From Escherichia phage vB_Ec-M-J: a DNA stretch of 64,000 nt. Location: sequence record OQ718158.1. The stretch is one strand, 5' to 3'. This document shows, piece after piece, positions 1-64,000 of this stretch. Made by a program: the position numbers and the translations under genes. Under the pieces are notes generated by a model, which was not told the DNA's origin, searched no databases, and was given only the letters and a program-made list of their open reading frames with translations. How positions within the stretch are numbered: the first letter of the stretch is position 1; every line of letters starts with the position of its first letter.

Positions 1-70
1 AGTAGGCAGAGGAAGTCTGCCGTACTTTGTAGTTTCCAAGCTCCTTTTCCATTTTGCAAATTACATCAAA

Positions 71-98
71 TGTAATCAAAAGTAATCAAAAGTAATCA
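71..98. repeat. tandem ~10-bp direct repeat (A)AGTAATCA(A) x3
   Basis: tgtaatcaaa/agtaatcaaa/agtaatcacg read directly. Confidence 0.6.
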
Positions 99-375
99 CG
101 CAATGATTAGTACTGAATTATTACTTTCACCTTAATTTCAATTACCCCTTTACCCTTCGGGGTAAAATTCCATTACCCCTTGAGGCTCCAGCAAAAAGTT
201 GGTTAGTACTCCATCCTAAATCTCGATCCTAAAAATTTTGGAGTACCTATGAAATAAAAGTTGGATCTTCGAAATTTGAAATTTACGTTGGGACGTTTAT
301 GATTTGTGGGATATAATGATGTTTGTAGTCGGGTAGTTTTCAAGAATATCAGCACTGAATAATGAAAGAAAGCTA

Positions 376-403
376 TTGACATTATGATTCAGTACTGTAT
401 AAT
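376..403 (+). promoter_or_regulatory. sigma70-like promoter in left non-coding region
   Basis: TTGACA-16-TATAAT followed by GTTCTACATAGGG (same downstream box as early promoters). Confidence 0.5.
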
Positions 404-731
404 GTTCTACATAGGGTGATGAGTTGCTGCGAACAATTCATTTACTCTACCTCCTGTCGTGAGACAGTACAGAAAAGATAGTTCCTCCTGTGGTGGTACA
501 TCTTTTTGAACCTCATATGAAAATCGTAATAACAGTACTGATATTAACAGAATGGTGTCAGTACTGATTTTAATCTAAAGCATTATGCCACCAGCACAAG
601 CTGGTGGATTCCCTCTAACAGTATTCAGTACTACATGATGGTCTTCATCCTCCTAGGGTAACATAGTGAGGGCTATGATGGCAGTACTGAATACTCCCTT
701 TCAAAAGATAGATCTATGGTATAGTACTGAC

Positions 732-920
732 GGATTTTGGGCGTAGTTACCCTGGATGGATTTTGGACGTAGATATGTCTAGCCCTCCAGAAGTCTGGAA
801 GTAAAGATGGCTATCCATCTAGACGGCTAAACGGCTAGATTTCTGGATGGCTAGATGGCTAGACGTTTGGACGGCTAAACGGCTAGATGGTTACACGTCT
901 GGAAGTATAGACGGCTAAAT
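732..920. repeat. iteron-like cluster of short direct repeats
   Basis: GGATTTTGG(G/A)CGTAG x2; GTCTGGAAGTA x2; ACGGCTAAACGGCTAGAT x2; GGCTAGATGGCTAGACG. Confidence 0.6.
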
Positions 921-1355
921 CAAAATTTTATTTTGTTTTTCCAATAGTTCCCCTACCGCGTGGGGATAGTTTCCCCGCAGTATCTGGAGTTAGATTTTTC
1001 TGAATCTGGAATCATTATCTTATAAACTGGGGGCAATGTCAACGACCTGGACGGATATTTTTAAAAATTTTTTCAGTACTGAATTTTGGGCGTAACTATG
1101 CACCCGGTGGGCTTGAGTCTTTCTCGACTTGATGGAACTATTATACAGTACTGAAAAAATAAAGCAATACCCTGGAAGCAAAAAAGTTTTAATTAATTTG
1201 CTTGCTATCCTGGGCCGGACTATGGTACTATATTTCAGTACTGAGAAAGTGCGTTTACCTGCTAGGGTGCGGGAGTGTATCCTTTTTTTATATCTTGAAT
1301 TTTGGGCGTAATTCCGCACCCTCTGGGGTTTCCGCTTTCTCGCGTCTATGTAGTA

Positions 1356-1383
1356 ATTATACGCTTTTTCAGGATCAAGTCAA
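1356..1383 (-). promoter_or_regulatory. candidate leftward promoter
   Basis: minus strand TTGACT-16-TATAAT; transcribes toward a GCACCC..GGG box. Confidence 0.35.
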
Positions 1384-1676
1384 TACCTAAAAACAAAATA
1401 ATTGAAAATAATTTAACGCGTTTAAACGGCCCGTAAAGCCCTGGAATGATTGGAATGGTGCAAATGTATAGCTTAGGTGTATTAATGCGTTAGAATGCGT
1501 CTGAGGCCGTTTTACGGGGTATAGGGATGATTTGGTGGATTGATTCAGTACTGAATGATAGTACTACTATATAGAAAGATAGTTCCCCTGGATGGTTGCA
1601 GTACTGAATGATAGTACTGAATAATAGTTCCCCTATATAGAAAGAAAACTATTTTAAAAGTATTTGTAGAAAGTAC

Positions 1677-1734
1677 TTGCAAACTAAGTTTAACGGCGTA
1701 TAATGTTTTACATCGAGAGCGGGAACACTTCCCG
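1677..1734 (+). promoter_or_regulatory. early promoter + 5' stem-loop
   Basis: AAAGTACTTGCAA-16-TATAAT-GTTTTACATC then hairpin GCGGGAAcacTTCCCGC. Confidence 0.65.
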
Positions 1735-1759
1735 CTACATATTACGAGAGATTAAAACG

Positions 1760-2122
1760 ATGGCGACTCAAATCACTAAAATTATTGCTAACCTGGTTAA
1801 CTTTCGCGACGAGATGAAAGATCTTCCGGCAGAAACGGTAAAAATTCACATTTCAGCTTATCGGGAACTTATTGCAATGTTACCGCTTAAGCGTGAACAA
1901 TACGCCGCGACCGTGATGCTTGATGCGATGATCCATAAGATGATCGCCAGTGATTTAACGATGGTTTATCAGTATATGGGCGAAAATTTCGCGGTGTATA
2001 GTAAACCAGTACCAGGAATGGAAAGTACAGAAGTATTACACGGTTTAAATTTAAAACAAGATGCATGGGATAATATGCCTCGTTTCCTGGTATGGGCTGA
2101 CAGTGGCAAGATTTACGAATAA
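1760..2122 (+). CDS. hypothetical early protein (120 aa)
   Basis: ORF in track frame; start moved to ATG after RBS GAGAG; track start 1703 lies in promoter -10. Confidence 0.65.
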   Translation: MATQITKIIANLVNFRDEMKDLPAETVKIHISAYRELIAMLPLKREQYAATVMLDAMIHKMIASDLTMVYQYMGENFAVYSKPVPGMESTEVLHGLNLKQDAWDNMPRFLVWADSGKIYE

Positions 2123-2136
2123 GTTTTAAAAAGTAC

Positions 2137-2196
2137 TTGCAAACTAAGTTTAAAAGCGTATAATGTTTTACATCAGGTGGGGAATAGTTCCCCACT
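2137..2196 (+). promoter_or_regulatory. early promoter + 5' stem-loop
   Basis: TTGCAA-16-TATAAT-GTTTTACATC; hairpin GTGGGGAAtagTTCCCCAC. Confidence 0.65.
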
Positions 2197-2216
2197 ATAA
2201 TTAAGAGATTAATTTC

Positions 2217-2450
2217 ATGAGTACTATTTTAACTGTTTCTCAATCCGTTGCACTGACTGACCTATTAAACGCTTTAAGCCGTTGCACTGAGGTTGGCTTG
2301 TTTGATGTGGTAGACGTTGCACCGGACGTTATTAATCATTTTTGTGATGCGATGGAAGAATGTAAGGAAGATGATAGCCGTATGATGGCGGTCGCCTTTG
2401 AGGAAGTACAACCAGGTGAGATCAAAGGTTTACCAGTACTGAAAAAATAG
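2217..2450 (+). CDS. hypothetical early protein (77 aa)
   Basis: track ORF; own promoter and RBS. Confidence 0.65.
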   Translation: MSTILTVSQSVALTDLLNALSRCTEVGLFDVVDVAPDVINHFCDAMEECKEDDSRMMAVAFEEVQPGEIKGLPVLKK

Positions 2451-2453
2451 TAC

Positions 2454-2512
2454 TTGCAAACTAAGTTTAAAAGCGTATAATACTTTCTATCAGGTGGGGA
2501 ATAGTTCCCCAC
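2454..2512 (+). promoter_or_regulatory. early promoter + 5' stem-loop
   Basis: TTGCAA-16-TATAAT; hairpin GGTGGGGAAtagTTCCCCACT. Confidence 0.65.
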
Positions 2513-2532
2513 TATATAAGAGGATTTAAAAA

Positions 2533-2772
2533 ATGGCTAAATCAAAAATGTTCTTAGGTCACAAAAACAAAACTCATTGGAATGTAAGCCTTTGGATTAA
2601 TAACGATGAGTCATTGTACCGGTTGGCCCAGGACTTTATTAACGATAGCACTAATCGCAATGATGCGGCCCGTCATATGATGTTATTTTTAGAACAGACT
2701 GGACAAGATAAAACACCGGACGGATTCAAATATAGCACTACTGCGATCCGTGCGGCGATGGTTGGAATGTAA
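2533..2772 (+). CDS. hypothetical early protein; paralog of 4636..4875
   Basis: track ORF; shares HKNKTHWNVSLWINN...TPDGFKYSTTAIRAAMVGM with 4636 gene. Confidence 0.7.
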   Translation: MAKSKMFLGHKNKTHWNVSLWINNDESLYRLAQDFINDSTNRNDAARHMMLFLEQTGQDKTPDGFKYSTTAIRAAMVGM

Positions 2773-2798
2773 TAGAATAGAATTTATTTAAAGTACTA

Positions 2799-2823
2799 TT
2801 GCACGGGGATAGTACTTTATAAT
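2799..2823 (+). promoter_or_regulatory. degenerate promoter (short spacer)
   Basis: TTGCAC-13-TATAAT; the homologous element at 15302 has an intact 17-bp spacer. Confidence 0.3.
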
Positions 2824-2860
2824 AGTGTTTTATTCATACACCAACGATAAGGGCAACAGC

Positions 2861-3127
2861 ATGAATATTAAGTATTTTGCGACGCGTGAACAAGCTCGGA
2901 TCGCCGCACGGCAGGACGGGGCAACGTTTAAAGATATGGGCGTACAATCGGAACGTGGTAAACGTTGGGCCATTGTAAAGCGTAGTACCGCCAGATCATT
3001 ACAGTACTGGTTAGCGGCCTTAAAAAGTCCCGATAGTGTATCGCGTCGAGTGGTAGAAATAAAGCTCGACCGAAAGGGCAACCGCGTGACTGTGTACCGT
3101 ACTAAAAAGATTGCAGTACTTGAATAA
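2861..3127 (+). CDS. hypothetical early protein; paralog of 15375..15770
   Basis: start moved to ATG after RBS AAGGG; shares KYFATREQARIAAR...RKGNRVTVY with 15375 gene. Confidence 0.6.
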   Translation: MNIKYFATREQARIAARQDGATFKDMGVQSERGKRWAIVKRSTARSLQYWLAALKSPDSVSRRVVEIKLDRKGNRVTVYRTKKIAVLE

Positions 3128-3134
3128 AAAGTAC

Positions 3135-3193
3135 TTGCAAACTATGTTTAATGGCGTATAATGTTTTACATCGAGAGCGGGAACACTTCCCGC
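3135..3193 (+). promoter_or_regulatory. early promoter + 5' stem-loop
   Basis: TTGCAA-16-TATAAT-GTTTTACATC; hairpin GCGGGAAcacTTCCCGC. Confidence 0.65.
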
Positions 3194-3214
3194 CTATAAC
3201 CTGGAGTAATAAAA

Positions 3215-3445
3215 ATGACTAATATGTATATGACTGAAGTTAAAACCGTAAAAGATACTACCACGAATAAAACTACTTACTTACAGCGGATCTGCGGTGT
3301 ATGGCAACGTATCAGCAAATCAAAGTACTTTAAATTAACATCATATGCAAACCGTTCGGATTCATTCAGTACTGAAATAAAAGGTAATAAAGTACACCAA
3401 TACGGCACTTATTATTATTATAGCCTGGACGCGATTGCAGTCTAA
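3215..3445 (+). CDS. hypothetical early protein (76 aa)
   Basis: track ORF; promoter + RBS GGAG. Confidence 0.6.
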   Translation: MTNMYMTEVKTVKDTTTNKTTYLQRICGVWQRISKSKYFKLTSYANRSDSFSTEIKGNKVHQYGTYYYYSLDAIAV

Positions 3446-3475
3446 GCAGTTTACAAATCTTTACAATTGCCGGTA

Positions 3476-3504
3476 TTGACTTATTTTGTCAGTACTGGCA
3501 TAAT
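3476..3504 (+). promoter_or_regulatory. sigma70-like promoter upstream of conserved box
   Basis: TTGACT-17-CATAAT. Confidence 0.5.
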
Positions 3505-3536
3505 GTATTCATTGGCAGATAAGCCGTAGCCCATAG

Positions 3537-3565
3537 GGTGCGGGAGTGTATCTATAGAAAAATTA
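3537..3565 (+). promoter_or_regulatory. conserved ~29-bp box (TAGCCCAyAGGGTGC..GTGTATCTAT)
   Basis: one of about 10 copies in the window, always 25-50 bp downstream of a promoter. Confidence 0.5.
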
Positions 3566-3567
3566 GT

Positions 3568-3600
3568 TTAGTACAGTTACAATTGTGCACCCGGTGGGTT
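3568..3600 (-). promoter_or_regulatory. inverted copy of conserved box
   Basis: reverse complement of GTGCACCCGGTGGGTTAGC matches the box. Confidence 0.45.
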
Positions 3601-3619
3601 AGCTGTTGTCATGGGGTAT

Positions 3620-3648
3620 ATTATGCCAGTACTTGATAATGCTGTCAA
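3620..3648 (-). promoter_or_regulatory. leftward promoter convergent with 3476 promoter
   Basis: minus strand TTGACA-17-CATAAT. Confidence 0.45.
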
Positions 3649-3693
3649 TACTTTTTTAATATTCAGTACTGAAAACTATTTTTAAAAAGTACT

Positions 3694-3720
3694 TGCAAAC
3701 TATGTTTAAAGGCGTATAAT
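3694..3720 (+). promoter_or_regulatory. early promoter (no immediate hairpin; long leader)
   Basis: TTGCAA-15-TATAAT-GTTTTACATC. Confidence 0.6.
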
Positions 3721-3810
3721 GTTTTACATCAGGACGGGGAACGAAATAAGTAACTTCCCGTTAAGTAGCCCAGGAGTAAGGCACACGAAAAACTCCCCTG
3801 ATAAAATAGT
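3721..3810 (+). promoter_or_regulatory. structured ~90-nt leader, duplicated at 14175..14262
   Basis: CAGGACGGGGAACGAAA.AAGTAAC..CCCGTTAAGTAG.CCAGGAGTAAG...AAAAACTCCCCTGATAAAATAG nearly identical in both copies. Confidence 0.5.
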
Positions 3811-3838
3811 TTGACAATTGTTTTTAAAAGCGTATAAT
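3811..3838 (+). promoter_or_regulatory. second (tandem) promoter before 3871 gene
   Basis: TTGACA-16-TATAAT. Confidence 0.5.
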
Positions 3839-3870
3839 ACTTACATCAACTACTGAATGAGGGTTACAAA

Positions 3871-4545
3871 ATGAAAACTATCACTACTACTACTTTCGTT
3901 ATGGATTTTTCTGAATTGAATGAGGGTTGCAAAGCGAAAACTGTCACTAATACTACTTTCGTTATGGATTTTTCTGAATTGAACGCAGAACAAAAAACGT
4001 CAGCTATCGAACTGGTTCGGGAACGTGAAAAAAACTTAAACGATGATTATTTTTCTGAAAGTGAAATTGAATACTATAAAGAAACAGTACTACCGGAATA
4101 TGGCATTAATGACGCTGAAATACAATTCAGTGGTTTTTGGTCCCAGGGTGACGGTGCATCAATCAGTACTGACCACGTTGACGCAGTGAAGTTTTTACGC
4201 AAGGTAAGAGCATTAACTAAATATCGCTCAATCCGTCACTTGCTGAATGAAGATGATTTGGCGATGAGTGTAAAGCGTTCTCACTCCCACTACTCGCATG
4301 AGAATACTGTAAGCGGGTACATTGAATCGGCTTACACTGATTTAACCGCAAAACAAGAAACGTTAGTTAATGAGCTTGAGGAACTACTCACTGAAACTAT
4401 TCGTGAATTATCCCGCAAGTTGTACCGTGATTTAGAGAATGCATATGAGGATCAATTCACTACTGAAAACATTACGGCACTGATTGAGGGTAACGAATAT
4501 CAATTCAATGTTATTAATGGCGTAGTAGAATCAATCGAATATTAA
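3871..4545 (+). CDS. hypothetical protein (224 aa) with N-terminal tandem duplication
   Basis: track ORF; TTTFVMDFSELN(E/A) repeated twice near N-terminus. Confidence 0.7.
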   Translation: MKTITTTTFVMDFSELNEGCKAKTVTNTTFVMDFSELNAEQKTSAIELVREREKNLNDDYFSESEIEYYKETVLPEYGINDAEIQFSGFWSQGDGASISTDHVDAVKFLRKVRALTKYRSIRHLLNEDDLAMSVKRSHSHYSHENTVSGYIESAYTDLTAKQETLVNELEELLTETIRELSRKLYRDLENAYEDQFTTENITALIEGNEYQFNVINGVVESIEY

Positions 4546-4557
4546 TTTAAAAAGTAC

Positions 4558-4619
4558 TTGCAAACTAAGTTTAAAGGCGTATAATACTTTATATCGAGGC
4601 GGGGAGTGGTTCCCCGCTC
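4558..4619 (+). promoter_or_regulatory. early promoter + 5' stem-loop
   Basis: TTGCAA-16-TATAAT; hairpin GAGGCGGGGAgtggTTCCCCGCTC. Confidence 0.65.
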
Positions 4620-4635
4620 AAACGAGGATTAAAAA

Positions 4636-4875
4636 ATGGCTAGTACTAAAACTTACAACGGGCACAAAAACAAAACTCATTGGAATGTTTCCTTATGGAT
4701 TAATAACGGTGAGTCATTGTATCGGCTTGCTCAAAGTTGCATCGCACAAAGTAGAACTAAAGATATTGCTGCGGAATGTATGTACCGCAGATTAAAAGCC
4801 AACGGTACTACTACAACGCCGGACGGATTCAAGTATAGCACTACGGCGATCCGTGCTGCAATGGTTGGAATGTAA
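4636..4875 (+). CDS. hypothetical early protein; paralog of 2533..2772
   Basis: track ORF; conserved N- and C-terminal blocks with 2533 gene. Confidence 0.7.
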   Translation: MASTKTYNGHKNKTHWNVSLWINNGESLYRLAQSCIAQSRTKDIAAECMYRRLKANGTTTTPDGFKYSTTAIRAAMVGM

Positions 4876-4895
4876 TATTCAGTACTGTAACAATG

Positions 4896-4920
4896 GCGGG
4901 GAATGGTTCCCGCCTTTATT
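4896..4920 (+). terminator. hairpin + T-rich tail (terminator or 5' stabiliser)
   Basis: GGCGGGGAAtggTTCCCGCC then TTTATT. Confidence 0.45.
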
Positions 4921-4933
4921 GAGGGTTTATCTA

Positions 4934-5194
4934 ATGAGTAAAGTAATTAGCTATACAGTACTAAGCAAGTCATTATCTATTAGCCAGTGCACCGATGGTT
5001 ATTGGCTATTTGATGAAACGCGTGGAATGAATTTAGCTATGCGTGCAAAAACTGCTGAGGCGGCGTATCTTGAGGCACTGGAATACTACCAGGAACGTTT
5101 AACGGAAGTAGAAGAAGATTATAAAAGCCTCAAAGCGAAAGTAGATCATTTCGTCGGTCAATTCATCGAGGAAGACGACGACAAACAATATTGA
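4934..5194 (+). CDS. hypothetical early protein (86 aa)
   Basis: start moved to ATG after RBS GAGGG; track start 4853 runs through the hairpin. Confidence 0.55.
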   Translation: MSKVISYTVLSKSLSISQCTDGYWLFDETRGMNLAMRAKTAEAAYLEALEYYQERLTEVEEDYKSLKAKVDHFVGQFIEEDDDKQY

Positions 5195-5203
5195 AAAAGT
5201 ACT

Positions 5204-5261
5204 TGCAATTAGTTTTAAGTACTGTATAATGGTTTACATCAAAGGGAGAAATGGTTCTCCC
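5204..5261 (+). promoter_or_regulatory. early promoter + 5' stem-loop
   Basis: TTGCAA-15-TATAAT; hairpin GGGAGAAatggTTCTCCC. Confidence 0.65.
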
Positions 5262-5280
5262 TGGTAATGAGGAAAATAAA

Positions 5281-5502
5281 ATGGCTAATATCACTACTCT
5301 TTCCCAACTGGAAGCACTGGTTAAATCTATGCGGGAACATGCCGACAAAATCGGCGTACAAGATCCAGCCGTTTGCTTCTGCGACGAATTGAATGATGAT
5401 ACCCTGGTAATAGCAGAAGTCCAGGACGTTTCTAACTATTCCTCGCGTTACACTGGCGGCGTAGCAAATAAAGGTGACTTCTGTTTATACCTTACAAAAT
5501 AA
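5281..5502 (+). CDS. hypothetical early protein (73 aa)
   Basis: start moved to ATG after RBS GAGG; track start 5251 lies in hairpin. Confidence 0.6.
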   Translation: MANITTLSQLEALVKSMREHADKIGVQDPAVCFCDELNDDTLVIAEVQDVSNYSSRYTGGVANKGDFCLYLTK

Positions 5503-5505
5503 CAA

Positions 5506-5537
5506 CGCGGGGAGATAATAACTCCCCGTTACTTTTT
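5506..5537 (+). terminator. rho-independent terminator candidate
   Basis: CGGGGAGataataaCTCCCCG then TTACTTTTT. Confidence 0.5.
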
Positions 5538-5608
5538 CAGTACTGAATCATTTAATAGACGGATCTCGGCACCCGGTGGGTTAGTGACTGTTTCGTCTTG
5601 ATGTAGTA

Positions 5609-5637
5609 ATTATGCCAGTACTGGATGCACTTGTCAA
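5609..5637 (-). promoter_or_regulatory. leftward promoter reading into inverted box copy
   Basis: minus strand TTGACA-17-CATAAT; GCACCCGGTGGGTTAG downstream. Confidence 0.4.
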
Positions 5638-5670
5638 CAATTATTTTTCAAATACTTTTTATTAAAATAC

Positions 5671-5725
5671 TTGCAATTAGTTTTTAAACGCGTATAATGT
5701 TTTGCATAGGGGGAGCGGTTCCCCT
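5671..5725 (+). promoter_or_regulatory. early promoter + 5' stem-loop
   Basis: TTGCAA-16-TATAAT; hairpin GGGGGAGcggTTCCCC. Confidence 0.6.
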
Positions 5726-5745
5726 GGTAACTAAGGAATAAGAAA

Positions 5746-5982
5746 ATGGTCGAACAAATCAAATCAACGTCTTCGAATGTAACGGGAACGGTAGCACACT
5801 TTACTAGTGATGAATCGCGGGGCGTTCCCTATTGTGCTGTACATGTAAACACTGAGGGTAACTACTGGTTTACGGTTTACGGATCATATTCATTTGGACG
5901 GCCAGGGCATCAAAAAATTCTGGATAAAGTACAACCAACGGGTAAAAATATCACTGCCGAAATGTTTTATAAAAAATCATAA
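5746..5982 (+). CDS. hypothetical early protein (78 aa)
   Basis: track ORF; RBS AAGGAA. Confidence 0.6.
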   Translation: MVEQIKSTSSNVTGTVAHFTSDESRGVPYCAVHVNTEGNYWFTVYGSYSFGRPGHQKILDKVQPTGKNITAEMFYKKS

Positions 5983-5987
5983 AGTAC

Positions 5988-6046
5988 TTGCAATTAGTTT
6001 TTAGTACTGTATAATATTTTACATCGCAAGGGGGAGCGGTTCCCCC
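5988..6046 (+). promoter_or_regulatory. early promoter + 5' stem-loop
   Basis: TTGCAA-16-TATAAT; hairpin GGGGGAGcggTTCCCCC. Confidence 0.6.
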
Positions 6047-6066
6047 TGGTAACTAAGGATAATCAA

Positions 6067-6366
6067 ATGAAAATTGCAATCATCGCCCTGGCTTTATCTG
6101 TTTCCTCTTTCGCTGTTAATGCGTCATTAGATGTAAGTAGTGAAAAATTCATTCAGTGCACTGTTGCAATGACCGATGAAAGAACTGGCGAGATTGTATT
6201 AAAGGATTTAGAGATCCAGCCGGAAGCATTTAAAAACGGGCCGTTCCATGAAGAAGACGAAAAAGGTAGCACGACAATTTATTACGATGCCAGTACTAAA
6301 CGCGGTTCGGTCACTGTAATGGATACTGAGAAAGTAACTCATACTGGCGTTATTAATTGCCGTTGA
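6067..6366 (+). CDS. secreted/periplasmic small protein (signal peptide)
   Basis: N-terminus MKIAIIALALSVSSFAVNA-S looks like a Sec signal peptide. Confidence 0.65.
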   Translation: MKIAIIALALSVSSFAVNASLDVSSEKFIQCTVAMTDERTGEIVLKDLEIQPEAFKNGPFHEEDEKGSTTIYYDASTKRGSVTVMDTEKVTHTGVINCR

Positions 6367-6387
6367 TAGATACTACGGGGTAACATC

Positions 6388-6618
6388 ATGACTAAGCGAA
6401 TTGTTTTACTTAACGAAAGCAGTACTACACAACTACTTAACGCCGTGCATTATGATATTGAAACGAGCGTTAATCTTATCAGTACTGTCGTACTGTTGGA
6501 CACTGGAAAGGTCGCCAATGATAAAGCGATTGCAGGTATATTAACGGATCTTGAGCCTGGTAGCAGTGCACCCATAACGTTAAATGGTAAAGTGTTTAAT
6601 ATTTTACTCACTGATTAA
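6388..6618 (+). CDS. hypothetical protein (76 aa)
   Basis: track ORF directly after 6067 gene; RBS GGGG. Confidence 0.55.
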   Translation: MTKRIVLLNESSTTQLLNAVHYDIETSVNLISTVVLLDTGKVANDKAIAGILTDLEPGSSAPITLNGKVFNILLTD

Positions 6619-6624
6619 GTACAT

Positions 6625-6650
6625 AGCCCACCTGGTGGGCTTTTTTTGTT
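6625..6650 (+). terminator. rho-independent terminator
   Basis: AGCCCACctgGTGGGCT then TTTTTTTG. Confidence 0.7.
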
Positions 6651-6701
6651 TTTGTAGTATCGTAGTACTGAGATACTTTGAAAATAGTTTTAAAAAAGTA
6701 G

Positions 6702-6729
6702 TTGACATTACCGCAGAAAAGCGTAGAAT
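6702..6729 (+). promoter_or_regulatory. sigma70-like promoter with long leader
   Basis: TTGACA-16-TAGAAT. Confidence 0.5.
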
Positions 6730-6852
6730 GTATTACATCAAGACGGGGAGCACTAAGTAGACCGCCAGTAAGTCGAACGAAAAACTGGACACGTCGAGAA
6801 AACTTTGATACACTAATAAACGTAAACTAAACTTTAATTGAGGATTTATAAA

Positions 6853-7335
6853 ATGGCTAATGTAAAATCATTCATCAAAGCACTGGTAGCAAATGAAACT
6901 AACGTCGCGGCTGAGATCCTGGCTGAACTGGATAACGATACCATGAAAGCGGTACGCAATAATTTTAACATCGCGTACAGTACTGCGAAAGAACTACAAG
7001 CAAATAAAGCGGCAGAAATTGAAGCGGCAAAGGCTGCCCGTGAAGCAGAACTACAAGCAACAATCGAAAGTATTCAGGCGGCAGTAGTTGGATTGGATCT
7101 GGAAGTAGTTACAGAGATGGCACAAAAAGCCCTGGCGGTTAAGTATGGGGAAGACAAGCCAGAAGTAAAAGCCAAAAAATGGATTCAGGAACGCGTAGCG
7201 GTAGTACTGGATAATGGGGAAGAATATCTGATTCCGGTGCGTGGTAACTGTATTGCGGTAGTACTGGACGCGATTAACGCCAGCGGTATGACTCGCGAGG
7301 AATGGATCGAATCTCATCGCAAAGTTGAAGCATAA
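6853..7335 (+). CDS. hypothetical protein, Ala/Glu/Lys-rich helical N-terminus (160 aa)
   Basis: track ORF; start moved from TTG to ATG after RBS GAGG. Confidence 0.65.
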   Translation: MANVKSFIKALVANETNVAAEILAELDNDTMKAVRNNFNIAYSTAKELQANKAAEIEAAKAAREAELQATIESIQAAVVGLDLEVVTEMAQKALAVKYGEDKPEVKAKKWIQERVAVVLDNGEEYLIPVRGNCIAVVLDAINASGMTREEWIESHRKVEA

Positions 7336-7356
7336 CAATTAAAGTACTGAATCACT

Positions 7357-7386
7357 AGCCCACTGTATAAGTGGGCTTTTTTGTGT
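7357..7386 (+). terminator. rho-independent terminator
   Basis: AGCCCACtgtataaGTGGGCT then TTTTTTG. Confidence 0.7.
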
Positions 7387-7393
7387 TTATCGT

Positions 7394-7500
7394 TTACCAG
7401 GCCACCAGCACCGCCTAGAAACGATTCTAACGTATTAAACTGTTTATCTGATGCATTGCCCTAGCTGGTGGCGTGAAGGTCGTTAGAATGCGATTGAGAG
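7394..7500. repeat. long imperfect inverted repeat
   Basis: CCACCAGC..GCTGGTGG and CGATTCTAACG..CGTTAGAATGCG arms; CGTTAGAATGCG also at ~1486 and ~11794. Confidence 0.45.
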
Positions 7501-7536
7501 CGTTTAAAGTATTTTGCAAAAAGTAATAAAAAGTAC

Positions 7537-7597
7537 TTGCACGATTAAGAGATTAGCGTATAATGTTTTACATCGAGAGGGGGAAACGGTTCTCCTT
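7537..7597 (+). promoter_or_regulatory. early promoter + 5' stem-loop
   Basis: TTGCAC-16-TATAAT-GTTTTACATC; hairpin GGGGGAAacggTTCTCC. Confidence 0.6.
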
Positions 7598-7619
7598 CCA
7601 AATCAAAGGAATCAAAACA

Positions 7620-7847
7620 ATGGCTATCGTAATCACTCGCGTAACTGGTACTACTGGCAATTCTTCTACTGTTGCTGTAATTACTAATAAGAAAGGTGCG
7701 GAATTGCATTTTGCAATGGATAAATGGGCCGTTAATGAGTTCGGTCAGTGGGCAAGTGTAGCATACATTGAAACCTATCAAGTGCCGTCGATTAGTTTAA
7801 CTGATTTGGGCGTTGAGCGTATCCTTTGCCTTGATGAATTAAATTAA
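7620..7847 (+). CDS. hypothetical early protein (75 aa)
   Basis: start moved to ATG after RBS AAGGA; track start 7563 lies in promoter. Confidence 0.65.
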   Translation: MAIVITRVTGTTGNSSTVAVITNKKGAELHFAMDKWAVNEFGQWASVAYIETYQVPSISLTDLGVERILCLDELN

Positions 7848-7853
7848 AAAAGT

Positions 7854-7914
7854 ACTTGCAAAGTAAATCGAATAAAGTATAATACATTACATCAAGGGGA
7901 GAAATGGTTCTCCC
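7854..7914 (+). promoter_or_regulatory. early promoter + 5' stem-loop
   Basis: TTGCAA-18-TATAAT; hairpin GGGGAGAAatggTTCTCCCC. Confidence 0.6.
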
Positions 7915-7932
7915 CACTACAAGGAAACTAAA

Positions 7933-8076
7933 ATGAAAACTTGTCAATGTGGTCAGAAATCTATTACGGGTTTAAAGCGGGGCGTTGCTCTTTGCCAGTA
8001 CCATTATAATTTACAAGTATGGGGTAAAGAATGGGCCGACCAGGTGGAAGCAGCAAAGAAAGCAAAAAGTAAGTAA
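7933..8076 (+). CDS. small Cys/His-containing protein (47 aa), not in ORF track
   Basis: ATG after RBS AAGGAA; CQCG...LCQYH could bind metal. Confidence 0.5.
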   Translation: MKTCQCGQKSITGLKRGVALCQYHYNLQVWGKEWADQVEAAKKAKSK

Positions 8077-8094
8077 AATATTATCACAGTACTA

Positions 8095-8123
8095 TTGACA
8101 TAGTTTGATAGTACTGGCATAAT
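8095..8123 (+). promoter_or_regulatory. class-B early promoter
   Basis: ATTATCACAGTACTATTGACA-17-CATAAT; same cassette at 8389, 11231, 11502, 19423. Confidence 0.6.
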
Positions 8124-8156
8124 AGATTTTATCAAGACAACTAAGAGGAAACAATA

Positions 8157-8369
8157 ATGGCTATCATCACAAAAATCAAAGTTAACAAATCACTGGTTAA
8201 ACTTGAACAAGTGAAAGCAGGTTATAAAGTATCGTGGTGCGGTATGTATCGGATGTTCACCGATATAGACAATGCAATCAAGTACTACACTGACACCGTT
8301 GCCTCATTCGTTCGTGCTGATGTGGTTATGGCAGTGGCAACGCACAAAGCAGCGAAAGAAAGTAAGTAA
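8157..8369 (+). CDS. hypothetical early protein (70 aa)
   Basis: track ORF; RBS AAGAGGAAA. Confidence 0.65.
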   Translation: MAIITKIKVNKSLVKLEQVKAGYKVSWCGMYRMFTDIDNAIKYYTDTVASFVRADVVMAVATHKAAKESK

Positions 8370-8388
8370 AAATATTATCACAGTACTA

Positions 8389-8417
8389 TTGACATAGTTT
8401 GATAGTACTGGCATAAT
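8389..8417 (+). promoter_or_regulatory. class-B early promoter
   Basis: TTGACA-17-CATAAT, near-identical to 8095 copy. Confidence 0.6.
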
Positions 8418-8458
8418 AGATTTTATCAAGACAACATATTAATTTAAGGAATACAAAA

Positions 8459-8782
8459 ATGGCTAAAACTATCATTAACACCGTTTCCCTGGCTGCAATC
8501 CGTGCAATCAATGTTGACGGTAAACGTTGGACTGATTCATATGGCAATACTTATCATTCTTGTCATGTAAGCGTTGAACTGGATAACGGTTTGAATGATC
8601 TGGCGGTTGAATCATTTACTTATGGCTATGAAGATGCATATCAACAAACGGCGTTATCTCTCTTAAAGGAATCAGTAGACGGGCTTAATACTGATGAAAC
8701 CTCCCTTACTCGTGTGTGCAATGATCTTAATATCCCGTTGCATTGTACTGTACAGAATGTTAAACGCAAAAAAGATCTTTAA
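8459..8782 (+). CDS. hypothetical early protein; paralog of 14956..15279
   Basis: track ORF; shares RWTDS(Y/H)GNTYHSC.VS...FTYGY...KRKKD with 14956 gene. Confidence 0.7.
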   Translation: MAKTIINTVSLAAIRAINVDGKRWTDSYGNTYHSCHVSVELDNGLNDLAVESFTYGYEDAYQQTALSLLKESVDGLNTDETSLTRVCNDLNIPLHCTVQNVKRKKDL

Positions 8783-8861
8783 TTAGCTTTACTTTATGCA
8801 GATACTTTGATATAGTGTCTGCATAGGGGAAAGAAATTAAACTACTTAAGAGGATCGTATA

Positions 8862-9131
8862 ATGAAAAATATCAGTACTTTAATCGATGCAGGTACTCAT
8901 GTTCGTCGGTCTATGGTTGCAACCAGTACTACAAAACAAGTAGCGAGCGGTTATCTTGTATTTGTGCACGATGGTAAACTCCTGGAACGTTCAATCAATT
9001 TTGATGTTAAAAACAATTGCCGTTTTATTATCTTTAAGCGTGAGCAATATAAAATTGATTTACCAGCAAAGCCCATTAGTGGGGCGTACAACGTGCAATC
9101 ATTGTTTGAACGTCAACCATACACCTATTAA
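8862..9131 (+). CDS. hypothetical protein (89 aa)
   Basis: track ORF; RBS AAGAGGA. Confidence 0.55.
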   Translation: MKNISTLIDAGTHVRRSMVATSTTKQVASGYLVFVHDGKLLERSINFDVKNNCRFIIFKREQYKIDLPAKPISGAYNVQSLFERQPYTY

Positions 9132-9182
9132 TCAAAACATCGTTAGCGGTCGATTCAGGCCGCTTATATTGGGGATTATACC

Positions 9183-9455
9183 ATGAACGTTAATCAAGTA
9201 CTGAATGAGATCGAAAGCATCATTAAACCGATGAAGCGTACTGATGCTATGTTAACACCGGAAGAATGCCGCCTTTATGAGCGTTACAGCGTCGAACAAG
9301 TCCAGGCAATGGCTATGGCTACCCCAGCCGTTAAACCGCCTGAGAATGCGTTACAGGACGTTACAGGGGATTATATCATCAATCCAGTACTAGGGAAGAT
9401 GGCTGCAATCACCGAAGATCAACAAGACTACTTAAGCCAGTACTTAAAAGGTTAA
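9183..9455 (+). CDS. hypothetical protein (90 aa)
   Basis: track ORF; RBS GGGGA. Confidence 0.55.
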   Translation: MNVNQVLNEIESIIKPMKRTDAMLTPEECRLYERYSVEQVQAMAMATPAVKPPENALQDVTGDYIINPVLGKMAAITEDQQDYLSQYLKG

Positions 9456-9460
9456 TTAAT

Positions 9461-9670
9461 ATGCTTACTGTACAGGATAAGATCGACATCTTAAAGGTTA
9501 ATATGTATGTGATTGATGCAGTACCTGGTAAAGTATTTGCCTACGATGACACCACTGTAAGCGATTTCTACTATAGCCAGGCCGTGGGGGATCTTTCTGT
9601 ACAGTCGGTTATTGAAAACGTAGTTAATGCAGCGTATGAGCATTTACTTTCAAATAGTACTTGCAATTAG
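9461..9670 (+). CDS. hypothetical protein (69 aa)
   Basis: track ORF; 3' end runs into next promoter -35. Confidence 0.5.
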   Translation: MLTVQDKIDILKVNMYVIDAVPGKVFAYDDTTVSDFYYSQAVGDLSVQSVIENVVNAAYEHLLSNSTCN

Positions 9671-9720
9671 TTTTTAAACGCGTATAATGTTTTACATGAA
9701 GGGGAGAAATGATTCTCCCC
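9661..9720 (+). promoter_or_regulatory. early promoter + 5' stem-loop
   Basis: TTGCAA-16-TATAAT; hairpin GGGGAGAAatgaTTCTCCCC. Confidence 0.6.
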
Positions 9721-9739
9721 ACTAATTAAGGAATATGAA

Positions 9740-9886
9740 ATGAAAGCATCAAAAAAGAGTACTAACAAGAAAGCACGTTCAACCTTAGATGGGGTATTCC
9801 CTTTACGTTTCGTTGATGAAGTGGTTTCCTACCCGCCTGGCCTTACTCCTGAGATGGTAGAAAGTTTGCGTAAATCTAAAAAATAG
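9740..9886 (+). CDS. small basic protein (48 aa), not in ORF track
   Basis: ATG after RBS AAGGAA following promoter-hairpin. Confidence 0.5.
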   Translation: MKASKKSTNKKARSTLDGVFPLRFVDEVVSYPPGLTPEMVESLRKSKK

Positions 9887-9889
9887 TAC

Positions 9890-9949
9890 TTGCAATTAGT
9901 TTTTAGTACTGTATAATGTTTTACATGAAGGGGAGAAATGATTCTCCCC
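9890..9949 (+). promoter_or_regulatory. early promoter + 5' stem-loop
   Basis: TTGCAA-16-TATAAT; hairpin GGGGAGAAatgaTTCTCCCC. Confidence 0.6.
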
Positions 9950-9967
9950 AATAACAGGAGAAACAAA

Positions 9968-10120
9968 ATGAAACAATACAACGCTCGGTTTGATGTTACT
10001 ATCGGTAACGGCAAAGGTCAATTCTCTTTCAGTACTCGCAAAAGTTATACAGAAAACTTCCTGCGTAATTGTGCACTGACCGCCGCACAAATTAAACATT
10101 ACTTTCAGGCTAAAAAATGA
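9968..10120 (+). CDS. hypothetical small protein (50 aa)
   Basis: start moved to ATG after RBS AGGAG. Confidence 0.55.
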   Translation: MKQYNARFDVTIGNGKGQFSFSTRKSYTENFLRNCALTAAQIKHYFQAKK

Positions 10121-10206
10121 AATCATTAGCTTACTATAGTTCTGCGGTGATCGGTGCATTGATCGCGGCGTTGTTAGTAACCTATCTATTCTTTATGGTG
10201 ATTTAA
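10117..10206 (+). CDS. small hydrophobic peptide (29 aa, one predicted TM helix)
   Basis: ATGA overlap with upstream stop; MKSLAYYSSAVIGALIAALLVTYLFFMVI. Confidence 0.4.
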   Translation: MKSLAYYSSAVIGALIAALLVTYLFFMVI

Positions 10207-10350
10207 ATGAATCCAACAGGTTTAAACTATAAAAGTTGTTCGGCGTTTACGAAAGCAAATAAAGCGAATGCACGTAAAGCGAAAGTACAGGAATACATCA
10301 AGCAAGGCATGACGCGAAAAGCGGCGATTATAAAAGCTAAAAATAAATGA
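10207..10350 (+). CDS. small Lys/Ala-rich basic protein (47 aa)
   Basis: ATG immediately after upstream TAA. Confidence 0.4.
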   Translation: MNPTGLNYKSCSAFTKANKANARKAKVQEYIKQGMTRKAAIIKAKNK

Positions 10351-10440
10351 AAAAAGTGGTTGACTCCGGTCAGCCATTTTGCTATTATATATTCATTGAG
10401 AGATAGCTCACTAGCCCACAGGGTGCATAAGTGTATCTAT
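10351..10440 (+). promoter_or_regulatory. composite element: terminator-like hairpin overlapping promoter, then conserved box
   Basis: AAAAAGTGGTTGACtccgGTCAGCC; TTGACT-17-TATTAT; TAGCCCACAGGGTGCATAAGTGTATCTAT. Confidence 0.55.
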
Positions 10441-10481
10441 TATATGAGTATTGAGTACTGAAAACTATTTTTAAAAAGTAC

Positions 10482-10541
10482 TTGCAAACTATCTCAATAA
10501 GCGTATAATGTTTTACATCGAGAGGGGGAAACGGTTTCCCC
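10482..10541 (+). promoter_or_regulatory. early promoter + 5' stem-loop
   Basis: TTGCAA-16-TATAAT-GTTTTACATC; hairpin GGGGGAAacggTTTCCCC. Confidence 0.65.
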
Positions 10542-10561
10542 TGGTAATAAGGAAACAAATC

Positions 10562-10903
10562 ATGACTATCTCAATTGCTCAATCTAACTTTGAAAATGAA
10601 ATCATCGCCCAGGCACTGCGTTTAAATGATGGTCGGGCCGAAATTAATTACGGTTTCAATTCAGGCGGTTGCGAAAACTATCAGTACTTTGTAACGGCTG
10701 ATGGCGGTGTCCTGGGTATCAATACAGTTATTGTAAACATCCAAAAAATTAATTTCAATGATCCAGACGATAGCCAGTTTTACATCACTGGCGTAGACGT
10801 GAACTATGAGGATGACTCACTAACTGATGATCACACTGGCGAGCGGTTAGAAAGTGCATACGGTGAAGATGATTATCAGTCCGGTCCAGAAGATTTCGAA
10901 TAA
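10562..10903 (+). CDS. hypothetical acidic protein (113 aa)
   Basis: start moved to ATG after RBS AAGGAA. Confidence 0.65.
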   Translation: MTISIAQSNFENEIIAQALRLNDGRAEINYGFNSGGCENYQYFVTADGGVLGINTVIVNIQKINFNDPDDSQFYITGVDVNYEDDSLTDDHTGERLESAYGEDDYQSGPEDFE

Positions 10904-10916
10904 TATAAAAAATAGT

Positions 10917-10976
10917 TTGACAATAGATTATAGTACTGTATAATTAATTACATCAAGGGGAGAAAAACTTCTCCCC
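10917..10976 (+). promoter_or_regulatory. early promoter + 5' stem-loop
   Basis: TTGACA-16-TATAAT; hairpin GGGGAGAAaaacTTCTCCCC. Confidence 0.65.
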
Positions 10977-10998
10977 ACTAACAGAGAGAGAAAACAAA

Positions 10999-11211
10999 AT
11001 GGCTAATATCCGGTCGAAATTAAAAAATGCAAAACAAGTTTTATTTTCAGATCATGAATACTTTAATAAAGATATTACAGGAGTTACAAGTATCAAGGAA
11101 GTAAAAGAAAAAACCGGCGTTTTGTGTGATGTGCGATTAGTTGGGACATTTGGGAATAACGTGCTATATCGCTGCGGTGATTACAATTTTACACTGACTA
11201 TCATTAACTAA
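10999..11211 (+). CDS. hypothetical early protein (70 aa)
   Basis: track ORF; RBS GAGAGAGA. Confidence 0.6.
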   Translation: MANIRSKLKNAKQVLFSDHEYFNKDITGVTSIKEVKEKTGVLCDVRLVGTFGNNVLYRCGDYNFTLTIIN

Positions 11212-11230
11212 AAATATTATCACAGTACTA

Positions 11231-11259
11231 TTGACATAGTTTGATAGTACTGACATAAT
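11231..11259 (+). promoter_or_regulatory. class-B early promoter
   Basis: TTGACA-17-CATAAT. Confidence 0.55.
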
Positions 11260-11294
11260 AACTTTTATCAACTACACTACTAAGGAATTAAAAA

Positions 11295-11474
11295 ATGGCT
11301 ATCATCGCAAAAACTGAAATCGTTGGTCTGGATTCTATCATCATGACGTTTGAAGATCAAAAAGGTATGTATGTAGTTTCCTATGGTGATTATGTTCGGG
11401 AGTATGAAACGGTAGACGAAGCCTTTGAAAGTTATATTCGCCAGGTGAATAAAGCATACGACGACTACCGCTAA
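11295..11474 (+). CDS. small protein (59 aa), not in ORF track
   Basis: ATG after RBS AAGGAA downstream of class-B promoter. Confidence 0.5.
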   Translation: MAIIAKTEIVGLDSIIMTFEDQKGMYVVSYGDYVREYETVDEAFESYIRQVNKAYDDYR

Positions 11475-11501
11475 AATATATTACCAGTACTATTAAATCT
11501 A

Positions 11502-11529
11502 TTGACAACGTTTGATAGTACTGTATAAT
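11502..11529 (+). promoter_or_regulatory. class-B early promoter
   Basis: TTGACA-16-TATAAT. Confidence 0.55.
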
Positions 11530-11573
11530 AAGTTTTATAAACAGTAGTTAACTTAACCTAAGAGAGAAACAAA

Positions 11574-11717
11574 ATGATCGCACTGGATTCATTCATCGAC
11601 GCAGTACTGGCAAAAACTGGCGAGGATCTGACCGCAGAACAATACGCGATGATCGAGCAATGTCAGCAAAACGGTAAATCGGTGAAAGATACTGTTAAGA
11701 TTATCCGCAAGATGTAA
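11574..11717 (+). CDS. small protein (47 aa), not in ORF track
   Basis: ATG after RBS AAGAGAGAAA. Confidence 0.5.
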   Translation: MIALDSFIDAVLAKTGEDLTAEQYAMIEQCQQNGKSVKDTVKIIRKM

Positions 11718-11723
11718 TATTAT

Positions 11724-11752
11724 AGCCCACTGGTTAACGCTGGTGGGCTTTA
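11724..11752 (+). terminator. terminator-like hairpin
   Basis: AGCCCACtggttaacgctgGTGGGCT then TTTAAT. Confidence 0.45.
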
Positions 11753-11816
11753 ATCATTTACCCTATACAATGCCAGTACTAAACCGTTTATCTCGTTAGA
11801 ATGCGTTACAGGACGT

Positions 11817-12020
11817 TTGACAATGATTAGCATGAAATCAGTACAAAAACAAATAGAAACATTATCAAAAATTAAACGTAAACAATACTCGTTAGAATAT
11901 ACAATCAATGGTAACTATCATCTAATGAAAGAAAATAATTTTATAGTCATTGATGAATCATTGCAAGTTATTAGTATAGTACTGAAAGCATTAATTAATG
12001 ATAGAAAAAAATTAAAATAA
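11817..12020 (+). CDS. hypothetical protein (67 aa), AT-rich
   Basis: track ORF; no clear RBS or promoter. Confidence 0.4.
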   Translation: MTMISMKSVQKQIETLSKIKRKQYSLEYTINGNYHLMKENNFIVIDESLQVISIVLKALINDRKKLK

Positions 12021-12023
12021 TTG

Positions 12024-12052
12024 TTGACATACAATGCCAGTACTGGCATAAT
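12024..12052 (+). promoter_or_regulatory. sigma70-like promoter upstream of box and GATC cluster
   Basis: TTGACA-17-CATAAT. Confidence 0.5.
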
Positions 12053-12077
12053 ACTTACATCAAGACGAGAACGTCAC

Positions 12078-12106
12078 TAACCCATAGGGTGCACAAATGT
12101 AACTAT
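12078..12106 (+). promoter_or_regulatory. conserved box copy
   Basis: TAACCCATAGGGTGCACAAATGTAACTAT. Confidence 0.45.
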
Positions 12107-12110
12107 ATAA

Positions 12111-12190
12111 TATCGATCAATAAATGATCAAAAAAGTACTGGATCAATTTAGCATAAGGAGTATAATTCTGATCAATTCTTGATCAAAGG
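12111..12190. repeat. cluster of five GATCAA repeats
   Basis: cGATCAAtaaatGATCAAaaaagtactgGATCAAttt..ctGATCAAttcttGATCAAagg. Confidence 0.6.
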
Positions 12191-12348
12191 CAATATACGC
12201 AGTTGAATTTATATAGACAGTACAAAGGCGTTACTATCCGTGGTAATGCTGATGGATATGTAGTATCATACGGTTTGAATAAGATAAGCACTAGTAGTAT
12301 TATTGTAGCATTACAGTACTATAGTATTTTTATAATGAGGTTAAAATA

Positions 12349-12606
12349 ATGGCTGTTGGATTCGCGAAGGACGGGGCCGAGCAAGACGAGATTAACGCAG
12401 TTATTCAGGCCGCTGTAAACCACGCTAGAACGCAAATTAACGCACAAATAGAATCACTGATACATTGCCTCGACTGTGGCGATAAAATCCCTGAGAATCG
12501 CCGCCAGGTCGTTAAGGGGTGTAAGTACTGTATCACTTGCCAGGAGGATCATGATAGTACTTTTAAACGTCAACCGCGTAATTGTTGGCATAGATCTATG
12601 AGATAA
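12349..12606 (+). CDS. TraR/DksA-family C4 zinc-finger protein
   Basis: C-x2-C-x15-C-x2-C-x2-C (HCLDCGDKIPENRRQVVKGCKYCITCQ), typical of TraR/DksA zinc fingers. Confidence 0.7.
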   Translation: MAVGFAKDGAEQDEINAVIQAAVNHARTQINAQIESLIHCLDCGDKIPENRRQVVKGCKYCITCQEDHDSTFKRQPRNCWHRSMR

Positions 12607-12612
12607 AAAGTA

Positions 12613-12640
12613 TTGACAGTACTATCCAGTAGTGTATAAT
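12613..12640 (+). promoter_or_regulatory. early promoter
   Basis: TTGACA-16-TATAAT-GTTTTATATC. Confidence 0.55.
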
Positions 12641-12669
12641 GTTTTATATCTTAACTGAGGATAGAAATC

Positions 12670-13026
12670 ATGGGAATACAACATATCACGCGTACTACTG
12701 ACAATGGCGAGATCACTGGCTATCAAGTACAGGGCAAAGTAGCACAATTGCAGTACTGGTTTGTTAAACGTGGAATCATTGCACCGGATCTTGATTATGA
12801 CCGTGTAGCGTTTATTGATTCTCTTTATGTTGATCCTGATAGTCGGGGGAATGGTGAAGGTAACGAATTAATGAATGCCTTTATTGATGCCGCCGATGAT
12901 TCAGATTGTATCATCTTAGAATGCGATACGGGAGAAGATAACGCCTTTAATCTTAAAGAATGGTATGAAGGTTTCGGATTCGAGGTACTGATCGATAGTG
13001 AATATCCTATCATGATTTTATCATAG
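12670..13026 (+). CDS. GNAT-like acetyltransferase (putative)
   Basis: acetyl-CoA motif A-like VDPDSRGNGEGNELMNAF (R-x-x-G-x-G) and C-terminal Y..GFGFE. Confidence 0.5.
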   Translation: MGIQHITRTTDNGEITGYQVQGKVAQLQYWFVKRGIIAPDLDYDRVAFIDSLYVDPDSRGNGEGNELMNAFIDAADDSDCIILECDTGEDNAFNLKEWYEGFGFEVLIDSEYPIMILS

Positions 13027-13028
13027 TA

Positions 13029-13089
13029 CTTGCATTTAGTTTTCAGTACTGTATAATAGTTTACATGAAGGGGAGAATAGTTCTCCCCA
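13029..13089 (+). promoter_or_regulatory. early promoter + 5' stem-loop
   Basis: TTGCAT-17-TATAAT; hairpin GGGGAGAAtagTTCTCCCC. Confidence 0.6.
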
Positions 13090-13105
13090 CTACAAGGAAA
13101 GACAA

Positions 13106-13294
13106 ATGGAAAACTTATCAAGTATTTTAGTACAAGATGATTTCGGTAATCCTGGAAGTGCTATCATTGTTCGGGGTAATAAAGCAACGTTTGTTATTGC
13201 TGGTGGACCCGTACAGCGTAGCATTAAAAATAATGCTGTTACCATTAATAATGTACGCTATCGCTTAGATAAAGAATTAATTCATAAACTGTAA
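13106..13294 (+). CDS. hypothetical early protein (62 aa)
   Basis: track ORF; RBS AAGGAAAGA. Confidence 0.6.
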   Translation: MENLSSILVQDDFGNPGSAIIVRGNKATFVIAGGPVQRSIKNNAVTINNVRYRLDKELIHKL

Positions 13295-13302
13295 AAAAGT
13301 AC

Positions 13303-13363
13303 TGGACAATAGATTATAGTACTGTATAATAAGTTACATGAAGGGGAGAAAATGATTCTCCCC
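13303..13363 (+). promoter_or_regulatory. early promoter + 5' stem-loop
   Basis: TGGACA-16-TATAAT; hairpin GGGGAGAAaatgaTTCTCCCC. Confidence 0.55.
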
Positions 13364-13380
13364 ACTAAGAGGAAAGAAAA

Positions 13381-13593
13381 ATGCAAGGTCAACTAATCGT
13401 TCGTAAATGGTCTGATACTAACGCTAAACCGTGGGATGTACAATACATCGCCCCCAATGGTGAATCCAGATATCAACCAGGTGTAACGCATAGTACTGAG
13501 CAATTCGCCGCCGCTCATCGTGAACGTCTGTTACAATCAATGCAGCAAGGTTTCGGTGAAAAATTCATTCAGGATCATTGGCTGAAAGATTAA
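13381..13593 (+). CDS. hypothetical early protein (70 aa)
   Basis: track ORF; RBS AAGAGGAAAG. Confidence 0.6.
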   Translation: MQGQLIVRKWSDTNAKPWDVQYIAPNGESRYQPGVTHSTEQFAAAHRERLLQSMQQGFGEKFIQDHWLKD

Positions 13594-13600
13594 AAAGTTC

Positions 13601-13660
13601 TTGCACAGTACTGAATAAAGTGTATAATGTTTTATATCGAGAGGGGAATAGTTCCCCTCC
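13601..13660 (+). promoter_or_regulatory. early promoter + 5' stem-loop
   Basis: TTGCAC-16-TATAAT; hairpin GAGGGGAAtagTTCCCCTC. Confidence 0.6.
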
Positions 13661-13679
13661 TAACAAAAAGGAAAGTATA

Positions 13680-13853
13680 ATGATCCAAGTAGAATTATCA
13701 GTACTGAAAGATCTATTTTATCGGTTAGGTACTAATGGCGAGTATCCTAAAAGTGATACCGCAAAACTTTTTGTATCACTCGACTTATGGCAACGCGAAC
13801 AATTAGTAATGTCGTGGCGTAAAGGTAAAGCAGATCGCGAGGTGAAAGCATGA
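13680..13853 (+). CDS. hypothetical early protein (57 aa)
   Basis: start moved to ATG after RBS AAGGAAAG; track start 13578 is a TTG in the promoter. Confidence 0.55.
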   Translation: MIQVELSVLKDLFYRLGTNGEYPKSDTAKLFVSLDLWQREQLVMSWRKGKADREVKA

Positions 13854-13999
13854 AAGAATTCTTATTTGAAGTAGTGTTTCAAGGTGTCGGTAGTAACCAA
13901 CTGATTCGCTCAAGTGGTTACAATGTTAACCAGGCATGGAATAACATTAAACAAATGTACCCGAACGCTATCACATATCGCAACCCGAAAGAAGTTTAA
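13850..13999 (+). CDS. small protein (49 aa), not in ORF track
   Basis: ATGA overlap with upstream stop; coordinates +/-1. Confidence 0.4.
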   Translation: MKEFLFEVVFQGVGSNQLIRSSGYNVNQAWNNIKQMYPNAITYRNPKEV

Positions 14000-14005
14000 A
14001 AATAA

Positions 14006-14092
14006 TTGAAAAAGGGATTGACTCCGGTCAGTCCCTTTGCTATTATATACGCATAGAAACAAATTAGCCCACCGGGTGCATAAATGTATCTA
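14006..14092 (+). promoter_or_regulatory. composite element: hairpin/promoter + conserved box
   Basis: AAAAAGGGATTGACtccgGTCAGTCCC; TTGACT-17-TATTAT; TAGCCCACCGGGTGCATAAATGTATCTAT. Confidence 0.55.
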
Positions 14093-14146
14093 TTGTTTGC
14101 TGGTGGCTAGTACTATCAAGTACTGAAAACTATTTTTAAAAAGTAC

Positions 14147-14174
14147 TTGCAAAGTATCACGATAAGCGTATAAT
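14147..14174 (+). promoter_or_regulatory. early promoter (long leader)
   Basis: TTGCAA-16-TATAAT-GTTTTACATC. Confidence 0.6.
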
Positions 14175-14262
14175 GTTTTACATCAGGACGGGGAACGAAA
14201 CAAGTAACCCCGTTAAGTAGTCCAGGAGTAAGACATACGAAAAACTCCCCTGATAAAATAGT
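14175..14262 (+). promoter_or_regulatory. structured leader, second copy of 3721..3810
   Basis: near-identical sequence to 3721..3810. Confidence 0.5.
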
Positions 14263-14290
14263 TTGACAATAGAAAGTAAACGAGTATAAT
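14263..14290 (+). promoter_or_regulatory. second (tandem) promoter before 14324 gene
   Basis: TTGACA-16-TATAAT. Confidence 0.5.
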
Positions 14291-14323
14291 ACTTACATCA
14301 ACCACTGATAAGGAAACATTAAA

Positions 14324-14599
14324 ATGCGGATTCTACTGACAGCTAACGAAATCGAACAAGTACTGACTACTAACCTGGAAGACTGGAAACGTGAAGCAGA
14401 TATCCAGGCGGTTCAATGGCTTAATGATAAGTTAACGCCGGATGATTTAAGTAAGATTGTAGATCCTCAATTCTACGAAGATATTCACGACACCGCGTTA
14501 AGCGTCGAGGATGTACTTGATAAGCACTACATTGATACTGATTTACATGTTTACGGTCGTAAAAACTTTATCACTATTCACGACATTTACAATACTTAA
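14324..14599 (+). CDS. hypothetical early protein (91 aa)
   Basis: track ORF; RBS AAGGAAA. Confidence 0.65.
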   Translation: MRILLTANEIEQVLTTNLEDWKREADIQAVQWLNDKLTPDDLSKIVDPQFYEDIHDTALSVEDVLDKHYIDTDLHVYGRKNFITIHDIYNT

Positions 14600-14602
14600 G
14601 TA

Positions 14603-14662
14603 TTGACAAAGTATCTTAGTACTGTATAATAGTTTACATCGAGAGGGGAAACGGTTCCCCTC
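14603..14662 (+). promoter_or_regulatory. early promoter + 5' stem-loop
   Basis: TTGACA-16-TATAAT; hairpin GAGGGGAAacggTTCCCCTC. Confidence 0.65.
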
Positions 14663-14685
14663 CTAACAAAGAGAGAGAAATAAAA

Positions 14686-14868
14686 ATGGCTAAGTGCACT
14701 ATCTGCAAGAAAGAAATAGTATTAGTTCCAAGTGCCCGTGAACGTGCCGCTCGGTTTGGTGGCAAAGCGTCAGACTATACAAAAATGTTTACTGCCCATA
14801 CAGCTTGCCAGGTAGCAAAACGTTCACAAGAAAGCGTAGAATTAATGCGTAAACTTTCCAAAAAATAA
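14686..14868 (+). CDS. small basic protein with CxxC..C (60 aa)
   Basis: track ORF; MAKCTICKK...HTACQ. Confidence 0.6.
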   Translation: MAKCTICKKEIVLVPSARERAARFGGKASDYTKMFTAHTACQVAKRSQESVELMRKLSKK

Positions 14869-14871
14869 GTA

Positions 14872-14931
14872 TTGACAAAGTATCTTAGTACTGTATAATA
14901 GTTTACATCAAGCGAGGGGAATGGTTCCCCT
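14872..14931 (+). promoter_or_regulatory. early promoter + 5' stem-loop
   Basis: TTGACA-16-TATAAT; hairpin GAGGGGAAtggTTCCCCTC. Confidence 0.65.
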
Positions 14932-14955
14932 CCTAACAAAGAGAGAGAAATAAAA

Positions 14956-15279
14956 ATGGCTATGATCCTTACCCAGAAAGTAGAACTGAAAATTGTAACC
15001 TCCTTTGACATTAACGTTAATCGGTGGACTGATTCACACGGCAATACTTACCACTCTTGCTACGTGTCTGCGTTAATTGGCGACCGCTGGGAAGACCTGG
15101 GACACGAAACCTTTACATACGGTTACGGTACACAAGGCGAATACACGGGCTTGGAGATCATTAAAGAAACCGTTATAGGTTTCAACCCGAAAGAAAAAGT
15201 TATTCACCGCATCGAGGAAGAGATCAACAAAGAAATAACAGTTCGATACAACGATGTAAAACGTAAGAAAGACATGTAA
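14956..15279 (+). CDS. hypothetical early protein; paralog of 8459..8782
   Basis: track ORF; conserved RWTDSHGNTYHSC block. Confidence 0.7.
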   Translation: MAMILTQKVELKIVTSFDINVNRWTDSHGNTYHSCYVSALIGDRWEDLGHETFTYGYGTQGEYTGLEIIKETVIGFNPKEKVIHRIEEEINKEITVRYNDVKRKKDM

Positions 15280-15301
15280 TAGAATCCATTTAAAGTACTA
15301 T

Positions 15302-15330
15302 TTGACATTGCCCAGATAGTACTTTATAAT
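15302..15330 (+). promoter_or_regulatory. sigma70-like promoter
   Basis: TTGACA-17-TATAAT. Confidence 0.55.
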
Positions 15331-15374
15331 AGACTCTAACTTGTAGTACTAACTCAACTAATAGGATGTATACC

Positions 15375-15770
15375 ATGATTACTAAATTCTACGCTACCCG
15401 TGAAGCTGCCCGTATTGTTGCACGCGAGGAAGGAGCAGCATTTAAAGACATGGGCAAAGATGCACCGAAAGGTCAACGCTGGGCCGTACAGTTCAAAGAA
15501 ATCTCTGATATTGTGAATTCACCTGAGCCAGTACTGACAGCAGCAGAACTAAAACGAGCGGATATGCTGGCGGCAATACTTGACGCACAAGATGAGTTTA
15601 TCGCTGATTCTGATATCAAAGTACAGGTAAACCACACCGCATGGACTCACGCGGATCACCTGGCAAACCTTAAGCGTCCAAGTGAACTGATTCGCAACCA
15701 GAAAGAGATCCGACACGACCGTAAGGGTAATCGTGTAACAGTATACAGTAAACGCCGCCAGGTTATCTAA
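15375..15770 (+). CDS. hypothetical early protein; paralog of 2861..3127
   Basis: start moved to ATG aligning with paralog (MITKFYATRE); track start 15366 is also possible. Confidence 0.6.
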   Translation: MITKFYATREAARIVAREEGAAFKDMGKDAPKGQRWAVQFKEISDIVNSPEPVLTAAELKRADMLAAILDAQDEFIADSDIKVQVNHTAWTHADHLANLKRPSELIRNQKEIRHDRKGNRVTVYSKRRQVI

Positions 15771-15800
15771 TAACTTGCAGTACTAACAACACGGCGGGAT

Positions 15801-15826
15801 CAGTTCCCGCCTTTTTTATAGGACAA
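15801..15826 (+). terminator. rho-independent terminator
   Basis: GGCGGGAtcagtTCCCGCC then TTTTTTAT. Confidence 0.7.
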
Positions 15827-15831
15827 ACAAC

Positions 15832-16086
15832 ATGATTAAGGTTCAACTATCAAACGATAATGTATTACGGGTACACTATAAAGCACCTCAGAGAATCATC
15901 ACAAAGGCCGTACAGCTTGCTAATGAGTTTATTAATGGTAACCTATTACCTAGGAAGTTAAGCAACGGGAAACTGCGTGTAATCGACGTGGACACTAACA
16001 ACAGGATAGTAATCGAGAACACAGGAAAGATAAACCTTTATGAGCATCAACAATACAATAAGAAAATAAAACTAATATCACGTTGA
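15832..16086 (+). CDS. hypothetical protein (84 aa)
   Basis: track ORF; RBS AGGA. Confidence 0.55.
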   Translation: MIKVQLSNDNVLRVHYKAPQRIITKAVQLANEFINGNLLPRKLSNGKLRVIDVDTNNRIVIENTGKINLYEHQQYNKKIKLISR

Positions 16087-16112
16087 CAGTACTCAATTGT
16101 TTTAGTACTATG
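16084..16112 (+). promoter_or_regulatory. promoter (leader duplicated at 16359)
   Basis: TTGACA-17-TACTAT; GTACTCAA.TGTTTTAGTACTAT conserved in both copies. Confidence 0.45.
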
Positions 16113-16139
16113 TACACATACCAACACGGGAGAAACAAA

Positions 16140-16358
16140 ATGAAATTATCTAAAATCGAAAAGAAAACTATTGATGAAGCAGTTAAGCACGGTTATACCT
16201 TTCGTAATGATTCACATTTTACCAATTTTCAACAAGGGTATCGTACTATTAAAAAACTAATTGACAAAGGTTTATTAGTTGAAGTCAATAACGGTAACGG
16301 TATCGAGTATCAACCAACACAGGACGCATTTTATTTTAAGAAATATAATATTATCTAA
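16140..16358 (+). CDS. hypothetical protein (72 aa)
   Basis: start moved to ATG after RBS GGGAGAAA; track start 16083 is the TTG of the -35. Confidence 0.6.
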   Translation: MKLSKIEKKTIDEAVKHGYTFRNDSHFTNFQQGYRTIKKLIDKGLLVEVNNGNGIEYQPTQDAFYFKKYNII

Positions 16359-16387
16359 TTGACAGTACTCAAATGTTTTAGTACTAT
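16359..16387 (+). promoter_or_regulatory. promoter, duplicate of 16084
   Basis: TTGACA-17-TACTAT. Confidence 0.45.
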
Positions 16388-16415
16388 ATGTACATACCAA
16401 CACGGGGGAAACAAA

Positions 16416-16658
16416 ATGATTACTTTAGAAAAACGTATCAAAGAAACTACATCGCTGGTGGAACTGTTAACAGTACTCAAATGTAAAACAACACCATTCA
16501 GCACGCCGGACTTTATTAATATGGTTGATGTTAATGGTCGCTATCGTATCACGGTCGAACAAGGAGCGGCGAAAGTATTCAGTACTAAAAACACTAAGGA
16601 AGTGATCCACGCCGTTAATGTTAAAAAAGTAGTTGCCATTGATAGTAAAGTACTGTAA
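16416..16658 (+). CDS. hypothetical protein (80 aa)
   Basis: start moved to ATG after RBS GGGGGAAA. Confidence 0.6.
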   Translation: MITLEKRIKETTSLVELLTVLKCKTTPFSTPDFINMVDVNGRYRITVEQGAAKVFSTKNTKEVIHAVNVKKVVAIDSKVL

Positions 16659-16689
16659 TATAGTTTCATTAACTCAAGGAGAACATGCA

Positions 16690-17274
16690 ATGCGTAATTA
16701 TACTAAATTCATCCGTACACTGTCAGAAATGGAAACCAACAAAGAGATCCTTTCAGCTTGTCGGTTAGCTGGACTGGAGATCATCGGTGCTGGTTCTTCC
16801 CGTATAGTATTCGCTTTAAATGATCGGTTAGTGATTAAGGTCGCGAATTGTGATGCGGGTGTAGAACAAAATGAAACTGAATGTAAGGTATGGAATTTTT
16901 TAGACTATGACCGCCCTCAGTTGAAACAGTACTTTGCAAAGGTGCATATGCATTTATGCGATCCTGATAATATGTTTATCGTTATGGATCGGTTGAGTAC
17001 TGCAAGTAAAGGCAGTGTGAAGCACGTTAACGCGTGCAATGAATTAAAGTACAATATTAAACGTAATGCAATTGAACGCCAGCACCGCTTTGCTGATGCA
17101 CTACAACACGTCGATGATACATTATCAACACTAACGATAAGAGATATCAGAAAACAGAATATCGGCCAGGATCGTAATGGCCTTATTAAAGTACTTGATT
17201 ACGGTTTAACCTGCAATATCTGGAATCAGTACTATAAAAAGCGTGATGTGGCAGCAAGTAAGGTAACACGATAA
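16690..17274 (+). CDS. putative protein kinase-like protein (Hanks-type motifs)
   Basis: IIGAGSSRIV (G-x-G loop), VIKVA (Lys), IRDIRKQN (catalytic loop), VLDYGL (DFG-like) in canonical order and spacing; RBS AAGGAG. Confidence 0.5.
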   Translation: MRNYTKFIRTLSEMETNKEILSACRLAGLEIIGAGSSRIVFALNDRLVIKVANCDAGVEQNETECKVWNFLDYDRPQLKQYFAKVHMHLCDPDNMFIVMDRLSTASKGSVKHVNACNELKYNIKRNAIERQHRFADALQHVDDTLSTLTIRDIRKQNIGQDRNGLIKVLDYGLTCNIWNQYYKKRDVAASKVTR

Positions 17275-17280
17275 AAAAGA

Positions 17281-17370
17281 TTAAAAAAGGGATTGACTCC
17301 GGTCAGTCCCTTTGCTATTATATATTCATTGAGAGATAACTCACTGACCCATAGGGTGCGGAAGTGTATC
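17281..17370 (+). promoter_or_regulatory. composite element: hairpin/promoter + conserved box
   Basis: AAAAAAGGGATTGACtccgGTCAGTCCC; TTGACT-17-TATTAT; TGACCCATAGGGTGCGGAAGTGTATCTAT. Confidence 0.55.
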
Positions 17371-17416
17371 TATTATATAAGTATTCAGTACTGAAAACTA
17401 TTTTAAAAAAAAGTAC

Positions 17417-17476
17417 TTGCATTGTACTTAGAATCAAGTATAATGTTTTATATCGAGAGGGGGAAATGGTTCTCCC
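17417..17476 (+). promoter_or_regulatory. early promoter + 5' stem-loop
   Basis: TTGCAT-16-TATAAT; hairpin GGGGGAAatggTTCTCCC. Confidence 0.6.
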
Positions 17477-17498
17477 TGGTATATTAAGGAATAAAATC

Positions 17499-17720
17499 AT
17501 GACTACAATGACTTGCATTTACGCTTCCAATCTTCTGAATGATGCGGCCTTTAATGTTGATTCAGAATATCAATGTTATCGGGATGAAAATAAAAAAGTT
17601 TTTGTAGTTGATAATAATGGTTTCCATATTGAATTACAATCCGGCTTCACTGGCGTTGATGGTAAATCAGTATGGGGCGTACAGGATGATAAAGGTACAT
17701 ATCATTTTAAACGTAATTAA
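17499..17720 (+). CDS. hypothetical early protein (73 aa)
   Basis: start moved to ATG after RBS AAGGAATAA. Confidence 0.6.
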   Translation: MTTMTCIYASNLLNDAAFNVDSEYQCYRDENKKVFVVDNNGFHIELQSGFTGVDGKSVWGVQDDKGTYHFKRN

Positions 17721-17723
17721 GTA

Positions 17724-17782
17724 TTGACAAAGTATCTTAGTACTGTATAATAGTTTACATCAAGGGGAGAATAGTTCTCCCC
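17724..17782 (+). promoter_or_regulatory. early promoter + 5' stem-loop
   Basis: TTGACA-16-TATAAT; hairpin GGGGAGAAtagTTCTCCCC. Confidence 0.65.
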
Positions 17783-17803
17783 GATACTAAAAGGAATAAA
17801 ATC

Positions 17804-18211
17804 ATGACTACTACTAATCAAGCTCGGTCCATCGCCAACGATAAAAATCATGCTGAAATGGTCGCTGGTTACATTGAAGCTATGCAATTCAGTACTGTAC
17901 ACAATGAGAACGGCGAATACCTGGAAGATTATGAATTATCAGAGCAAGCCCATCAAGCGGCAGTGATTGCATGTTCACGTTTCCTTGCTGTACATGGTGA
18001 AGATATGGAAACAGTACAAAAACACCATAATCCTGATTATACTTATAGTCATGCGGGTCATGATCTCTTTCTTACTCGCGAAGGTCACGGCACTGGTTTT
18101 TGGGATCGTGATATCGGTCACTATGATGATATATTCACTAAGTACTGCGAAGAAATCAACGTTTGCGATCCCTATGTAGGCGATGATAATCTAATCTATA
18201 TGGGCGAATAA
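17804..18211 (+). CDS. hypothetical early protein, His-rich (135 aa)
   Basis: track ORF; RBS AAGGAATAA. Confidence 0.65.
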   Translation: MTTTNQARSIANDKNHAEMVAGYIEAMQFSTVHNENGEYLEDYELSEQAHQAAVIACSRFLAVHGEDMETVQKHHNPDYTYSHAGHDLFLTREGHGTGFWDRDIGHYDDIFTKYCEEINVCDPYVGDDNLIYMGE

Positions 18212-18217
18212 AAGTAT

Positions 18218-18276
18218 TTGACAAAGTATATCAGTACTGTATAATAGTTTACATCAAGGGGAGAATAGTTCTCCCC
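18218..18276 (+). promoter_or_regulatory. early promoter + 5' stem-loop
   Basis: TTGACA-16-TATAAT; hairpin GGGGAGAAtagTTCTCCCC. Confidence 0.65.
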
Positions 18277-18298
18277 ACCAATAAAAGGAAACAAAATT

Positions 18299-18571
18299 AT
18301 GTCCAGCTACTCCGCTACTATGATCATTAAAGATATGAACGGTAATCCTACTTCTGCTGGTGGATCATTTGGAAACATTAATTTAGATGGTCGGTTATCC
18401 ATGCAATCAGCCATCGATGCAGCGAAAGAAGTTTTTAAGAATGAATGTACTGTAAGTAAGCTGGATTATATGGGATTCGCTATCGAAAAAACTAATCGTT
18501 TTGTGAACTACAAAAATCCACTGATGATCGATACTAACCTGAAAGCAAACGAAGTGGGGTACTTATTATGA
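18299..18571 (+). CDS. hypothetical early protein (90 aa)
   Basis: track ORF; RBS AAGGAAAC. Confidence 0.65.
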   Translation: MSSYSATMIIKDMNGNPTSAGGSFGNINLDGRLSMQSAIDAAKEVFKNECTVSKLDYMGFAIEKTNRFVNYKNPLMIDTNLKANEVGYLL

Positions 18572-18759
18572 CAGTAGAAGAAGTTAAAAAAGTACTGGCA
18601 GTACTACGCTATCATAATCATTGCAAGGTGAAGAATGATCCTGATTATCTCGATTCATCCCTGGAAGAGGATACACTACAAGCAATAAGCCATATGCAAA
18701 AAATGCTTAAGCGTATGACCGAAAAGAATAGGCCGGACTATATCGGAAATAAAATTTAA
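18568..18759 (+). CDS. hypothetical protein (63 aa)
   Basis: track ORF; ATGA overlap with upstream gene. Confidence 0.55.
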   Translation: MTVEEVKKVLAVLRYHNHCKVKNDPDYLDSSLEEDTLQAISHMQKMLKRMTEKNRPDYIGNKI

Positions 18760-18766
18760 AAAGTAC

Positions 18767-18826
18767 TTGCATTGTAGTTAGATTAACGTATAATGTTTTA
18801 TATCGAGAGGGGGAAATGGTTTCCCC
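18767..18826 (+). promoter_or_regulatory. early promoter + 5' stem-loop
   Basis: TTGCAT-16-TATAAT; hairpin GAGGGGGAAatggTTTCCCCTC. Confidence 0.6.
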
Positions 18827-18846
18827 TCAAGTCCAGGAGATACACC

Positions 18847-19110
18847 ATGAACACTATCGAAATCACTATCAATGCACACGTATACGACAACGTAGTACTG
18901 CAAACTACTATGACCGCTAATGATACCAGTACTTTGCGGAATACTGTTATTAGTGCCGTATGTGCTGCAATCGGTGATGTCGCCCTGGAAAATGCAGAAC
19001 ACATCAACAACGGTTTCACTATGTGCAAACGTGATAACGCAAAACATATCATCGTAGAAGGTTACGGCGGTGTAGAATTTAATGTTTATATGAAAAAAGT
19101 ACTTGCATAA
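18847..19110 (+). CDS. hypothetical early protein (87 aa)
   Basis: start moved to ATG after RBS CAGGAGA. Confidence 0.6.
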   Translation: MNTIEITINAHVYDNVVLQTTMTANDTSTLRNTVISAVCAAIGDVALENAEHINNGFTMCKRDNAKHIIVEGYGGVEFNVYMKKVLA

Positions 19111-19159
19111 TAACTAAAACAAAGTATAATGTTTTGCATAGGGGGAGATATCCTCCCCC
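19104..19159 (+). promoter_or_regulatory. early promoter + 5' stem-loop
   Basis: TTGCAT-15-TATAAT; hairpin GGGGGAGAtatcCTCCCCC. Confidence 0.6.
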
Positions 19160-19177
19160 ACTAAAAGGAGTAATAAA

Positions 19178-19402
19178 ATGGCTAACTTTGATGAACTGAT
19201 GCGGGAAGTAGCTAACCTGGCAGAAGAGAAGAAATCATTCGATTCTATCTATAACACCGCTCACCGTGATTCAGTACTGGCATGTAACCAGGATCAAAAA
19301 GATGAACTAATCGCCACCTATCATGAAGCATGGAAGTACTACCGACAATGGGAGAAAGAAGAAAGTGAGTCTACCATCGAAGGTATCAATAATCTAATCT
19401 AA
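19178..19402 (+). CDS. hypothetical early protein (74 aa)
   Basis: track ORF; RBS AAGGAG. Confidence 0.65.
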   Translation: MANFDELMREVANLAEEKKSFDSIYNTAHRDSVLACNQDQKDELIATYHEAWKYYRQWEKEESESTIEGINNLI

Positions 19403-19422
19403 AAGTTTTATTTCAGTACTAT

Positions 19423-19450
19423 TGACATAGCTTGATAGTACTGATGTAAT
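19423..19450 (+). promoter_or_regulatory. class-B early promoter
   Basis: TTGACA-16-TGTAAT. Confidence 0.5.
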
Positions 19451-19478
19451 AACTTTACTAACTACAAGGGGAAACATA

Positions 19479-19736
19479 ATGGATCAATTCACACAATATC
19501 GGGTAAATCCTCAATCTATGGCCTACGTAGAAGACCATAAAACGTTACCAGTACTGCAACCAGTTAAAGGCCGTATCTATCGTGGCCTTGCCTGGGATAC
19601 GGCCCAGGATGGATATAAAACCGTCGCCGTGGGGATGTATTGCGGGAATGGTGAATGGTTTGATCCTAACAATCCGATTGCACTTGACAGTACTGAAAAA
19701 ATGAAATGGGCCGACTACATCGAAGATATTTCATAA
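19479..19736 (+). CDS. hypothetical early protein (85 aa)
   Basis: track ORF; RBS AAGGGGAAA. Confidence 0.6.
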   Translation: MDQFTQYRVNPQSMAYVEDHKTLPVLQPVKGRIYRGLAWDTAQDGYKTVAVGMYCGNGEWFDPNNPIALDSTEKMKWADYIEDIS

Positions 19737-19743
19737 AAACTAT

Positions 19744-19806
19744 TTGACAGTACTAACCAGTAATGTATAATGTTTTACATAGAGCGGGGGAATAGTTCTC
19801 CCGCCA
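19744..19806 (+). promoter_or_regulatory. early promoter + 5' stem-loop
   Basis: TTGACA-16-TATAAT-GTTTTACAT; hairpin GAGCGGGGGAAtagTTCTCCCGCC. Confidence 0.6.
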
Positions 19807-19826
19807 ATAGTTTGGAGTTAAACATT

Positions 19827-20027
19827 ATGTCTATCGCTATCGCCCTGGTTGAAGTACTGAAAGAAGCTAAAGCCAACCTTATCGATGTACAGATTAAGGA
19901 ATTGCAAAACGGCTTAATCGGCTGTACTTGTACCGCTGGTGGAGCGGCAGACTATCGAGAACACGAATCACTCGAATCACTGGTTCGGTATCTTACCATG
20001 ATCGTTGATGATTGGAGAATCATCTAA
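19827..20027 (+). CDS. hypothetical early protein (66 aa)
   Basis: start moved to ATG after RBS GGAG. Confidence 0.6.
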   Translation: MSIAIALVEVLKEAKANLIDVQIKELQNGLIGCTCTAGGAADYREHESLESLVRYLTMIVDDWRII

Positions 20028-20036
20028 CAAAAAAGA

Positions 20037-20126
20037 ATAAAAAAGGGATTGACTCCGGTCAGTCCCTTTGCTATTATATACGCATAGACAAAAACTAGCC
20101 CACAGGGTGCATAAGTGTATCCAAAA
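20037..20126 (+). promoter_or_regulatory. composite element: hairpin/promoter + conserved box
   Basis: AAAAAAGGGATTGACtccgGTCAGTCCC; TTGACT-17-TATTAT; TAGCCCACAGGGTGCATAAGTGTATCC. Confidence 0.55.
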
Positions 20127-20189
20127 TATATAGTTAATAACGGTGAGTAACTATCTGCTGGTGGAGTGAAAACTATTAATAAAAAAGTA

Positions 20190-20218
20190 TTGACAAAGTA
20201 TATCAGTACTGCAATAAT
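20190..20218 (+). promoter_or_regulatory. sigma70-like promoter
   Basis: TTGACA-16-CAATAAT. Confidence 0.45.
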
Positions 20219-20271
20219 GTATCTCGTAGGGCGGCAATGGTGCGACGGCCCACAAAGTTAGGAGCTTCAAA

Positions 20272-20604
20272 ATGACTACTTCAATCGCTATCGTTAAAGC
20301 TTTCATCCGTACTAATGTTTCCTCTGTATTCATCGACGGCCTCGACCGTAACGTAGAATACTCAATCATTATCGCACAAACGGCAAACGGTTCTCGGTAC
20401 ATCCTGAATGATAGTGAAGCAAATCACTACTACTTCACTAAAGCCACTGGCTTTAAACGCATCGATGCTGATGTAGTATACGCTAAGATGAATAAGCTGG
20501 TAGATAAGATTAACGCTAAAGGTACTATAGATTTACAGTACTGGACCGAAACCGATCCAGAATATGGATCTCACCGCTACCTGAATCCAGGTATTAAAAT
20601 GTAA
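20272..20604 (+). CDS. hypothetical protein (110 aa)
   Basis: track ORF; RBS TTAGGAG. Confidence 0.65.
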   Translation: MTTSIAIVKAFIRTNVSSVFIDGLDRNVEYSIIIAQTANGSRYILNDSEANHYYFTKATGFKRIDADVVYAKMNKLVDKINAKGTIDLQYWTETDPEYGSHRYLNPGIKM

Positions 20605-20611
20605 AAAGTAC

Positions 20612-20672
20612 TTGCATAGTACTTAGATTCATGTATAATGTTTTACATAGAGAGGGGGAAATGGTTCTCCCT
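20612..20672 (+). promoter_or_regulatory. early promoter + 5' stem-loop
   Basis: TTGCAT-16-TATAAT-GTTTTACAT; hairpin GAGGGGGAAatggTTCTCCCTC. Confidence 0.6.
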
Positions 20673-20693
20673 CCTAAATTAAGGAGTTTTATC

Positions 20694-21095
20694 ATGACCT
20701 TCTCAATCACTTCCTTCGCTGACGTTTTAGTACTGGCTCGGACTTTTGGTAAAGATGCACTGGAGTACGCTGTAAGTAATGGCACTATCCAACCGGAACA
20801 GTGCCGCATCATTGGAAACTGCAAACGTTGGGCGGTATCCAATACTATTGCACTGGAAAACTTCAACGATGGCAACAATGAATATTCTGTTGATGCAGTA
20901 TTCGAAGCCGTAGACCTGGGCGGTATCTATAACACTAACCTGAATGATGTGCGTATCGTTCGCACGGGGTTCGGTGCTTATGATGTATCTATCCGTGAAG
21001 CTATGGACAATGGATACATTAGCAAGGACTTACTTGCTCACATCATGCAGCTATGGACGGAACGTAACGAAGCACGCACTATCTTAGGGCTGTAA
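20694..21095 (+). CDS. hypothetical protein (133 aa)
   Basis: start moved to ATG after RBS AAGGAG. Confidence 0.65.
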   Translation: MTFSITSFADVLVLARTFGKDALEYAVSNGTIQPEQCRIIGNCKRWAVSNTIALENFNDGNNEYSVDAVFEAVDLGGIYNTNLNDVRIVRTGFGAYDVSIREAMDNGYISKDLLAHIMQLWTERNEARTILGL

Positions 21096-21120
21096 GCGTT
21101 ACACATCACTAAACATCATA

Positions 21121-21140
21121 GGCCGCTCTCTAGCGGCCTT
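21121..21140 (+). terminator. GC hairpin (weak terminator candidate)
   Basis: GGCCGCTctctAGCGGCC, no clean T-run. Confidence 0.3.
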
Positions 21141-21163
21141 AACTATATCAGGAGGGCATACAT

Positions 21164-21373
21164 ATGTTCTATACAGTATATAGCGTTATAGGCACTATTG
21201 CAGGCGTACATGATAACGTCGATAGTGCTATGCGTACAGTACTGCAACAGGTTCCACTTAAGCCTAAGACCATTAAGCAGATGACAGCACGACTAACCAG
21301 GGCGACGGCTGGCGTGGAAGTATGGCAGGACTATGGGGATACACAGATAATCGTAAGCGTAACGAAGGATTAA
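21164..21373 (+). CDS. hypothetical protein (69 aa); last gene before composition shift
   Basis: track ORF; strong RBS AGGAGG. Confidence 0.6.
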   Translation: MFYTVYSVIGTIAGVHDNVDSAMRTVLQQVPLKPKTIKQMTARLTRATAGVEVWQDYGDTQIIVSVTKD

Positions 21374-21565
21374 TGCGTAAAAGGATTTAGTACTGAATCA
21401 TAAAAAAGTCAAGGTATTTTTAAACTTCAGCGTTAAAAAAATGCATAGGTAATCCCTTGACTTTTATGAATAAAAAGGGATTGGACTATGGCAAAATGCG
21501 TAGGGGGCTAAAGGGCGGGTAACCTTTAGCGACTTCGATAAAGGGGTATTACTAATAAAATGTTA

Positions 21566-21594
21566 TTGACTTTTTATATGAATTGTATATTATA
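21566..21594 (+). promoter_or_regulatory. promoter at head of F1 array
   Basis: TTGACT-17-ATTATA. Confidence 0.5.
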
Positions 21595-21623
21595 TGATTG
21601 ATATTATTTTTAATGGAGTCCCT

Positions 21624-21821
21624 ATGCGTATTTTAACTCAAGAAGAGCACAACGACACACTCATATCCAACATGGCATATATCCTACATATGTCACATAT
21701 CCGTGGTATTGCATATAAGCGTGAATTGGTTATGAAACTTTTCATAGGAACTAACTATCAAGAAAAGTATATCGAACTATACTTACAAGAATTACGAAGG
21801 GACATAAAAGGAAGACGATGA
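21624..21821 (+). CDS. F1 paralog (small GTNYQ-motif protein)
   Basis: start moved to ATG after RBS GGAG; C-terminal FIGTNYQEKYIELYL. Confidence 0.55.
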   Translation: MRILTQEEHNDTLISNMAYILHMSHIRGIAYKRELVMKLFIGTNYQEKYIELYLQELRRDIKGRR

Positions 21822-22018
21822 AAATGCGTATTTTAAATAAAGAAGATTATCAAGAACTGTTACGTAAAAACATGGTAAAGATTTATAACACAGACACAAA
21901 CTTAGAACGAATTGAGTTATACCTTTTGATTACATTGGGAACAAGCTATCAGGGAAGATGGGTGATTCAATATATTGATGCATTGAAAAATGAAATATTG
22001 TCCACGAGGAAACAATGA
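21818..22018 (+). CDS. F1 paralog
   Basis: ATGA overlap; LGTSYQGRWVIQYI. Confidence 0.55.
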   Translation: MKMRILNKEDYQELLRKNMVKIYNTDTNLERIELYLLITLGTSYQGRWVIQYIDALKNEILSTRKQ

Positions 22019-22224
22019 AAACTATAACACGAACCCAATCATTCGGTCTTATCTTGAAATACATGGACTTAATGTTTGATATCAGCAAAGACCTTTCTAA
22101 AACTGAAATCCAAGTTGCAAGAGCAGAGATCCGCATGTTGGCTGTACTGAACACAAACCATCAGGAAGAGTATGTTGACGATTGGATTCATTTTTTAATA
22201 GAAGATATTAAGAGTAAACTATGA
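22015..22224 (+). CDS. F1 paralog
   Basis: ATGA overlap; LNTNHQEEYVDDWI. Confidence 0.55.
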   Translation: MKTITRTQSFGLILKYMDLMFDISKDLSKTEIQVARAEIRMLAVLNTNHQEEYVDDWIHFLIEDIKSKL

Positions 22225-22436
22225 TTTTTTTAACACCAGAAGAATATAAGATACGTTTTGTTTCTGTCCAGAATAAAATCTTACTGATATATGCTTCTTT
22301 AAATGTAGACCTTAACTTATCAAGGGCAATGGAGAAGGATTTACTCATGGGTGCATTTTTGGATACAGACTTTCAGGAGTATTATGTAGGGGAATACTTA
22401 ATTGCACTCAAGAATTATATTAAGAGTAAACTATGA
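22221..22436 (+). CDS. F1 paralog
   Basis: ATGA overlap; FLDTDFQEYYVGEY. Confidence 0.55.
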   Translation: MIFLTPEEYKIRFVSVQNKILLIYASLNVDLNLSRAMEKDLLMGAFLDTDFQEYYVGEYLIALKNYIKSKL

Positions 22437-22648
22437 ATATCATTGCAAACTCAAATCAATATACCGAACGCGTCGCTGCCAGACAACTTGAAATTCTCAT
22501 AGTATATGAAGAGACTGATGATTTGAACTTAGCATTAGTATTGGAAAATGATATACTATTGGGTGCATTCCTCGGCACAGACTATCAGGAGCATTTCTTG
22601 AATGAGTATATAATTGCACTCCAGAAATACATTAAGAGCAAACTATGA
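22433..22648 (+). CDS. F1 paralog
   Basis: ATGA overlap; LGTDYQEHFLNEYI. Confidence 0.55.
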   Translation: MNIIANSNQYTERVAARQLEILIVYEETDDLNLALVLENDILLGAFLGTDYQEHFLNEYIIALQKYIKSKL

Positions 22649-22863
22649 AACATTTAAGTAATTCCGAGAAGAATAAAATTATCATTGCTGCAATAAACAA
22701 ATATTTTACACTTCCTCACACAGAAGGTTTATGTGTAAGAGAACACAGGATAAACACCACCGATATACGCATGATGGCTGTACTGGGGACTAACTTTCAG
22801 GAAGAGTATGTTGTTGCACACATAGTTGCCCTCACTGATCTAATAAGGGACAAATGTAAATGA
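22645..22863 (+). CDS. F1 paralog
   Basis: ATGA overlap; LGTNFQEEYVVAHI. Confidence 0.55.
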   Translation: MKHLSNSEKNKIIIAAINKYFTLPHTEGLCVREHRINTTDIRMMAVLGTNFQEEYVVAHIVALTDLIRDKCK

Positions 22864-23117
22864 AACACTTAACACTAGATGAATATGAAACTATAGTCCG
22901 TAAACTAACCCCTATAGCAAGGATAGTCTACGATGACCCCAGCCTTACATGGAACCAAATGCGAGCTAAAGTTAATGAGCTATGGTTGCTGTACTTTATG
23001 GGAACGCAATATCAAGATAAGTTTTGCACAGAATATGTCGAACAATTAATGAATGTTATACAGGATAAACTAGATGATTATTGGCTCACAAAACATGAAG
23101 ACTTTATCAGGAGTTGA
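22860..23117 (+). CDS. F1 paralog
   Basis: ATGA overlap; MGTQYQDKFCTEYV. Confidence 0.55.
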   Translation: MKHLTLDEYETIVRKLTPIARIVYDDPSLTWNQMRAKVNELWLLYFMGTQYQDKFCTEYVEQLMNVIQDKLDDYWLTKHEDFIRS

Positions 23118-23346
23118 GTATCAAACTGCCCTATTCTCTTTAATCCATACCCTTAGAAAAAACAATGCCTTACATGGTGCACCTGAAGTGGATGTTATCA
23201 ACGGTGAACTTTATCTTATGAAATTCATTGGAACAAACTATCAAGATCTGTTCATTCAACGATACCTATCAGCATTAAGAAACCAAATCCAATATAAAAC
23301 CATCAAGGCCAAAAAAGAATGGAATAAACAATGCGACACAGACTAA
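23095..23346 (+). CDS. F1 paralog
   Basis: in-frame ATG chosen (track 23074); FIGTNYQDLFIQRYL. Confidence 0.5.
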   Translation: MKTLSGVEYQTALFSLIHTLRKNNALHGAPEVDVINGELYLMKFIGTNYQDLFIQRYLSALRNQIQYKTIKAKKEWNKQCDTD

Positions 23347-23582
23347 ATCACAAAATGTATTGTAAACTATTACAGACACTGGCACAGAAACACTATGACA
23401 CGGTATCTGAAATATTACCCTATGATATCATGCGTTTACTTCACTGTGAGGCCGAGATGCTTGTACTGATGACAGGCACTGATAAAAAAGCAATTGCCAA
23501 ATCAATAGATATGTTCATCGAAGCACAATGTCAACACATTAGAACCGAGATATGGAGACGAGAGAATGATAACACTAAATGA
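23331..23582 (+). CDS. F1 paralog (divergent, MTGTD)
   Basis: track ORF; LMTGTDKKAIAKSI. Confidence 0.45.
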   Translation: MRHRLNHKMYCKLLQTLAQKHYDTVSEILPYDIMRLLHCEAEMLVLMTGTDKKAIAKSIDMFIEAQCQHIRTEIWRRENDNTK

Positions 23583-23781
23583 GTTTCAGTATCATTGGAG
23601 GTTACAAGCTATAAGAAGGAAAGTTGTTAGTATTTCTTTAGACAAGTCTATTGCACAAGAGGACAAATGTGTTATAATAGCTGAAATGAAGTTGGGTGTA
23701 TTCGTAGGAACAAACTATCAAAACATCTACACTGACGTATTGTTAAGTGCCTTACGTAACAAGGTGATATCAAAAGAATGA
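23566..23781 (+). CDS. F1 paralog
   Basis: track ORF; FVGTNYQNIYTDVLL. Confidence 0.55.
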   Translation: MITLNEFQYHWRLQAIRRKVVSISLDKSIAQEDKCVIIAEMKLGVFVGTNYQNIYTDVLLSALRNKVISKE

Positions 23782-23996
23782 GAAAATTAATAGGTTACGA
23801 ATATGTTAAGCTTCTGAAAACATGTGCCAACAGAAGAGTAAAGATTCAATCTGATAAGAGCATCCCTGCCAACCTAAAACATGCAATGGTAGCTGAACTC
23901 TATGCAGGGGCACTCATAGGGACAAACTATCAACAAATGTATATAGACATGTGGGTTGATGCATTAGTCAAGGAGATCCAAAGTAAATGCAAATGA
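23778..23996 (+). CDS. F1 paralog
   Basis: ATGA overlap; LIGTNYQQMYIDMWV. Confidence 0.55.
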   Translation: MRKLIGYEYVKLLKTCANRRVKIQSDKSIPANLKHAMVAELYAGALIGTNYQQMYIDMWVDALVKEIQSKCK

Positions 23997-24205
23997 TTAA
24001 TTTAAGTAAAGATGAATATTATGTTCGTCTTGCAAAAACTTATCCAGCACGTAACGCCGTTTATAATAGTAACATTATTGAACGCTCAAAGAAGTTGATT
24101 GTAGTAAATGAGATTAAGATGCTTTCAGTCTTAGGAACAAACTATCAAGAGAATGCTGTACTGTTGTTAATTGATGCCCTCAAGAGAGAGATACAAAGTA
24201 AATGA
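23987..24205 (+). CDS. F1 paralog
   Basis: track ORF; LGTNYQENAVLLLI. Confidence 0.55.
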   Translation: MQMINLSKDEYYVRLAKTYPARNAVYNSNIIERSKKLIVVNEIKMLSVLGTNYQENAVLLLIDALKREIQSK

Positions 24206-24441
24206 TTAATTTATCTTTCCATGAATATCAAAAACGTTTAAATGCATCAAGGGATATAAGGATTCAAATCTTCAATAACAAAAAATTGAAACCTGACACC
24301 AGAAGAATCAAAATAATAGAAGCAGAGTTATGCAACTTCCTGGGGACGAACCATCAGGAAGGTAAGATAAAAAACTATCTTAGAGAACTAATGATTTGTA
24401 TCGAAAATAAATGTGATGCTTTGGAGAATAAAAATGATTAA
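24202..24441 (+). CDS. F1 paralog
   Basis: ATGA overlap; LGTNHQEGKIKNYL. Confidence 0.55.
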   Translation: MINLSFHEYQKRLNASRDIRIQIFNNKKLKPDTRRIKIIEAELCNFLGTNHQEGKIKNYLRELMICIENKCDALENKND

Positions 24442-24691
24442 TTTAAGTAAAGATGAATATACCGAGCGTATGACAAAAATTACGCACAAACGTAATACAA
24501 TCTATCACAACCCAGAAATTCAACACAGTAAGAAAATGATTATGATGCGTGAGTTAAAGATGGGTGTATTCTTGGGAACAAACTATCAAGAGCCAGAAGT
24601 AAATCGATTAATTGATGAGTTACTATTGGAAATCAAAGGTAAGCTGTACTTTCATCAAATGACCCAACCACTGAGGTGTACTGATCGATGA
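24434..24691 (+). CDS. F1 paralog
   Basis: start moved to ATG after RBS GGAG (track 24413); LGTNYQEPEVNRLI. Confidence 0.55.
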   Translation: MINLSKDEYTERMTKITHKRNTIYHNPEIQHSKKMIMMRELKMGVFLGTNYQEPEVNRLIDELLLEIKGKLYFHQMTQPLRCTDR

Positions 24692-24939
24692 ATGCGATGA
24701 ATATTGTGAATAACATCAGATTAGCAGAAAGATTTGATAGAATTGGGGAAGCACTGAGAAGATACGATAAAGAATATGGTCATTTGAGCTTTTCTATAGA
24801 AAAGAGATATGAACTTGAAGCAGAGTTTAAAATGCAGAGTCTCTTAGGCACACAGTATCAAAACCAATATATTCAAACTTGGATTGATTGTTTAATCCAG
24901 ACAATTTACGTAAGAAACATTAAATGCAAAATGAAATGA
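24688..24939 (+). CDS. F1 paralog
   Basis: ATGA overlap; LGTQYQNQYIQTWI. Confidence 0.55.
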   Translation: MNAMNIVNNIRLAERFDRIGEALRRYDKEYGHLSFSIEKRYELEAEFKMQSLLGTQYQNQYIQTWIDCLIQTIYVRNIKCKMK

Positions 24940-25184
24940 TATACTTAACCTATAATGAATACGTCGAGAGATTAGTTCGTGCCAAGAGATATACCAATAA
25001 ACGTCCAATTGACCTAAACCAAACCCCAGCAGAAAGGAGTGCAGAAGTATTATTCCAATCACTACCATATCTTCTGGGAACTGATAGACAAGAGGAATAT
25101 GTTGCACGTATGATTAGATATCTTAAAATCACTATTAAGGAAAAAGTAAATGCAAATGCAAATGAAATACTTAACAGACGATGA
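24924..25184 (+). CDS. F1 paralog
   Basis: track ORF; LGTDRQEEYVARMI. Confidence 0.5.
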   Translation: MQNEMIYLTYNEYVERLVRAKRYTNKRPIDLNQTPAERSAEVLFQSLPYLLGTDRQEEYVARMIRYLKITIKEKVNANANEILNRR

Positions 25185-25407
25185 GTTAAAAGAACGATTA
25201 ATTAAATCCAGAAAACTTACAAATCAACTTCCAAACGACACAAACAAGTCACATGCCGAAAGGAGTGCAGAAGTTTTATACATTCAACTCCTGTACTTTC
25301 TTGGAACTGACAGACAAGAGTATTACATTGAAAGTATGCTTCGATATCTTAAATTCTCTATAAAGGAAAAGGTACATGCTCAAGAATTTAAAAATCCTAA
25401 CAGTTAA
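25150..25407 (+). CDS. F1 paralog
   Basis: track ORF; LGTDRQEYYIESML; close paralog of 24924 gene. Confidence 0.5.
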   Translation: MQMQMKYLTDDELKERLIKSRKLTNQLPNDTNKSHAERSAEVLYIQLLYFLGTDRQEYYIESMLRYLKFSIKEKVHAQEFKNPNS

Positions 25408-25618
25408 TGAATATCATAAGATTGTAATGAAAACTAATAGTGCAATTTCTAAAAAATCAAACCCAAAGTACATACTGGAACACACATTTGAAGAACGTCA
25501 ATTAGCTTTAGTTGAAGCAAAACTTCTTGCACTATTAGGAACAAACTATCAGGAAGAATACATCAGAAAACTAATATACCTTTTAACTAAACACATCAGG
25601 AAAAGAAAAAAAGCATGA
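25376..25618 (+). CDS. F1 paralog
   Basis: track ORF; LGTNYQEEYIRKLI. Confidence 0.5.
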   Translation: MLKNLKILTVNEYHKIVMKTNSAISKKSNPKYILEHTFEERQLALVEAKLLALLGTNYQEEYIRKLIYLLTKHIRKRKKA

Positions 25619-25845
25619 AGCACTTGACAGATGATGAACATGGGCTTATAGTAATGGATGTAATCAACATCGAATACAAAAAGTTGATACGCTACCGTTG
25701 TTATGAAGATAAGCAACTCGTTCTAGCAGAACAGAAGTTGTTTCGACTCTTAAACACAAACTTCCAAGCACAATACGAAGAATCGTATATGTACCTTTTG
25801 GCGAGGAAAGCAAAAAGAGATTATGAAAATTTTAAGCCACAGTGA
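25615..25845 (+). CDS. F1 paralog
   Basis: ATGA overlap; LNTNFQAQYEESYM. Confidence 0.5.
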   Translation: MKHLTDDEHGLIVMDVINIEYKKLIRYRCYEDKQLVLAEQKLFRLLNTNFQAQYEESYMYLLARKAKRDYENFKPQ

Positions 25846-26038
25846 ACAAACAGAATTGTTAATCTTTAATACAAGTAAATTCTTAAACATAACATTGTCT
25901 GATATAGATGATGATGAAAAAGAGTTACTTAGAGCAGATTTAAGAGTTCTTTTATATATTGGAACTAACTTCCAAGAGCAATTCGTTGAGGACTACATCG
26001 ATGAACTTAAAGAATCTGTACTGAGAACATGCAAATGA
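25823..26038 (+). CDS. F1 paralog
   Basis: track ORF; IGTNFQEQFVEDYI. Confidence 0.5.
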   Translation: MKILSHSEQTELLIFNTSKFLNITLSDIDDDEKELLRADLRVLLYIGTNFQEQFVEDYIDELKESVLRTCK

Positions 26039-26262
26039 AAATCCTTTCACCAAGTGAATACCACGAACTATTAAGTAGTTTAATTCTAAAATTGTATATA
26101 GCAAAGACCACAGATTTACCTGATGAAGAAAAAAATATTCTAATGAGTGAAATCTATGTTAATTCTACCCTAGGGACTAACTATCAAGAATGCAATATTA
26201 ATGATTACATCAATGAACTAAAAAGGTTTATCCAATGCAAATGCGAATCATTACCGAAGTAG
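26029..26262 (+). CDS. F1 paralog
   Basis: track ORF; LGTNYQECNINDYI. Confidence 0.5.
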   Translation: MQMKILSPSEYHELLSSLILKLYIAKTTDLPDEEKNILMSEIYVNSTLGTNYQECNINDYINELKRFIQCKCESLPK

Positions 26263-26477
26263 AATACCTAACAATCATAAATGGACTGTTTTCGAAGTTA
26301 TTTGCCATTAACACATCAAAACTTCCAGATACTGATAAAATTATTAAGTTAAATGAAATCTACGTTCAAGCTACTCTAGGAACAAACTATCAAGAAGCCA
26401 ATGTGTATAATTACATTAATACACTCAAAAGGGTAATACAATTAAAATGCACAGACAGCACACACACAAACCCCTAG
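26235..26477 (+). CDS. F1 paralog
   Basis: track ORF; LGTNYQEANVYNYI; close paralog of 26029 gene. Confidence 0.5.
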   Translation: MQMRIITEVEYLTIINGLFSKLFAINTSKLPDTDKIIKLNEIYVQATLGTNYQEANVYNYINTLKRVIQLKCTDSTHTNP

Positions 26478-26677
26478 GAACAGCAGAATACATTGAACTA
26501 ATGGCTGCAAACTTCTCATCCTTTAAGAAACTGATGCAAGAATCAAATAATGATTTAGAATATCATATCAAAAGTTCAGATTTAAGATTGCTACTCACTC
26601 TAGGAACAGACAGTCAGTACAAATTCGTACAGGAGCATATTAGAGCACTTTTAAATGGCATCAGGGATAAACTATGA
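26447..26677 (+). CDS. F1 paralog
   Basis: track ORF; LGTDSQYKFVQEHI. Confidence 0.5.
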   Translation: MHRQHTHKPLGTAEYIELMAANFSSFKKLMQESNNDLEYHIKSSDLRLLLTLGTDSQYKFVQEHIRALLNGIRDKL

Positions 26678-26889
26678 AGGAAATATCAAATCAAGAGTAC
26701 TTGGCACTGTTCAGAAAAAATAGTCAAGAATTTCTGAATATTGATACAAGGACTGATATAAGTGAACTTCAGAAAAATCTTTTGCGTTCAGAGATGATAG
26801 TACTGACACTCTTAGGAACACAGCATCAAGAGAGAACTGTTAATTCACACATAGGTATTCTTATACAGATAGTACAGGAAAAGATATGA
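26674..26889 (+). CDS. F1 paralog
   Basis: ATGA overlap; LGTQHQERTVNSHI. Confidence 0.5.
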   Translation: MKEISNQEYLALFRKNSQEFLNIDTRTDISELQKNLLRSEMIVLTLLGTQHQERTVNSHIGILIQIVQEKI

Positions 26890-27107
26890 GAATCATAACA
26901 CAAAAAGATATTTTTAAGTACGCAAGGGTTCATGCATCTGAAATGAATGCTATATTATCAAAAAGTTACAATGACCCTTATACACAAGATGTACTGTATC
27001 AGGAATTATGGTTGAATATACTTATAGGTACTAACTACCAAGATGAGTGCGTTCAGAGGTATTTGACAGCTTTACGTGATGCTACAGCTAATGGAGTACG
27101 TGTTTAA
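26886..27107 (+). CDS. F1 paralog
   Basis: ATGA overlap; IGTNYQDECVQRYL. Confidence 0.5.
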   Translation: MRIITQKDIFKYARVHASEMNAILSKSYNDPYTQDVLYQELWLNILIGTNYQDECVQRYLTALRDATANGVRV

Positions 27108-27108
27108 T

Positions 27109-27360
27109 ATGAAAGTACTGAGTGAATTAGAAATGCATAATAGATTATACAAGTACTACCATTTACTTAAACCTATACAGAGGATTAAGTGTCCCTTTGA
27201 AGTGAAACAGGTTTTGATTTATGAGCATAAGTTCTTTGTATCATTAGGTACTAATCATCAAGAGTACTTTTTGAAGTTGTACTTGATTACATTAATAGAT
27301 TTAATTCACTATAAAACCACACAATCTAAACAAGCTAATAAAGAGAAATATGAAAACTAA
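27109..27360 (+). CDS. F1 paralog
   Basis: ATG 1 nt after upstream stop (track 27076); LGTNHQEYFLKLYL. Confidence 0.5.
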   Translation: MKVLSELEMHNRLYKYYHLLKPIQRIKCPFEVKQVLIYEHKFFVSLGTNHQEYFLKLYLITLIDLIHYKTTQSKQANKEKYEN

Positions 27361-27688
27361 TATAAAACTCAAGGTATATAAATCATTTGCAAGTACATAC
27401 ATCAAATGCCATACATGTAACTCTGTAATGGACTACAAAGGTAAGCCATTTGCACTTACTTACGATAATACAAGAGGTTTTTATATATCTTTTGCTGATT
27501 ACAAATATAACATATACGAACACATTGACATTGAAGATTTAAGTACTTTATCTGAAGAGGAATACTTTCAAGAATCATTAGTATGGGATTTGGAGTTTCC
27601 TATGTCATTGGTACATAAGATGATAGTACTAATAAAAGAAACTAAGCCTGTACCTAATGGTTATGAAGATCACATTATTGAGTATTAA
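27350..27688 (+). CDS. F2 paralog (EExxFQ-S motif protein)
   Basis: track ORF; SEEEYFQESL; N-terminal C-x-x-C. Confidence 0.6.
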   Translation: MKTNIKLKVYKSFASTYIKCHTCNSVMDYKGKPFALTYDNTRGFYISFADYKYNIYEHIDIEDLSTLSEEEYFQESLVWDLEFPMSLVHKMIVLIKETKPVPNGYEDHIIEY

Positions 27689-27702
27689 TATATAAGGTAA
27701 CT

Positions 27703-28044
27703 ATGAAAACTAATATACAACTCAATGTATACAGTTCAGAAGAACATACATATATCAAATGCAGTCTATGTAAAGATGTAATGGACTACAAAGGTAAGCC
27801 ATTCACAATTACCTATGATTCTGATGTTAATGATTTATATATATCATTTCTTAATTACGAAAATAAAATATACAAGCACGTTGATATTAAAGATTTAAGT
27901 ACTTTATCAGCAGAGGAATACTTTCAGGAATCATTAGTATGGGATTTAGAGTTTCCTATGCCATTAGTACATAAGATGGTAGTACTAATGAAAGAAGCTA
28001 AACCAGAGTTTAACGGTTATGAAGAACACACAATTGAGTATTAA
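27703..28044 (+). CDS. F2 paralog
   Basis: track ORF; SAEEYFQESL; close paralog of 27350 gene. Confidence 0.6.
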   Translation: MKTNIQLNVYSSEEHTYIKCSLCKDVMDYKGKPFTITYDSDVNDLYISFLNYENKIYKHVDIKDLSTLSAEEYFQESLVWDLEFPMPLVHKMVVLMKEAKPEFNGYEEHTIEY

Positions 28045-28260
28045 ATGAAAAGATTATCATACAAAGATTACACCAATCTTATCAGGACTTTACAACCAGA
28101 AATTAAAAGAATTAATTCTCTTCCTATATCTCCTACAGATTGTGCAGTACTGAAAGATGAGTTAATCTTAAAACACACAGTAGGAACAAACTATCAAGCT
28201 GATAGTGTTCGATATTTAATTTGGGGGTTGATGTGTCAAATAAAGTCCAAATGCAAATGA
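28045..28260 (+). CDS. F1 paralog
   Basis: ATG adjacent to upstream stop; VGTNYQADSVRYLI. Confidence 0.55.
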   Translation: MKRLSYKDYTNLIRTLQPEIKRINSLPISPTDCAVLKDELILKHTVGTNYQADSVRYLIWGLMCQIKSKCK

Positions 28261-28266
28261 CAGTAC

Positions 28267-28295
28267 TTGACAGTACTTTTCATTACTGATATAGT
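28267..28295 (+). promoter_or_regulatory. internal array promoter
   Basis: TTGACA-17-TATAGT. Confidence 0.45.
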
Positions 28296-28326
28296 ACCTG
28301 TACGTTAATCATTAGGGTAGAAAATT

Positions 28327-28572
28327 ATGTTGAATTTTTTAAATTTCCTTATCGTCTTGTGTATTGTTCTTGGGATTGCACCATTTGTATTGTATTTCAT
28401 GGAGTCCGATGAAATGCAAAAGATGAATTGCACAAGGACAGGACAGAGTAGAGAAGAGACGATTCTTATGCCTGTTACGGTTATTGTTAATAATATGCCC
28501 ATTACAAACATGGTCCCTACCCTAACGACAACGTACCAGTACTCTTGTACAGACGGAGAGAGGTGGAGATGA
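28327..28572 (+). CDS. small membrane protein (N-terminal TM helix)
   Basis: track ORF; MLNFLNFLIVLCIVLGIAPFVLYF hydrophobic. Confidence 0.5.
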   Translation: MLNFLNFLIVLCIVLGIAPFVLYFMESDEMQKMNCTRTGQSREETILMPVTVIVNNMPITNMVPTLTTTYQYSCTDGERWR

Positions 28573-28895
28573 CACGTAAATTCAATTGTATTGTACGTAA
28601 GAATTCATGTTACATTGTAGTAGCTGATTTTAATACAGGTGCTGGGTTGAAGATATTTGAGTACAGAAAATGCAATAATTCTTTTCATTGGAAATTGGGT
28701 GCAAGAAAAGCAAAAACAATTTCAGTACCGAATTTATGTTCTATCTCTGAAGAAGAAGAGTTTCAGTACTTGTTAGTACATGATGATTCTTTAGGATTTA
28801 CATTCGAAGACATGAAGGAAGTACAAAAGCAGATGATTGCACATTGTCATCTTCCAAAGAATTTTGTTCAACGCGTATGTGAATTCTACATATAA
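28569..28895 (+). CDS. F2 paralog
   Basis: ATGA overlap after RBS GGAGGTGGAG (track 28545); SEEEEFQYLL. Confidence 0.55.
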   Translation: MTRKFNCIVRKNSCYIVVADFNTGAGLKIFEYRKCNNSFHWKLGARKAKTISVPNLCSISEEEEFQYLLVHDDSLGFTFEDMKEVQKQMIAHCHLPKNFVQRVCEFYI

Positions 28896-28904
28896 GAGAA
28901 GAAT

Positions 28905-29216
28905 ATGAAATTTAATATAGCAAAAACATCGAGTATATGTATTTTTGGTTATGCCGAAGAGTTGGGTGATATTGACATTCTTTTGTACAAAAAGGATGGT
29001 GTTATGCATTTCAAGTACCAGGATGAAGAGGCAGACAATTATCTTTTACCTAATTTAGTACAAATGCAGGAAGAGGAATTATTCCAGTACAGCTTAATAT
29101 ACGACATTGATATTTGCACGATGCCAGTATTAATTAATATACAAAAAGTTATGCTCGATATGTATGATAAGCTAATACAAGGTATGTCAGGGAGGATCAT
29201 TGAAATCGATATATAA
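28905..29216 (+). CDS. F2 paralog
   Basis: track ORF; QEEELFQYSL. Confidence 0.55.
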   Translation: MKFNIAKTSSICIFGYAEELGDIDILLYKKDGVMHFKYQDEEADNYLLPNLVQMQEEELFQYSLIYDIDICTMPVLINIQKVMLDMYDKLIQGMSGRIIEIDI

Positions 29217-29412
29217 GAATTTACCTAATGAATATATGTTGAAGTACAAAGAGTTTATTAAAGATGTATATGTAGATCCTTTCAATATCAAATTTGCAGA
29301 GTTCGAAGTATCATTTTATCTAGGGACAATAGTACAGGACCAATACGTTGATAATCTAATAAGGTGTTTGAAAAAGGAGATACAATGCAGACCCAAAGGT
29401 ATAAAAAGGTAG
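29200..29412 (+). CDS. F1-like paralog
   Basis: track ORF; FYLGTIVQDQYVDNLI. Confidence 0.45.
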   Translation: MKSIYKNLPNEYMLKYKEFIKDVYVDPFNIKFAEFEVSFYLGTIVQDQYVDNLIRCLKKEIQCRPKGIKR

Positions 29413-29657
29413 ATTCTTTATTGTACGCTTCAAAGTACAGGGATTTTTGTTTACGCGGTTCTGGAGGGGGAGAGGAAGATTTCGCTCTGAGATTATCAGA
29501 ATTCAATATGTTATTTTATCTTGGTACAAAAGAACAAGAAGATACAGTACAGAAATTTATCAATCACCTTGTACAAAAAATTAATATGCAAATTTTGATG
29601 CTTGAGTTACAGAATGAGATAAATGAATATGAATCCAGAAATAGTTCAGGATCTTAA
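29385..29657 (+). CDS. F1-like paralog
   Basis: start moved to ATG after RBS AAGGAG (track 29364); FYLGTKEQEDTVQKFI. Confidence 0.45.
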   Translation: MQTQRYKKVDSLLYASKYRDFCLRGSGGGEEDFALRLSEFNMLFYLGTKEQEDTVQKFINHLVQKINMQILMLELQNEINEYESRNSSGS

Positions 29658-30033
29658 AAAAGTAATATTTCTTTTGAATACAAGAAGTTCTTTATATAAG
29701 GAGTTCAAGGATATTAAAACATCGTGTAATATAGATTTTTTTGAAACCATACATGCGGAGTTTCGTGATTTAATTATAGATGTATTGTTTGAATTTTCCG
29801 AGAAATATCAAGGTACAGTCTTCGGTGTTAAGAATGTTCTTCGTCCAAGTACAGGTACAAGGAAGATTGAGTTATCACATTTTACAATTGGTAACAACGA
29901 TTTATTCAGTTATAACCCCAGTACATCTTTATATTTTATTCCTAAAGGAGAAAAGAATAGTCCTATTCATTACGGATGGATTATATCTTATACAATAAAT
30001 GGAACGGAGTATCCTATCAAATGGCACGATTAG
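29623..30033 (+). CDS. hypothetical protein (136 aa)
   Basis: track ORF; no family motif. Confidence 0.5.
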   Translation: MNMNPEIVQDLKKVIFLLNTRSSLYKEFKDIKTSCNIDFFETIHAEFRDLIIDVLFEFSEKYQGTVFGVKNVLRPSTGTRKIELSHFTIGNNDLFSYNPSTSLYFIPKGEKNSPIHYGWIISYTINGTEYPIKWHD

Positions 30034-30173
30034 GGTGTGAAGATTATAATATGAATATATTATTAAGAAATATTAATGCAGATTATTGTGTATGGGTTAA
30101 GAATAGAGATATGATGTATTATGATTTTTATTTAGATTGTGCCATTAAGCGTTTTTTAAGAGAAGAACATTAA
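29976..30173 (+). CDS. hypothetical small protein (start uncertain)
   Basis: track ORF overlapping upstream gene end. Confidence 0.3.
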   Translation: MDYILYNKWNGVSYQMARLGCEDYNMNILLRNINADYCVWVKNRDMMYYDFYLDCAIKRFLREEH

Positions 30174-30355
30174 TGAAAACCGTTAATACAAAAGCAATAA
30201 ATGATTTAAATGATTCTTTATTAGTAAGTATCAAGATGTATTACAATATACATTTAAAGGGTGGTATAGATAATTACAATTATTATCTTTCATTAGTTAC
30301 AATAGAACATTTAAATTATATAGATCAGTTATTACATCCAAATCCACCAAATTAA
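30173..30355 (+). CDS. hypothetical small protein (60 aa)
   Basis: track ORF; start overlaps upstream stop. Confidence 0.35.
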   Translation: MKTVNTKAINDLNDSLLVSIKMYYNIHLKGGIDNYNYYLSLVTIEHLNYIDQLLHPNPPN

Positions 30356-30366
30356 GGAATACCAAT

Positions 30367-30927
30367 ATGAATGATATTGAGTTATTGGTACATAAGATTT
30401 GCACAATATCGTTAGTGCTGAACAATGCGAATACAGTACAGAGTTCCCTTTTAAGAATTAATAAAGTTGGGAGTAGTTTATATTTGGAAGTAAAAGCTGG
30501 TTTTGCAGGACAGTACAATGATAAAATCAAAGAAGAAGTTAAGGGAAATGAAGATGCTTTCATTGAGGTTTGTGCAACAGTTGGTTCAAATCCAATTTCA
30601 GTATCACCTTTAATGCGAAATGAAAATTCAGAATTTGATTCCAGTTTTGAAGGTTATTTGTGGTACAATGCTGGTGATGATTATTTTATATATCAGAATT
30701 CCAAAACGGATTATAGTGAAGAAGGTATAAAATTCATTGATCCTTACAATGAAGCAGAAGTATTTCAGACATCCCTAATATACAATGCAAATCAAATGAA
30801 GTATCTTATGTTGTTTAGTACAATGCATTTGAATCCATTGAAAGATAATTTAAAATTTTTCATTCGTTTAGAATTAGTTGATATTGCTTATGATCTTTTA
30901 ATGCAAGGATACAGTTATGAAGTATAA
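30367..30927 (+). CDS. F2 paralog (LLMQGYSYEV C-terminus)
   Basis: track ORF; EAEVFQTSL; C-terminal 60 aa near-identical to 31004 gene. Confidence 0.6.
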   Translation: MNDIELLVHKICTISLVLNNANTVQSSLLRINKVGSSLYLEVKAGFAGQYNDKIKEEVKGNEDAFIEVCATVGSNPISVSPLMRNENSEFDSSFEGYLWYNAGDDYFIYQNSKTDYSEEGIKFIDPYNEAEVFQTSLIYNANQMKYLMLFSTMHLNPLKDNLKFFIRLELVDIAYDLLMQGYSYEV

Positions 30928-30928
30928 A

Positions 30929-30997
30929 ATGCTGTATACAAAAGATATGATTTATGTTGAATTAGAAGTCAATGACGATGTATCCATCAATAGGTAA
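30929..30997 (+). pseudogene. 22-codon remnant of an MLYT-type F2 gene
   Basis: MLYTKDMIYVELEVNDD matches N-termini of 31512 and 31844 genes, then stops. Confidence 0.5.
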
Positions 30998-31003
30998 TAA
31001 TAT

Positions 31004-31510
31004 ATGAATGAGATAGAATTATTAGCACACAAGATTAGTACAGTAATGCTTATGCTCAAGAATAATCATTCTATGCATAAGTACATTTTTATAGGTGATT
31101 TACGCATAGAAGATAGATATGATAAATTATCGTTTATGTTTAAAGATGAAAGTAATGCAAAAGTTTGTTTTGCAGCATTTGCCCAAGGCAATCCAGAACA
31201 AGCATCTCCTGTTATATACGAAAATAGTGAAGGGTATTTGTGGGTCAACACAAACGATTATTTCTTTTATGTTTTGAAACAAGATGATGAAGTAGAAGCA
31301 CGAATTGATTTAATTGATATTAGTTCAGATTGTAGTGCTGAATTATTTCAGAAATCGTTATTATACAGTCCTCGTCAAATACATTATCTAAAGTTATTCA
31401 GTTCATTGTACGCGAATCCTTTAATTAAGGGTTTTAAATTTTATATCAAAATTCCGCACCTTTCAAACGTTTATGATTTATTAATGCAAGGATATAGTTA
31501 TGAAGTATAA
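31004..31510 (+). CDS. F2 paralog (LLMQGYSYEV C-terminus)
   Basis: track ORF; SAELFQKSL. Confidence 0.6.
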   Translation: MNEIELLAHKISTVMLMLKNNHSMHKYIFIGDLRIEDRYDKLSFMFKDESNAKVCFAAFAQGNPEQASPVIYENSEGYLWVNTNDYFFYVLKQDDEVEARIDLIDISSDCSAELFQKSLLYSPRQIHYLKLFSSLYANPLIKGFKFYIKIPHLSNVYDLLMQGYSYEV

Positions 31511-31511
31511 A

Positions 31512-31811
31512 ATGCTGTATACATTAACATTAATATATGTAGAATTAGAATCCGATTCAGATGCATGGAATTTGGTTAAAGAGGTCGATACCAATCAATG
31601 GTACATGGCAAATTTAGACGCACAGGTTGTTACGGATTATTTTATAGATTTTAATACATTATCTGAAGAAGAATTTTTCCAAATGCAATTGGTGGTTGAC
31701 ATGTACGGACATGACATGGTAACATTAAGAAATATACAGAAAGCCGTTAATGAATTCCAAAGCAAGAAAGATTATGAGGTAGGAGCGTATTATGACATCG
31801 ACGTACAGTGA
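31512..31811 (+). CDS. F2 paralog (MLYT type)
   Basis: ATG 1 nt after upstream stop (track 31500 in frame); SEEEFFQMQL. Confidence 0.55.
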   Translation: MLYTLTLIYVELESDSDAWNLVKEVDTNQWYMANLDAQVVTDYFIDFNTLSEEEFFQMQLVVDMYGHDMVTLRNIQKAVNEFQSKKDYEVGAYYDIDVQ

Positions 31812-31843
31812 AAGCAATGAGTACAATAGTTATGAAGTATAAA

Positions 31844-32149
31844 ATGCTTTATACATTATCAGGGATATATGTAGAATTAGAACCCGATTATCCAGATGGA
31901 TGGAATTTTATCAAACGCTCCGAAAGAAATACATGGTACATGGCACATTTGGATAATGACGTAATATTAGACAATTTTGTGGATTTTAATACATTATCAG
32001 AAGAAGAATTCTTCCAAATGCAATGTGTGCTTGACACAAAAGGATTTGATGTGCTATTATTAAAGAATATACAGAAAGCTGTTAACGAATTAATATCCAA
32101 TGACGAGTTAGGCAAAGTGAGGCTGTTCCATGATCTCGAAGTACAATGA
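31844..32149 (+). CDS. F2 paralog (MLYT type)
   Basis: start at MLYT ATG (track 31808 is GTG); preceded by fossil ...agttatgaagtataaa; SEEEFFQMQC. Confidence 0.5.
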   Translation: MLYTLSGIYVELEPDYPDGWNFIKRSERNTWYMAHLDNDVILDNFVDFNTLSEEEFFQMQCVLDTKGFDVLLLKNIQKAVNELISNDELGKVRLFHDLEVQ

Positions 32150-32705
32150 AAGCAATGAGTACAATGAAATTCAGTACACCTACGCTAATGCAATCCTTAT
32201 GGGACAAAAGTTAGCTTGTATTGTTGCAGCCTTATATAATGCACAGAAAGATTACAAGCGTCACATCCACAAATGTATTGGTATTATTCCATCGAAGTAC
32301 AATACATATATTGCGTGCACGAGACATTTTGATAAACGATTCAATACACCTGATACCCCAAATGCCCATAGTGTTATTGGTCTTTTGGATTTTGCCCCTG
32401 GTGCTGTTATTGGAAAGAATGATTTAGAGTACGCATGGTATAATAAAAATGCCCCGTTAGTAATGGTAAAATATGATACAGAAACGAACAAAGCAATAGA
32501 GTACAATACATATAAATCAGAGGAAGAATTTTTCCAAGGTTCATTGCTTGTGCCAGTGCGTTTGTTATTTTATAATGTCATAATGAGTACAGTACACGAT
32601 AGTCCATTACACAAGAATCACAAAATTAATTTCAATTTTTGTGCTTATGCGATTGATGGTGTTTATGAGTGCTTAATGGAGGTATTGAGTTATGAAGCTG
32701 AATAA
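32130..32705 (+). CDS. F2 paralog
   Basis: track ORF (start uncertain); SEEEFFQGSL. Confidence 0.5.
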   Translation: MISKYNESNEYNEIQYTYANAILMGQKLACIVAALYNAQKDYKRHIHKCIGIIPSKYNTYIACTRHFDKRFNTPDTPNAHSVIGLLDFAPGAVIGKNDLEYAWYNKNAPLVMVKYDTETNKAIEYNTYKSEEEFFQGSLLVPVRLLFYNVIMSTVHDSPLHKNHKINFNFCAYAIDGVYECLMEVLSYEAE

Positions 32706-33033
32706 TACATTTGATATTAAGAAGTTAAGAGAATGGTTTAATAGTATTGAAATTGACGCCATTCCTTATCATACATATGAACAAAGTGATTTACAAAGTA
32801 TTGATATCAGTGAGTTGTACAAATATTATCAGAGTGCATTAGAGATGCATAAGTTATTTTTGAGTACAAATTTCATTCTAAATTACAATTTTGAGGAATT
32901 TAATAATTATAATTTAGTACAGAAATATGTAGTAGCAAAGTACATGTACAATCAAGGAATTAAAGATTGCCTCGAATTCAATACCGTTCTTATTTTAGTT
33001 GAGGTAATTTTATGCACCGCATGTCTGATTTAG
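32692..33033 (+). CDS. hypothetical protein (113 aa)
   Basis: track ORF; no clear family motif. Confidence 0.4.
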   Translation: MKLNNTFDIKKLREWFNSIEIDAIPYHTYEQSDLQSIDISELYKYYQSALEMHKLFLSTNFILNYNFEEFNNYNLVQKYVVAKYMYNQGIKDCLEFNTVLILVEVILCTACLI

Positions 33034-33509
33034 AGTTCAGTTTAGATGCAGCCTTTAAATTTGTTCACAAAATAGAAACAATATATCGTACATTATGTGC
33101 AATAACATCAGTATCAAAAGAGTTTGATGTTGGTGAAAGGTATCAGGTGTGGAATAATTCATTTTATAATAAAGAACATTCTGCGACGGCATTTTATATT
33201 TTAGCATTTAATCCCAGCAATTGTTACCCAGAGAAGCATGAACGTTATCCAAATGACGACATGTGGTTTGAGTACAAAGAAGATGCTGATATGTCGTCAA
33301 TTGTAGTTCCTGATGATTTTAATGCACAAGATTTAACAGAAGAGTGGTGGTTCCAGCAGAATTTAGTACATGATGATATTGATTTATTTTTCTATATTGC
33401 ATTTAAAATGCTTTATCACAACAATATAGTTAAAGAAAGTTTATCGTTTTCATGTCTATATATTGATGATTTGTACAATGAAATTCAAATAAACATGCCT
33501 GTATCGTAA
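33012..33509 (+). CDS. F2 paralog
   Basis: track ORF; TEEWWFQQNL. Confidence 0.55.
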   Translation: MHRMSDLEFSLDAAFKFVHKIETIYRTLCAITSVSKEFDVGERYQVWNNSFYNKEHSATAFYILAFNPSNCYPEKHERYPNDDMWFEYKEDADMSSIVVPDDFNAQDLTEEWWFQQNLVHDDIDLFFYIAFKMLYHNNIVKESLSFSCLYIDDLYNEIQINMPVS

Positions 33510-33527
33510 GATATGGGCTTTTTTTGT

Positions 33528-33556
33528 TTGACACGAGTACAAATGCATGGTACAAT
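33528..33556 (+). promoter_or_regulatory. internal array promoter
   Basis: TTGACA-17-TACAAT, preceded by T-run. Confidence 0.5.
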
Positions 33557-33581
33557 GTGTAATCATTTTAAGGAGATACCT

Positions 33582-34157
33582 ATGGAAAATTTTAAAATAC
33601 CAGATGATTTCAATTCAGTACAAGAGATTGTACACAAGGTTCATTATATTTTTAATGAATTAATTATTGCCAATTCATCCGGTATGCAAATTGAGTTAAA
33701 GGATATTGATAGAGAAGAAGTTTTTTTGGGTTCCCCAAATTCAATCATTCCTTTTTATGGTCAGGACCGTTTATGGTTCATGAGAGATACCCCAATTGAC
33801 AAATACAAAATACAAACAAAATCAGAGTTTTATTCTATTTTTGAATATCTTAATATTACATTACAAACACAAGATATAAATGCAATAAGTGCCATGAGTG
33901 CTGAGGAATATTTTCAGTACAGTACATTGCATAGTCCAGAAGAAATCTTTGTTGTTATGCTCGTTGCAAAATTGAGTACAGTTGATTTTGGGACGTACCC
34001 AAATAAATCATTCAAGATTATTATTCCTGCATTCGTTGATCTTTATGATTTCATTGTGCACAAGAAAGAAAGTACAGTGTACGATATGTATCGTTCAAAT
34101 ATCAGTTTATTTGCATCAAGTGCAGTAAATGCAGTGATTACAGGGGAATTAAAATGA
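33582..34157 (+). CDS. F2 paralog
   Basis: start moved to ATG after RBS AAGGAG (track 33513 overlaps promoter); SAEEYFQYST. Confidence 0.6.
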   Translation: MENFKIPDDFNSVQEIVHKVHYIFNELIIANSSGMQIELKDIDREEVFLGSPNSIIPFYGQDRLWFMRDTPIDKYKIQTKSEFYSIFEYLNITLQTQDINAISAMSAEEYFQYSTLHSPEEIFVVMLVAKLSTVDFGTYPNKSFKIIIPAFVDLYDFIVHKKESTVYDMYRSNISLFASSAVNAVITGELK

Positions 34158-34762
34158 ACATAGATCAATTAATGAAGTACAGTACAAATACAATTCCAGT
34201 GCTAAGTAAAGCATTAGATGCATTCAATGCTAAGTACCCTGAAGGTTCAGAGTTAAATATTCCTTTTACCACAGAAGGGATTGTTGATACGTACATTGTA
34301 AACATCAGTAGTACAGGTATTGTTTTGAAGCAAAAGTACGGCGAAAGTGAATATTATGGATTGAAGCTGGATAATATTTCAGGAGAGAAGACACCTTATG
34401 AGTTTTGGGTTCCGAATAACATTGAGTCATGGAAAACAAATATTAATAAGAGAGACGAAAGAAATTTACCTCTTGTACAAAATAATGAAAAAAGAATTGA
34501 TGTATTTTATTATTACAGTACAGCCCAGTTTCCAGAAGAGATTTATTTAAATTCAGAGGTGCATGAAGATATTGAATCATTTTTCTTTCAGTTATCATTG
34601 GTACAGGATATCATGCCTGTGCAAATGTTCAGGGATGAAATAAATTTAGCGAAAGAGATTTCGGATATGTTACCTGAATTTAGTGTTCTTTATGGTAGTA
34701 GAGCTTTACCTGAAAATGTTTACAAAGAATTTATTTCCATTGTTAAAGGGTTGAATATATAA
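34154..34762 (+). CDS. F2 paralog
   Basis: ATGA overlap; ESFFFQLSL. Confidence 0.55.
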   Translation: MNIDQLMKYSTNTIPVLSKALDAFNAKYPEGSELNIPFTTEGIVDTYIVNISSTGIVLKQKYGESEYYGLKLDNISGEKTPYEFWVPNNIESWKTNINKRDERNLPLVQNNEKRIDVFYYYSTAQFPEEIYLNSEVHEDIESFFFQLSLVQDIMPVQMFRDEINLAKEISDMLPEFSVLYGSRALPENVYKEFISIVKGLNI

Positions 34763-34763
34763 T

Positions 34764-34958
34764 ATGACCGCCTATGATATCAAACAAAGGCATACGAAGT
34801 TTGATTTGTTCACATACCAATTCCACAATGATATAGTGAATTTTAACATCAATGCGTCCTTGCATCCTACATCACAAGATGATTTTGACAACAGAGTGCT
34901 TAACATCGTGGTGCTTTTGTGTTATAATCATTTCAGTGAATATTTTAACGCCAAATGA
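34764..34958 (+). CDS. hypothetical small protein (64 aa)
   Basis: track ORF; no family motif. Confidence 0.35.
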   Translation: MTAYDIKQRHTKFDLFTYQFHNDIVNFNINASLHPTSQDDFDNRVLNIVVLLCYNHFSEYFNAK

Positions 34959-34965
34959 GGCACAC

Positions 34966-35484
34966 ATGTATCAGGCCAAGTACAATACATCATATGCATT
35001 TGCACACAACATTTTGAAGATCATCAAAGCGTTAGAGGGTGGATTGCTTAGTCATAAGTACACCAAAGTAGGTGACAATTGGTTCAGAAATGATGATGAG
35101 TTCAGAAGTCATAAGATTGTTTACAGCAATAATTACAGTGCCAATTACCTTCAGGATGTTGCTATGTGCTTCGAATACGTGTTACAGTTCAGGGGTTCCA
35201 TCAGTCCTGATCTAAGAGAACACATGTACATTCGATACCTACCAATGCTTAAGGATGAGAAATCAATATTCAATTCAGTACACCACAGAGTACGAGAGAG
35301 AACATTCAGGGATATTTTAGAAGATGAAGCTGCATATTTCCAGCAATCATTGATTGATGCTCCTGATGTGTTACAGATGCAGAATTTGTATAATGTATTA
35401 GATGCGAACATCGATACGGATATCTTTTTTTCCTTAAGTGATTATGAAACATTTTTGGAAGATTTAAAGGAAATAGGATTATGA
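34966..35484 (+). CDS. F2 paralog
   Basis: start moved to ATG after RBS TGAGG (track 34852); DEAAYFQQSL. Confidence 0.55.
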   Translation: MYQAKYNTSYAFAHNILKIIKALEGGLLSHKYTKVGDNWFRNDDEFRSHKIVYSNNYSANYLQDVAMCFEYVLQFRGSISPDLREHMYIRYLPMLKDEKSIFNSVHHRVRERTFRDILEDEAAYFQQSLIDAPDVLQMQNLYNVLDANIDTDIFFSLSDYETFLEDLKEIGL

Positions 35485-35825
35485 GTAGATTTTCAGTTTA
35501 TATAGTAAACGTCAGTAAAGATGGTAGTTTAATTGAATTTGATGTAGTTGATAACAATGATAATTCATATGGTATTAAGGTACAGGACAATGATGTACAG
35601 TTCAGTACAAGGACAAATTTTGAGAATCCAGTCCAAGTTCCGAATTTCATAGAAGATGAAGCTGCACGATTCCAACACGAAACGGCCTTTGATAATTTAG
35701 CGATGCATATTATTATGCAACAGAGTTTAGTTCAATTGCTTCAGGTATTCAGACAAAATATATATGTACATGAAGTGTCGATTAATGGCATTCAAAGTTC
35801 CGTTTTGTTCGGTACAAATATGTAA
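35481..35825 (+). CDS. F2 paralog
   Basis: ATGA overlap; DEAARFQHET. Confidence 0.5.
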   Translation: MSRFSVYIVNVSKDGSLIEFDVVDNNDNSYGIKVQDNDVQFSTRTNFENPVQVPNFIEDEAARFQHETAFDNLAMHIIMQQSLVQLLQVFRQNIYVHEVSINGIQSSVLFGTNM

Positions 35826-35835
35826 GGAAAGTACA

Positions 35836-36390
35836 ATGAGTTCAATGAGTTTATTAGATACATTAGAAAAAGACAGAAGTGCCATTAAGAGATTAAAAAA
35901 TCTTGTCCAGAGCATTGCGAACAACGCTGAGAAGTTCAGTGACAATCTTAGTATAGGTGATATAACCAGTACAGGAATAAAAACCCTGAAGTCAGATTTA
36001 TTAATTCATAAGGAAGATAAATTATTATTTGTATTGAGTTCAGATTTAATGGTTGCAAGTAATGGTTTCAATTCGATATCAACACAAGATGGTAGCACAG
36101 GATTATATCTATCACAGGGTGTCCAGACGAACGAACAAAAGTGTTTTAGTTCAGGAGTACAGAATCCCTTTAAGTTCAGTACAGAACAAGCTACAGAGCT
36201 TTTAGATGCTTCAGAAGAGATGTTATTTCAGTACAAAACGGTTCATACAGATTTTGAATTACGATGCATGTACGCTGTTAAGCATTATGTTCAGGAGTTC
36301 GAGAATTTAAGTTATCTTTTAGTTCGAACGAATACAAAGAACATTGGTGCATTAGAAGATTACATTTCAAAAGTTGTTAAAGGGTGCTAA
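35836..36390 (+). CDS. F2 paralog
   Basis: start moved to ATG after RBS AAGGA (track 35764); EEMLFQYKT. Confidence 0.55.
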   Translation: MSSMSLLDTLEKDRSAIKRLKNLVQSIANNAEKFSDNLSIGDITSTGIKTLKSDLLIHKEDKLLFVLSSDLMVASNGFNSISTQDGSTGLYLSQGVQTNEQKCFSSGVQNPFKFSTEQATELLDASEEMLFQYKTVHTDFELRCMYAVKHYVQEFENLSYLLVRTNTKNIGALEDYISKVVKGC

Positions 36391-36553
36391 AGGGTGCTGA
36401 TGAAAGAGTTATTTGAAGAACAGTTCGATACATATGTGGATAATATTCTTTATTCTAGTCGTGCTAGTCAACGAGGAAATCGTGCTTACAACATAGATTA
36501 CCTATTAACGGTGCTGAGTTCACAGTACACCTACGCTGTGCAGAGGACATATT

Positions 36554-36757
36554 ATGGATAATTTTAGAGATGTTGCAAAGGAGAAGTTCAAGTGCAGTTT
36601 AGATTACGGTTTAAATGATTTTCTTACATGCACAATGTACAGGAATGATGATTATGAGCAATCCGTAATTTCGTTGCACAGATATTTCGAAATAATTTAC
36701 GCAAGATATCTTAGAAGGTTAGATGGGACAGGGGATTGGAATTATGATTACGTTTGA
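36554..36757 (+). CDS. hypothetical small protein (67 aa)
   Basis: track ORF. Confidence 0.35.
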   Translation: MDNFRDVAKEKFKCSLDYGLNDFLTCTMYRNDDYEQSVISLHRYFEIIYARYLRRLDGTGDWNYDYV

Positions 36758-36968
36758 AGAGCCGGAAGTGGTATATTGCTTTAGTGTGAAAGGTTTTGAA
36801 TACATGATGGATTCGATTTTGAAGGATACATATTTGGTTCAGATTGAAGTTACAGATAATACAGATAATGCATTACAGCGAGTATTGAATATATACGAGA
36901 GGACGAGTCGAAGGCTTTGTGCGATGAAAAGGATTGAAGAAATCAAGCTTTCTAGGCTGAATAAATAG
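36744..36968 (+). CDS. hypothetical small protein
   Basis: in-frame ATG after RBS GGGGA (track 36723). Confidence 0.35.
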   Translation: MITFEEPEVVYCFSVKGFEYMMDSILKDTYLVQIEVTDNTDNALQRVLNIYERTSRRLCAMKRIEEIKLSRLNK

Positions 36969-37174
36969 AGACGTTTCATTTTCACAGGCCGCAGGAGGGG
37001 GGGTCAAAAAAATTTTCGCTGAAAAACATGTTAAGGTATATGTTTAATATAAAGTTTTAAAATGTGTTCACAGAGTACAGTTCATGTTTCCTTAAACAAA
37101 AAAATACCCAGCCGCCGAACGTGCTCCTTATATTGGAGTTTACCTTATTAATTACAGTAGAGATTACAATTGAA

Positions 37175-37558
37175 ATGAAGATGCAAATAAAATATAATGA
37201 ATTTTGTGCAAGGACATTCATGTACACTGGTGAATTAGTTACGCACTGTAACTTATACAAGGGTGATTTAAACTACACAAGGGACAAGCTTATAAAATAC
37301 GAAAATGCTGACTTTTATTTGATGGATTTTAGTACTGGGTTTCATGGGATATCTATCGAGATGCCGGACTATACCGTACTTGATGATGCTGCACTGTTTC
37401 AGGAGGCATTAGTATTTGATAAGAAGTACATCTGTACATTAGAAGAGATAGTTGAAATCCAGCGTAGAATTAAATGTATTCACAGGGAATGTATAGATAT
37501 CTGGTGCAGGACTGGTGAGGCTGATTTCTGGAAATTTTTTAATCTAGGGGAAGAGTGA
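37175..37558 (+). CDS. F2 paralog (CNL.KGD subfamily)
   Basis: start chosen by alignment with 37555 and 37911 paralogs (track 37064); DAALFQEAL. Confidence 0.5.
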   Translation: MKMQIKYNEFCARTFMYTGELVTHCNLYKGDLNYTRDKLIKYENADFYLMDFSTGFHGISIEMPDYTVLDDAALFQEALVFDKKYICTLEEIVEIQRRIKCIHRECIDIWCRTGEADFWKFFNLGEE

Positions 37559-37914
37559 TGGAATTTGATTTTGTAATATCAGTACATTCTTTTAAGAACA
37601 GTTTTCAGTACTTTTGTAATTTAAACAAAGGTGATTTAATGCACAGTGCAAATGAGTATATTCATTACACTCAGGGTAAATTTACATTCATTGATTACAA
37701 TTCATTACAGTATCCACATCAAGATATGCCGGACTATACAGTAATGGATGCCGCTGAACTATTTCAGGAGTCATTAGTATTTGATAAGAAGTACTTGTGT
37801 ACATTTGAAGAAGTAATTGCAATACAAAATGAAATGAAAGAGTATGACTCTTTGAATAAAGGCAATGTCAGTATTAATCAAGAATACAAATTCAATATAG
37901 GAATTCCAGAATGA
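37555..37914 (+). CDS. F2 paralog (CNL.KGD subfamily)
   Basis: ATGA overlap; AAELFQESLVFDKKYLCT. Confidence 0.6.
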   Translation: MMEFDFVISVHSFKNSFQYFCNLNKGDLMHSANEYIHYTQGKFTFIDYNSLQYPHQDMPDYTVMDAAELFQESLVFDKKYLCTFEEVIAIQNEMKEYDSLNKGNVSINQEYKFNIGIPE

Positions 37915-38255
37915 CATTTGATTTTTCTATGTTTATACCTAAGATTAGTACTTCACTGGAAGTGTATTGCAATCTTAACAAAGGTGATTATGAACACAAA
38001 ATGGATCAGTACATTAAATTTAATGGTTCTTACTTTAGCTTCATTGATTATCAGGCCAAAGGAACAGTTGTAGAAAATATGAAAGACTATGCAACTGTAC
38101 ATGGTGAGGCTGAAATATTTCAAGAGTCATTAATATTTGACAAGAAGTACTTGTGTACACTAGAGGAAGTTATTGAACTCCAACAGAAGATGAAAGAATA
38201 TAGAAGAATCTGCATAGAGACTGATTCCAAAGATAGGTATTGTTTTAAGCTATGA
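37911..38255 (+). CDS. F2 paralog (CNL.KGD subfamily)
   Basis: ATGA overlap; EAEIFQESLIFDKKYLCT. Confidence 0.6.
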   Translation: MTFDFSMFIPKISTSLEVYCNLNKGDYEHKMDQYIKFNGSYFSFIDYQAKGTVVENMKDYATVHGEAEIFQESLIFDKKYLCTLEEVIELQQKMKEYRRICIETDSKDRYCFKL

Positions 38256-38437
38256 ATAAAAAAGAACAAATGGAATCATTCATGAATACAATACTTCGAC
38301 GATTCGTAATTGATATTAGACATAACAACAGCATTAGGAATGATATGTACTTCGGTACATATGATATTAGTGAATTGTATATAGCTAATATTCACATGGT
38401 GTACCGAGATTATATCAAGACACAACACAGGAGTTGA
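38252..38437 (+). CDS. F1-like divergent paralog
   Basis: ATGA overlap; YFGTYDISELYIANI. Confidence 0.4.
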   Translation: MNKKEQMESFMNTILRRFVIDIRHNNSIRNDMYFGTYDISELYIANIHMVYRDYIKTQHRS

Positions 38438-38438
38438 T

Positions 38439-38909
38439 ATGAGTTTTTCAAGAGCATTAGAAATTGCTAAGTTAATTGATTTATGTAAAAAGGAAATAGT
38501 ACTCAATCGTCTCAATGGGTATCTATTCAAGGAAGGTAAAGCTTATTGTCGAATGATATACGATGACAGTAGTGAGTACATTCACATGTACGAAGAAAAC
38601 TTAGATTCTTCTGAAACAACACTCACTGGGTGTGATGTTAATCTGGAAGATAATTACATGTACTTCTGTCGTGATGCTGATATTTTAATACAATATACTG
38701 ACATTATAACTGGTGCAGCAGAAAAACATCTTCCGTATTCAGTACTGGATAATGACTGGGGAAGTGAAGAGTTCTACTTCCAGCAGAATACTATCTACGA
38801 GGAATATGTGCTTGACAAGCTTGTCATTCTGTGGTACTTTAATAATACCGATTGTCCTAGCTTCTATCTGGACTTGGATCTACTACGAGTTATTAAAGAG
38901 GATATATGA
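38439..38909 (+). CDS. F2 paralog (WG.EE.YFQ / WYF subfamily)
   Basis: track ORF; DNDWGSEEFYFQQNT...VILWYF. Confidence 0.6.
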   Translation: MSFSRALEIAKLIDLCKKEIVLNRLNGYLFKEGKAYCRMIYDDSSEYIHMYEENLDSSETTLTGCDVNLEDNYMYFCRDADILIQYTDIITGAAEKHLPYSVLDNDWGSEEFYFQQNTIYEEYVLDKLVILWYFNNTDCPSFYLDLDLLRVIKEDI

Positions 38910-39346
38910 GTTTAGCAAGTGCACTTAAACTGGCACACAAAATACATCACTTCCACGATAACATAAAAAGTGGTTTCTATGGTGATAAAGTAAGTGCATT
39001 TGGTAATGAGTATTATCTATCAGGTATAAAGACATACTCTGATGATATTTTACTTATGGGCCATGATAAAGACAATACTATACAGTACTCTTCATGTAGT
39101 CAATATACTAGTTTTTTTGTATATATTCCAGGTACTAAGATTACTTTTGACACATCAAATACACCTGTTGACTTCGGGATACTTGATGGGCCGTGGGGTA
39201 CTGAAGAGTATTACTTCCAACAGAGTCTTATTTTTAACCAAGAAATGCTTGATTCCTTGGTTGTTTTGTGGTACTTTAAGGAATTGAATTTTGAACCCTT
39301 CTTCCTTGACTGGGGAGCATGTGAATATTTAAGTACAGGGGATTAG
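38906..39346 (+). CDS. F2 paralog (WYF subfamily)
   Basis: ATGA overlap; GPWGTEEYYFQQSL. Confidence 0.6.
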   Translation: MSLASALKLAHKIHHFHDNIKSGFYGDKVSAFGNEYYLSGIKTYSDDILLMGHDKDNTIQYSSCSQYTSFFVYIPGTKITFDTSNTPVDFGILDGPWGTEEYYFQQSLIFNQEMLDSLVVLWYFKELNFEPFFLDWGACEYLSTGD

Positions 39347-39348
39347 TA

Positions 39349-39837
39349 ATGTCATTACAAAGTGCATTGAAAGAAGCAAAGAAGATTCATGAGTACATGA
39401 TTATGGTACAAGAAGGTTCAGTGCCTGGTGTGTATAAAACATCTGATACTGAATTTTTTGTAAAAGACCGCGACGATTATGATGAGTCAGAGATACATGC
39501 AGAAACGTTAGTACTACACACTGATACGGGTGATACTGATGACTGTGAATATCATATGTACAATCAATACATTAGTTATTGTAGAGATGAAGATATTATA
39601 ATTTACAGCCCTGATTACGATGATTATGACACAATCATTCCGTATTCAGTACTGGAAGGTCCGTGGGACAGTGAGGAATATTACTTCCAGAACAGTACTG
39701 TGTACAATGAAGAAGAATTAGATGTTATTGTAATTATGTGGTACTTTAAAAGTATTGGTTCTGGTAGTTTCTATTTCGATTATGAATACGTAGAGAATAC
39801 TGTAGGGGAAGATAATGTCATTACGAAGTGCTCTTGA
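39349..39837 (+). CDS. F2 paralog (WYF subfamily)
   Basis: track ORF; GPWDSEEYYFQNST. Confidence 0.6.
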   Translation: MSLQSALKEAKKIHEYMIMVQEGSVPGVYKTSDTEFFVKDRDDYDESEIHAETLVLHTDTGDTDDCEYHMYNQYISYCRDEDIIIYSPDYDDYDTIIPYSVLEGPWDSEEYYFQNSTVYNEEELDVIVIMWYFKSIGSGSFYFDYEYVENTVGEDNVITKCS

Positions 39838-40258
39838 TAAAGCAAAAGAACTACAGGCATATATTGAAGATATTAAGGCTGGGAAGTTCGAAGAAGTATA
39901 CAAAGCCGAGAATGGTAACTACTACAAGGATTGTGATTTTGCTACAACTACAGTTATTCTTGGGTTGAATTCCAAAAGTCCCGCAGATTTTTCACAATAC
40001 AATCCAGATGCAGAATTTATCAGTTATGCTTATGGTGGTGAAATCCGTTTTTATAATCGCAGCAGACCTTTAAAATTGAACTTTGAAGTACTGAAAGGTC
40101 CGTGGGATAGTGAAGAGTATTACTTTCAGAATAGTACTTTGTATGATGATGAAGTACTAGATACTTTAGTTATTATGTGGTACTTTAAAAGTATTGATAG
40201 CACAAGATTTTATTTGGATTATGAATATGTACGTGCAGCACATAAGGGTAAACGATGA
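39815..40258 (+). CDS. F2 paralog (WYF subfamily)
   Basis: track ORF; GPWDSEEYYFQNST. Confidence 0.6.
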   Translation: MSLRSALDKAKELQAYIEDIKAGKFEEVYKAENGNYYKDCDFATTTVILGLNSKSPADFSQYNPDAEFISYAYGGEIRFYNRSRPLKLNFEVLKGPWDSEEYYFQNSTLYDDEVLDTLVIMWYFKSIDSTRFYLDYEYVRAAHKGKR

Positions 40259-40569
40259 AATTCTTATACAGTATTCAGTACATTCCAGGTACAATTAGTT
40301 TAATGTATTTCTTCGATCATGATAATTTCCAGCACCTTGCCGTTAGAAGATGTAATGAATCTTTAATGATTGAATATCTTCACGATTGTGATTATATTCC
40401 CGACTTTCTTGAATGTGATTACAGAGATGATCATGAAACATTTCTTTTTCAGGAATCACTTATATGGGATAAGAGAATTAATTTTCATGCCTTAATTGAG
40501 ATACAAAAACAAGTGAAGTACTACTGGGATTACTTAATTACCCAAGAATATATAGAGATTGAAATATAA
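40255..40569 (+). CDS. F2 paralog
   Basis: ATGA overlap; HETFLFQESL. Confidence 0.55.
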   Translation: MKFLYSIQYIPGTISLMYFFDHDNFQHLAVRRCNESLMIEYLHDCDYIPDFLECDYRDDHETFLFQESLIWDKRINFHALIEIQKQVKYYWDYLITQEYIEIEI

Positions 40570-41012
40570 TGTACGAAAGTGATCTTAAGCACGCTGAAGA
40601 ATTAGTTAATATAGTAAAGTTCTTTCAAAATAATATAAAGTACTTAGACTATAAAGGGGCATATATTAGTACTATAAGTGTTGGTACTGATATTCTAGGA
40701 TTAGGTAATGAATATAAGTACGAGTCACATGATTATGATTTGGAATTCAAGTACTTCGTATGGGATTCTGGAACTTTCTATTATATAGAGGAAGGTGGAA
40801 AATATTTTGAATTCACAGAAGAAGAAGTACTATTTTTAAATTCAGAAGATGCTTACTTCCAGTACAGTACTATATACCCAAATGGGGCGTTAAGAGCTTT
40901 AGTAGTTTTTAATGCATTCCTGAAAGAGAACTTTAATAATTCTATATTCATTGATTTAGATTATGTATATGAACTAAATCAGGTGATATATATGGAGTCC
41001 AGAGAAAAATGA
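40569..41012 (+). CDS. F2 paralog
   Basis: track ORF; EDAYFQYST. Confidence 0.55.
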   Translation: MYESDLKHAEELVNIVKFFQNNIKYLDYKGAYISTISVGTDILGLGNEYKYESHDYDLEFKYFVWDSGTFYYIEEGGKYFEFTEEEVLFLNSEDAYFQYSTIYPNGALRALVVFNAFLKENFNNSIFIDLDYVYELNQVIYMESREK

Positions 41013-41455
41013 GTTATGAAAGTGCACTAAAAAAGGCTAATGATATTCTACGCGTTGTTCAGTTCTTAAAGGACTATCCTGATTATGTAGATGATGAACG
41101 AAGAGAAGTTTCTAATGGCACGAAGATTACAATTGATTCTTTATTTGACACTAGCAACGACAACTGTAGTACTATTGAATTAGCATACGATTATATTTCA
41201 TTGAACAGAAAATATGATGAAGTTACGATAGAGCGTCATGAGAATGAAGAATCTTTTAAAATTTCTGATATTTTATCTCTGAGTACAGAAGAAGGGTACT
41301 TCCAGGGAAGTACTGTTTATAATGAAGGAACACTTGACAATCTATGTACATTTAGTGTACTATATCAGAAGTCAGTACTGGATATATTTTATCTAGACAC
41401 TGAAAAACTTGATAGGTTAGTTGATTTCGTTACTATAGAAGAGGCATCCTTTTGA
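41009..41455 (+). CDS. F2 paralog
   Basis: ATGA overlap; TEEGYFQGST. Confidence 0.55.
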   Translation: MSYESALKKANDILRVVQFLKDYPDYVDDERREVSNGTKITIDSLFDTSNDNCSTIELAYDYISLNRKYDEVTIERHENEESFKISDILSLSTEEGYFQGSTVYNEGTLDNLCTFSVLYQKSVLDIFYLDTEKLDRLVDFVTIEEASF

Positions 41456-41985
41456 GAAAAATTAACATTAATGATTATGATGCATTACAAGATTTATCAA
41501 AAAAGATTCGCACTATCGTACCAGTACTGAAAAAATGCAGTACTGGATTAATTGATCCTAGTACAGTTATTAGTGAGAAGTACGATTTCCATAAACTGTT
41601 ACAAGGGAATGGTGCATTCCAGAAGTGTGAGATACGTGAGAAACACGTCATTGATACATCATTGCTTTCAATTGGTTCAGCCGTTCATAAGAATGTTGTA
41701 TACCTTGAATCCAGATCTGAAACTATTCGACAGATGACTTTTAAGAAAAAGTGTACTGAAATTGACGTGTACACTATGATATGGGGTTATCCAGAGTTAT
41801 ATCGTACTATTAATATTCCTAAGTACAATTACAATTCATTTGAAGAACAGTGCTTTCAACTATCTTGTACTGATCCTGACTATGCTATTATTCAGTTCTA
41901 TATGGAATTACAGATGGCATTTAACAGTAATTTAAATATCAATTTATTAAAGGTTGATTTCGATGAAGTATTCAAAAACATTTAA
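41452..41985 (+). CDS. F2 paralog
   Basis: ATGA overlap; FEEQCFQLSC. Confidence 0.5.
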   Translation: MRKININDYDALQDLSKKIRTIVPVLKKCSTGLIDPSTVISEKYDFHKLLQGNGAFQKCEIREKHVIDTSLLSIGSAVHKNVVYLESRSETIRQMTFKKKCTEIDVYTMIWGYPELYRTINIPKYNYNSFEEQCFQLSCTDPDYAIIQFYMELQMAFNSNLNINLLKVDFDEVFKNI

Positions 41986-42181
41986 TCGAATTGAATACAT
42001 GAGAACTGTGAGTGCAGTGTGGGACATATGGTTCACTACTAAACCAAAAATGGATTACCATGACTTTAAGCTATTGTTCTTCGTTGGCTCTAACAAACAG
42101 GATGTTGCAATGAAGGGTTATATTCAGCACTTACAGGAACTAATCCAGAAGAGAATATATGAAAATAATAGACCAAGATGA
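41954..42181 (+). CDS. F1 paralog (embedded in F2 array)
   Basis: track ORF; FVGSNKQDVAMKGYI. Confidence 0.45.
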   Translation: MISMKYSKTFNRIEYMRTVSAVWDIWFTTKPKMDYHDFKLLFFVGSNKQDVAMKGYIQHLQELIQKRIYENNRPR

Positions 42182-42350
42182 TATTGCTAAACTATTCAAT
42201 ATATATTCTTCTAAAATGATGCAAACCGACTCATATAGTACTGAATTCAAAGAATTAAAAGTACTGATGTATTTGGGCACACAGTATCAGGAACAAGTTG
42301 TTAAAGAATATATTGATTCTTTACAGAAGGATATCCGTTATGTACAATGA
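42159..42350 (+). CDS. F1 paralog (embedded in F2 array)
   Basis: track ORF; LGTQYQEQVVKEYI. Confidence 0.5.
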   Translation: MKIIDQDDIAKLFNIYSSKMMQTDSYSTEFKELKVLMYLGTQYQEQVVKEYIDSLQKDIRYVQ

Positions 42351-42894
42351 ACTTGACTTAGCATTTGAGCGTGTAAAAATCTTCATTGAAACTTATCTTA
42401 TGCATGAAACTATACTGAAAACAAAAGGAATATGGTTCACTGATAAATTTCTTACTATGGCTATGAGAGGTGGAATGAAACATCTGTACTGCACAGATAA
42501 TGCAAGAATTTCAGTACTGAATTATGATGAAAGTGTAGCATCCAGTACCAGTTTAATTTCTACATACAATGATAATGTTATTAGTATTATGTGCAATATG
42601 AATGTCCCATCTATTTCTGTATATAAAAACTGTGATAGTTCATTGGAGTACAAGATTGAGCAGTACTTATATCCTAACACAGAAGAAAACATCTTTCAAA
42701 ATAGTCTTATGTGGGATGATACATCTACTAAGTGCATATATCTTTATAATAAATTAAAAGAGTACATTGTTGATAGTTCAATTAGTACTGCTGTATTCAG
42801 TGTTACTGTTTTTAATGATAATCGTGAAGATATGAGTTATTACAGAGACATTGTAAGAATACATGCAATGTATAAGGATCTACTATGTTATTAA
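42340..42894 (+). CDS. F2 paralog
   Basis: start moved to ATG after RBS GAAGG (track 42298); EENIFQNSL. Confidence 0.5.
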   Translation: MYNELDLAFERVKIFIETYLMHETILKTKGIWFTDKFLTMAMRGGMKHLYCTDNARISVLNYDESVASSTSLISTYNDNVISIMCNMNVPSISVYKNCDSSLEYKIEQYLYPNTEENIFQNSLMWDDTSTKCIYLYNKLKEYIVDSSISTAVFSVTVFNDNREDMSYYRDIVRIHAMYKDLLCY

Positions 42895-43487
42895 ATGCAA
42901 ATAAATGTTGTAGTACTGAGGTTCATTTGTATTTTAAGAAATTAGTAAATGATATTATCTATATGCAAGAAATCATTTATCACAAAAGAATGGACTTAGA
43001 AAAAGCATTAGTTCAGTTCTCTTTTAATCTCGATGGTGATATATCGTTAGATGGTGATGGATTGCGTATAGCATTTGACGGTAATACAAATAGGGTTTTC
43101 TTTTGGATAGATAATAAATTATGTTCATCAATATGTCGTACTTTTTATAACCCTATTTCGGACTTATATCAATTGGTGTATTCTAAAGGTGCAGTTGAAG
43201 CATCATACGGTGATAGCTTTGCACTAGGGAAGAGTATCCCATATATGCAATCATTTGATATTGAATTAGTCAGTACTGATGAAGATGCAATGTTCACAAA
43301 TGATATAACAATGCAGCGTGAATCTGCAATGAGATATATTACAAATTCTATGCATACATTCTTCGAAAGAGCAGAATTTGATAATGTGTACATAGCAAAT
43401 GTAAATATTTTTACTGACCTTTGTCAGTTCTTGAGAAGTATTTTTGATTTCGATGAAAGCTATTGTAAGCTTTATACTGAGGTTTAA
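42885..43487 (+). CDS. hypothetical protein (200 aa), weak F2-like
   Basis: track ORF; motif degenerate (DEDAMFTND). Confidence 0.45.
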   Translation: MLLNANKCCSTEVHLYFKKLVNDIIYMQEIIYHKRMDLEKALVQFSFNLDGDISLDGDGLRIAFDGNTNRVFFWIDNKLCSSICRTFYNPISDLYQLVYSKGAVEASYGDSFALGKSIPYMQSFDIELVSTDEDAMFTNDITMQRESAMRYITNSMHTFFERAEFDNVYIANVNIFTDLCQFLRSIFDFDESYCKLYTEV

Positions 43488-43492
43488 ATGCC

Positions 43493-43852
43493 ATGAATAC
43501 CATTAGTATTACGTACTACACAACGAAAAAATACGTTTGTTGTTTACTTTCATTAAAGACAAATGATGATATGTTTGAAATGGCGGCATATACATTAGGA
43601 TTATCCGAGGATGGTTTTCAATGTCATGAAGCGTACTCAAATACACGTGAAGATACAATTGATACTACTTTAATGCAAGAAGATGAGTTGTTTCAAGAAA
43701 GTTTAGTATGGGATAAAAAATACTATTGTGATTTTGATTTTCTTTGTTTAATCCAGAAAGAAATGAAAAGGATCTTCGACAATTATCCGGTGAAGAGATT
43801 GAGTACTAAGCCGGAGCAGTACAGGAGAATTTTATTCCGTTATGAAGACTGA
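43493..43852 (+). CDS. F2 paralog
   Basis: track ORF; EDELFQESLVWDKKYYC. Confidence 0.55.
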   Translation: MNTISITYYTTKKYVCCLLSLKTNDDMFEMAAYTLGLSEDGFQCHEAYSNTREDTIDTTLMQEDELFQESLVWDKKYYCDFDFLCLIQKEMKRIFDNYPVKRLSTKPEQYRRILFRYED

Positions 43853-44180
43853 ATTAGTAAAAATAATGTACGCAACTCACACCAAGTTATTATTGGTTAA
43901 AATGGATTACAACAGAAAACATAATGAATTCTGTACATTAATCCGAAATGAGGAATCATTTACATTGCGTACAAATGATAAGCCAATGCTAACTATAAAT
44001 GATTTTTCAGGTTTAGATACAGGTGAATTGTTTCAGGAGTCATTAGTACTGGATAGTAGTATACATTTGGAAATTGAAGTACTACAACAGTACCAGATAC
44101 TTTTGAATCGTATTATGGAAAATTATCCATGTGAAGTTGGTGGACCAATGCAATTCAAATCAAAGATGTATGAACTATGA
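43842..44180 (+). CDS. F2 paralog
   Basis: track ORF; TGELFQESL. Confidence 0.55.
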   Translation: MKTELVKIMYATHTKLLLVKMDYNRKHNEFCTLIRNEESFTLRTNDKPMLTINDFSGLDTGELFQESLVLDSSIHLEIEVLQQYQILLNRIMENYPCEVGGPMQFKSKMYEL

Positions 44181-44187
44181 GGTTAGT

Positions 44188-44721
44188 ATGTTAGATAAAA
44201 TAAAGAACGAGGGAACTCTATACAATCATCTTAAGTTGGATACGTTCGAGGCAGCAATCAGTACTGCACAAGATATAATTGATATTATCAAGTACATTAA
44301 AGAAAATAAGTTAAAATGTGTGAAAACGCCAGAACGTACAATGTACAAAGATGACGACCTTCACGTATCAGTTGTTAAGCCAAAAGATAAGGATGGTAAT
44401 AGAGATTTCTATAATAACAGTGCACAGTATGAATGTGAATATGATCCCGAATTTAGAGGTGGATTCATGTGCTTCAGTAAAACAGATACTTCACATGTTG
44501 AGATACGTACATTAAAAGGTCTAGGTAGATTTGAGTTCATGGATATAGAACTAAATGAAGAAAACTACTTCCAACAATCATTACTTAATACTGAATACAA
44601 TTTAGGTGTACTATTCATGTACAAGTACTTATATGAGCACTTAAATGAAGACTTCTATCTGGACTTAGAAGATTACCATTTAGTATGGAAAGAAATGGTA
44701 GAACTTCGTGAGAACTCTTGA
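44188..44721 (+). CDS. F2 paralog
   Basis: start moved to ATG after RBS GAGG (track 44131); EENYFQQSL. Confidence 0.55.
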   Translation: MLDKIKNEGTLYNHLKLDTFEAAISTAQDIIDIIKYIKENKLKCVKTPERTMYKDDDLHVSVVKPKDKDGNRDFYNNSAQYECEYDPEFRGGFMCFSKTDTSHVEIRTLKGLGRFEFMDIELNEENYFQQSLLNTEYNLGVLFMYKYLYEHLNEDFYLDLEDYHLVWKEMVELRENS

Positions 44722-44747
44722 CACCCTCCAAATCTTTGTGATATAAT
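44718..44747 (+). promoter_or_regulatory. internal array promoter
   Basis: TTGACA-18-TATAAT with TG extended -10. Confidence 0.5.
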
Positions 44748-44780
44748 CTCTTTATATTAATTGTAAAGGGTTATATCACA

Positions 44781-45263
44781 ATGTCCAAAGACCTATCATT
44801 TAGCAATGCACAAAAAATCGCACAAAATATCATTAAACTTCATAAGTTCCTTTTAACAGTTAAAGAGAATATAATTCTCCCACGATGCACACTTTATGCG
44901 TACAAAAATTATTTGTCAATGAATAGCAATTTGTTGCATACTACAGATGAGAATTTCTGTGGTATTCGTGTACTTGACGATGCACCAACAGGGGATTTTA
45001 TCTCATATTGTTTCCATACATCTGATAGTTTTAAGTACTATCATCCTAGATTTAATGATGATGAATATGAATATGACACATTTAATGTTAGATCAGAAGA
45101 AGAATTCTTCCAGTACAGTACTTTGTACAATGAGAGAATCGTGTTTAGTTCTACAATTTTTACAGTACTTAAAGATGAACTCAATGACGCAGATGATAGA
45201 TTCTATATGGATTTAAACTTCGTAGATGAAATCATTGAGTACATGGAGAAAAATGGTCTATGA
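44781..45263 (+). CDS. F2 paralog
   Basis: track ORF; SEEEFFQYST. Confidence 0.6.
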   Translation: MSKDLSFSNAQKIAQNIIKLHKFLLTVKENIILPRCTLYAYKNYLSMNSNLLHTTDENFCGIRVLDDAPTGDFISYCFHTSDSFKYYHPRFNDDEYEYDTFNVRSEEEFFQYSTLYNERIVFSSTIFTVLKDELNDADDRFYMDLNFVDEIIEYMEKNGL

Positions 45264-45742
45264 TTACAACAGAATATGATTACGATGGTGTTTTAGAATT
45301 TGCATCTAACATTCATCGCATTGCAAAGGAGTTCAGAAGTCCCCAACCTTTCGGTGGAATGCCTTTTGGTGGAATGTTCCAATATGACCAATTCAGTTCA
45401 ACCAAAGGAAGACTTGCCTTTAAAAATAATAAGGGCAATCAAGTATATGCTGAGTTCTTTGACGATAATGACTTTCACTACAGAGCTGAATATATTTCAT
45501 ATTGCCAAGGGTCTGATTTGAAGATTAACATTGATACATTTAGAGATTCAGTGTTTATCCCTTATAGTGAGTTAGTTTTCATGACAGAAGAAATGTACTT
45601 CCAAGGGTCTTGTATTCATGATGCAAAAGTACTTAATGCTATATTACTTTATGGTGCACTACTTCATCATTACAAATACAAACAACGATTCTTTATAGAT
45701 TTAGTTGTATACCATCAATGCGTGGATTATTTGAATGCATAA
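45260..45742 (+). CDS. F2 paralog
   Basis: ATGA overlap; TEEMYFQGSC. Confidence 0.6.
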   Translation: MITTEYDYDGVLEFASNIHRIAKEFRSPQPFGGMPFGGMFQYDQFSSTKGRLAFKNNKGNQVYAEFFDDNDFHYRAEYISYCQGSDLKINIDTFRDSVFIPYSELVFMTEEMYFQGSCIHDAKVLNAILLYGALLHHYKYKQRFFIDLVVYHQCVDYLNA

Positions 45743-46097
45743 TACAACAACAATTCAGTACATGACGGATGGCAATGATTGCTTTGCTTCAAGATATGAA
45801 TTCATCAAGAACCATTTTGTAACCTATATCCCTGAATATAATCAGTTTTATCTACAGATTTACCAAAATGATTCATATATGAATGAGATATATTCTGAAA
45901 TAAAAATCCCTGATTATAGTACTTTATCAGAAGAGGAATTGTTTCAGGAGAGCACTGTCAATACTGAAGATGTGTACGAACTAATGGAATACCAGAAGGT
46001 ACTTAAATATTTCCATGAAGTTCAGGATATACAAATGGATAGTGTTAAAACGTGGAATTATAACACATACGAGGTAAATTATGTTCGAAATGATTAA
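45735..46097 (+). CDS. F2 paralog
   Basis: track ORF; SEEELFQEST. Confidence 0.55.
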   Translation: MHNTTTIQYMTDGNDCFASRYEFIKNHFVTYIPEYNQFYLQIYQNDSYMNEIYSEIKIPDYSTLSEEELFQESTVNTEDVYELMEYQKVLKYFHEVQDIQMDSVKTWNYNTYEVNYVRND

Positions 46098-46494
46098 AAT
46101 TATGCAACGATGCATTGTTGACCAACATGGAATATATGGATATAGTTTAAGTGCAGCTATTGACAAAAACAAAACAACCTATGTAAGCTATAATTCAGTA
46201 CTTGGATTTGATATATTCATTGATGCCAACAATAAAATCAAACAAGCCAAGGATGTATCTATAATGACCCCTGATGAGCTATTTCAGTACAGCTTAGTTC
46301 TGCCCACCTGTATTGATTTACAACGCCTAGGAGCTATACAGAAGGTTTTACGCGAACATAAAGTACAACCAAATAAAATTACACACATTCCAGAAACATT
46401 CTACAAACCCATAGAAGTAGAAACACCTGATTATATGTTAAGTGATGATGAGTTCTACAAGAAACACTTCCCTGGTAAAGTTTGGAGAGATTAA
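46081..46494 (+). CDS. F2 paralog
   Basis: track ORF; PDELFQYSL. Confidence 0.55.
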   Translation: MFEMIKIMQRCIVDQHGIYGYSLSAAIDKNKTTYVSYNSVLGFDIFIDANNKIKQAKDVSIMTPDELFQYSLVLPTCIDLQRLGAIQKVLREHKVQPNKITHIPETFYKPIEVETPDYMLSDDEFYKKHFPGKVWRD

Positions 46495-46976
46495 TGAACC
46501 GAAAGTACAGAGAAACTATGAAGTTCGCTAAGGAGTGTTTAGAGACAGTTGATTTCATTTTCGATAACAAAGACTCATTGGGTCGCCACTTCGTAATTAC
46601 AAAGAAAGAAGATAAGAGATACAAATGTCAACGATTAGGATACAGTATTGAGTTCTCCTTAATGATTGATGGCATGATAAACTCCTTATATGAATGTGGT
46701 AAGACTGATTACATTTCATTTAGATCTTGGAGTGAACGTGTCATGTTCTTGACTCCAAATGGAGTTGTATATCCTTTTCTTGATGATTTATCAGAAGAAA
46801 GTTACTTTCAAAATAGTTTAATTTACACAGAAAAAGAACTCAAAATGCTATTCATTATGTCGTACTTTAAAAAGTACTGCAATTTTAAATCATTATCTTT
46901 TGAGATCTCTGCAATGAAAGTATTCATTAAAAATGTAAAAGAATTAAAGAGGATTTACGATGTACATAGAAAATGA
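46482..46976 (+). CDS. F2 paralog
   Basis: track ORF; SEESYFQNSL. Confidence 0.55.
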   Translation: MERLMNRKYRETMKFAKECLETVDFIFDNKDSLGRHFVITKKEDKRYKCQRLGYSIEFSLMIDGMINSLYECGKTDYISFRSWSERVMFLTPNGVVYPFLDDLSEESYFQNSLIYTEKELKMLFIMSYFKKYCNFKSLSFEISAMKVFIKNVKELKRIYDVHRK

Positions 46977-47502
46977 TAATGTAAAATGCATTGCCGACAT
47001 TTGTATAAAATTAATGAAAATTTTCATTAACCCAAAATACAAGACTCGTTCTTTACGTCATAATATTGATGATCATTGTGTAATTACTATTCTAGGTAGT
47101 ATGCTTGATGTAAAGTACGATGGTAAATTGTTATTCGGTGTCCGAGAAGAGAAGATAGATGATGTCTTCTTTTCTCCTAAAGATAAGTTTGAACCTTCTG
47201 ATTATAAAGTAATTATTCGTGATGATAGTATCTACATTAGTAGTGACTATTCAAATTACGTCGAACAGATATACACTGAAAATGTTGACTACAACCATGA
47301 ACTACTAGATTTACCAACATCAGACATAGATATGGAGAGAATCAAATTTTCATTATCAAATAATGAGTACTTAGGTATACAAACATATTATGCACTTCAG
47401 GGAAAGATTCCACCTGCGATGTATATAAGAATTGAGATTGGTAATGTATTCAGTGATACGGTTATATCAATTGCTGATAAAATATTGAAGGTACAATTAT
47501 GA
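46960..47502 (+). CDS. hypothetical protein (180 aa)
   Basis: track ORF; no clear family motif. Confidence 0.45.
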   Translation: MYIENDNVKCIADICIKLMKIFINPKYKTRSLRHNIDDHCVITILGSMLDVKYDGKLLFGVREEKIDDVFFSPKDKFEPSDYKVIIRDDSIYISSDYSNYVEQIYTENVDYNHELLDLPTSDIDMERIKFSLSNNEYLGIQTYYALQGKIPPAMYIRIEIGNVFSDTVISIADKILKVQL

Positions 47503-48056
47503 ATTTTACTAATTATAATTTACATAGACTTGAATTACGTCATTGTATTGCATTTGCAAAAACATTAATGTGCATCATTGATACACTATCATCTAAAACT
47601 TTTCGAAAGGATAATGATTTATGCCTTAAAAAAGGTAAAGTACAAAAATACGATTATACAGATGAAACGTATTTTGATATCTTTTTGGGAACAAATGATA
47701 GTACAAGAGTAGGATGTTTGGGAACAGTTGGAACACATTGCTTTACATGGAATCCAAATTCAAGTAAAGTACGAATTGACACCAACGATACATGTTATGC
47801 TGACCTTAGTACTGAATCTGATTTAGAATCAGTTATGTTCCAACACATGTTAATTCATAAACCAAATGAAATTCTTTATCTTGTTGCTTTTAGTTATCTC
47901 TTACAAAATTATAAATCAGGTTTTACTATTGAAACTGATATCGATGAGATTATGGATGAGATTCCTAGTTTAAAAGATATTCTTGAAGAAAAAGATTTCT
48001 ATCAGGACTTTAGAGATTTATACAACATGCACAGGGAGTTATCTGATAATGAATAA
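47499..48056 (+). CDS. F2 paralog
   Basis: ATGA overlap; ESVMFQHML. Confidence 0.5.
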   Translation: MNFTNYNLHRLELRHCIAFAKTLMCIIDTLSSKTFRKDNDLCLKKGKVQKYDYTDETYFDIFLGTNDSTRVGCLGTVGTHCFTWNPNSSKVRIDTNDTCYADLSTESDLESVMFQHMLIHKPNEILYLVAFSYLLQNYKSGFTIETDIDEIMDEIPSLKDILEEKDFYQDFRDLYNMHRELSDNE

Positions 48057-48567
48057 AGATGATATTCTAATCAGACTAATCAACAGTCTGTTAAAATTCG
48101 TGAATAGTGATAGTGATACACACAATGTAGGTGACATTGAATTCAAATCATTTGGAATGTACGGTGAGGACAAAACATATTATGCATCAATGAAATTCCA
48201 AGATTATTATGAAATGTTAATTGCGTTAACATACGAAGATGTGGACCCAAGATGGAGTTCCAGTATTTCTCTGTCGAGAATGGTAATTCGTAGTAAACAT
48301 CGTTACATTTCGTCAAAGAATACTCCTAATTTGTTTGATATTGTTTTGAATGAAAATACCAACCCCCCATCTAAACATGATATCGTACCTTTAACTGATG
48401 AAGTACAGTTTCAATTGAGTACCATTTGTGATGAAGATGTGATATCATGTATGAAAATTTACGAGAAGATTGGTAGTGATATCCCTAAGAACTATTACAT
48501 AACAATAGATGGAACGTACCTCCGAGATGAGGCTCTAGCGTACATTGACAGCGTTTTACCAAAATAA
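48049..48567 (+). CDS. F2 paralog
   Basis: start moved to ATG after RBS AGGGAG (track 47983); DEVQFQLST. Confidence 0.5.
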   Translation: MNKDDILIRLINSLLKFVNSDSDTHNVGDIEFKSFGMYGEDKTYYASMKFQDYYEMLIALTYEDVDPRWSSSISLSRMVIRSKHRYISSKNTPNLFDIVLNENTNPPSKHDIVPLTDEVQFQLSTICDEDVISCMKIYEKIGSDIPKNYYITIDGTYLRDEALAYIDSVLPK

Positions 48568-48590
48568 AGACCCTTATGGGTCTTTTTGTG
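48568..48590 (+). terminator. rho-independent terminator
   Basis: AGACCCttatGGGTCT then TTTTTG. Confidence 0.7.
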
Positions 48591-48598
48591 TTTAGTGC

Positions 48599-48627
48599 TT
48601 TACATGAGCATTCAGGTGTGTTATAAT
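48599..48627 (+). promoter_or_regulatory. internal array promoter
   Basis: TTTACA-17-TATAAT. Confidence 0.5.
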
Positions 48628-48654
48628 CGCTTTTAACAGAGTACAGGAGAAGAT

Positions 48655-49218
48655 ATGAGTACTGAATTAATTAAAGAAATCACATTGTTGGTAAAGCATT
48701 GTTTTAAGTTCATTGATGATAATGGTTCACGCCAGTACATTAAAGTTAATGAGAAATATAACATTAACGTCCTAAAGAATGAAACCGTTAACAGTTATGC
48801 AAACATTGAGTTAGATGTTGAGGACAAATACACAGCATTACACATCATTTCGTCCGGCGATAGAAAACAAGATTATCGTTCTACATTTTATGATGATAGT
48901 GTTACTGTTGGTTATAAATTTCATAAAAATAAAATTGCCTATAAGAATACATACACACATGAAGTAATTGAAGAGTACAATTATAAAATTAAAAAAGACG
49001 AGTACGATGTACTTTTATTCAATGCGAACCTCATACACAACGCTGGTACTGTTCGCAATCTTATGTTAGCATATGAAATTCCAAAGATTATAGAAAGAAA
49101 TGAATTGATAATCTTTAAAACTATATTAAAATTCAGTACAGAAGAATTAGAAGATCTAGTACTGGCTCTTAAGACGTTCATCAATGAACATGTACCTGTT
49201 AAATTAGAGGACTTATAA
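48655..49218 (+). CDS. hypothetical protein (187 aa)
   Basis: track ORF; RBS CAGGAGAAG; motif absent. Confidence 0.5.
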   Translation: MSTELIKEITLLVKHCFKFIDDNGSRQYIKVNEKYNINVLKNETVNSYANIELDVEDKYTALHIISSGDRKQDYRSTFYDDSVTVGYKFHKNKIAYKNTYTHEVIEEYNYKIKKDEYDVLLFNANLIHNAGTVRNLMLAYEIPKIIERNELIIFKTILKFSTEELEDLVLALKTFINEHVPVKLEDL

Positions 49219-49802
49219 TGCAAGCTGAACACATTCAAATTATGAAATTGATGCATGACATTGCAGAACTATCTGAAAAGCACAACATTACTGAACATGA
49301 GCCTATTGGAAATTATCGTCTTAAAGTTGAATGCAAATCACCATATCGTTTTGGTTCAGTAGTACTGGAGTCTTATAAAGTTTACGATTATGGAACGACG
49401 AAAAAAGGTTCATGGGATACTATGGCAATGTATATCCGAACATCAAGGCATAGTGAGCAAATCGGTTCCATTACTCCAAACATGATATTTGTCAATGCTT
49501 TACACGAAGATATTAATCGAATTGTTGAATCTAATTTTGATGACGTAGAGAATGATACATATTTGGAAATTCCACCAGAACTAGATCAAAGTGAAGACAT
49601 TCGTGAAGCATACATTTTCCAGAGATCAGTACTTGACAACTTCAAGGAGTTTGAGTACATGATGCTTTGCTATGAAACTGCAAAAGCTATTGACACTGGT
49701 GAATTGGTAATGTATAGTAAGTTCATTAACTGTGAATCCGATACATTAAAAGAGCTACACACGGCAATCAAAAACATCAAGGATACATATGAACGCTTAT
49801 AG
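49218..49802 (+). CDS. F2 paralog
   Basis: track ORF; REAYIFQRSV. Confidence 0.5.
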   Translation: MQAEHIQIMKLMHDIAELSEKHNITEHEPIGNYRLKVECKSPYRFGSVVLESYKVYDYGTTKKGSWDTMAMYIRTSRHSEQIGSITPNMIFVNALHEDINRIVESNFDDVENDTYLEIPPELDQSEDIREAYIFQRSVLDNFKEFEYMMLCYETAKAIDTGELVMYSKFINCESDTLKELHTAIKNIKDTYERL

Positions 49803-50367
49803 TTATATGACAGCCCGACACCAACAGCTATATGATATCAGTACAAAGATGCTACACATTGTTGGTAGTGCCAAAGAAATTAACAAACATTACCTCATTC
49901 GTGATGTGTCATTTTCATCTAAATGTATGTCCAAAGAATATTACGATCACGGTATTCTTACTATTTCTGGTGCCAGGAATATTTGTATTGTAAAAAATAA
50001 TAGTAAAAGTAATGAAGAGTGCGAGATTAGATCCGATATCCAAATTAATGATGATGGAAGTTTTTCACACCATCCATTTCATATTAGTACTGTTGGTGTT
50101 TTATATAATATTAAAGTACTATTCGGTGATAAAGAGTATGAGTTAAAAGCTATCAATCCAGAATCAAGTACAGTTGATGAAGAACTGTTTCAGATGAGCA
50201 CCGTTATACCTGAAGAGGTTCTTAGTACTGTTATTTTTTGTAGTTTAATTTATCACACATACAAAAAGTTCCAGTTCGATTTCCACATTTTAGGAACGTA
50301 CATCTTCAATACTTTGAATGTTGATCGTTTAAAAGCATTAAATGCAGCAATGGATAAGGTGCTATAA
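49789..50367 (+). CDS. F2 paralog
   Basis: track ORF (start could be 49807); DEELFQMST. Confidence 0.5.
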   Translation: MNAYSYMTARHQQLYDISTKMLHIVGSAKEINKHYLIRDVSFSSKCMSKEYYDHGILTISGARNICIVKNNSKSNEECEIRSDIQINDDGSFSHHPFHISTVGVLYNIKVLFGDKEYELKAINPESSTVDEELFQMSTVIPEEVLSTVIFCSLIYHTYKKFQFDFHILGTYIFNTLNVDRLKALNAAMDKVL

Positions 50368-50795
50368 TGACAAGAGATGAATGCTTATACATATGGGATA
50401 TAATTGAAACTACACTTTCAAATCCAGAAAATTATAAAACAAAAAAAAGACAACGACACAAAATATGGATAGATTTGTTCGTTGAGGGCATACACGCAGT
50501 GACTATTTGGGATTCACCGAGGGCATCATCATCTACTCTGTTGGACAATGAATGCATTGATTGCATTAATTCCAATTTTCATCTCCACGGTACTACATAT
50601 TTCGGCACATTTCTGGATATTGAAAGTAAAGATGATATTGATTCACTTGCGTTACAATACCAAGTACTGTATGATACTAAATTAATTTACGATTTAGTAC
50701 TAGCTTCTTATGTGTATAAATTAATGATGAAATATAATCATATTTCAGTTTCAGTTTATACTAAGGATATTCTTTCATTAAGAGACAAAACATGA
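50367..50795 (+). CDS. hypothetical protein (142 aa)
   Basis: track ORF; motif degenerate. Confidence 0.45.
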   Translation: MTRDECLYIWDIIETTLSNPENYKTKKRQRHKIWIDLFVEGIHAVTIWDSPRASSSTLLDNECIDCINSNFHLHGTTYFGTFLDIESKDDIDSLALQYQVLYDTKLIYDLVLASYVYKLMMKYNHISVSVYTKDILSLRDKT

Positions 50796-51298
50796 GTTTA
50801 TTAAATGCACGAGAATTAGTTGAGATGTATGAGATCTTATCTTCATATAAAAATTCCCCAAAAGATGTAATTCTCAACAAAAAGTTCCATGTCAATGTTG
50901 ATCATATGAAAAATATAGATATGATTTCTTTAGTGGAAAGTCGTAAATCGGGTCTTGAGCGTGATATCATGCGTTTGATTTATATTAACAAACCATCATA
51001 TACTAATGATAGTTCAATTAGTAATGAGACGTTTTTGTACACTCCTTATACTGATTGTACTTTAGTTTCAATGTCTAATCAGAAACAAGATACTATCCAA
51101 TTCATCAATACCAGTACTGATAACATTGAAGAAAATGAATTCCAAAACAATACATTAAGTTCATGTAGTAGTGTTATAACCTTTATGTCATATCTGTGGT
51201 CAATCAAATCAAATGCAATTGTATATAGTTCTAATTACACACAAGATAGTATTGTTGAATCATTTAAAGTTCTAAAGGAATACTATGAAAATAACTAA
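50792..51298 (+). CDS. F2 paralog
   Basis: ATGA overlap; EENEFQNNT. Confidence 0.5.
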   Translation: MSLLNARELVEMYEILSSYKNSPKDVILNKKFHVNVDHMKNIDMISLVESRKSGLERDIMRLIYINKPSYTNDSSISNETFLYTPYTDCTLVSMSNQKQDTIQFINTSTDNIEENEFQNNTLSSCSSVITFMSYLWSIKSNAIVYSSNYTQDSIVESFKVLKEYYENN

Positions 51299-51866
51299 TG
51301 ATTTTATTAGAAGCTTAGTGCACCCTATGCTTGGTGTTATGAAAAAACTACAGACTCTACCTGAAGACAACGATTACAAGTTTAATCGTTTTGATTCGGA
51401 TGTGTTTTGTATTGAAATGGAAATTAATAACAATCGTTATTTTCATTTAAAATTCAAAGAATCGTCGAGTTCGCACTACAACTTTGACATGAATTTTAAA
51501 ATAAGCAATGATATTGAAGAAAACGCAATATCAAATCATATTAGCAGAAATGGTTTCATGCATAGAACTAATATGTTCAATAATAAAAACAGTATTATAT
51601 CTAAATGGAATCATCAATTCACTAAAATTTGTGATATTGATTGCAGTACATTTGGTGAAGAACAATACTTTCAGTTAAGTACAATACATGAACTTCCACC
51701 ATATGATTGTGTAAAAACATGGTTTGATATTCATAATATAATTGATGATGCAATCGTACTTCCATTTGGGTTGTCAATATCATATACTGCACCTAAAACG
51801 TTTGTTTTTACTGAAGATATGATTATGAAAAAGATATGGGCGATGATGCCACTTATGCTTGATTAA
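51285..51866 (+). CDS. F2 paralog
   Basis: track ORF; GEEQYFQLSTIHEL. Confidence 0.55.
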   Translation: MKITNDFIRSLVHPMLGVMKKLQTLPEDNDYKFNRFDSDVFCIEMEINNNRYFHLKFKESSSSHYNFDMNFKISNDIEENAISNHISRNGFMHRTNMFNNKNSIISKWNHQFTKICDIDCSTFGEEQYFQLSTIHELPPYDCVKTWFDIHNIIDDAIVLPFGLSISYTAPKTFVFTEDMIMKKIWAMMPLMLD

Positions 51867-51877
51867 CGGAGAACTAC

Positions 51878-52429
51878 ATGAATCAAAGTCATGATCTTTT
51901 TAAATTATGTGCATCCAAAGATGTGGAAGGATGGGCAGATAAAATCAATACAATTATTAACCGTTATCTTGGCTTCTGTGCACGATCACGAAGTGAAGGT
52001 TCAATGCGTTTCCAAATAACCATGACAATCGATGGTGTTACGATTTATGTCAACGAAGAACGTCTTGGTATTAATCTCTATGATAGTTGTGTCTTTGCTA
52101 TTCACCAGAAAATGGGGGCAGGTTGGGGTTGTAATAATATGAACACCAATGCATTTTTCTGGGTAGGTCATAGCAACACAGTACTTGATCCTTCAAAGAA
52201 ATCAAACCTTTTAGATGATAATTTGGTATATGATTTAGCTTACTCTGAAGAACAACATTTCCAGTTAAGTACAATACATAGCTTAGTTCAATATGACGAT
52301 TGTATCAAAGCATTAGAATTATGCCATTCACTTGAACTTAAAGAAAAATTGATACAAATTTACCCATTGTTCTTCCATGAAGAAGTACAATGCACACTAG
52401 ATCATATTTTATATGGGTACGACAAATGA
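51878..52429 (+). CDS. F2 paralog
   Basis: track ORF; SEEQHFQLSTIHSL; paralog of 51285 gene. Confidence 0.55.
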   Translation: MNQSHDLFKLCASKDVEGWADKINTIINRYLGFCARSRSEGSMRFQITMTIDGVTIYVNEERLGINLYDSCVFAIHQKMGAGWGCNNMNTNAFFWVGHSNTVLDPSKKSNLLDDNLVYDLAYSEEQHFQLSTIHSLVQYDDCIKALELCHSLELKEKLIQIYPLFFHEEVQCTLDHILYGYDK

Positions 52430-53028
52430 GAAAAAGTTATCAAGAAGCTATTGACCTAATTCGAGAAGTTATTAAGGCGGCTCCAGGTGCGATAGCATTC
52501 AAGAAGTCCCTATATAAAAAGTATGGTCCCATGTCAAGTATGTGCTGTCAAAAGAAACGTAGTAAATTTACTACGCAGTACTGGCATGATTCTATTATCC
52601 TGAGTAATGAACATCAGCGTATTTTAACAATCGAATCAGTAGATAATCAATATGGTGAAGGAATGATTTGTGTTCCTGACTATGATGAAATTAATTTCAA
52701 TTGTGGAGATTATGAGACAACATTATTATTACACGAGGGTTACCCTGAAGGTGATGTAATGGCAGAGTATAATCCAAAAACCAAAATACTGAAACGTGGT
52801 ATGCAGTTCAAAATCAATAACAAAGATGATGTGGAAGCAGCACTAATGCAACTTAGTACTAGTGAACCTATCACTATTGATGTAGAAGAGTTATGGGGCA
52901 TCATTTCAGTACTTAATGAGTGTTATAAAATTAAATCATTACATAAGTACTCTATCATTTTACATACTAATTGTGCAATGATAAAATGCAAGAACATACA
53001 AGAGATGGTGGTTCCAGATGAACTTTAA
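52426..53028 (+). CDS. F2-like paralog
   Basis: ATGA overlap (track 52390); variant motif EAALMQLST. Confidence 0.45.
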   Translation: MRKSYQEAIDLIREVIKAAPGAIAFKKSLYKKYGPMSSMCCQKKRSKFTTQYWHDSIILSNEHQRILTIESVDNQYGEGMICVPDYDEINFNCGDYETTLLLHEGYPEGDVMAEYNPKTKILKRGMQFKINNKDDVEAALMQLSTSEPITIDVEELWGIISVLNECYKIKSLHKYSIILHTNCAMIKCKNIQEMVVPDEL

Positions 53029-53602
53029 AGAAATAGAAAGTAAAATTAAGTACTTCAAAGATATTAAAAAACTTTGGGAAAAGTATAAAATTGATTATCA
53101 GTTCCAAGATGATGATACTGTTCAAAACATTGATATTAATATTCGTGTGAAGTTCAAGAATGGTAGTTATGGTGAAGTTAAATTGAATGCTATTGGTGTA
53201 TTCCTTAAAGATTATGATGGTTCTTCACTTGCTCAATTCGATTTCACACCTGATCCTGATGATATGTTACTGAGTGAAATCAATGCATATGACCTTGAGA
53301 TGTTTAGTGGGAAGCCTTTACTATTCCGCTTATCAGATGAATGGGATGAGGTTTACTACACATACAAAGATGGAGTGATTCGAGACGTGAATGATGAAGT
53401 AGTAAATGATATGGAAGAACGTCTATTTCAAGAATCATGTGTGTCATCGGAGTCATATACATATCAATATCTTCTTGACATGTTCGATTTGTATAGTAAA
53501 ATAGATTCAGAAATGAGTACTTTAAGTATTCAATACCTTACAATCAACGACTATGCACAACTTGAAACAGTAGTGAAAGCTCTGGTCAAAGTACTGAAAT
53601 AG
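53018..53602 (+). CDS. F2 paralog
   Basis: track ORF; EERLFQESC. Confidence 0.5.
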   Translation: MNFKEIESKIKYFKDIKKLWEKYKIDYQFQDDDTVQNIDINIRVKFKNGSYGEVKLNAIGVFLKDYDGSSLAQFDFTPDPDDMLLSEINAYDLEMFSGKPLLFRLSDEWDEVYYTYKDGVIRDVNDEVVNDMEERLFQESCVSSESYTYQYLLDMFDLYSKIDSEMSTLSIQYLTINDYAQLETVVKALVKVLK

Positions 53603-53611
53603 GAATGAATT

Positions 53612-54025
53612 ATGAAACTGTATCATGCGAGTACTGTAAAAATTGATAACTTTTATATCCCGTATGGTGGCCTTCATATGGGAGGCAAACACAGTGCTCT
53701 AGAAGCTGCATTACGCAAGCTGAGAAGCCCACTAAACGTCGTTGACGCTGATACAGTATACTTGCATACCTTAGAAGTTGATGTTGATAACGTGCTTCTA
53801 TGGGAAGATTTAGGTAGTGATGATGAGTGGCGTGGGCTGATTGAACATTGTAATTCTAAAGGTTACGATGCTGTTCAGTACACAAATGAATACGAGCCGG
53901 ATAATGTTCCTAGTTATATGATTTGGGATACATCTAAAATTCGTATTATTGAAGTTGATGCGATGCATATGGATGATGCAGAAATGATCATCGAAGATTT
54001 CCTTGATGAATATGAAGGTGTATAA
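53612..54025 (+). CDS. hypothetical acidic protein (137 aa)
   Basis: track ORF; RBS AGGAATGAA; no family motif. Confidence 0.5.
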   Translation: MKLYHASTVKIDNFYIPYGGLHMGGKHSALEAALRKLRSPLNVVDADTVYLHTLEVDVDNVLLWEDLGSDDEWRGLIEHCNSKGYDAVQYTNEYEPDNVPSYMIWDTSKIRIIEVDAMHMDDAEMIIEDFLDEYEGV

Positions 54026-54543
54026 TGATTGAACCTATGACAGTACTAGCACGTACTAAACTATTATTGAAGATTGCTGAGATATTCACTGTTCTTATGT
54101 ACAAAAATAAAGACATAACTGACTTAGGTATTAAGCAACCTTGGTCTGTGTCAAGGTTCTCTGCATTCTACAGATTATCATATAATGGTGAAACTGTTCT
54201 TGATTTTAATCCAAAAGCCAAGTTTATGAATTACGCTGCATTATATGAATGTAATGGTGGATTAACAAATGACTTCACTGAAATAAAAGTACAATCAGAA
54301 TCATTAGAATTTAATGACTTACTATATCCAGAATTTAAGTTAACTGAAGAAATACTTTTCCAGTACTCTCTGATTCTCAAAGATACCAAAAGTCTTGAGT
54401 ACTACAAAGAGTTAGTAGATATTTTTAAGAATACTCGATTTACAAAAGATATTGTGATATTCTGGTATGCAGAGCATGTTACTGAGGAATTGCTTGAAGA
54501 ATTTCTTCTAAATATGACAGCAATCAAGGAGAAGTTATGTTAG
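54025..54543 (+). CDS. F2 paralog
   Basis: track ORF; TEEILFQYSL. Confidence 0.55.
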   Translation: MIEPMTVLARTKLLLKIAEIFTVLMYKNKDITDLGIKQPWSVSRFSAFYRLSYNGETVLDFNPKAKFMNYAALYECNGGLTNDFTEIKVQSESLEFNDLLYPEFKLTEEILFQYSLILKDTKSLEYYKELVDIFKNTRFTKDIVIFWYAEHVTEELLEEFLLNMTAIKEKLC

Positions 54544-55010
54544 ACATTTTAGGAAACATCGATACAGCAAATTATTTTATTCAAGATGCACTGTTCAATA
54601 CAGTACAGAAAGGGTTGGATGTACGATGTAATATCCATCAGGGAGATGGGTATTTTGTTGATATCACTGAAACACGCAAGAACGTGTTCAATTTAAACAT
54701 TACCACATTGACACGTCAGAACATTGCACGTATTTTGGTCAATAAAGATGAAGTAGTTCTTCGTTATAATTCCAAATTCCTGTTCACATACAAGAAGAAG
54801 ACTGACATGTTCAGTACTAATTTGTTTGATGAACCCTTCAATCTGGAAGACTTAGAAGCAACATTCTTTACACAGAATACTATGCTGAAATTCAATGATG
54901 TTGAATTTTCATCAGAAGTAATGTCTGAAACACTACAAATGGTTAAGGTAGTATTCTATGCTTTTCAACAGTTTAACGAAGAACGAAACAAGGTTAACAA
55001 CAACAGATGA
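54537..55010 (+). CDS. F2-like paralog
   Basis: track ORF; variant EATFFTQNT. Confidence 0.45.
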   Translation: MLDILGNIDTANYFIQDALFNTVQKGLDVRCNIHQGDGYFVDITETRKNVFNLNITTLTRQNIARILVNKDEVVLRYNSKFLFTYKKKTDMFSTNLFDEPFNLEDLEATFFTQNTMLKFNDVEFSSEVMSETLQMVKVVFYAFQQFNEERNKVNNNR

Positions 55011-55023
55011 ACTAATCGCGGCG

Positions 55024-55371
55024 ATGGGAGCCAATGAGAAATACTTCAATGGGATTCATTTTTTTAAAACGTATCTTAGTGAAAGTAAAGTACTATATGT
55101 ATACGGTTCCCAGTACTGCATTGTCGCAAAGCACCCAGATTCGATTTCACTAAAATTTAACACTTATTCAAAAAACTTCTTGACGATTAATAAAAGCAAT
55201 GTTACTATGTCTGGTATAGGGAATCAGGTTGTTGAGATTCCTTTGGACTCAATTGATTCTATTGAGTTCTTTCAATACGAGTGCTTAGGTGTTGATTTTG
55301 GTACTGTCAGTACTGAATCTATGCGAACATTAATTAATTTACTTAAAGGTAAAGTTCATGCTTTTAACTAA
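55024..55371 (+). CDS. F2-like paralog
   Basis: first in-frame ATG after upstream stop (track 54958); IEFFQYEC. Confidence 0.45.
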   Translation: MGANEKYFNGIHFFKTYLSESKVLYVYGSQYCIVAKHPDSISLKFNTYSKNFLTINKSNVTMSGIGNQVVEIPLDSIDSIEFFQYECLGVDFGTVSTESMRTLINLLKGKVHAFN

Positions 55372-55858
55372 TTCGATGAAGAATTCATTTAAAATTATCA
55401 AAGAAATACTAAATGGGTCTAAAACTTCTAGTGGGTCTTCCTTTACTAGTGACCAGATCCAACACAGTACAAAGGATTGTACTGTAATCTTTGGGTTACA
55501 TAGTCTGCGTTTGACAATAGTAAATAATATTGATAACACAGCAATTGTAATCACCCCATGTCATATTCAGAATGAAACAGGTGCATACTTACACCACATG
55601 GGGACTGTATTCTACATCTTCAATACTGAAGAAAACATTGTTAAAGAATACAACACACTCAATGTTGATGCAGGTGAGTTATTCCAATTGAGTACTGTCA
55701 ATGATTGTAACTTCAGTGACAATGCAGAAGTACTTCCATTGTTTCTAAGTCTTCTCAATAACATGGAAAAACTAACCACTGCATACAACAAAAGTGACGT
55801 ACCGCAAGCAGTATTGAATATCACCGAAGCAATGGAGAAATACAAAGCTGTGACCTAA
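55358..55858 (+). CDS. F2 paralog
   Basis: track ORF; AGELFQLST. Confidence 0.5.
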   Translation: MLLTNSMKNSFKIIKEILNGSKTSSGSSFTSDQIQHSTKDCTVIFGLHSLRLTIVNNIDNTAIVITPCHIQNETGAYLHHMGTVFYIFNTEENIVKEYNTLNVDAGELFQLSTVNDCNFSDNAEVLPLFLSLLNNMEKLTTAYNKSDVPQAVLNITEAMEKYKAVT

Positions 55859-55900
55859 TATATGTGCACATGGAGTGCCTTTGAAGATCAAGGATAGATC

Positions 55901-56374
55901 ATGGAGATTAAAACTGTTGAGAATGGAAAGATAGATGACATTTTAGAGTTGGACGCATTCAAAGTTCATGATATAATGTTCAATGTAAAGGACATAATTC
56001 AGTGCTTGTTTTTATGCAGTAAAACTATGCACGACTTCTTTCACAATCCAAATACTAATGTTTTCATACTAACAATCAGTACTAGCAATTCGTTTATCAT
56101 GGGTATGCCTATGAGTACAAATGACGAGTACATTGATTGTGTTATTCGTAACAATGATAATATTACCCCACAATCTGAAGTACGTAAGAAAAAGAATACA
56201 TACACTATCAAAGATGATAAAATCATGATGTGTTGTAGTAAAGGGTTTATTTTGGATAATTTTAAAGTGAAAGATAGTTATCATGATTTTAAAGTATCAG
56301 AGACACAAACTAATGTAGTTCTTTACGCAAGTGATATTGAAAGCCTAACAGTTAAAGATCCCGATTTGGAGTAA
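55901..56374 (+). CDS. hypothetical protein (157 aa)
   Basis: track ORF. Confidence 0.5.
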   Translation: MEIKTVENGKIDDILELDAFKVHDIMFNVKDIIQCLFLCSKTMHDFFHNPNTNVFILTISTSNSFIMGMPMSTNDEYIDCVIRNNDNITPQSEVRKKKNTYTIKDDKIMMCCSKGFILDNFKVKDSYHDFKVSETQTNVVLYASDIESLTVKDPDLE

Positions 56375-56376
56375 GT

Positions 56377-56508
56377 ATGGCTAAAAATGTAAACAACTTT
56401 GTACAAAAGCATATGAATGAGTTTAATAAACCTCAAACACATGTGGACCGTAAAAAAGCAATGAAGAATGGTAAAGTAAAACACAAGTCGAGATTTATTC
56501 TCGACTAA
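56377..56508 (+). CDS. small Lys-rich basic protein (43 aa), not in ORF track
   Basis: ATG 2 nt after upstream stop; MAKNVNNFVQKHMNEFNKPQTHVDRKKAMKNGKVKHK. Confidence 0.35.
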   Translation: MAKNVNNFVQKHMNEFNKPQTHVDRKKAMKNGKVKHKSRFILD

Positions 56509-56541
56509 TTTTTTATCCGAAATTTAGGAGATTGTATTACT

Positions 56542-57390
56542 ATGGATACAACAGATTTTCGTAATTTCAAAAAGTATTCAGTACTTGAACATATCAACGA
56601 ATTTCTGAATTCCCCAACACCATTTGGTATCAGTACATCAGATACATACGATGGATATAGAATCTTCCCATGCAATGACTTTCAAATTTCTGTCAAAAAA
56701 GGTACTTCAAAAGAAGTTGCAATTCGTGATGTAGTACTGTATAGCGATTCTTCTATTTCTTACTGTCATGATGTGAACAATTTTGAATCTCTTTCAACAC
56801 CTAATTGTTCATACTACAAATCCAATGACACAATGATGTACAAAGAAGAACACATCAATGGGGTTTCGTTTTATAAAACCGCCAGCGATAAATCATATAC
56901 ATCTAGAGATGATTTTGGAAAATATACATGCACTATGTATACGGATGATGAAAAATCAAATCGTATTCATTCATTCGAATCCAAATTCAAAGAGAGTGAA
57001 GTTTCAAATATCACTATACAAGAAAAGGTTACCGAAGATGGTGTTGTGTATCGTAGTACTGCATTCTTCCGAATGAAAGATATTGCAACTGGTCGCCCAA
57101 TGATGTATAATATTGACATATTCATGAAAGGTGAATCATCGGAAGTGGTGATTAGTACTGGTTATCGTGCCAACTACACATTTACAATGGAATCACCTGA
57201 TGCATCGTTGGTACATCTATTCAACAATTTATATACTTTCCAATTCGAACTTGGTTTCGAAACAAATGAATATCAAATATTTGAGATATTAAAAAGTAAT
57301 ATTATTAATAAATTGGAATATTACTTCAAGTTAGGCGGGAAGATGAACATAGTTAATACTATGTTACGCAACATAAAAGAAACAATGTAA
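56542..57390 (+). CDS. hypothetical protein (282 aa)
   Basis: track ORF; RBS AGGAG. Confidence 0.65.
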   Translation: MDTTDFRNFKKYSVLEHINEFLNSPTPFGISTSDTYDGYRIFPCNDFQISVKKGTSKEVAIRDVVLYSDSSISYCHDVNNFESLSTPNCSYYKSNDTMMYKEEHINGVSFYKTASDKSYTSRDDFGKYTCTMYTDDEKSNRIHSFESKFKESEVSNITIQEKVTEDGVVYRSTAFFRMKDIATGRPMMYNIDIFMKGESSEVVISTGYRANYTFTMESPDASLVHLFNNLYTFQFELGFETNEYQIFEILKSNIINKLEYYFKLGGKMNIVNTMLRNIKETM

Positions 57391-57406
57391 TTATGGAGGA
57401 TTTGGT

Positions 57407-57700
57407 ATGGATACTAAATTCAAACTTATGTTCAAAACAGAGCCGTATATCCCTTATACTGGTGAACGTTTTATTCCACCTGGTGCAGTGGAGATTGAGC
57501 ATCCTGATGGAACAAAATTGTATCTCAGCCCATGTTCGTATGAACGTGCAGTTGAAATGCTAATTATGAATAGTAAACATTGTAGTAATAAGTACATTAG
57601 CTACTTATACAATGAACATATTCTAGAATTTAATGATGAGAATATGTTCATGCTGGCTATTAACGATTTCAATAACTGGCACGAAAGTTTGACTATTTGA
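57407..57700 (+). CDS. hypothetical protein (97 aa)
   Basis: track ORF; RBS GGAGGA. Confidence 0.6.
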   Translation: MDTKFKLMFKTEPYIPYTGERFIPPGAVEIEHPDGTKLYLSPCSYERAVEMLIMNSKHCSNKYISYLYNEHILEFNDENMFMLAINDFNNWHESLTI

Positions 57701-57707
57701 TAAAATA

Positions 57708-57738
57708 TTGTGGACATGACAATTCCTTGTGATATAAT
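57708..57738 (+). promoter_or_regulatory. extended -10 promoter
   Basis: TTGTGG ... TGTGATATAAT (TGn-TATAAT). Confidence 0.45.
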
Positions 57739-57771
57739 GTTCACATCTTTTTTTGATAAATGGAGATATAG

Positions 57772-58158
57772 ATGAATACAAGTTCTGTTCTAAAAGCTAT
57801 TGGTGGTGTACTTCTGATTGAAGTCCAGGGTGAACCTAAGCTATGTTGCTTAGAAGACATGAAGAATACTAAACACTTCAGTACTGGACAGATTTTCAAT
57901 GCTATTCGTGTTCTTAACGACAAATCAGTACAAGACTATGGAAAGGTATGGCCTTCGTATGTAAATCCTGAAGGTGAAATTAGTGCTGATTGGAAAACAA
58001 TTGAAGCAGTACGTGTGAGTTGTGAGAGCGATTGGGATTTCATCGTTGAAGTATGTGACCAACTGCAAGAAGATGTGCCAGAGATTGTCGAACGTAAAGA
58101 AGTTCTAGCACAACTTGATAAATTCCGTCACGGTACTCTACCGTATGACGTAATCTAA
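57772..58158 (+). CDS. hypothetical protein (128 aa)
   Basis: track ORF; RBS TGGAGA. Confidence 0.6.
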   Translation: MNTSSVLKAIGGVLLIEVQGEPKLCCLEDMKNTKHFSTGQIFNAIRVLNDKSVQDYGKVWPSYVNPEGEISADWKTIEAVRVSCESDWDFIVEVCDQLQEDVPEIVERKEVLAQLDKFRHGTLPYDVI

Positions 58159-58209
58159 TCTGATTTATTAAAAACTATCTAACTAACATTATATAAAAAG
58201 GAATTTAAA

Positions 58210-58515
58210 ATGGAAGACAACGGAATGAAATTTGATATGTTTGAAGGTGTACCAGAGTTCGATTTCAATAAACTTGAAAATGGTGAAGAATCAGAACTAG
58301 TAAGTGTTACACTAAAATCAGATACCAAAAAGAAATATTCCCCATCAGTTCGTGCTCGTTCTCAAGAAGAATATGAAACCTTCATTGAGAGTATTCATTA
58401 CGAAACGTTCCATCATGCAGATGGTACTCCGTATGAAGTTCGTGTTACAGTACTGAAGCCTGAAGTAAACCCAATGGAAAATCTACGTCCTGTTTACTGC
58501 TGGGCAAGCCACTAA
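58210..58515 (+). CDS. hypothetical protein (101 aa)
   Basis: track ORF; RBS AAAGGAA. Confidence 0.6.
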   Translation: MEDNGMKFDMFEGVPEFDFNKLENGEESELVSVTLKSDTKKKYSPSVRARSQEEYETFIESIHYETFHHADGTPYEVRVTVLKPEVNPMENLRPVYCWASH

Positions 58516-58524
58516 TAAACCAAA

Positions 58525-58555
58525 GGACGGGATATAATATCTCGTCCTTTTTTTG
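58525..58555 (+). terminator. rho-independent terminator
   Basis: GGACGGGATataatATCTCGTCC then TTTTTTTG. Confidence 0.7.
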
Positions 58556-58566
58556 TCGGGAGATAT

Positions 58567-59415
58567 ATGAAACTTTATCTAATCGTTGACTACAGTAAGG
58601 GTTATTATGACTACGCAGAAGAATCTGAAGGGTATTGCTCGTCTACTAATGTCAATGTACGCACAAGTAATACACATGAGCATGAATCTATTACAAGCCT
58701 AAAAGATTTCATCGCATATCGAGCATTTGAAAAGAATTTCTGTCGTAGTAGATATTCGAAGTTTGAGTACCCGTTAATTGATGTTCCTGATGAATTGATG
58801 TTCCAGTTAATGCTCACTGGAGTACAAGATTATGATTACATCGCGTACAATCACATTACTAAGAAAATTTATATCGGTACGTCAACACATGACATTTCTA
58901 TGTATGCATCATGCCCCGATGATCGAATGAATGATAGAAAATCATACTATAGTGGATCAGTTGGTTCAAATGATTCATTAAATGAAAATTTATTCTTTGA
59001 GTACGAGTTTGATAATCATCGAGGGAATAAAGACCGAGAAGATTATTGTACTGAAATTGATAGTACCAATGGATATGAAGAAGTGAAAGAAGCGTTAATG
59101 CCATATATCCTTGACAAGTACTACAAAGATTTTCAGTACTGTAGTAATTTTCTAATCAGAAATTCTATCATAATAGGTCGTCAAAGTACTGCATTCTCTA
59201 AGTACTACAATGATTCCCCTGTTGCTGAAAATGAAAACTGTAATGTTCTCTCAATCCCACGTGAAGATATGGTATTCATGTTCACATCTTTCATTGAAGA
59301 TGATGAGTTGTATGTAAAAAACAAGCACAGGTTCATGCCAAGTAAGATTGAGGTTATGAGAAGCTTAAGTGCAGATATCTTAACGAATTTCACTGAAAAA
59401 ACAGAATACAACTGA
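58567..59415 (+). CDS. hypothetical protein (282 aa)
   Basis: track ORF; RBS GGGAGA. Confidence 0.65.
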   Translation: MKLYLIVDYSKGYYDYAEESEGYCSSTNVNVRTSNTHEHESITSLKDFIAYRAFEKNFCRSRYSKFEYPLIDVPDELMFQLMLTGVQDYDYIAYNHITKKIYIGTSTHDISMYASCPDDRMNDRKSYYSGSVGSNDSLNENLFFEYEFDNHRGNKDREDYCTEIDSTNGYEEVKEALMPYILDKYYKDFQYCSNFLIRNSIIIGRQSTAFSKYYNDSPVAENENCNVLSIPREDMVFMFTSFIEDDELYVKNKHRFMPSKIEVMRSLSADILTNFTEKTEYN

Positions 59416-59445
59416 GACATACCATAAGTTTATGATATAATGTAA

Positions 59446-59477
59446 GGTGACAGCAGAATATGTTGTCACCTTTTTTT
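59446..59477 (+). terminator. rho-independent terminator
   Basis: GGTGACAgcagaatatgtTGTCACC then TTTTTTT. Confidence 0.7.
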
Positions 59478-59479
59478 AA

Positions 59480-60005
59480 TCCTGAAAGGTTCCATATGGA
59501 AATGATTGAAGCCTAATCCACTCGAAAAGTAGAGGGTAGATGAGTAGTCCTTTCAGTACGAACAGCAAATGAAACCCGTTAGATGATGGCATAGTTTGAA
59601 CCACTCACGGCAATGCGGCTGTATAAAGAACTCCAATAGGATAAAGAGAGTTCCTCGATAGACATATAAGGATCGCACCTTACCAATTATCTAAGGGAGA
59701 TTTCATGAGAAATTTGCGGTCGTAATTTATACAAAATAGTTGCGTCCAAAATTCGTGAAATCAAATACAAGTACTGGTCATATGGTATTTGTATTATGTG
59801 TCGGGATGTTTAAGACCGACGACCGTTGCTACAAGAACCGCGATAGAGAGAAACAGAGCAACCCGCTTTCGCCTCGTAAGAGAATTCGTGATATGAACTA
59901 TGTGAAGGCCACCAGCGTCAAACTTTTTTTGTTCTTTCCCCTGCGGGGGGATGAAATATGCTCAAGCAAACCCCGTCAATATTAATTAAAACAAATCATA
60001 GTACT
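59480..60005. other. ~520-bp GC-richer non-coding island (candidate structured RNA or degraded gene)
   Basis: no RBS-supported ORF; composition differs from flanks; ends with CCCCtgcGGGG hairpin. Confidence 0.3.
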
Positions 60006-60009
60006 TTCG

Positions 60010-60038
60010 TTGAATTAGACATGCGAAGCGTGTATAAT
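60010..60038 (+). promoter_or_regulatory. sigma70-like promoter
   Basis: TTGAAT-17-TATAAT. Confidence 0.5.
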
Positions 60039-60096
60039 TCGACTGGTGTTGATGAAGTCAACGCCATGTACAGTCATTGATGTTTCCATAGGAATA

Positions 60097-60642
60097 ATGA
60101 TGTCATTTATTAAAAAATCTAAAAGCGTCACTTATAAAACACTAGAATTTGTTGATTCAGACAATCAGAACCAAGACCAGGAGAATTTTACTGGTTTTGT
60201 TGTGATTAAAGAAAAGGGATGTATTTCGTACATCAAAGAGTTGCAGTGCGGTTTTGAATTAACTTCCATTAAGTTATTCCCAACCAAGAAGCCTACAATT
60301 CTTAAAGCTCGTTATGGGAACTACTACGAAGAGCGTTATAGTAATAATCTAATCAGTGCGAAAGCACATATCGTCAATGGTGAACTAGAAGGAGAATATA
60401 GAAAATTCAACCCACAAGGAAAATGTGTTTGGGTTAAATACTTCAATTCAGGAAATGATGTAACATCAGAAATTATTGAGTTTTTAGGTTTAACATGTAC
60501 CCTTGAAACTCTTCATGATTACAAATTTAATACTGAAGAAGAGTTTAATCTGATGATGCGTTATGGATCACATTTTAAATTTTTATATGAATACAACATT
60601 GACAGTAGTACTTTTGATGACATAGTACTTAACTGTCTATAA
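60097..60642 (+). CDS. hypothetical protein (start uncertain: 60049, 60097 or 60100)
   Basis: track ORF 60046 (GTG) begins at predicted TSS; RBS-like AGGA before ATGATG. Confidence 0.5.
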   Translation: MMSFIKKSKSVTYKTLEFVDSDNQNQDQENFTGFVVIKEKGCISYIKELQCGFELTSIKLFPTKKPTILKARYGNYYEERYSNNLISAKAHIVNGELEGEYRKFNPQGKCVWVKYFNSGNDVTSEIIEFLGLTCTLETLHDYKFNTEEEFNLMMRYGSHFKFLYEYNIDSSTFDDIVLNCL

Positions 60643-60658
60643 TCAAAGGAAATTATGT

Positions 60659-61183
60659 ATGTCGAAGAAGGATGCTTCGAAGAAAAAACAATCAGTACAT
60701 TTCAGTACTGGAAAAGATAACTGGACTACTCCAAAGGATTTCTTTGAAGATTTGGATGAACTCTGGGAATTTACACTAGATGCAGCGTGTGTCAAAGAAA
60801 CTGCATTGTGTGATAAGTTCTTTACACCAGAAGACAATTCACTTGAACAGGACTGGGGAAACAATATCGTGTGGCTCAACCCACCGTACAGTGATTTGAA
60901 AACGTGGTTATCTAAGGCAGTTGATGCATATAATAACGGGGCAACTGTAGTTATTCTTGTACCCTCAAGAACCGATACAATTGCTTTTCAGGATTATGCT
61001 GCTAAAATATGTGATTGTATTTGTTTTATAAAAGGTCGCTTAAAGTTCGGCATTCCTGAAGAACCAGATAAAAAGACGGACAGTGCACCATTCCCTAGTT
61101 GTTTAATAGTACTTGATAAGTATTTGACTCCAGCTAAAATCAACTATCTTAAATCTCTTGGTCAGGTGATGAAGAACATATGA
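60659..61183 (+). CDS. DNA N6-adenine methyltransferase (phage Dam-like family)
   Basis: WTTPKDFFEDLDELWEFTLDAAC ... IVWLNPPYS: NPPY catalytic motif in the arrangement of small phage Dam-type MTases. Confidence 0.7.
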   Translation: MSKKDASKKKQSVHFSTGKDNWTTPKDFFEDLDELWEFTLDAACVKETALCDKFFTPEDNSLEQDWGNNIVWLNPPYSDLKTWLSKAVDAYNNGATVVILVPSRTDTIAFQDYAAKICDCICFIKGRLKFGIPEEPDKKTDSAPFPSCLIVLDKYLTPAKINYLKSLGQVMKNI

Positions 61184-61713
61184 AAGAAACATGTATATTA
61201 TCATTTATGCGATGTAACCCAATACATCACGGACATGGTTTAGTGTTTGAAAAAGCTCAAGCACTACAAGAACAGTACAATGCGGATTTGAAAATATTCC
61301 TTAGTACCAGTACTGATGCCGTCAAAAACCCATTACCTCCTGAACTGAAAATGTACTATACAGAAGGATTTTACCCATCTGTACAAGAAAATATCTATAC
61401 AGAAGATAATCTGTTTGATATAATGAGAGAACTGGATGGAAAGTACTTAGATGTTCTTTTCATATGTGGTTCAGATAGACTTGAACCATTCCAAAAAACA
61501 CTTGACACGTACAATGGGAAGTTATATAATTTTTGTTCAATCAAGGCAGTTCAAGCTGGAATTGACCGAAATGTAAGTCGCTACAGTTCCACACAGATGC
61601 GTGAGTTTGCCAAGAATGAAGATTTTAATAGCTTCAGTACTTTTCTACCTGGTAATGATGATGCACTGAAAATTAAACTATTTGAAGATGTAATAAAATA
61701 CATGAGGAAATAA
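61180..61713 (+). CDS. HxGH-motif nucleotidyltransferase (NMN/NaMN adenylyltransferase-like)
   Basis: FMRCNPIHHGH near N-terminus and SSTQMR near C-terminus (ISSTxxR-like); ATGA overlap with MTase gene. Confidence 0.55.
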   Translation: MKETCILSFMRCNPIHHGHGLVFEKAQALQEQYNADLKIFLSTSTDAVKNPLPPELKMYYTEGFYPSVQENIYTEDNLFDIMRELDGKYLDVLFICGSDRLEPFQKTLDTYNGKLYNFCSIKAVQAGIDRNVSRYSSTQMREFAKNEDFNSFSTFLPGNDDALKIKLFEDVIKYMRK

Positions 61714-61715
61714 CT

Positions 61716-62009
61716 ATGTCAGTACTGTTTAAAACTAACCCAGTACTTTGGGATCAGAATGAGGATTCGGGTTTCCGTTCAATCCATGTTGAATTCAAAG
61801 GTAATACGGTGGTTGCAATCATTGCAAACAAAACTTTAGGAAACTGGACTGCACAAGTTGTTCCTATGGGATATTCTTATACATCTGATGAAGTTGCGTT
61901 TCTGGCTGAATTATATAGTCAAACACCATTCATCATCAATGTTCTAGAGCGTAGTGATAAGTTAACACATGACGAAGTAATTGACTTCCTGGCGAACTTA
62001 CATGTCTGA
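61716..62009 (+). CDS. hypothetical protein (97 aa)
   Basis: track ORF; start 2 nt after upstream stop. Confidence 0.55.
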   Translation: MSVLFKTNPVLWDQNEDSGFRSIHVEFKGNTVVAIIANKTLGNWTAQVVPMGYSYTSDEVAFLAELYSQTPFIINVLERSDKLTHDEVIDFLANLHV

Positions 62010-62289
62010 TGATTCGAATCTAACAGGTTATTTTTTGCAAGAATCAATGATCAAATTCAGTGAACATTTTCCAGTACTAGATGGTGTGGAGATGTGGCAT
62101 GTAAAACCACTCTTCCACACTTTCAGTAAAGAGCACAAAATGTTATTGACTGAGGCTTGTAAATCGAATAAAATATGCCAAATCAAGATTGGTGTAAATG
62201 TCTACAAAGGATTAGTCATCTTTTTTGACAACAACAGCAACTACTTTTATATTGTTAAGGAGCATTACGTTGACAAATACAAATACTAA
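61981..62289 (+). CDS. hypothetical protein (102 aa)
   Basis: track ORF. Confidence 0.5.
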   Translation: MTSWRTYMSDDSNLTGYFLQESMIKFSEHFPVLDGVEMWHVKPLFHTFSKEHKMLLTEACKSNKICQIKIGVNVYKGLVIFFDNNSNYFYIVKEHYVDKYKY

Positions 62290-62887
62290 TACATACTTTC
62301 GTTATCTTCGCCTAGGGCTTTCCCTACGCCCAATCCGTGGTAAGTGTGATTCACTTGCTGATTTGGATTATGCATATGCATTACATTGTGATGGTGTTCA
62401 ATATGTATTAGGTGACTATGGCACATTCGAAGAATCCAATGACAGTTCAGAAATTATTGCTGGTGTTGCTAACCTTAACAACATTGCCAATAGTTCTCGT
62501 CATGAAATCGTTCTTGAAATTCAGAACTTCATTGAGAAAAATACTGGCAAGCGTACATGGTCATATGTCGGTACTGATGCACAAATGTCAATCGCATTTG
62601 GTAACGAAGATGGTTATGTAGCACAACTTATTATGGATTTCGAATCAGAAGAGAAGTTCCTAGAATACAAGGAAAAAATCATCCAATCCTTGTTGCAAAT
62701 GGGTATTCCTGAAGATCGTATGCCTGAAATTCAAAGCATTGATGAGTTTGTTCTTATCCCATCTGATGAAAAATATGATGCGATGTTTACAGCACTGAAC
62801 ATTCCTGGTGTAGTTGTTGAGTACTTCGATGATGGTGATGCTGACATTTACCTAGATCTCGACGACGATGATGACGATGATGAATAA
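62270..62887 (+). CDS. hypothetical protein with poly-Asp C-terminal tail
   Basis: in-frame TTG after RBS AAGGAG (track 62225 is also TTG); ends DLDDDDDDDE. Confidence 0.5.
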   Translation: MTNTNTNTYFRYLRLGLSLRPIRGKCDSLADLDYAYALHCDGVQYVLGDYGTFEESNDSSEIIAGVANLNNIANSSRHEIVLEIQNFIEKNTGKRTWSYVGTDAQMSIAFGNEDGYVAQLIMDFESEEKFLEYKEKIIQSLLQMGIPEDRMPEIQSIDEFVLIPSDEKYDAMFTALNIPGVVVEYFDDGDADIYLDLDDDDDDDE

Positions 62888-62894
62888 TACATAT

Positions 62895-62923
62895 AGCCCG
62901 ACATAAGTTCGGGCTATTTTTTT
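62895..62923 (+). terminator. rho-independent terminator
   Basis: AGCCCGacataagttCGGGCT then ATTTTTTT. Confidence 0.7.
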
Positions 62924-62933
62924 AAGGGGAAAT

Positions 62934-63203
62934 ATGAATTACAAACATATACAATTCACTTATATGGAATTATTTAAATTACACCATAATCACAGAAGTA
63001 CTAACACAATTAATAAAAATGCGTTTACTCATAAATTATGGTCAAATTACCTAGAAGAATTACGTGAGTATTTTATTGATACTGAAATTTTCATTAATGG
63101 AAAAAAACGAAAGATACTTAGAGTCGATAGTTTTGGTGGTAGATTAGTACTTTCATATAAATTTGATAACGACTTATTCTCTGTTGATTTGGTGAATATA
63201 TGA
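62934..63203 (+). CDS. F3 paralog (MNYK..QFTY family)
   Basis: track ORF; N-terminus MNYKHIQFTYMELF. Confidence 0.55.
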   Translation: MNYKHIQFTYMELFKLHHNHRSTNTINKNAFTHKLWSNYLEELREYFIDTEIFINGKKRKILRVDSFGGRLVLSYKFDNDLFSVDLVNI

Positions 63204-63460
63204 ATTATAAAGATTTCCAATTAACATTCAAGTGCATTCGTGACCTAGCAAATAAAAATAATAGTATATTTTTAGAAGATACATGTATTGAAATGATTAA
63301 TATTGTGCGTGAGAGGATTAAAGAAAAATTCAGTACTGTAATTATCAACAACGATCATGCAGAATTTTCAGATATAATCATTAAGCTCGATGGTAAAGTA
63401 GAGGTACAGTTCTACACTGATTTTGGATTTACGAGTGTTCCTCTGGAGATATTCCCTTGA
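63200..63460 (+). CDS. F3 paralog
   Basis: ATGA overlap; MNYKDFQLTFKCI. Confidence 0.55.
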   Translation: MNYKDFQLTFKCIRDLANKNNSIFLEDTCIEMINIVRERIKEKFSTVIINNDHAEFSDIIIKLDGKVEVQFYTDFGFTSVPLEIFP

Positions 63461-63768
63461 AATTAAATTTGAATGATGTTCAATTCACGTATAAAAATAT
63501 ATATGGTTTGTATGACATGTATCTTTTTAGTGGGAAGATTGGTGAACATGTCGAATCAAAAGAATCACCATTTATTAATAATTACTATGATTACTTAGAT
63601 TCTATTGCTGAATATATAAAAAAGAATTACAGTACTTACACTGATGGAGATGACATATTTGAATATTCAGGTGTAAAATCTTATCAAGGTATTATCCATG
63701 TAGAATTTCTTGAAAAAACTGATAGGGAATTTATGGAGATTAAAGTTATGAAGTTAACGGACCTATAA
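63457..63768 (+). CDS. F3 paralog
   Basis: ATGA overlap; MKLNLNDVQFTYKNIYGLY. Confidence 0.55.
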   Translation: MKLNLNDVQFTYKNIYGLYDMYLFSGKIGEHVESKESPFINNYYDYLDSIAEYIKKNYSTYTDGDDIFEYSGVKSYQGIIHVEFLEKTDREFMEIKVMKLTDL

Positions 63769-63778
63769 GAGTTGACAT

Positions 63779-64000
63779 ATGAATATTAATGATATACAAT
63801 TCACATACAAATTTTTGTATATCCAATACGCTACGGTTGATGCTGGAGAATATCTCTACGGTGAAATCTATCGTTCGGTATGGATAAAGTTTTTGGATGA
63901 ATTACATGAATATTACCATGATTTGTGTATAGTTCGTGATAATAAAATATACAAATTCCGCGATATTGTTAGTCATAGCGGTAAGCTACGATTGGAATTA
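63779..64000 (+). CDS. F3 paralog (3'-truncated by window end)
   Basis: ATG after RBS AAGAG; MNINDIQFTYKFLYIQY; no stop before window end. Confidence 0.5.
   Translation, partial: MNINDIQFTYKFLYIQYATVDAGEYLYGEIYRSVWIKFLDELHEYYHDLCIVRDNKIYKFRDIVSHSGKLRLEL

Follow-up and report, generated by a model that had tools for sequence, protein, structure and literature searches.

[quoted passage not shown] To our knowledge, no function has been firmly established for YbiI, another protein of the DksA/TraR family. Among small proteins of the GNAT type, AcrVA5 (PDB 6iuf) is an anti-CRISPR of ∼95 residues that acetylates Cas12a, and some members, including PanZ, are CoA-dependent regulators rather than enzymes.

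Residues R48 and R49 of TraR touch the rim helices and β′ Si3 of RNAP, and the C-terminal helix contacts β Si1 (PMC9239242). Each of the five phage homologues of TraR examined to date binds RNAP and complements a dksA deletion; some C4 proteins of the DksA family devoid of the DxxDxA motif are inactive on RNAP (PMC9239242). Overexpressed YbiI reportedly rescues dksA-deletion auxotrophy (mentioned as data not shown), but its gene lies in an iron-metabolism operon and the authors of that study favoured a role related to iron (PMC2613031). A family of GNAT domains has been described from polyvalent proteins, with ART neighbours and solo versions; it is placed in a RimI-like clade and predicted to modify proteins (Iyer et al. 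2017, PMC5512222). As for the genomic setting, Rak2-like phages need the host RNAP and have RpoD-like early promoters, and in these phages arrays of short ORFs with such promoters are taken as the early region (PMC5259590).

Organization of the locus

The DNA analysed here, a 64-kb stretch referred to below as the window, belongs to a jumbo coliphage of the Asteriusvirus (121Q) type and is 98.5% identical to Escherichia phage Turkey3 and 93% identical to 121Q. The two adjacent genes of the first-pass annotation were recovered at the coordinates given there, as plus-strand ORFs of 85 aa (zinc-finger gene, 12349..12606) and 118 aa (GNAT gene, 12670..13026). In the RefSeq record of 121Q the same two genes are labelled "DksA-like zinc-finger protein" and "GNAT family N-acetyltransferase", and both labels also pre-exist in the RefSeq/GenBank records of other close phages (SHEFM2K, JP4 and others). 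Given that the genes had previously been labelled in this way, and that both families are large and well described, the discovery value of the assignments themselves is small. Purifying selection acts on the two genes: relative to 121Q and BF17, dN/dS is 0.09–0.18 in the zinc-finger gene and 0.06 in the GNAT gene.

The two genes form part of an array of short ORFs that each have a near-consensus sigma-70 promoter upstream, an arrangement of the kind regarded as early in Rak2-like phages. From this we infer that the two genes are expressed early, and the host-takeover functions previously suggested for them are plausible.

The nearest strong candidate promoter for the zinc-finger gene is a sigma-70-like element at 12024..12052 on the plus strand (TTGACA-17-CATAAT with a TG extension; 11/12 consensus positions; repeat family D1/D2/D6). 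It would transcribe a bicistron consisting of a 48-aa ORF with a TTG start (12203..12349, plus strand) and the zinc-finger gene. The leader 5′ of this bicistron carries five GATCAA repeats, i.e. Dam sites (12115..12187), which form the densest GATC cluster in the window and are identically spaced in 121Q. The 48-aa ORF is the equivalent of 121Q gene 293 (92% amino acid identity). Its stop codon overlaps the ATG of the zinc-finger gene (TAATG), which suggests translational coupling of the two; a Shine-Dalgarno sequence, GAGG, is found at 12337–12340. No homology to the 48-aa ORF was found for the ORF located upstream of the zinc-finger gene in the T4-like phage MN04, and a two-gene cassette comprising a small ORF and the zinc finger is therefore unsupported.

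The GNAT gene has a dedicated sigma-70 promoter of perfect consensus (TTGACA-16-TATAAT; 12/12; repeat family D1) at 12613..12640 on the plus strand, and a Shine-Dalgarno sequence, GAGGA, 7 nt 5′ of its ATG. It is followed on the same strand by a regulatory cassette (13030..13088; families D1, D2 and D4) in which a further promoter copy, TTGCAT-16-TATAAT, is combined with a stem-loop, GGGGAGAA-TAG-TTCTCCCC, ahead of a 62-aa ORF at 13106..13294. Since the stem-loop has no T-run, it may not be a terminator.

The zinc-finger protein and its relation to YbiI and TraR

Assignment of the 85-aa protein to the DksA/TraR family is borne out by a match to Pfam zf-dskA_traR (PF01258; 43.9 bits against a gathering cut-off of 24.9, E-value of 2.3e-11) and by one to PHROG 54, 'DksA-like zinc-finger protein' (E-value of 1.8e-18). 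The best NCBIfam family was YbiI (NF008243), positions 1–73 of the 88-position profile being aligned to residues 1–74 with 80.1 bits, under the equivalog cut-off of 96. Sequence searches of the PDB retrieved YbiI (2kgo) with an E-value of 8.7e-12 and TraR with one of 3e-6; with a profile of the family the respective values were 2.8e-22 and 1.7e-11. As judged from these matches, the protein represents a YbiI-like branch of the DksA/TraR family. It was matched in 959 phage records (tblastn).

The zinc site differs from that proposed in the first-pass annotation, where the spacing had been given as C-x2-C-x15-C-x2-C. The cysteines of the protein are C40, C43, C58, C61, C64 and C79, the first five of which read C-x2-C-x14-C-x2-C-x2-C. 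Only C40, C43, C61 and C64 are invariant in alignments of 19 and 46 sequences covering 45 phage homologues, YbiI and TraR, whereas C58 is variable and alternates with Val. The four invariant residues are the zinc ligands, in the arrangement C-x2-C-x17-C-x2-C, which on alignment proves to be the canonical one of the family. Further invariant columns are I47, P48, R51, R52 and Q65 (alignments A1 and A3; in A1, database matches confirm the sequence of TraR from residue 15 onwards and that of YbiI up to its last 19 residues). The zinc-binding core, C40 to C64, is encoded at 12466..12540 on the plus strand and includes I47-P48-x-x-R51-R52, corresponding to I44-P45-x-x-R48-R49 of TraR in the register of the HMMER alignment.

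With YbiI (2kgo; NF008243/PRK11019) the protein can be aligned over its full length at ∼37% identity. Common to the two are the M-A-x-G-(F/W)-A start, a long helix, the C-x2-C-x17-C-x2-C site, the I-P-x-x-R-R element, C-x-x-C-Q and a basic C-terminus ending in R. Unlike YbiI, the phage clade displays an invariant tail of its own, F-K-R-x-P-R-N-C-W-H-R-S-M-R, and a conserved K-D-G-A-E-Q tip. In some T4-like phages the tail is matched separately, on its own (phrog_25948).

F-plasmid TraR belongs to the same Pfam family, is of similarly small size and possesses an equivalent zinc globular domain, R48/R49 of TraR being R51/R52 here; as with TraR, lambda Orf73 and P2 Orf82, the gene resides on a mobile element that uses the host RNAP. 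However, the TraR alignment is limited to the zinc domain, starting at phage residue 18 or 21 and ending at residue 71–74, and lambda Orf73 covers only residues 29–75. The N-terminal ∼20 residues are unaligned, TraR residues 1–17 being unmatched; at this tip the protein resembles YbiI, not TraR. This N-terminus reads M-A-V-G-F-A-K-D8-G-A-E11-Q-D13-E14, with D8 and E11 nearly invariant and residue 13 varying. The DxxDxA motif of TraR was looked for in it and is not there: a DxxE pair is present instead, with no Ala at +5, and in an ungapped register D8 and E11 are two residues off D3 and D6 of TraR. The phage protein is also 12 residues longer, with a C-terminal helix that is shortened in the model and a different tail after it.

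The structural model is of moderate confidence (pLDDT 74.7) and comprises a helix at residues 6–28, the zinc knuckle and a short C-terminal helix (residues 62–68), after which the conserved basic R-N-C-W-H-R-S-M-R tail is modelled at low confidence. It could be superposed on RNAP-bound TraR with a TM-score of 0.55 and an rmsd of 3.5 Å, and YbiI was matched structurally as well.

Taken together, the zinc-finger protein most likely binds the host RNAP. It would act like TraR or lambda Orf73, the conserved I-P-x-x-R-R element contacting the rim of the secondary channel and the long N-terminal helix inserting into it so as to change the kinetics of initiation. What counts against action on RNAP is the missing DxxDxA motif, the short C-terminal helix predicted in the model, the model's moderate confidence and the iron-related role suggested for YbiI. 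We consider it possible, albeit rather unlikely, that the protein does not act on RNAP at all and instead has another role of the YbiI type, perhaps in metal or stress responses, or binds nucleic acids or proteins through its knuckle and tail. [quoted passage not shown] On the other hand, the RNAP-contacting I-P-x-x-R-R element is invariant, and the long helix opens with a nearly invariant acidic i/i+3 pair, D8 and E11, comparable to the DxxD/E tips known from DksA, the Gre factors and TraR. The reported rescue by YbiI likewise argues against this alternative, as does the presence of the protein in hundreds of lytic phages dependent on the host RNAP.

The YbiI-like clade is common in enterobacterial T4-like and jumbo phages and does without the DxxDxA tip of TraR. 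It would make a cheap target for assays, and those already set up for TraR and lambda Orf73 would suit it.

The GNAT protein and its relatives

The acetyltransferase assignment of the second ORF is likewise supported, by Pfam Acetyltransf_1 (37.2 bits against a threshold of 20.7, E-value of 4.1e-9), Acetyltransf_7 (33.5 against 27 bits) and Acetyltransf_10 (26.3 against 23.6 bits), although the known GNAT profiles match only the C-terminal 60% of the protein and are themselves matched only in their C-terminal part. For this protein and the zinc-finger protein alike, searches of Pfam, PHROGs, NCBIfam, PDB sequences and structures returned significant matches. The R-G-N-G-E-G segment previously likened to motif A was found at residues 59–64 and fits the Q/R-x-x-G-x-G/A pattern of the pyrophosphate-binding loop (12844..12861, plus strand). 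In an alignment of 38 family members (A2) G64 is invariant and R59 and G62 are present in at least 90% of the sequences; D86, E89, W98 and Y99 are also conserved. Y99, a tyrosine of the general-acid type, together with D86 and E89 would be compatible with catalysis of acyl transfer.

AlphaFold2 predicted a GNAT fold with confidence (pLDDT 94.1, pTM 0.87) and beta-beta-alpha-beta-alpha-beta-alpha-beta-beta topology, and Foldseek matched the model with a probability of 1.0 to dozens of solved GNATs. The acetyl-CoA-binding core is kept, with the R-x-x-G-x-G loop between beta4 and alpha3 and the invariant W98-Y99 in beta5-alpha4; the usual alpha1-alpha2 arm is replaced in the model by one helix (residues 25–33) that follows a family-specific beta-hairpin. 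By family and predicted fold, the 118-aa protein is thus a minimal GNAT acetyltransferase. Its structural neighbours include the protein acetyltransferases Naa60, Naa30, Naa50, RimI and Ard1. AcrVA5, likewise a minimal GNAT on a mobile element, is also among the top structural matches (TM-score of 0.62 by query and 0.75 by target; rmsd of 2.9–3.0 Å), yet it shares just 16–17% identity with the phage protein, was missed by sequence searches and has a different N-terminal module.

A word-indexed protein search recovered only the protein's own cluster; the wider family, 290 relatives, was seen only with an exhaustive search. Some of these relatives are homologous domains (E-values of 1e-9 to 1e-14) within large multidomain proteins, where their partners are ART-PolyVal, PARP, ParB_N, NUDIX and Amidoligase_2. 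Examples of such architectures are GNAT with ART-PolyVal and NUDIX (P0110), GNAT with PARP and ParB_N (P0063) and Amidoligase_2 with GNAT (P0115). Judging from these matches, the phage protein belongs to a family of short GNATs that also occurs as a domain of polyvalent proteins; by domain context it matches the family described by Iyer et al. (PMC5512222). Unlike the polyvalent-protein domains, the protein studied here is a solo GNAT that has its own, presumably early, promoter and lies outside any injected giant protein. Among 50,697 phage records searched by tblastn (E-value of 1e-3 or lower), only 24 carried it. None of these was from a Pseudomonas phage, and no similarity to the Rac-type GNAT of phiKMV-like phages was found at this threshold.

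The protein could not be assigned to any one characterized enzyme (RimI, AAC, PAT, PanZ, AtaT, AcrVA5 and Rac were considered), since the matches were generic, confined to the acetyl-CoA-binding half or structural only. The best NCBIfam match, for instance, was rimI, with weak ones to AAC(6′) and ArsN far under the family cut-offs.

Most likely, the GNAT acetylates a host protein, transferring the acetyl moiety of acetyl-CoA to an amino group, as proposed for its relatives in polyvalent proteins. That it has no protein target, and would instead acetylate a small molecule (an antibiotic, polyamine or metabolite) or serve as a non-catalytic regulator that binds acetyl-CoA, seems to us unlikely. 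The former possibility is suggested by the aminoglycoside acetyltransferase AAC(3)-XI, the best PDB sequence match of the family profile, by matches to phosphinothricin and puromycin acetyltransferases and by the weak NCBIfam ones just mentioned, and the latter by the CoA-dependent regulator PanZ, which is among the structural matches. However, the matches to enzymes acting on small molecules extend over the generic acetyl-CoA-binding half only and are far below family cut-offs, whereas the structural neighbours are mostly N-terminal or protein acetyltransferases and AcrVA5. Moreover, the ART, PARP and ParB fusion partners of the relatives point to macromolecular targets in a conflict setting, and the conservation of Y99, D86 and E89 likewise speaks against this alternative. 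A solo GNAT of 118 aa, easily expressed, could help to find the target of the polyvalent-protein domain.

Independence of the two genes and plasticity of the region

The first-pass annotation treated the zinc-finger and GNAT genes together, but the pairing that this implies is unsupported, and a conserved gene pair or operon is rejected. The genes have their own promoters, and blastn of the window against the Asteriusvirus phage BF17 showed that a 408-bp segment bearing the GNAT gene (12636..13043, plus strand) is absent from the latter; in the annotation of BF17 the zinc-finger gene is followed directly by the 62-aa ORF. The region as a whole was matched by 42 records, with the GNAT gene carried by only 24 (compared with 959 for the zinc-finger protein). 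Outside Asteriusvirus the two genes were adjacent in none of ten other loci examined, namely one Stephanstirmvirinae phage, the T4-like phage MN04 and eight metagenomic or assembly loci (L003–L005 and L008–L012).

Each of the two breakpoints of the indel falls in the −10 region of a different promoter copy, which is what recombination between cassettes would be expected to produce. Comparable elements are the PeSL cassettes of T4-type phages, in which strong sigma-70 promoter repeats and a stem-loop flank small non-essential genes, as they do here (PMC2839356, PMC4122927). Unlike in PeSL cassettes, the stem-loop follows the promoter, within the 5′ leader, and lacks a T-run, and the phage lineage is a different one. 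That the GNAT gene is present in some of these phages and missing from another, with the breakpoints located in repeated promoters, suggests cassette shuffling of the PeSL type in Rak2-like jumbo phages too.

The reading that we favour, and regard as modestly probable, is that the two genes are early, non-essential and independent of each other, one for a YbiI-like zinc finger acting on the host RNAP and the other for a minimal GNAT acetylating a host protein. The plastic early region of this Asteriusvirus-type phage would then be composed of small gene cassettes with one promoter each.

A bolder version of this reading is improbable. It holds that the zinc finger forms a distinct, phage-specific branch of secondary-channel proteins and that the solo GNAT is a free-standing effector of the polyvalent-protein type. 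Members of the branch, which occur in Asteriusvirus and many T4-like phages, are ∼85 aa long and would be set apart by two replacements, the DxxDxA motif giving way to a conserved MAVGFAKDGAEQ tip and the Si1-binding helix to an RNCWHRSMR tail. On this view RNAP could be bound in a new mode, perhaps because a longer tip extends as far as the active site or because the tail docks on a different surface, and the GNAT could acetylate one particular host target, for instance a defence protein, a component of translation or a subunit of RNAP.

Highly improbable is a functional module in which the GNAT acetylates the zinc-finger protein, e.g. at its conserved N-terminus (M)AVGF, or the two proteins work together on RNAP: the genes adjoin on the same strand in a presumably early region, the GNAT resembles N-terminal acetyltransferases (RimI, Naa), the N-terminus of the zinc finger is nearly invariant and the phage GNAT Rac is mentioned, in a statement of PMC7824862 citing other work, as targeting the RNAP alpha subunit, but against this stand the separate promoters, the patchy distribution of the GNAT gene described above, a zinc-finger clade widespread in T4-like phages without an adjoining GNAT, GNAT relatives elsewhere without a zinc-finger neighbour and the lack of sequence similarity to the Rac-bearing Pseudomonas phages (E-value of 1e-3 or lower).

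In base composition, the zinc-finger gene has a GC content of 46.5% and a GC3 of 45%, compared with a GC3 of 30 ± 5% for the background of larger ORFs. The high GC3 could reflect recent horizontal transfer of the gene, but short early ORFs nearby reach values of 49–52%.

Identification and distribution of the two genes

The first-pass annotation had proposed that a TraR/DksA-type zinc-finger protein and a GNAT-like acetyltransferase are encoded side by side, and open reading frames are indeed present on the plus strand at 12349..12606 (85 aa) and 12670..13026 (118 aa). Profile searches upheld membership of the first protein in the DksA/TraR family (zf-dskA_traR, 43.9 bits; cut-off 24.9) and of the second in the GNAT family (Acetyltransf_1, 37.2 bits; cut-off 20.7), with further matches to PHROG 54 and to acetyltransferase PHROGs. 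The R-G-N-G-E-G segment was located at nt 12844..12861 (GNAT residues 59–64). The C-x2-C-x15-C-x2-C spacing read earlier in the zinc-finger protein has to be corrected: the invariant cysteines give the canonical C-x2-C-x17-C-x2-C. The earlier interpretation is supported as regards the family membership of both proteins, the functions of which are predicted. Purifying selection acts on both genes: dN/dS is 0.09–0.18 in the case of the zinc-finger gene and 0.06 in that of the GNAT gene.

The surrounding region (11500–14000) shares 98.5% identity with Escherichia phage Turkey3 and 90–95% with numerous Asteriusvirus jumbo coliphages, among them 121Q, SP27 and WPEC3/5. In the 121Q RefSeq record the counterpart genes 294 and 295 are labelled 'DksA-like zinc-finger protein' and 'GNAT family N-acetyltransferase', respectively. 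Therefore, the identification repeats existing annotation and the finding is an ordinary one. Moderate novelty is confined to two points, namely an uncharacterised phage clade that resembles YbiI but differs from TraR in tip and tail, and the connection of a solo mini-GNAT with the GNAT domains of polyvalent proteins.

The zinc-finger and GNAT genes do not form a pair

The possibility that the two genes constitute a functional pair was rejected on account of their separate expression signals, uneven distribution, absence of the GNAT gene from phage BF17 and lack of a shared neighbourhood elsewhere. The GNAT gene possesses its own perfect promoter (TTGACA-16-TATAAT, 12613..12640) and its own Shine-Dalgarno sequence. 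The zinc-finger gene is probably coupled in translation, through a TAATG overlap, to a 48-aa ORF upstream (12203..12349). Tblastn searches retrieved relatives of the zinc-finger protein from 959 phage records and the GNAT from only 24, nearly all of them Asteriusvirus; at the nucleotide level, 42 records match the region. T4-like phage MN04 carries the zinc-finger gene and lacks the GNAT gene. Conversely, no zinc-finger gene was found near the GNAT relatives of a Stephanstirmvirinae Klebsiella phage and of eight metagenomic or assembly loci, at all nine of which the relative sits among short unannotated phage genes. At one metagenomic locus (L003) the relative, 48% identical, belongs to a block of short, phage-like genes and is close to genes for a SocA_Panacea-domain protein and an AAA_23 (SMC-like) ATPase (L003 5107–5598 and 3312–4178).

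Within Asteriusvirus the GNAT gene shows presence/absence polymorphism (12636–13043 versus 2923–2931 of the BF17 locus). In BF17, 408 bp (12636..13043) are missing and a 62-aa ORF (13106..13294 in our sequence) directly follows the zinc-finger gene. Because both breakpoints fall within -10 regions belonging to two copies of a repeated promoter, AGTAGTGTATAAT and AGTACTGTATAAT, we suggest that the GNAT gene was gained or lost through recombination between promoter repeats.

The zinc-finger protein as a putative RNA polymerase ligand

The closest solved relative of the zinc-finger protein is E. coli YbiI (2kgo), with which the alignment starts at residue 1 (E = 8.7e-12 with the single sequence, 2.8e-22 with the clade profile). 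The match to F-plasmid TraR is limited to residues 18/21–74 (E = 3e-6 and 1.7e-11, respectively). The YbiI equivalog is also the top NCBIfam model, yet it scores under its cut-off (80 versus 96 bits). T4-like phages commonly carry homologues with 64–76% identity; examples come from Citrobacter phage Moon, Yersinia phages MHG19 and fHe-Yen9-01, and Escherichia phages RZ and MN04. When the protein is aligned with phage homologues, YbiI and TraR, four of its six cysteines (C40, C43, C58, C61, C64 and C79) prove invariant (C40, C43, C61 and C64), and C58 alternates with Val. Other invariant or nearly invariant positions in the clade are M1-A-V-G-F-A-K-D8-G-A-E11-Q, R27, I47-P48, R51-R52, Q65, D69 and the tail R77-N-C-W-H-R-S-M-R85. 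An AlphaFold2 model of moderate confidence (pLDDT 74.7), comprising a helix (6–28), a zinc knuckle and a short helix (62–68), superposes on YbiI and on TraR from RNA polymerase complexes (TM 0.55, rmsd 3.5 Å).

Three functional elements have been named for TraR-type regulators: DxxDxA at the N-terminus, the globular-domain residues R48/R49 and a C-terminal helix touching Si1 of the beta subunit (Gopalkrishnan et al., PMC9239242). The arginine pair has a counterpart in R51/R52 of the phage protein. DxxDxA, however, is absent, with only a conserved D-x-x-E in a stretch that cannot be aligned with TraR, and the C-terminal helix is predicted to be shorter, with another conserved basic tail standing in its place. 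C4 family members without these elements can be inactive (PMC9239242). A role at RNA polymerase is supported by the binding of all five tested phage TraR homologues to the enzyme (PMC9239242) and by overexpressed YbiI, which reportedly relieved amino-acid auxotrophy in a dksA deletion (data not shown in PMC2613031). The protein is a DksA/TraR family member and not a demonstrated TraR-type regulator; binding in the RNA polymerase secondary channel is its most likely mechanism, a prediction to which we give roughly an even chance.

Some T4-like phages, vB_EcoM_SA35RD and PhAPEC2 (OL960577.1, KF562341.1), match only the C-terminal 26 residues (60–85; 12526–12603), including the RNCWHRSMR tail, with ~70% identity. 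This segment is equivalent to phrog_25948, a family of 54 aa with no assigned function, and may represent a truncated-gene remnant or an independently retained tail module. The zinc-finger gene has a GC content of 46.5% (GC3 45%), compared with 34.7% for the window and a GC3 of 30 ± 5% for larger ORFs. Several short early ORFs nearby are equally GC-rich at third positions; therefore, base composition is mixed throughout the early region.

The GNAT protein is related to GNAT domains of polyvalent proteins

Known GNAT profiles cover only residues ~40 to 110 of the 118-aa protein. A word-indexed protein search recovered its own cluster only, while an exhaustive search yielded 290 relatives (44 at E ≤ 1e-10), most of them 117–140 aa long and aligned end to end. 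Conserved in the family are a hairpin at the N-terminus (G-S-x-x-G-Y-x-V), a helix with E-Q-L-x-N-W, motif A (R59, G62, G64), D86 and E89, and W98-Y99 is invariant. The confident AlphaFold2 model (pLDDT 94.1, pTM 0.87) has the topology beta-beta-alpha-beta-alpha-beta-alpha-beta-beta, a GNAT core in which the customary alpha1–alpha2 arm is cut down to one helix. All its structural neighbours are GNATs (11–24% identity), among them the N-terminal or protein acetyltransferases Naa60, Naa30, Naa50, Ard1 and RimI as well as AcrVA5, a minimal GNAT with anti-CRISPR function (TM 0.75, normalised to target length); the viral matches are short, uncharacterised GNATs.

In about twenty relatives the domain resides inside a large protein, and six of the ten scanned carry extra domains (ART-PolyVal and NUDIX, PARP and ParB_N, Amidoligase_2, or DUF5661). 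These fusions fit the description of polyvalent-protein GNATs, predicted protein modifiers of a RimI-like clade that have ART neighbours and solo versions (Iyer et al., PMC5512222). The same group proposed, by analogy with Rac, that jumbo-phage GNATs target host proteins such as RNA polymerase (PMC7824862); tblastn against phage records revealed no sequence link to the Rac-bearing Pseudomonas phages. Protein acetylation is our best inference for the role of the protein.

Promoter cassettes and other repeats

Nine copies of one promoter cassette occur within 6 kb around the two genes (10000–16000), seven of which match the sigma-70 consensus at 12 of 12 positions. The promoter is often followed by a GGGGAGAA..TTCTCCCC stem-loop (five copies) and a purine-rich Shine-Dalgarno sequence, the full order being A-rich stretch, TTGACA-N16-TATAAT, ArTTTACATSAA, stem-loop, Shine-Dalgarno and ATG (for example at 10910–10999, 12606–12652, 13023–13111, 13296–13386, 14596–14692 and 14865–14962). 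In Rak2-like phages, blocks of short ORFs rich in RpoD-like promoters are considered to form the early, host-takeover region (PMC5259590). In its arrangement and in the GNAT indel bounded by promoters, the region resembles the PeSL (promoter-early stem-loop) cassettes by which modules are shuffled in T4-type phages (PMC2839356, PMC4122927), but here the stem-loop is downstream of the promoter, in the 5' leader, and lacks a T-run.

Five GATCAA repeats (Dam sites) within 72 bp (12115–12187) form the densest GATC cluster of the window, in which GATC is under-represented (141 observed versus about 202 expected). The cluster, located in the leader between a promoter (12024–12052) and the bicistron of the 48-aa ORF and zinc-finger gene, accounts for four of the window's six TGATCAA matches and is identically spaced in 121Q. 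It is possibly a Dam-/SeqA-sensitive site or a regulator-binding site. Two further repeat families were found: TAGCCCACAGGGTGCATAAGTG, which contains a short palindrome (10412–10446, 12078–12112 and 14065–14099), and a 66-nt element (10334–10399 and 13992–14057) with the hairpin GGTTGACTCCGGTCAGCC followed by GCTATTATAT, scoring as both promoter-like and terminator-like. No tRNA genes were found across the window. A long same-strand run of ~160–220-aa ORFs, many overlapping or abutting, occupies 30000–64000 (for example 42885..43487, 44781..45742, 46960..50367 and 51285..53602) and resembles a series of mid-sized paralogues.

Follow-up and report, generated by a model that had tools for sequence, protein, structure and literature searches.

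Phage kinases have lately gained in importance. The T7 gp0.7 kinase (T7K) has been shown to be hyper-promiscuous and to disarm several defence systems of bacteria, and the family to which it belongs has a DPV motif at the position where kinases have DFG (PMC13645617). In T7K itself, the kinase motifs are LGNGHFSAAY, VIKV, and DMHSGN (D195-x4-N200), followed at +18 by D213 within DPV. Other reduced kinase-fold proteins differ in activity and setting: Rio and Bud32 work mainly as ATPases, Ark1 phosphorylates RNA, and HopBF1-type bacterial effector kinases, of about 200 aa and with a stripped-down kinase fold, are delivered by pathogens into the host.

Here we analyse a gene of Escherichia phage vB_Ec-M-J that encodes a 194-aa protein with protein-kinase-like motifs, located in a 64,000-nt stretch of sequence record OQ718158.1 ('the window', to which all coordinates refer). 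Like T7K, the window protein is the product of a putative early phage gene, and the two proteins have a common layout comprising an N-terminal helical extension, a G-loop, VIK(V), DxxxxN, and a Mg-binding Asp at +18. We conclude that the window protein is T7K-like in architecture and lies outside the T7K sequence family.

The identification of the protein as kinase-like is correct and is largely already on record, in some GenBank and UniProt entries and in one paper. Orthologues are labelled 'protein kinase domain-containing protein' in ph0011, 'serine/threonine-protein kinase PRP4' in fEgEco12 (g044), 'PknA' or 'serine/threonine-protein kinase' in Turkey3 and Turkey5, and 'putative protein kinase' in SE_PL and fENko-Kae01, and a truncated, 147-aa PBECO4 entry in UniProt/BFVD is labelled 'Protein kinase domain-containing protein'; most orthologue records read 'hypothetical'. 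The literature searched contains no functional study or published assay of any family member, the mention in the paper on phage Sharanji being at the level of annotation. New with respect to the searchable literature are the description of the family (the GSSR and QNxxE signatures, a C-lobe that is cut short, and the lack of an entry in Pfam) and, likewise, the position of the gene in a terminal repeat and the amplification and fusions of the family.

Results

The coding sequence and its immediate surroundings

The minimal protein-kinase-like coding sequence occupies positions 16690..17274 of the + strand, stop codon included, and specifies a protein of 194 aa, 22.4 kDa, and pI 9.1. A check of the open reading frames of the window places the start codon, ATG, at 16690 and the stop codon, TAA, at 17272-17274, and a ribosome-binding site, AAGGAG, can be read from the sequence at 16676..16681 (+ strand), 8 nt 5' of the ATG. 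A longer, TTG-started reading frame from 16633 is not supported, because the homologues all start at the MRNY/MK.. methionine. The same 585-nt coding sequence is annotated for the orthologues in ph0011, fEgEco12, and Sharanji. Comparison of the window gene with three orthologues reveals 8-13 synonymous and 1-2 non-synonymous codon changes; because synonymous changes outnumber non-synonymous changes, the gene is under purifying selection.

Just 3' of the stop codon lies a terminator-like stem-loop with a 12-bp stem (17286..17313, + strand), overlapped by a promoter-like site, TTGACT-17-TATTAT (17293-17321, + strand); both are candidates by consensus match only. Each of the eight neighbouring genes scanned is labelled 'unknown function' or has no PHROG, and local gene context therefore provides no functional hint. 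A family HMM search detected no paralogue of the gene in the 64-kb window, and no T7K-like gene was found there.

Kinase motifs and their conservation

The preliminary description of this locus, made from the letters of the DNA, had reported four kinase motifs in canonical order and spacing in the 194-aa product. All four motifs are present, in that order and spacing. To define conservation at these positions we used an alignment of 120 family sequences (A3), in which mean column identity is 15% and homologues share about 25% identity.

The glycine-rich loop, IIGAGSSRIV (aa 31-40; 16780..16809, + strand), aligns to the G-loop of MKK7 and contains a family signature, G35-S36-S37-R38, in which G35, S36, and R38 are found in 120/120 sequences and S37 in 118/120; the position of the third Gly of GxGxxG is thus occupied by an invariant Arg, R38. 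The beta-3 motif, VIK (aa 48-50; 16831..16839, + strand), supplies the ATP-anchoring Lys, K50, which is present in all 120 sequences. Helix alpha-C starts with a motif defined from the 120-sequence alignment, G57-x2-Q60-N61-x2-E64 (16858..16881, + strand), in which G57 and Q60 are invariant, N61 is conserved in 119 sequences, and E64 is conserved in 117, with Asp in the other three. E64 is the last residue of QNETE (aa 60-64) and corresponds to the Glu of helix alpha-C, the partner of K50.

The catalytic loop, IRDIRKQN (aa 150-157; 17137..17160, + strand), aligns to HRDxKxxN of MKK4 and MKK7. The catalytic Asp, D152, is Asp in 111 and Glu in nine of the 120 sequences, the position two residues further on (D+2; R154 in the window protein) is Arg or Lys in 82, and the D+5 position (N157 in the window protein) is variable (N 31, S 41, H 28, T 15, Q 5). 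Neither the His nor the Arg of HRD is conserved in the alignment, and Gly is found at D-1 in 80/120 sequences, so that the consensus of the family around the catalytic Asp is 'GDL'. The Mg-binding DFG equivalent is DYG (aa 170-172; 17197..17205, + strand), with D170 and G172 in 120/120 sequences and Tyr (83) or Phe (11) at position 171 in 94/120. The spacing from D152 to D170 is 18 residues, identical to the spacing from D166 to D184 in PKA, which is the canonical distance between the HRD Asp and the DFG Asp. After DYG, the predicted model has a short C-terminal helix, NIWNQYYK (aa 175-182; 17212..17235, + strand), that stands in the place of the activation segment and in which Y182 is conserved in 115/120 sequences; the protein ends 12 residues after it.

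Across the alignment, the invariant columns are G35, S36, R38, K50, G57, Q60, D170, and G172, and the further columns conserved at 90% or above are S37, N61, E64, D152, G159, and Y182. We conclude that the classical Lys/Glu/Asp/Asp constellation of PKL enzymes (K50, E64, D152, and D170) is preserved across the family, and that the family adds signatures of its own, namely GSSR in the G-loop, G-x2-QN-x2-E in helix C, and an aromatic helix at the C-terminus.

Profile searches and predicted fold

Profile searches and structure prediction were the computational checks named in the preliminary description, and both bear out a kinase fold. With the single sequence as query, the top match in Pfam is Pkinase (PF00069; E=0.0035), with a score of 17.2 bits that lies below the gathering threshold of 31.7, and the best match in the PDB has E=0.0094; none of the 120 members of the family alignment reaches any Pfam cut-off. 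A 13-sequence profile matches 256 PDB sequences at E<=1, almost all of them protein kinases (MKK4, E=1.5e-4; MKK7; DYRK1A), and a 33-sequence profile matches 806 at E<=1, again nearly all protein kinases (MKK4, E=1.6e-5; BTK; PAK1). The alignment to MKK7 obtained with the 13-sequence profile is in register from the G-loop through the catalytic loop and DFG, and the alignments to MKK4 are in register over the catalytic loop and DFG. The broad A3 profile retrieves nothing from the PDB at E<=0.01. Since only A1 and A2, that is, the profiles nearer the Asteriusvirus/RaK2-type proteins, reach PDB protein kinases, sequence similarity to Hanks kinases is concentrated in the Asteriusvirus/RaK2-type part of the family. 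The protein also matches PHROG 4301, labelled 'unknown function' (E=4.3e-41; aa 3-188), and, weakly, the kinase defence protein PD-T4-6 in PADLOC; a search of NCBIfam yielded no match, and the Pfam families for RIO1 and Kdo/Bud32 yielded none at E<=10.

An AF2 model built from a 13-sequence alignment was poor (pLDDT 50.7), whereas the model built from the 120-sequence alignment has a pLDDT of 93.3 and a pTM of 0.90. The latter has two lobes, with the N-lobe beta-sheet and helix C of a PKL fold and a C-lobe that contains the catalytic and Mg-binding loops. Its N-lobe is that of a normal kinase and comprises two N-terminal helices, beta1, the G-loop, beta2, beta3 (with K50), helix C (aa 55-73, with E64), and beta4/5, and its C-lobe, following the hinge, comprises helices D and E, the catalytic loop (aa 150-157), beta7, beta8, DYG, and the helix at aa 175-182; the activation segment, the P+1 loop, APE, and helices F-I are absent. 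The results indicate a predicted fold that is kinase-like, with a C-lobe reduced to the catalytic core.

Comparison of the model with known structures gives listed values of 9.5 for SAICAR synthetase, 9.0 for APH(2''), 8.6 for STK17A, 8.3 for FAK and PknB, 7.3 for Rio2, 7.1 for TkArkI, and 6.7 for Ark1. Foldseek matches include OSR1, MEK1, APH(2''), Lpg2603, and PRPK, of which PRPK is the best (TMq 0.49). SAICAR synthetase (PurC) has no sequence-profile match among the PDB matches listed and, to our knowledge, lacks the Lys/Glu/Asp/Asp constellation described above. Among the viral models of BFVD, orthologues match best (TMq 0.85-0.89), followed by kinase-annotated phage proteins.

These data speak to the trivial explanation, that the motifs resemble those of kinases by chance in a protein of unrelated fold or function. 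The weakness of the single-sequence scores in Pfam and the PDB and the poor model from the shallow alignment would be consistent with chance, but the motif residues are invariant columns of a 120-sequence family and the deep-alignment model is confident and kinase-like. In addition, an ordered-motif regular expression with kinase-like spacing matches, among 281 six-frame reading frames, only the window kinase frame, and it matches 0/9,200 shuffles of 46 long reading frames and 1/20,000 shuffles of the kinase frame; the expression was written after the fact, so that the shuffles provide supporting evidence only and conservation provides the stronger evidence. A chance resemblance is thus extremely improbable and, on the combined evidence of invariant columns, model, and shuffles, effectively excluded.

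Distribution and diversification of the family

A 2-kb region containing the gene is 94-98% identical to 41 records of Asteriusvirus jumbo coliphages of about 350 kb each, including PBECO4, 121Q, G17, Sharanji, and fEgEco12; the window thus belongs to an Asteriusvirus jumbo coliphage (PBECO4/121Q/G17 group). A tblastn search located the family protein in 59 records of isolate phages, which are 310-386 kb in length apart from a 51.8-kb Klebsiella phage record; the 59 include Klebsiella phages RaK2 and K64-1 (36% identity), Salmonella phage SE_PL, Erwinia phages, Xanthomonas phage XbC2, Yersinia phage fHe-Yen9-04, and Pectobacterium phage CBB. A HMMER search of 1.84 billion cluster representatives (50% identity) identified 2,071 proteins at E<=1e-3, 245 of them at E<=1e-10, and a second family search identified 478 proteins at E<=1e-5, with no precomputed Pfam domain in the 120 matches listed of the 478.

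The proteins retrieved include five adjacent paralogues in one contig, polypeptides with three to six copies of the family domain, a tape-measure protein in which family domains are embedded (P0132), a giant fused reading frame in which family domains are accompanied by a 2H phosphoesterase and a CCA-adding enzyme (P0121; very distant from the window protein, and possibly a gene-calling fusion), and some members without the GxG glycines (P0020, P0022, and P0025). The fused regions of ten longer family members contain no recognisable Pfam domain. One possible reading, which we offer tentatively, is that these proteins form a large family, as yet without a name and absent from Pfam, of phage mini-kinases (about 200 aa) with the signature G-x-G-S-S-R, K, G-x2-Q-N-x2-E, D, D-Y-G, Y, and with the window protein as its best-cultured representative. 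Such a family may have spread in three ways: tandem amplification, intragenic repetition, and insertion into a tape-measure protein.

Position in the terminal repeat and promoter cassettes

The preliminary description had placed the gene in an early region. The physical ends of the fEgEco12 genome, which have been determined experimentally, comprise a direct terminal repeat of 20,993 bp (PMC13070987). The fEgEco12 orthologue is located at 16161-16745 and again at 369901-370485; because it is present in both copies of the repeat, the kinase-like gene lies in the terminal repeat, of about 21 kb, and is present twice per virion genome. Positions 1-20.7 kb of the window contain at least 23 copies of an 80-96-nt promoter cassette, composed of a -35 element (TTGCAA/TTGACA), a 17-nt spacer, a -10 element ((TG)TATAAT), a GC-rich 5' hairpin, a ribosome-binding site, and an ATG, and the 5.5 kb from 14.5 to 20 kb contain six perfect, 12/12 matches to the sigma-70 promoter.

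The kinase-like gene itself is preceded by a degenerate early promoter cassette (16633..16661, + strand; TTGCCA, 17 nt, TG-extended TAATAT) that scores 9/12 in a promoter scan, lacks the 5' hairpin of full cassettes, and aligns with the neighbouring 12/12 cassettes. Since the repeat region is packed with sigma-70 promoter cassettes, early transcription by host RNA polymerase is most likely, and early, host-RNAP-driven expression of the gene is a reasonable inference from sequence. Promoter architecture and terminal-repeat position thus favour the putative early-region assignment, whereas the weakness of the match of the gene's own promoter, at 9/12, counts against it.

Depletion of Ser/Thr/Tyr has been seen in T7K-bearing phages, and we therefore compared the Ser/Thr/Tyr content of proteins of the terminal repeat, that is, of the early region. 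With crude gene calls, no significant depletion was detected (17.2% vs. 18.9%; p=0.16).

Discussion

Relation to described kinase classes

Together, the residue constellation, the profile matches, and the model make it very probable that the gene product is an ATP-dependent PKL enzyme. The preliminary description had further proposed a minimal Hanks-type kinase fold; the kinase fold stands, and 'Hanks-type' holds in a minimal sense only, given the absence of the HRD His, the presence of R38, and the truncated C-lobe. Hanks kinases (PF00069; MKK4, MKK7, PAK1, BTK, and PknB) have the HRD His and a third G-loop Gly, whereas the window protein lacks the former, has an invariant Arg in place of the latter, and accordingly reads GAGSSR for GxGxxG and IRDIRKQN for HRDxKxxN, with the Asp and Asn present and Arg at the position of the Lys. 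Hanks kinases are also longer, about 260 aa with subdomains VIII-XI, whereas the window protein, at 194 aa, ends 22 residues past DYG and is without subdomains VIII-XI (activation loop, APE, and helices F-I).

PRPK/Bud32, RIO1/2, and Ark1 show moderate similarity in fold and no sequence-profile match; they have a His before the catalytic Asp that the window protein lacks, they differ from it in G-loop and alpha-C signatures, and they are cellular ribosome or tRNA factors, whereas the window gene is a putative phage early gene. Membership in the RIO/Bud32 group was rejected, the family signature and the profile match being absent. APH(2'') has HxDxxxxN and a helical antibiotic-binding subdomain, and the window protein has neither; with no Brenner HxDxxxxN and no C-terminal helical subdomain, membership in the APH/choline-kinase-like group was likewise rejected. 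HopBF1 is absent from the structural matches listed, and its likeness to the window protein in size and fold serves as a lead only.

Proposed activity and substrates

The best explanation, which we hold with moderate confidence and by analogy with T7 gp0.7, is that the protein is an active minimal PKL kinase, made early, that phosphorylates host proteins, phage proteins, or both, in host takeover or counter-defence; the reading frame, the conservation of residues, the fold, the position in the genome, and the promoter-like signals are shown here, and from them we infer that the protein is catalytically active, that it is made early, that its substrates are proteins, and what it does in infection. 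In the proposed mechanism, host RNA polymerase would transcribe the gene early in infection. In the product, the phosphates of ATP would be anchored by K50, itself held by E64; D170 would be the Mg ligand and D152 the catalytic base, with R154 in the place of the Ser/Thr-kinase Lys; and R38, Q60/N61, and Y182 would probably complete the active-site cleft, replacing the missing activation segment. The enzyme would then phosphorylate host, and possibly phage, proteins, analogously to T7 gp0.7. The basic residue at D+2 in 82/120 sequences resembles that of Ser/Thr kinases and suggests, at the level of sequence, a protein substrate, and the embedding of family domains in the tape-measure protein P0132 suggests an effector-like use of these domains elsewhere.

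Counting against a protein-kinase reading, the Hanks elements that bind peptide substrates (activation loop, P+1 loop, and helices F-G) are all absent. The Pfam score below threshold, the lack of PDB matches for A3, the variability at D+5, and the lack of significant Ser/Thr/Tyr depletion count against it as well. The absence of peptide-binding elements would be accommodated by a PKL-fold kinase that acts on a substrate other than protein, either a small molecule, as with APH, choline, and Kdo kinases, or tRNA/RNA, as with the archaeal 2'-OH RNA kinase Ark1. Such a kinase, which is the main alternative and which we consider unlikely, would also fit the basic character of the protein and the structural matches, in which APH and Ark1 score as well as protein kinases. 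The sequence profiles, however, match Hanks kinases and not APH, choline kinase, or Rio, and the protein, ending where it does, has no room for the C-terminal helical subdomain of APH and choline kinases. The catalytic loop can be read in both directions: the family consensus GDL resembles the (H)GDL found in the catalytic loop of APH, Rio, Bud32, and Kdo kinases, but the Brenner His is absent and D+2 is basic, as in Ser/Thr kinases. The same applies to P0121, in which association with a 2H phosphoesterase and a CCA-adding enzyme would favour a substrate other than protein, but which has the reservations as to gene calling and distance given above.

The absence of a substrate-docking lobe would equally be expected of a kinase-fold nucleotide switch, ATPase, or scaffold (Rio/Bud32-like, or a pseudokinase) that binds a host target without phosphorylating it, and the family members without GxG glycines are in line with such a role. 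Pseudokinases, however, have usually lost at least one catalytic residue, whereas D152 and D170 are conserved family-wide and the catalytic residues of the window protein are all intact; an ATPase needs the same residues, so that sequence separates this possibility poorly from a kinase. We judge a non-phosphorylating role to be improbable.

If the window protein is an active kinase, it would be a candidate early host-takeover or counter-defence effector, relevant to phage-therapy candidates of the Asteriusvirus group, and would provide both a tractable system in E. coli for studying a family of over 2,000 phage proteins that are uncharacterised and a natural example of the limits of kinase C-lobe trimming. 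If family members are active effector kinases that are made or delivered at the start of infection, they might, and we put this forward with reserve, constitute a second broad class of phage takeover or anti-defence kinases, independent of T7K, and the arrays of paralogues could mirror a diversification directed at distinct targets in the host. If, instead, the protein is an ATPase or a non-protein kinase, a function for PHROG 4301 would still be defined.

Two putative minimal kinases in jumbo phages

The window protein and T7K are alike in having a truncated kinase domain that ends soon after the Mg-binding Asp: the kinase domain of T7K (aa 1-242) stops some 27 aa past D213, and the window protein ends at aa 194, after D170. 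The likeness extends to the predicted fold. The T7K homologues in BFVD, which are the best matches there from a characterised family (TMq 0.51-0.56, E 3e-6 to 5e-5), match the model better than does any PDB kinase (Pantoea phage SK1, the kinase of which is 47.5% identical to T7K, TMq 0.56, E=3.4e-6; Yersinia phage fPS-53, 0.55; A0A7L7SMK1, 0.51). At the level of sequence, an hhalign comparison of A2 with T7K brings all motifs into colinear alignment over 132 columns, with a probability of 11.5% and E=0.0026; the comparison of A3 with T7K shows no relationship (probability 0.07%), and nothing significant emerges whether T7K is represented by a single sequence or by a 15-sequence alignment.

The two proteins differ in family assignment and in signature. 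The window protein matches PHROG 4301 only, whereas T7K matches PHROGs 2828, 15752, and 18305; T7K (phrog_2828/15752; PF27024) has DPV and GNGHFSAAY, whereas the window protein has DYG, GSSR, and QNxxE, and is without the C-terminal shut-off/DNA-binding domain of T7K. Membership in the T7K family was rejected on these grounds, that is, the other PHROG, the non-significant hhalign comparisons, and DYG in place of DPV.

Phage fENko-Kae01 contains representatives of both families at separate loci, a T7K-like gene at 321338-321871 and a PHROG 4301-family gene at 16257-16775. For Sharanji, the published description gives WNN14432.1 and WNN14351.1 as two kinases, and WNN14351.1 is the orthologue of the window protein (gp063). 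The jumbo phage fENko-Kae01 and, by published annotation, Sharanji thus have a T7K-like gene together with a second, unrelated minimal kinase.

Tandem copies and fusions of mini-kinase domains

The mini-kinase family, comprising homologues of the 194-aa protein-kinase-like protein encoded at window 16690-17274 (+), occurs in tandem arrays. In L005, a 42 kb Logan contig (SRR14234030), five adjacent paralogues of 223-256 aa lie at 8456-12197, on the opposite strand, within a phage replication module (RNR, DnaB, PolA), and the family HMM matches each of the five with E-values of 1e-66 to 1e-82. The GSSR, K, QNxxE, and DYG signatures are retained in all five paralogues, and the catalytic Asp, in the context GDL or ADL, is retained in four; the fourth copy (10763-11434) has YIDL at this position. 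Multiple copies are also found within single polypeptides: the cluster representatives P0021 (693 aa) and P0023 (923 aa), together with other proteins matched in multiple stretches, contain 3-6 complete tandem mini-kinase domains each, which may be true intragenic repeats or may be fused gene calls.

Mini-kinase domains are also found in larger proteins of other types. P0132 (3248 aa) is a tape-measure protein, with PhageMin_Tail at residues 125-315, in which two copies of the mini-kinase (..GSSRLFIP..KVA..GIAQNEKE..LIDIGL..) are embedded at approximately residues 650-1200; it also has a third G-loop of kinase-like type. The presence of mini-kinase copies inside a tape-measure protein suggests that some members of the family are delivered into the host together with the DNA. 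In the giant open reading frame P0121 (2130 aa), a single domain of the mini-kinase family and three others resembling kinases are joined to a GNAT domain (weak match), to a 2H phosphoesterase (2_5_RNA_ligase2), and to a CCA-adding enzyme represented by its PolyA_pol head and RNA-binding domain; this arrangement reflects either a link between the mini-kinases and functions in RNA repair or tRNA metabolism, or a fusion introduced by gene calling.

Co-occurrence with a T7K-like kinase

The jumbo phage fENko-Kae01 (OR228459.1) carries a gene for a kinase like that of phage T7 gp0.7 (T7K) at 321338-321871 and a mini-kinase family gene at 16257-16775. Two unrelated minimal kinases are encoded by this one jumbo phage of the group. 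A search of the 64-kb window for a T7K-like gene found none.

Putative promoters around the kinase gene

Two small genes immediately 5' of the kinase gene are preceded by near-identical, approximately 60 nt promoter-leader copies, at window 16083-16142 and 16359-16418 (TTGACAGTACTCAAxTGTTTTAGTACTAT...; 10/12 sigma-70 matches), from which a short operon containing the kinase gene may be transcribed. Nearly every small gene in window 1-20700 is preceded by a putative early-promoter cassette, of which there are at least 23 copies of 80-96 nt each (e.g., 14590-14670, 14859-14939, 17404-17484, 17714-17802, 18205-18296, and 19731-19811). The cassette comprises AAAAAGTACTTGCAA/TTGACA, a 17-nt spacer, (TG)TATAAT, GTTTTACAT, a conserved GC-rich 5' leader hairpin (GGGGAGAAnnnnTTCTCCCC), an RBS, and ATG. 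In extent, the cassette array matches the direct terminal repeat of the Asteriusvirus fEgEco12, which is reported to be ~21 kb long.

In fEgEco12, the orthologue of the kinase gene is present in both copies of the terminal repeat, as g044 (L002 3328-3912) and g658 (L008 602-1186), and a single GenBank record labels g044 'serine/threonine-protein kinase PRP4' and g658 'hypothetical protein'. Orthologue records owe the names PRP4 and PknA to automatic transfer from the best hit, and both names are artefacts.

Other repeats in the window

Near the start of the window, at 757-916, there are tandem repeats of 8-nt period (GGCTAGAT / GGCTAAAC / GGACGGCT ...), possibly an element related to the terminus or to replication. 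Separately, a coding motif of the type ...LSEEEYFQ... is repeated across many adjacent ORFs of 160-210 aa on the + strand of window 27000-53000 (e.g., 27536-27573, 31647-31684, 40842-40877, and 45912-45949); this recurrence suggests that, downstream of the terminal repeat, much of the window is occupied by a large family of paralogous genes.
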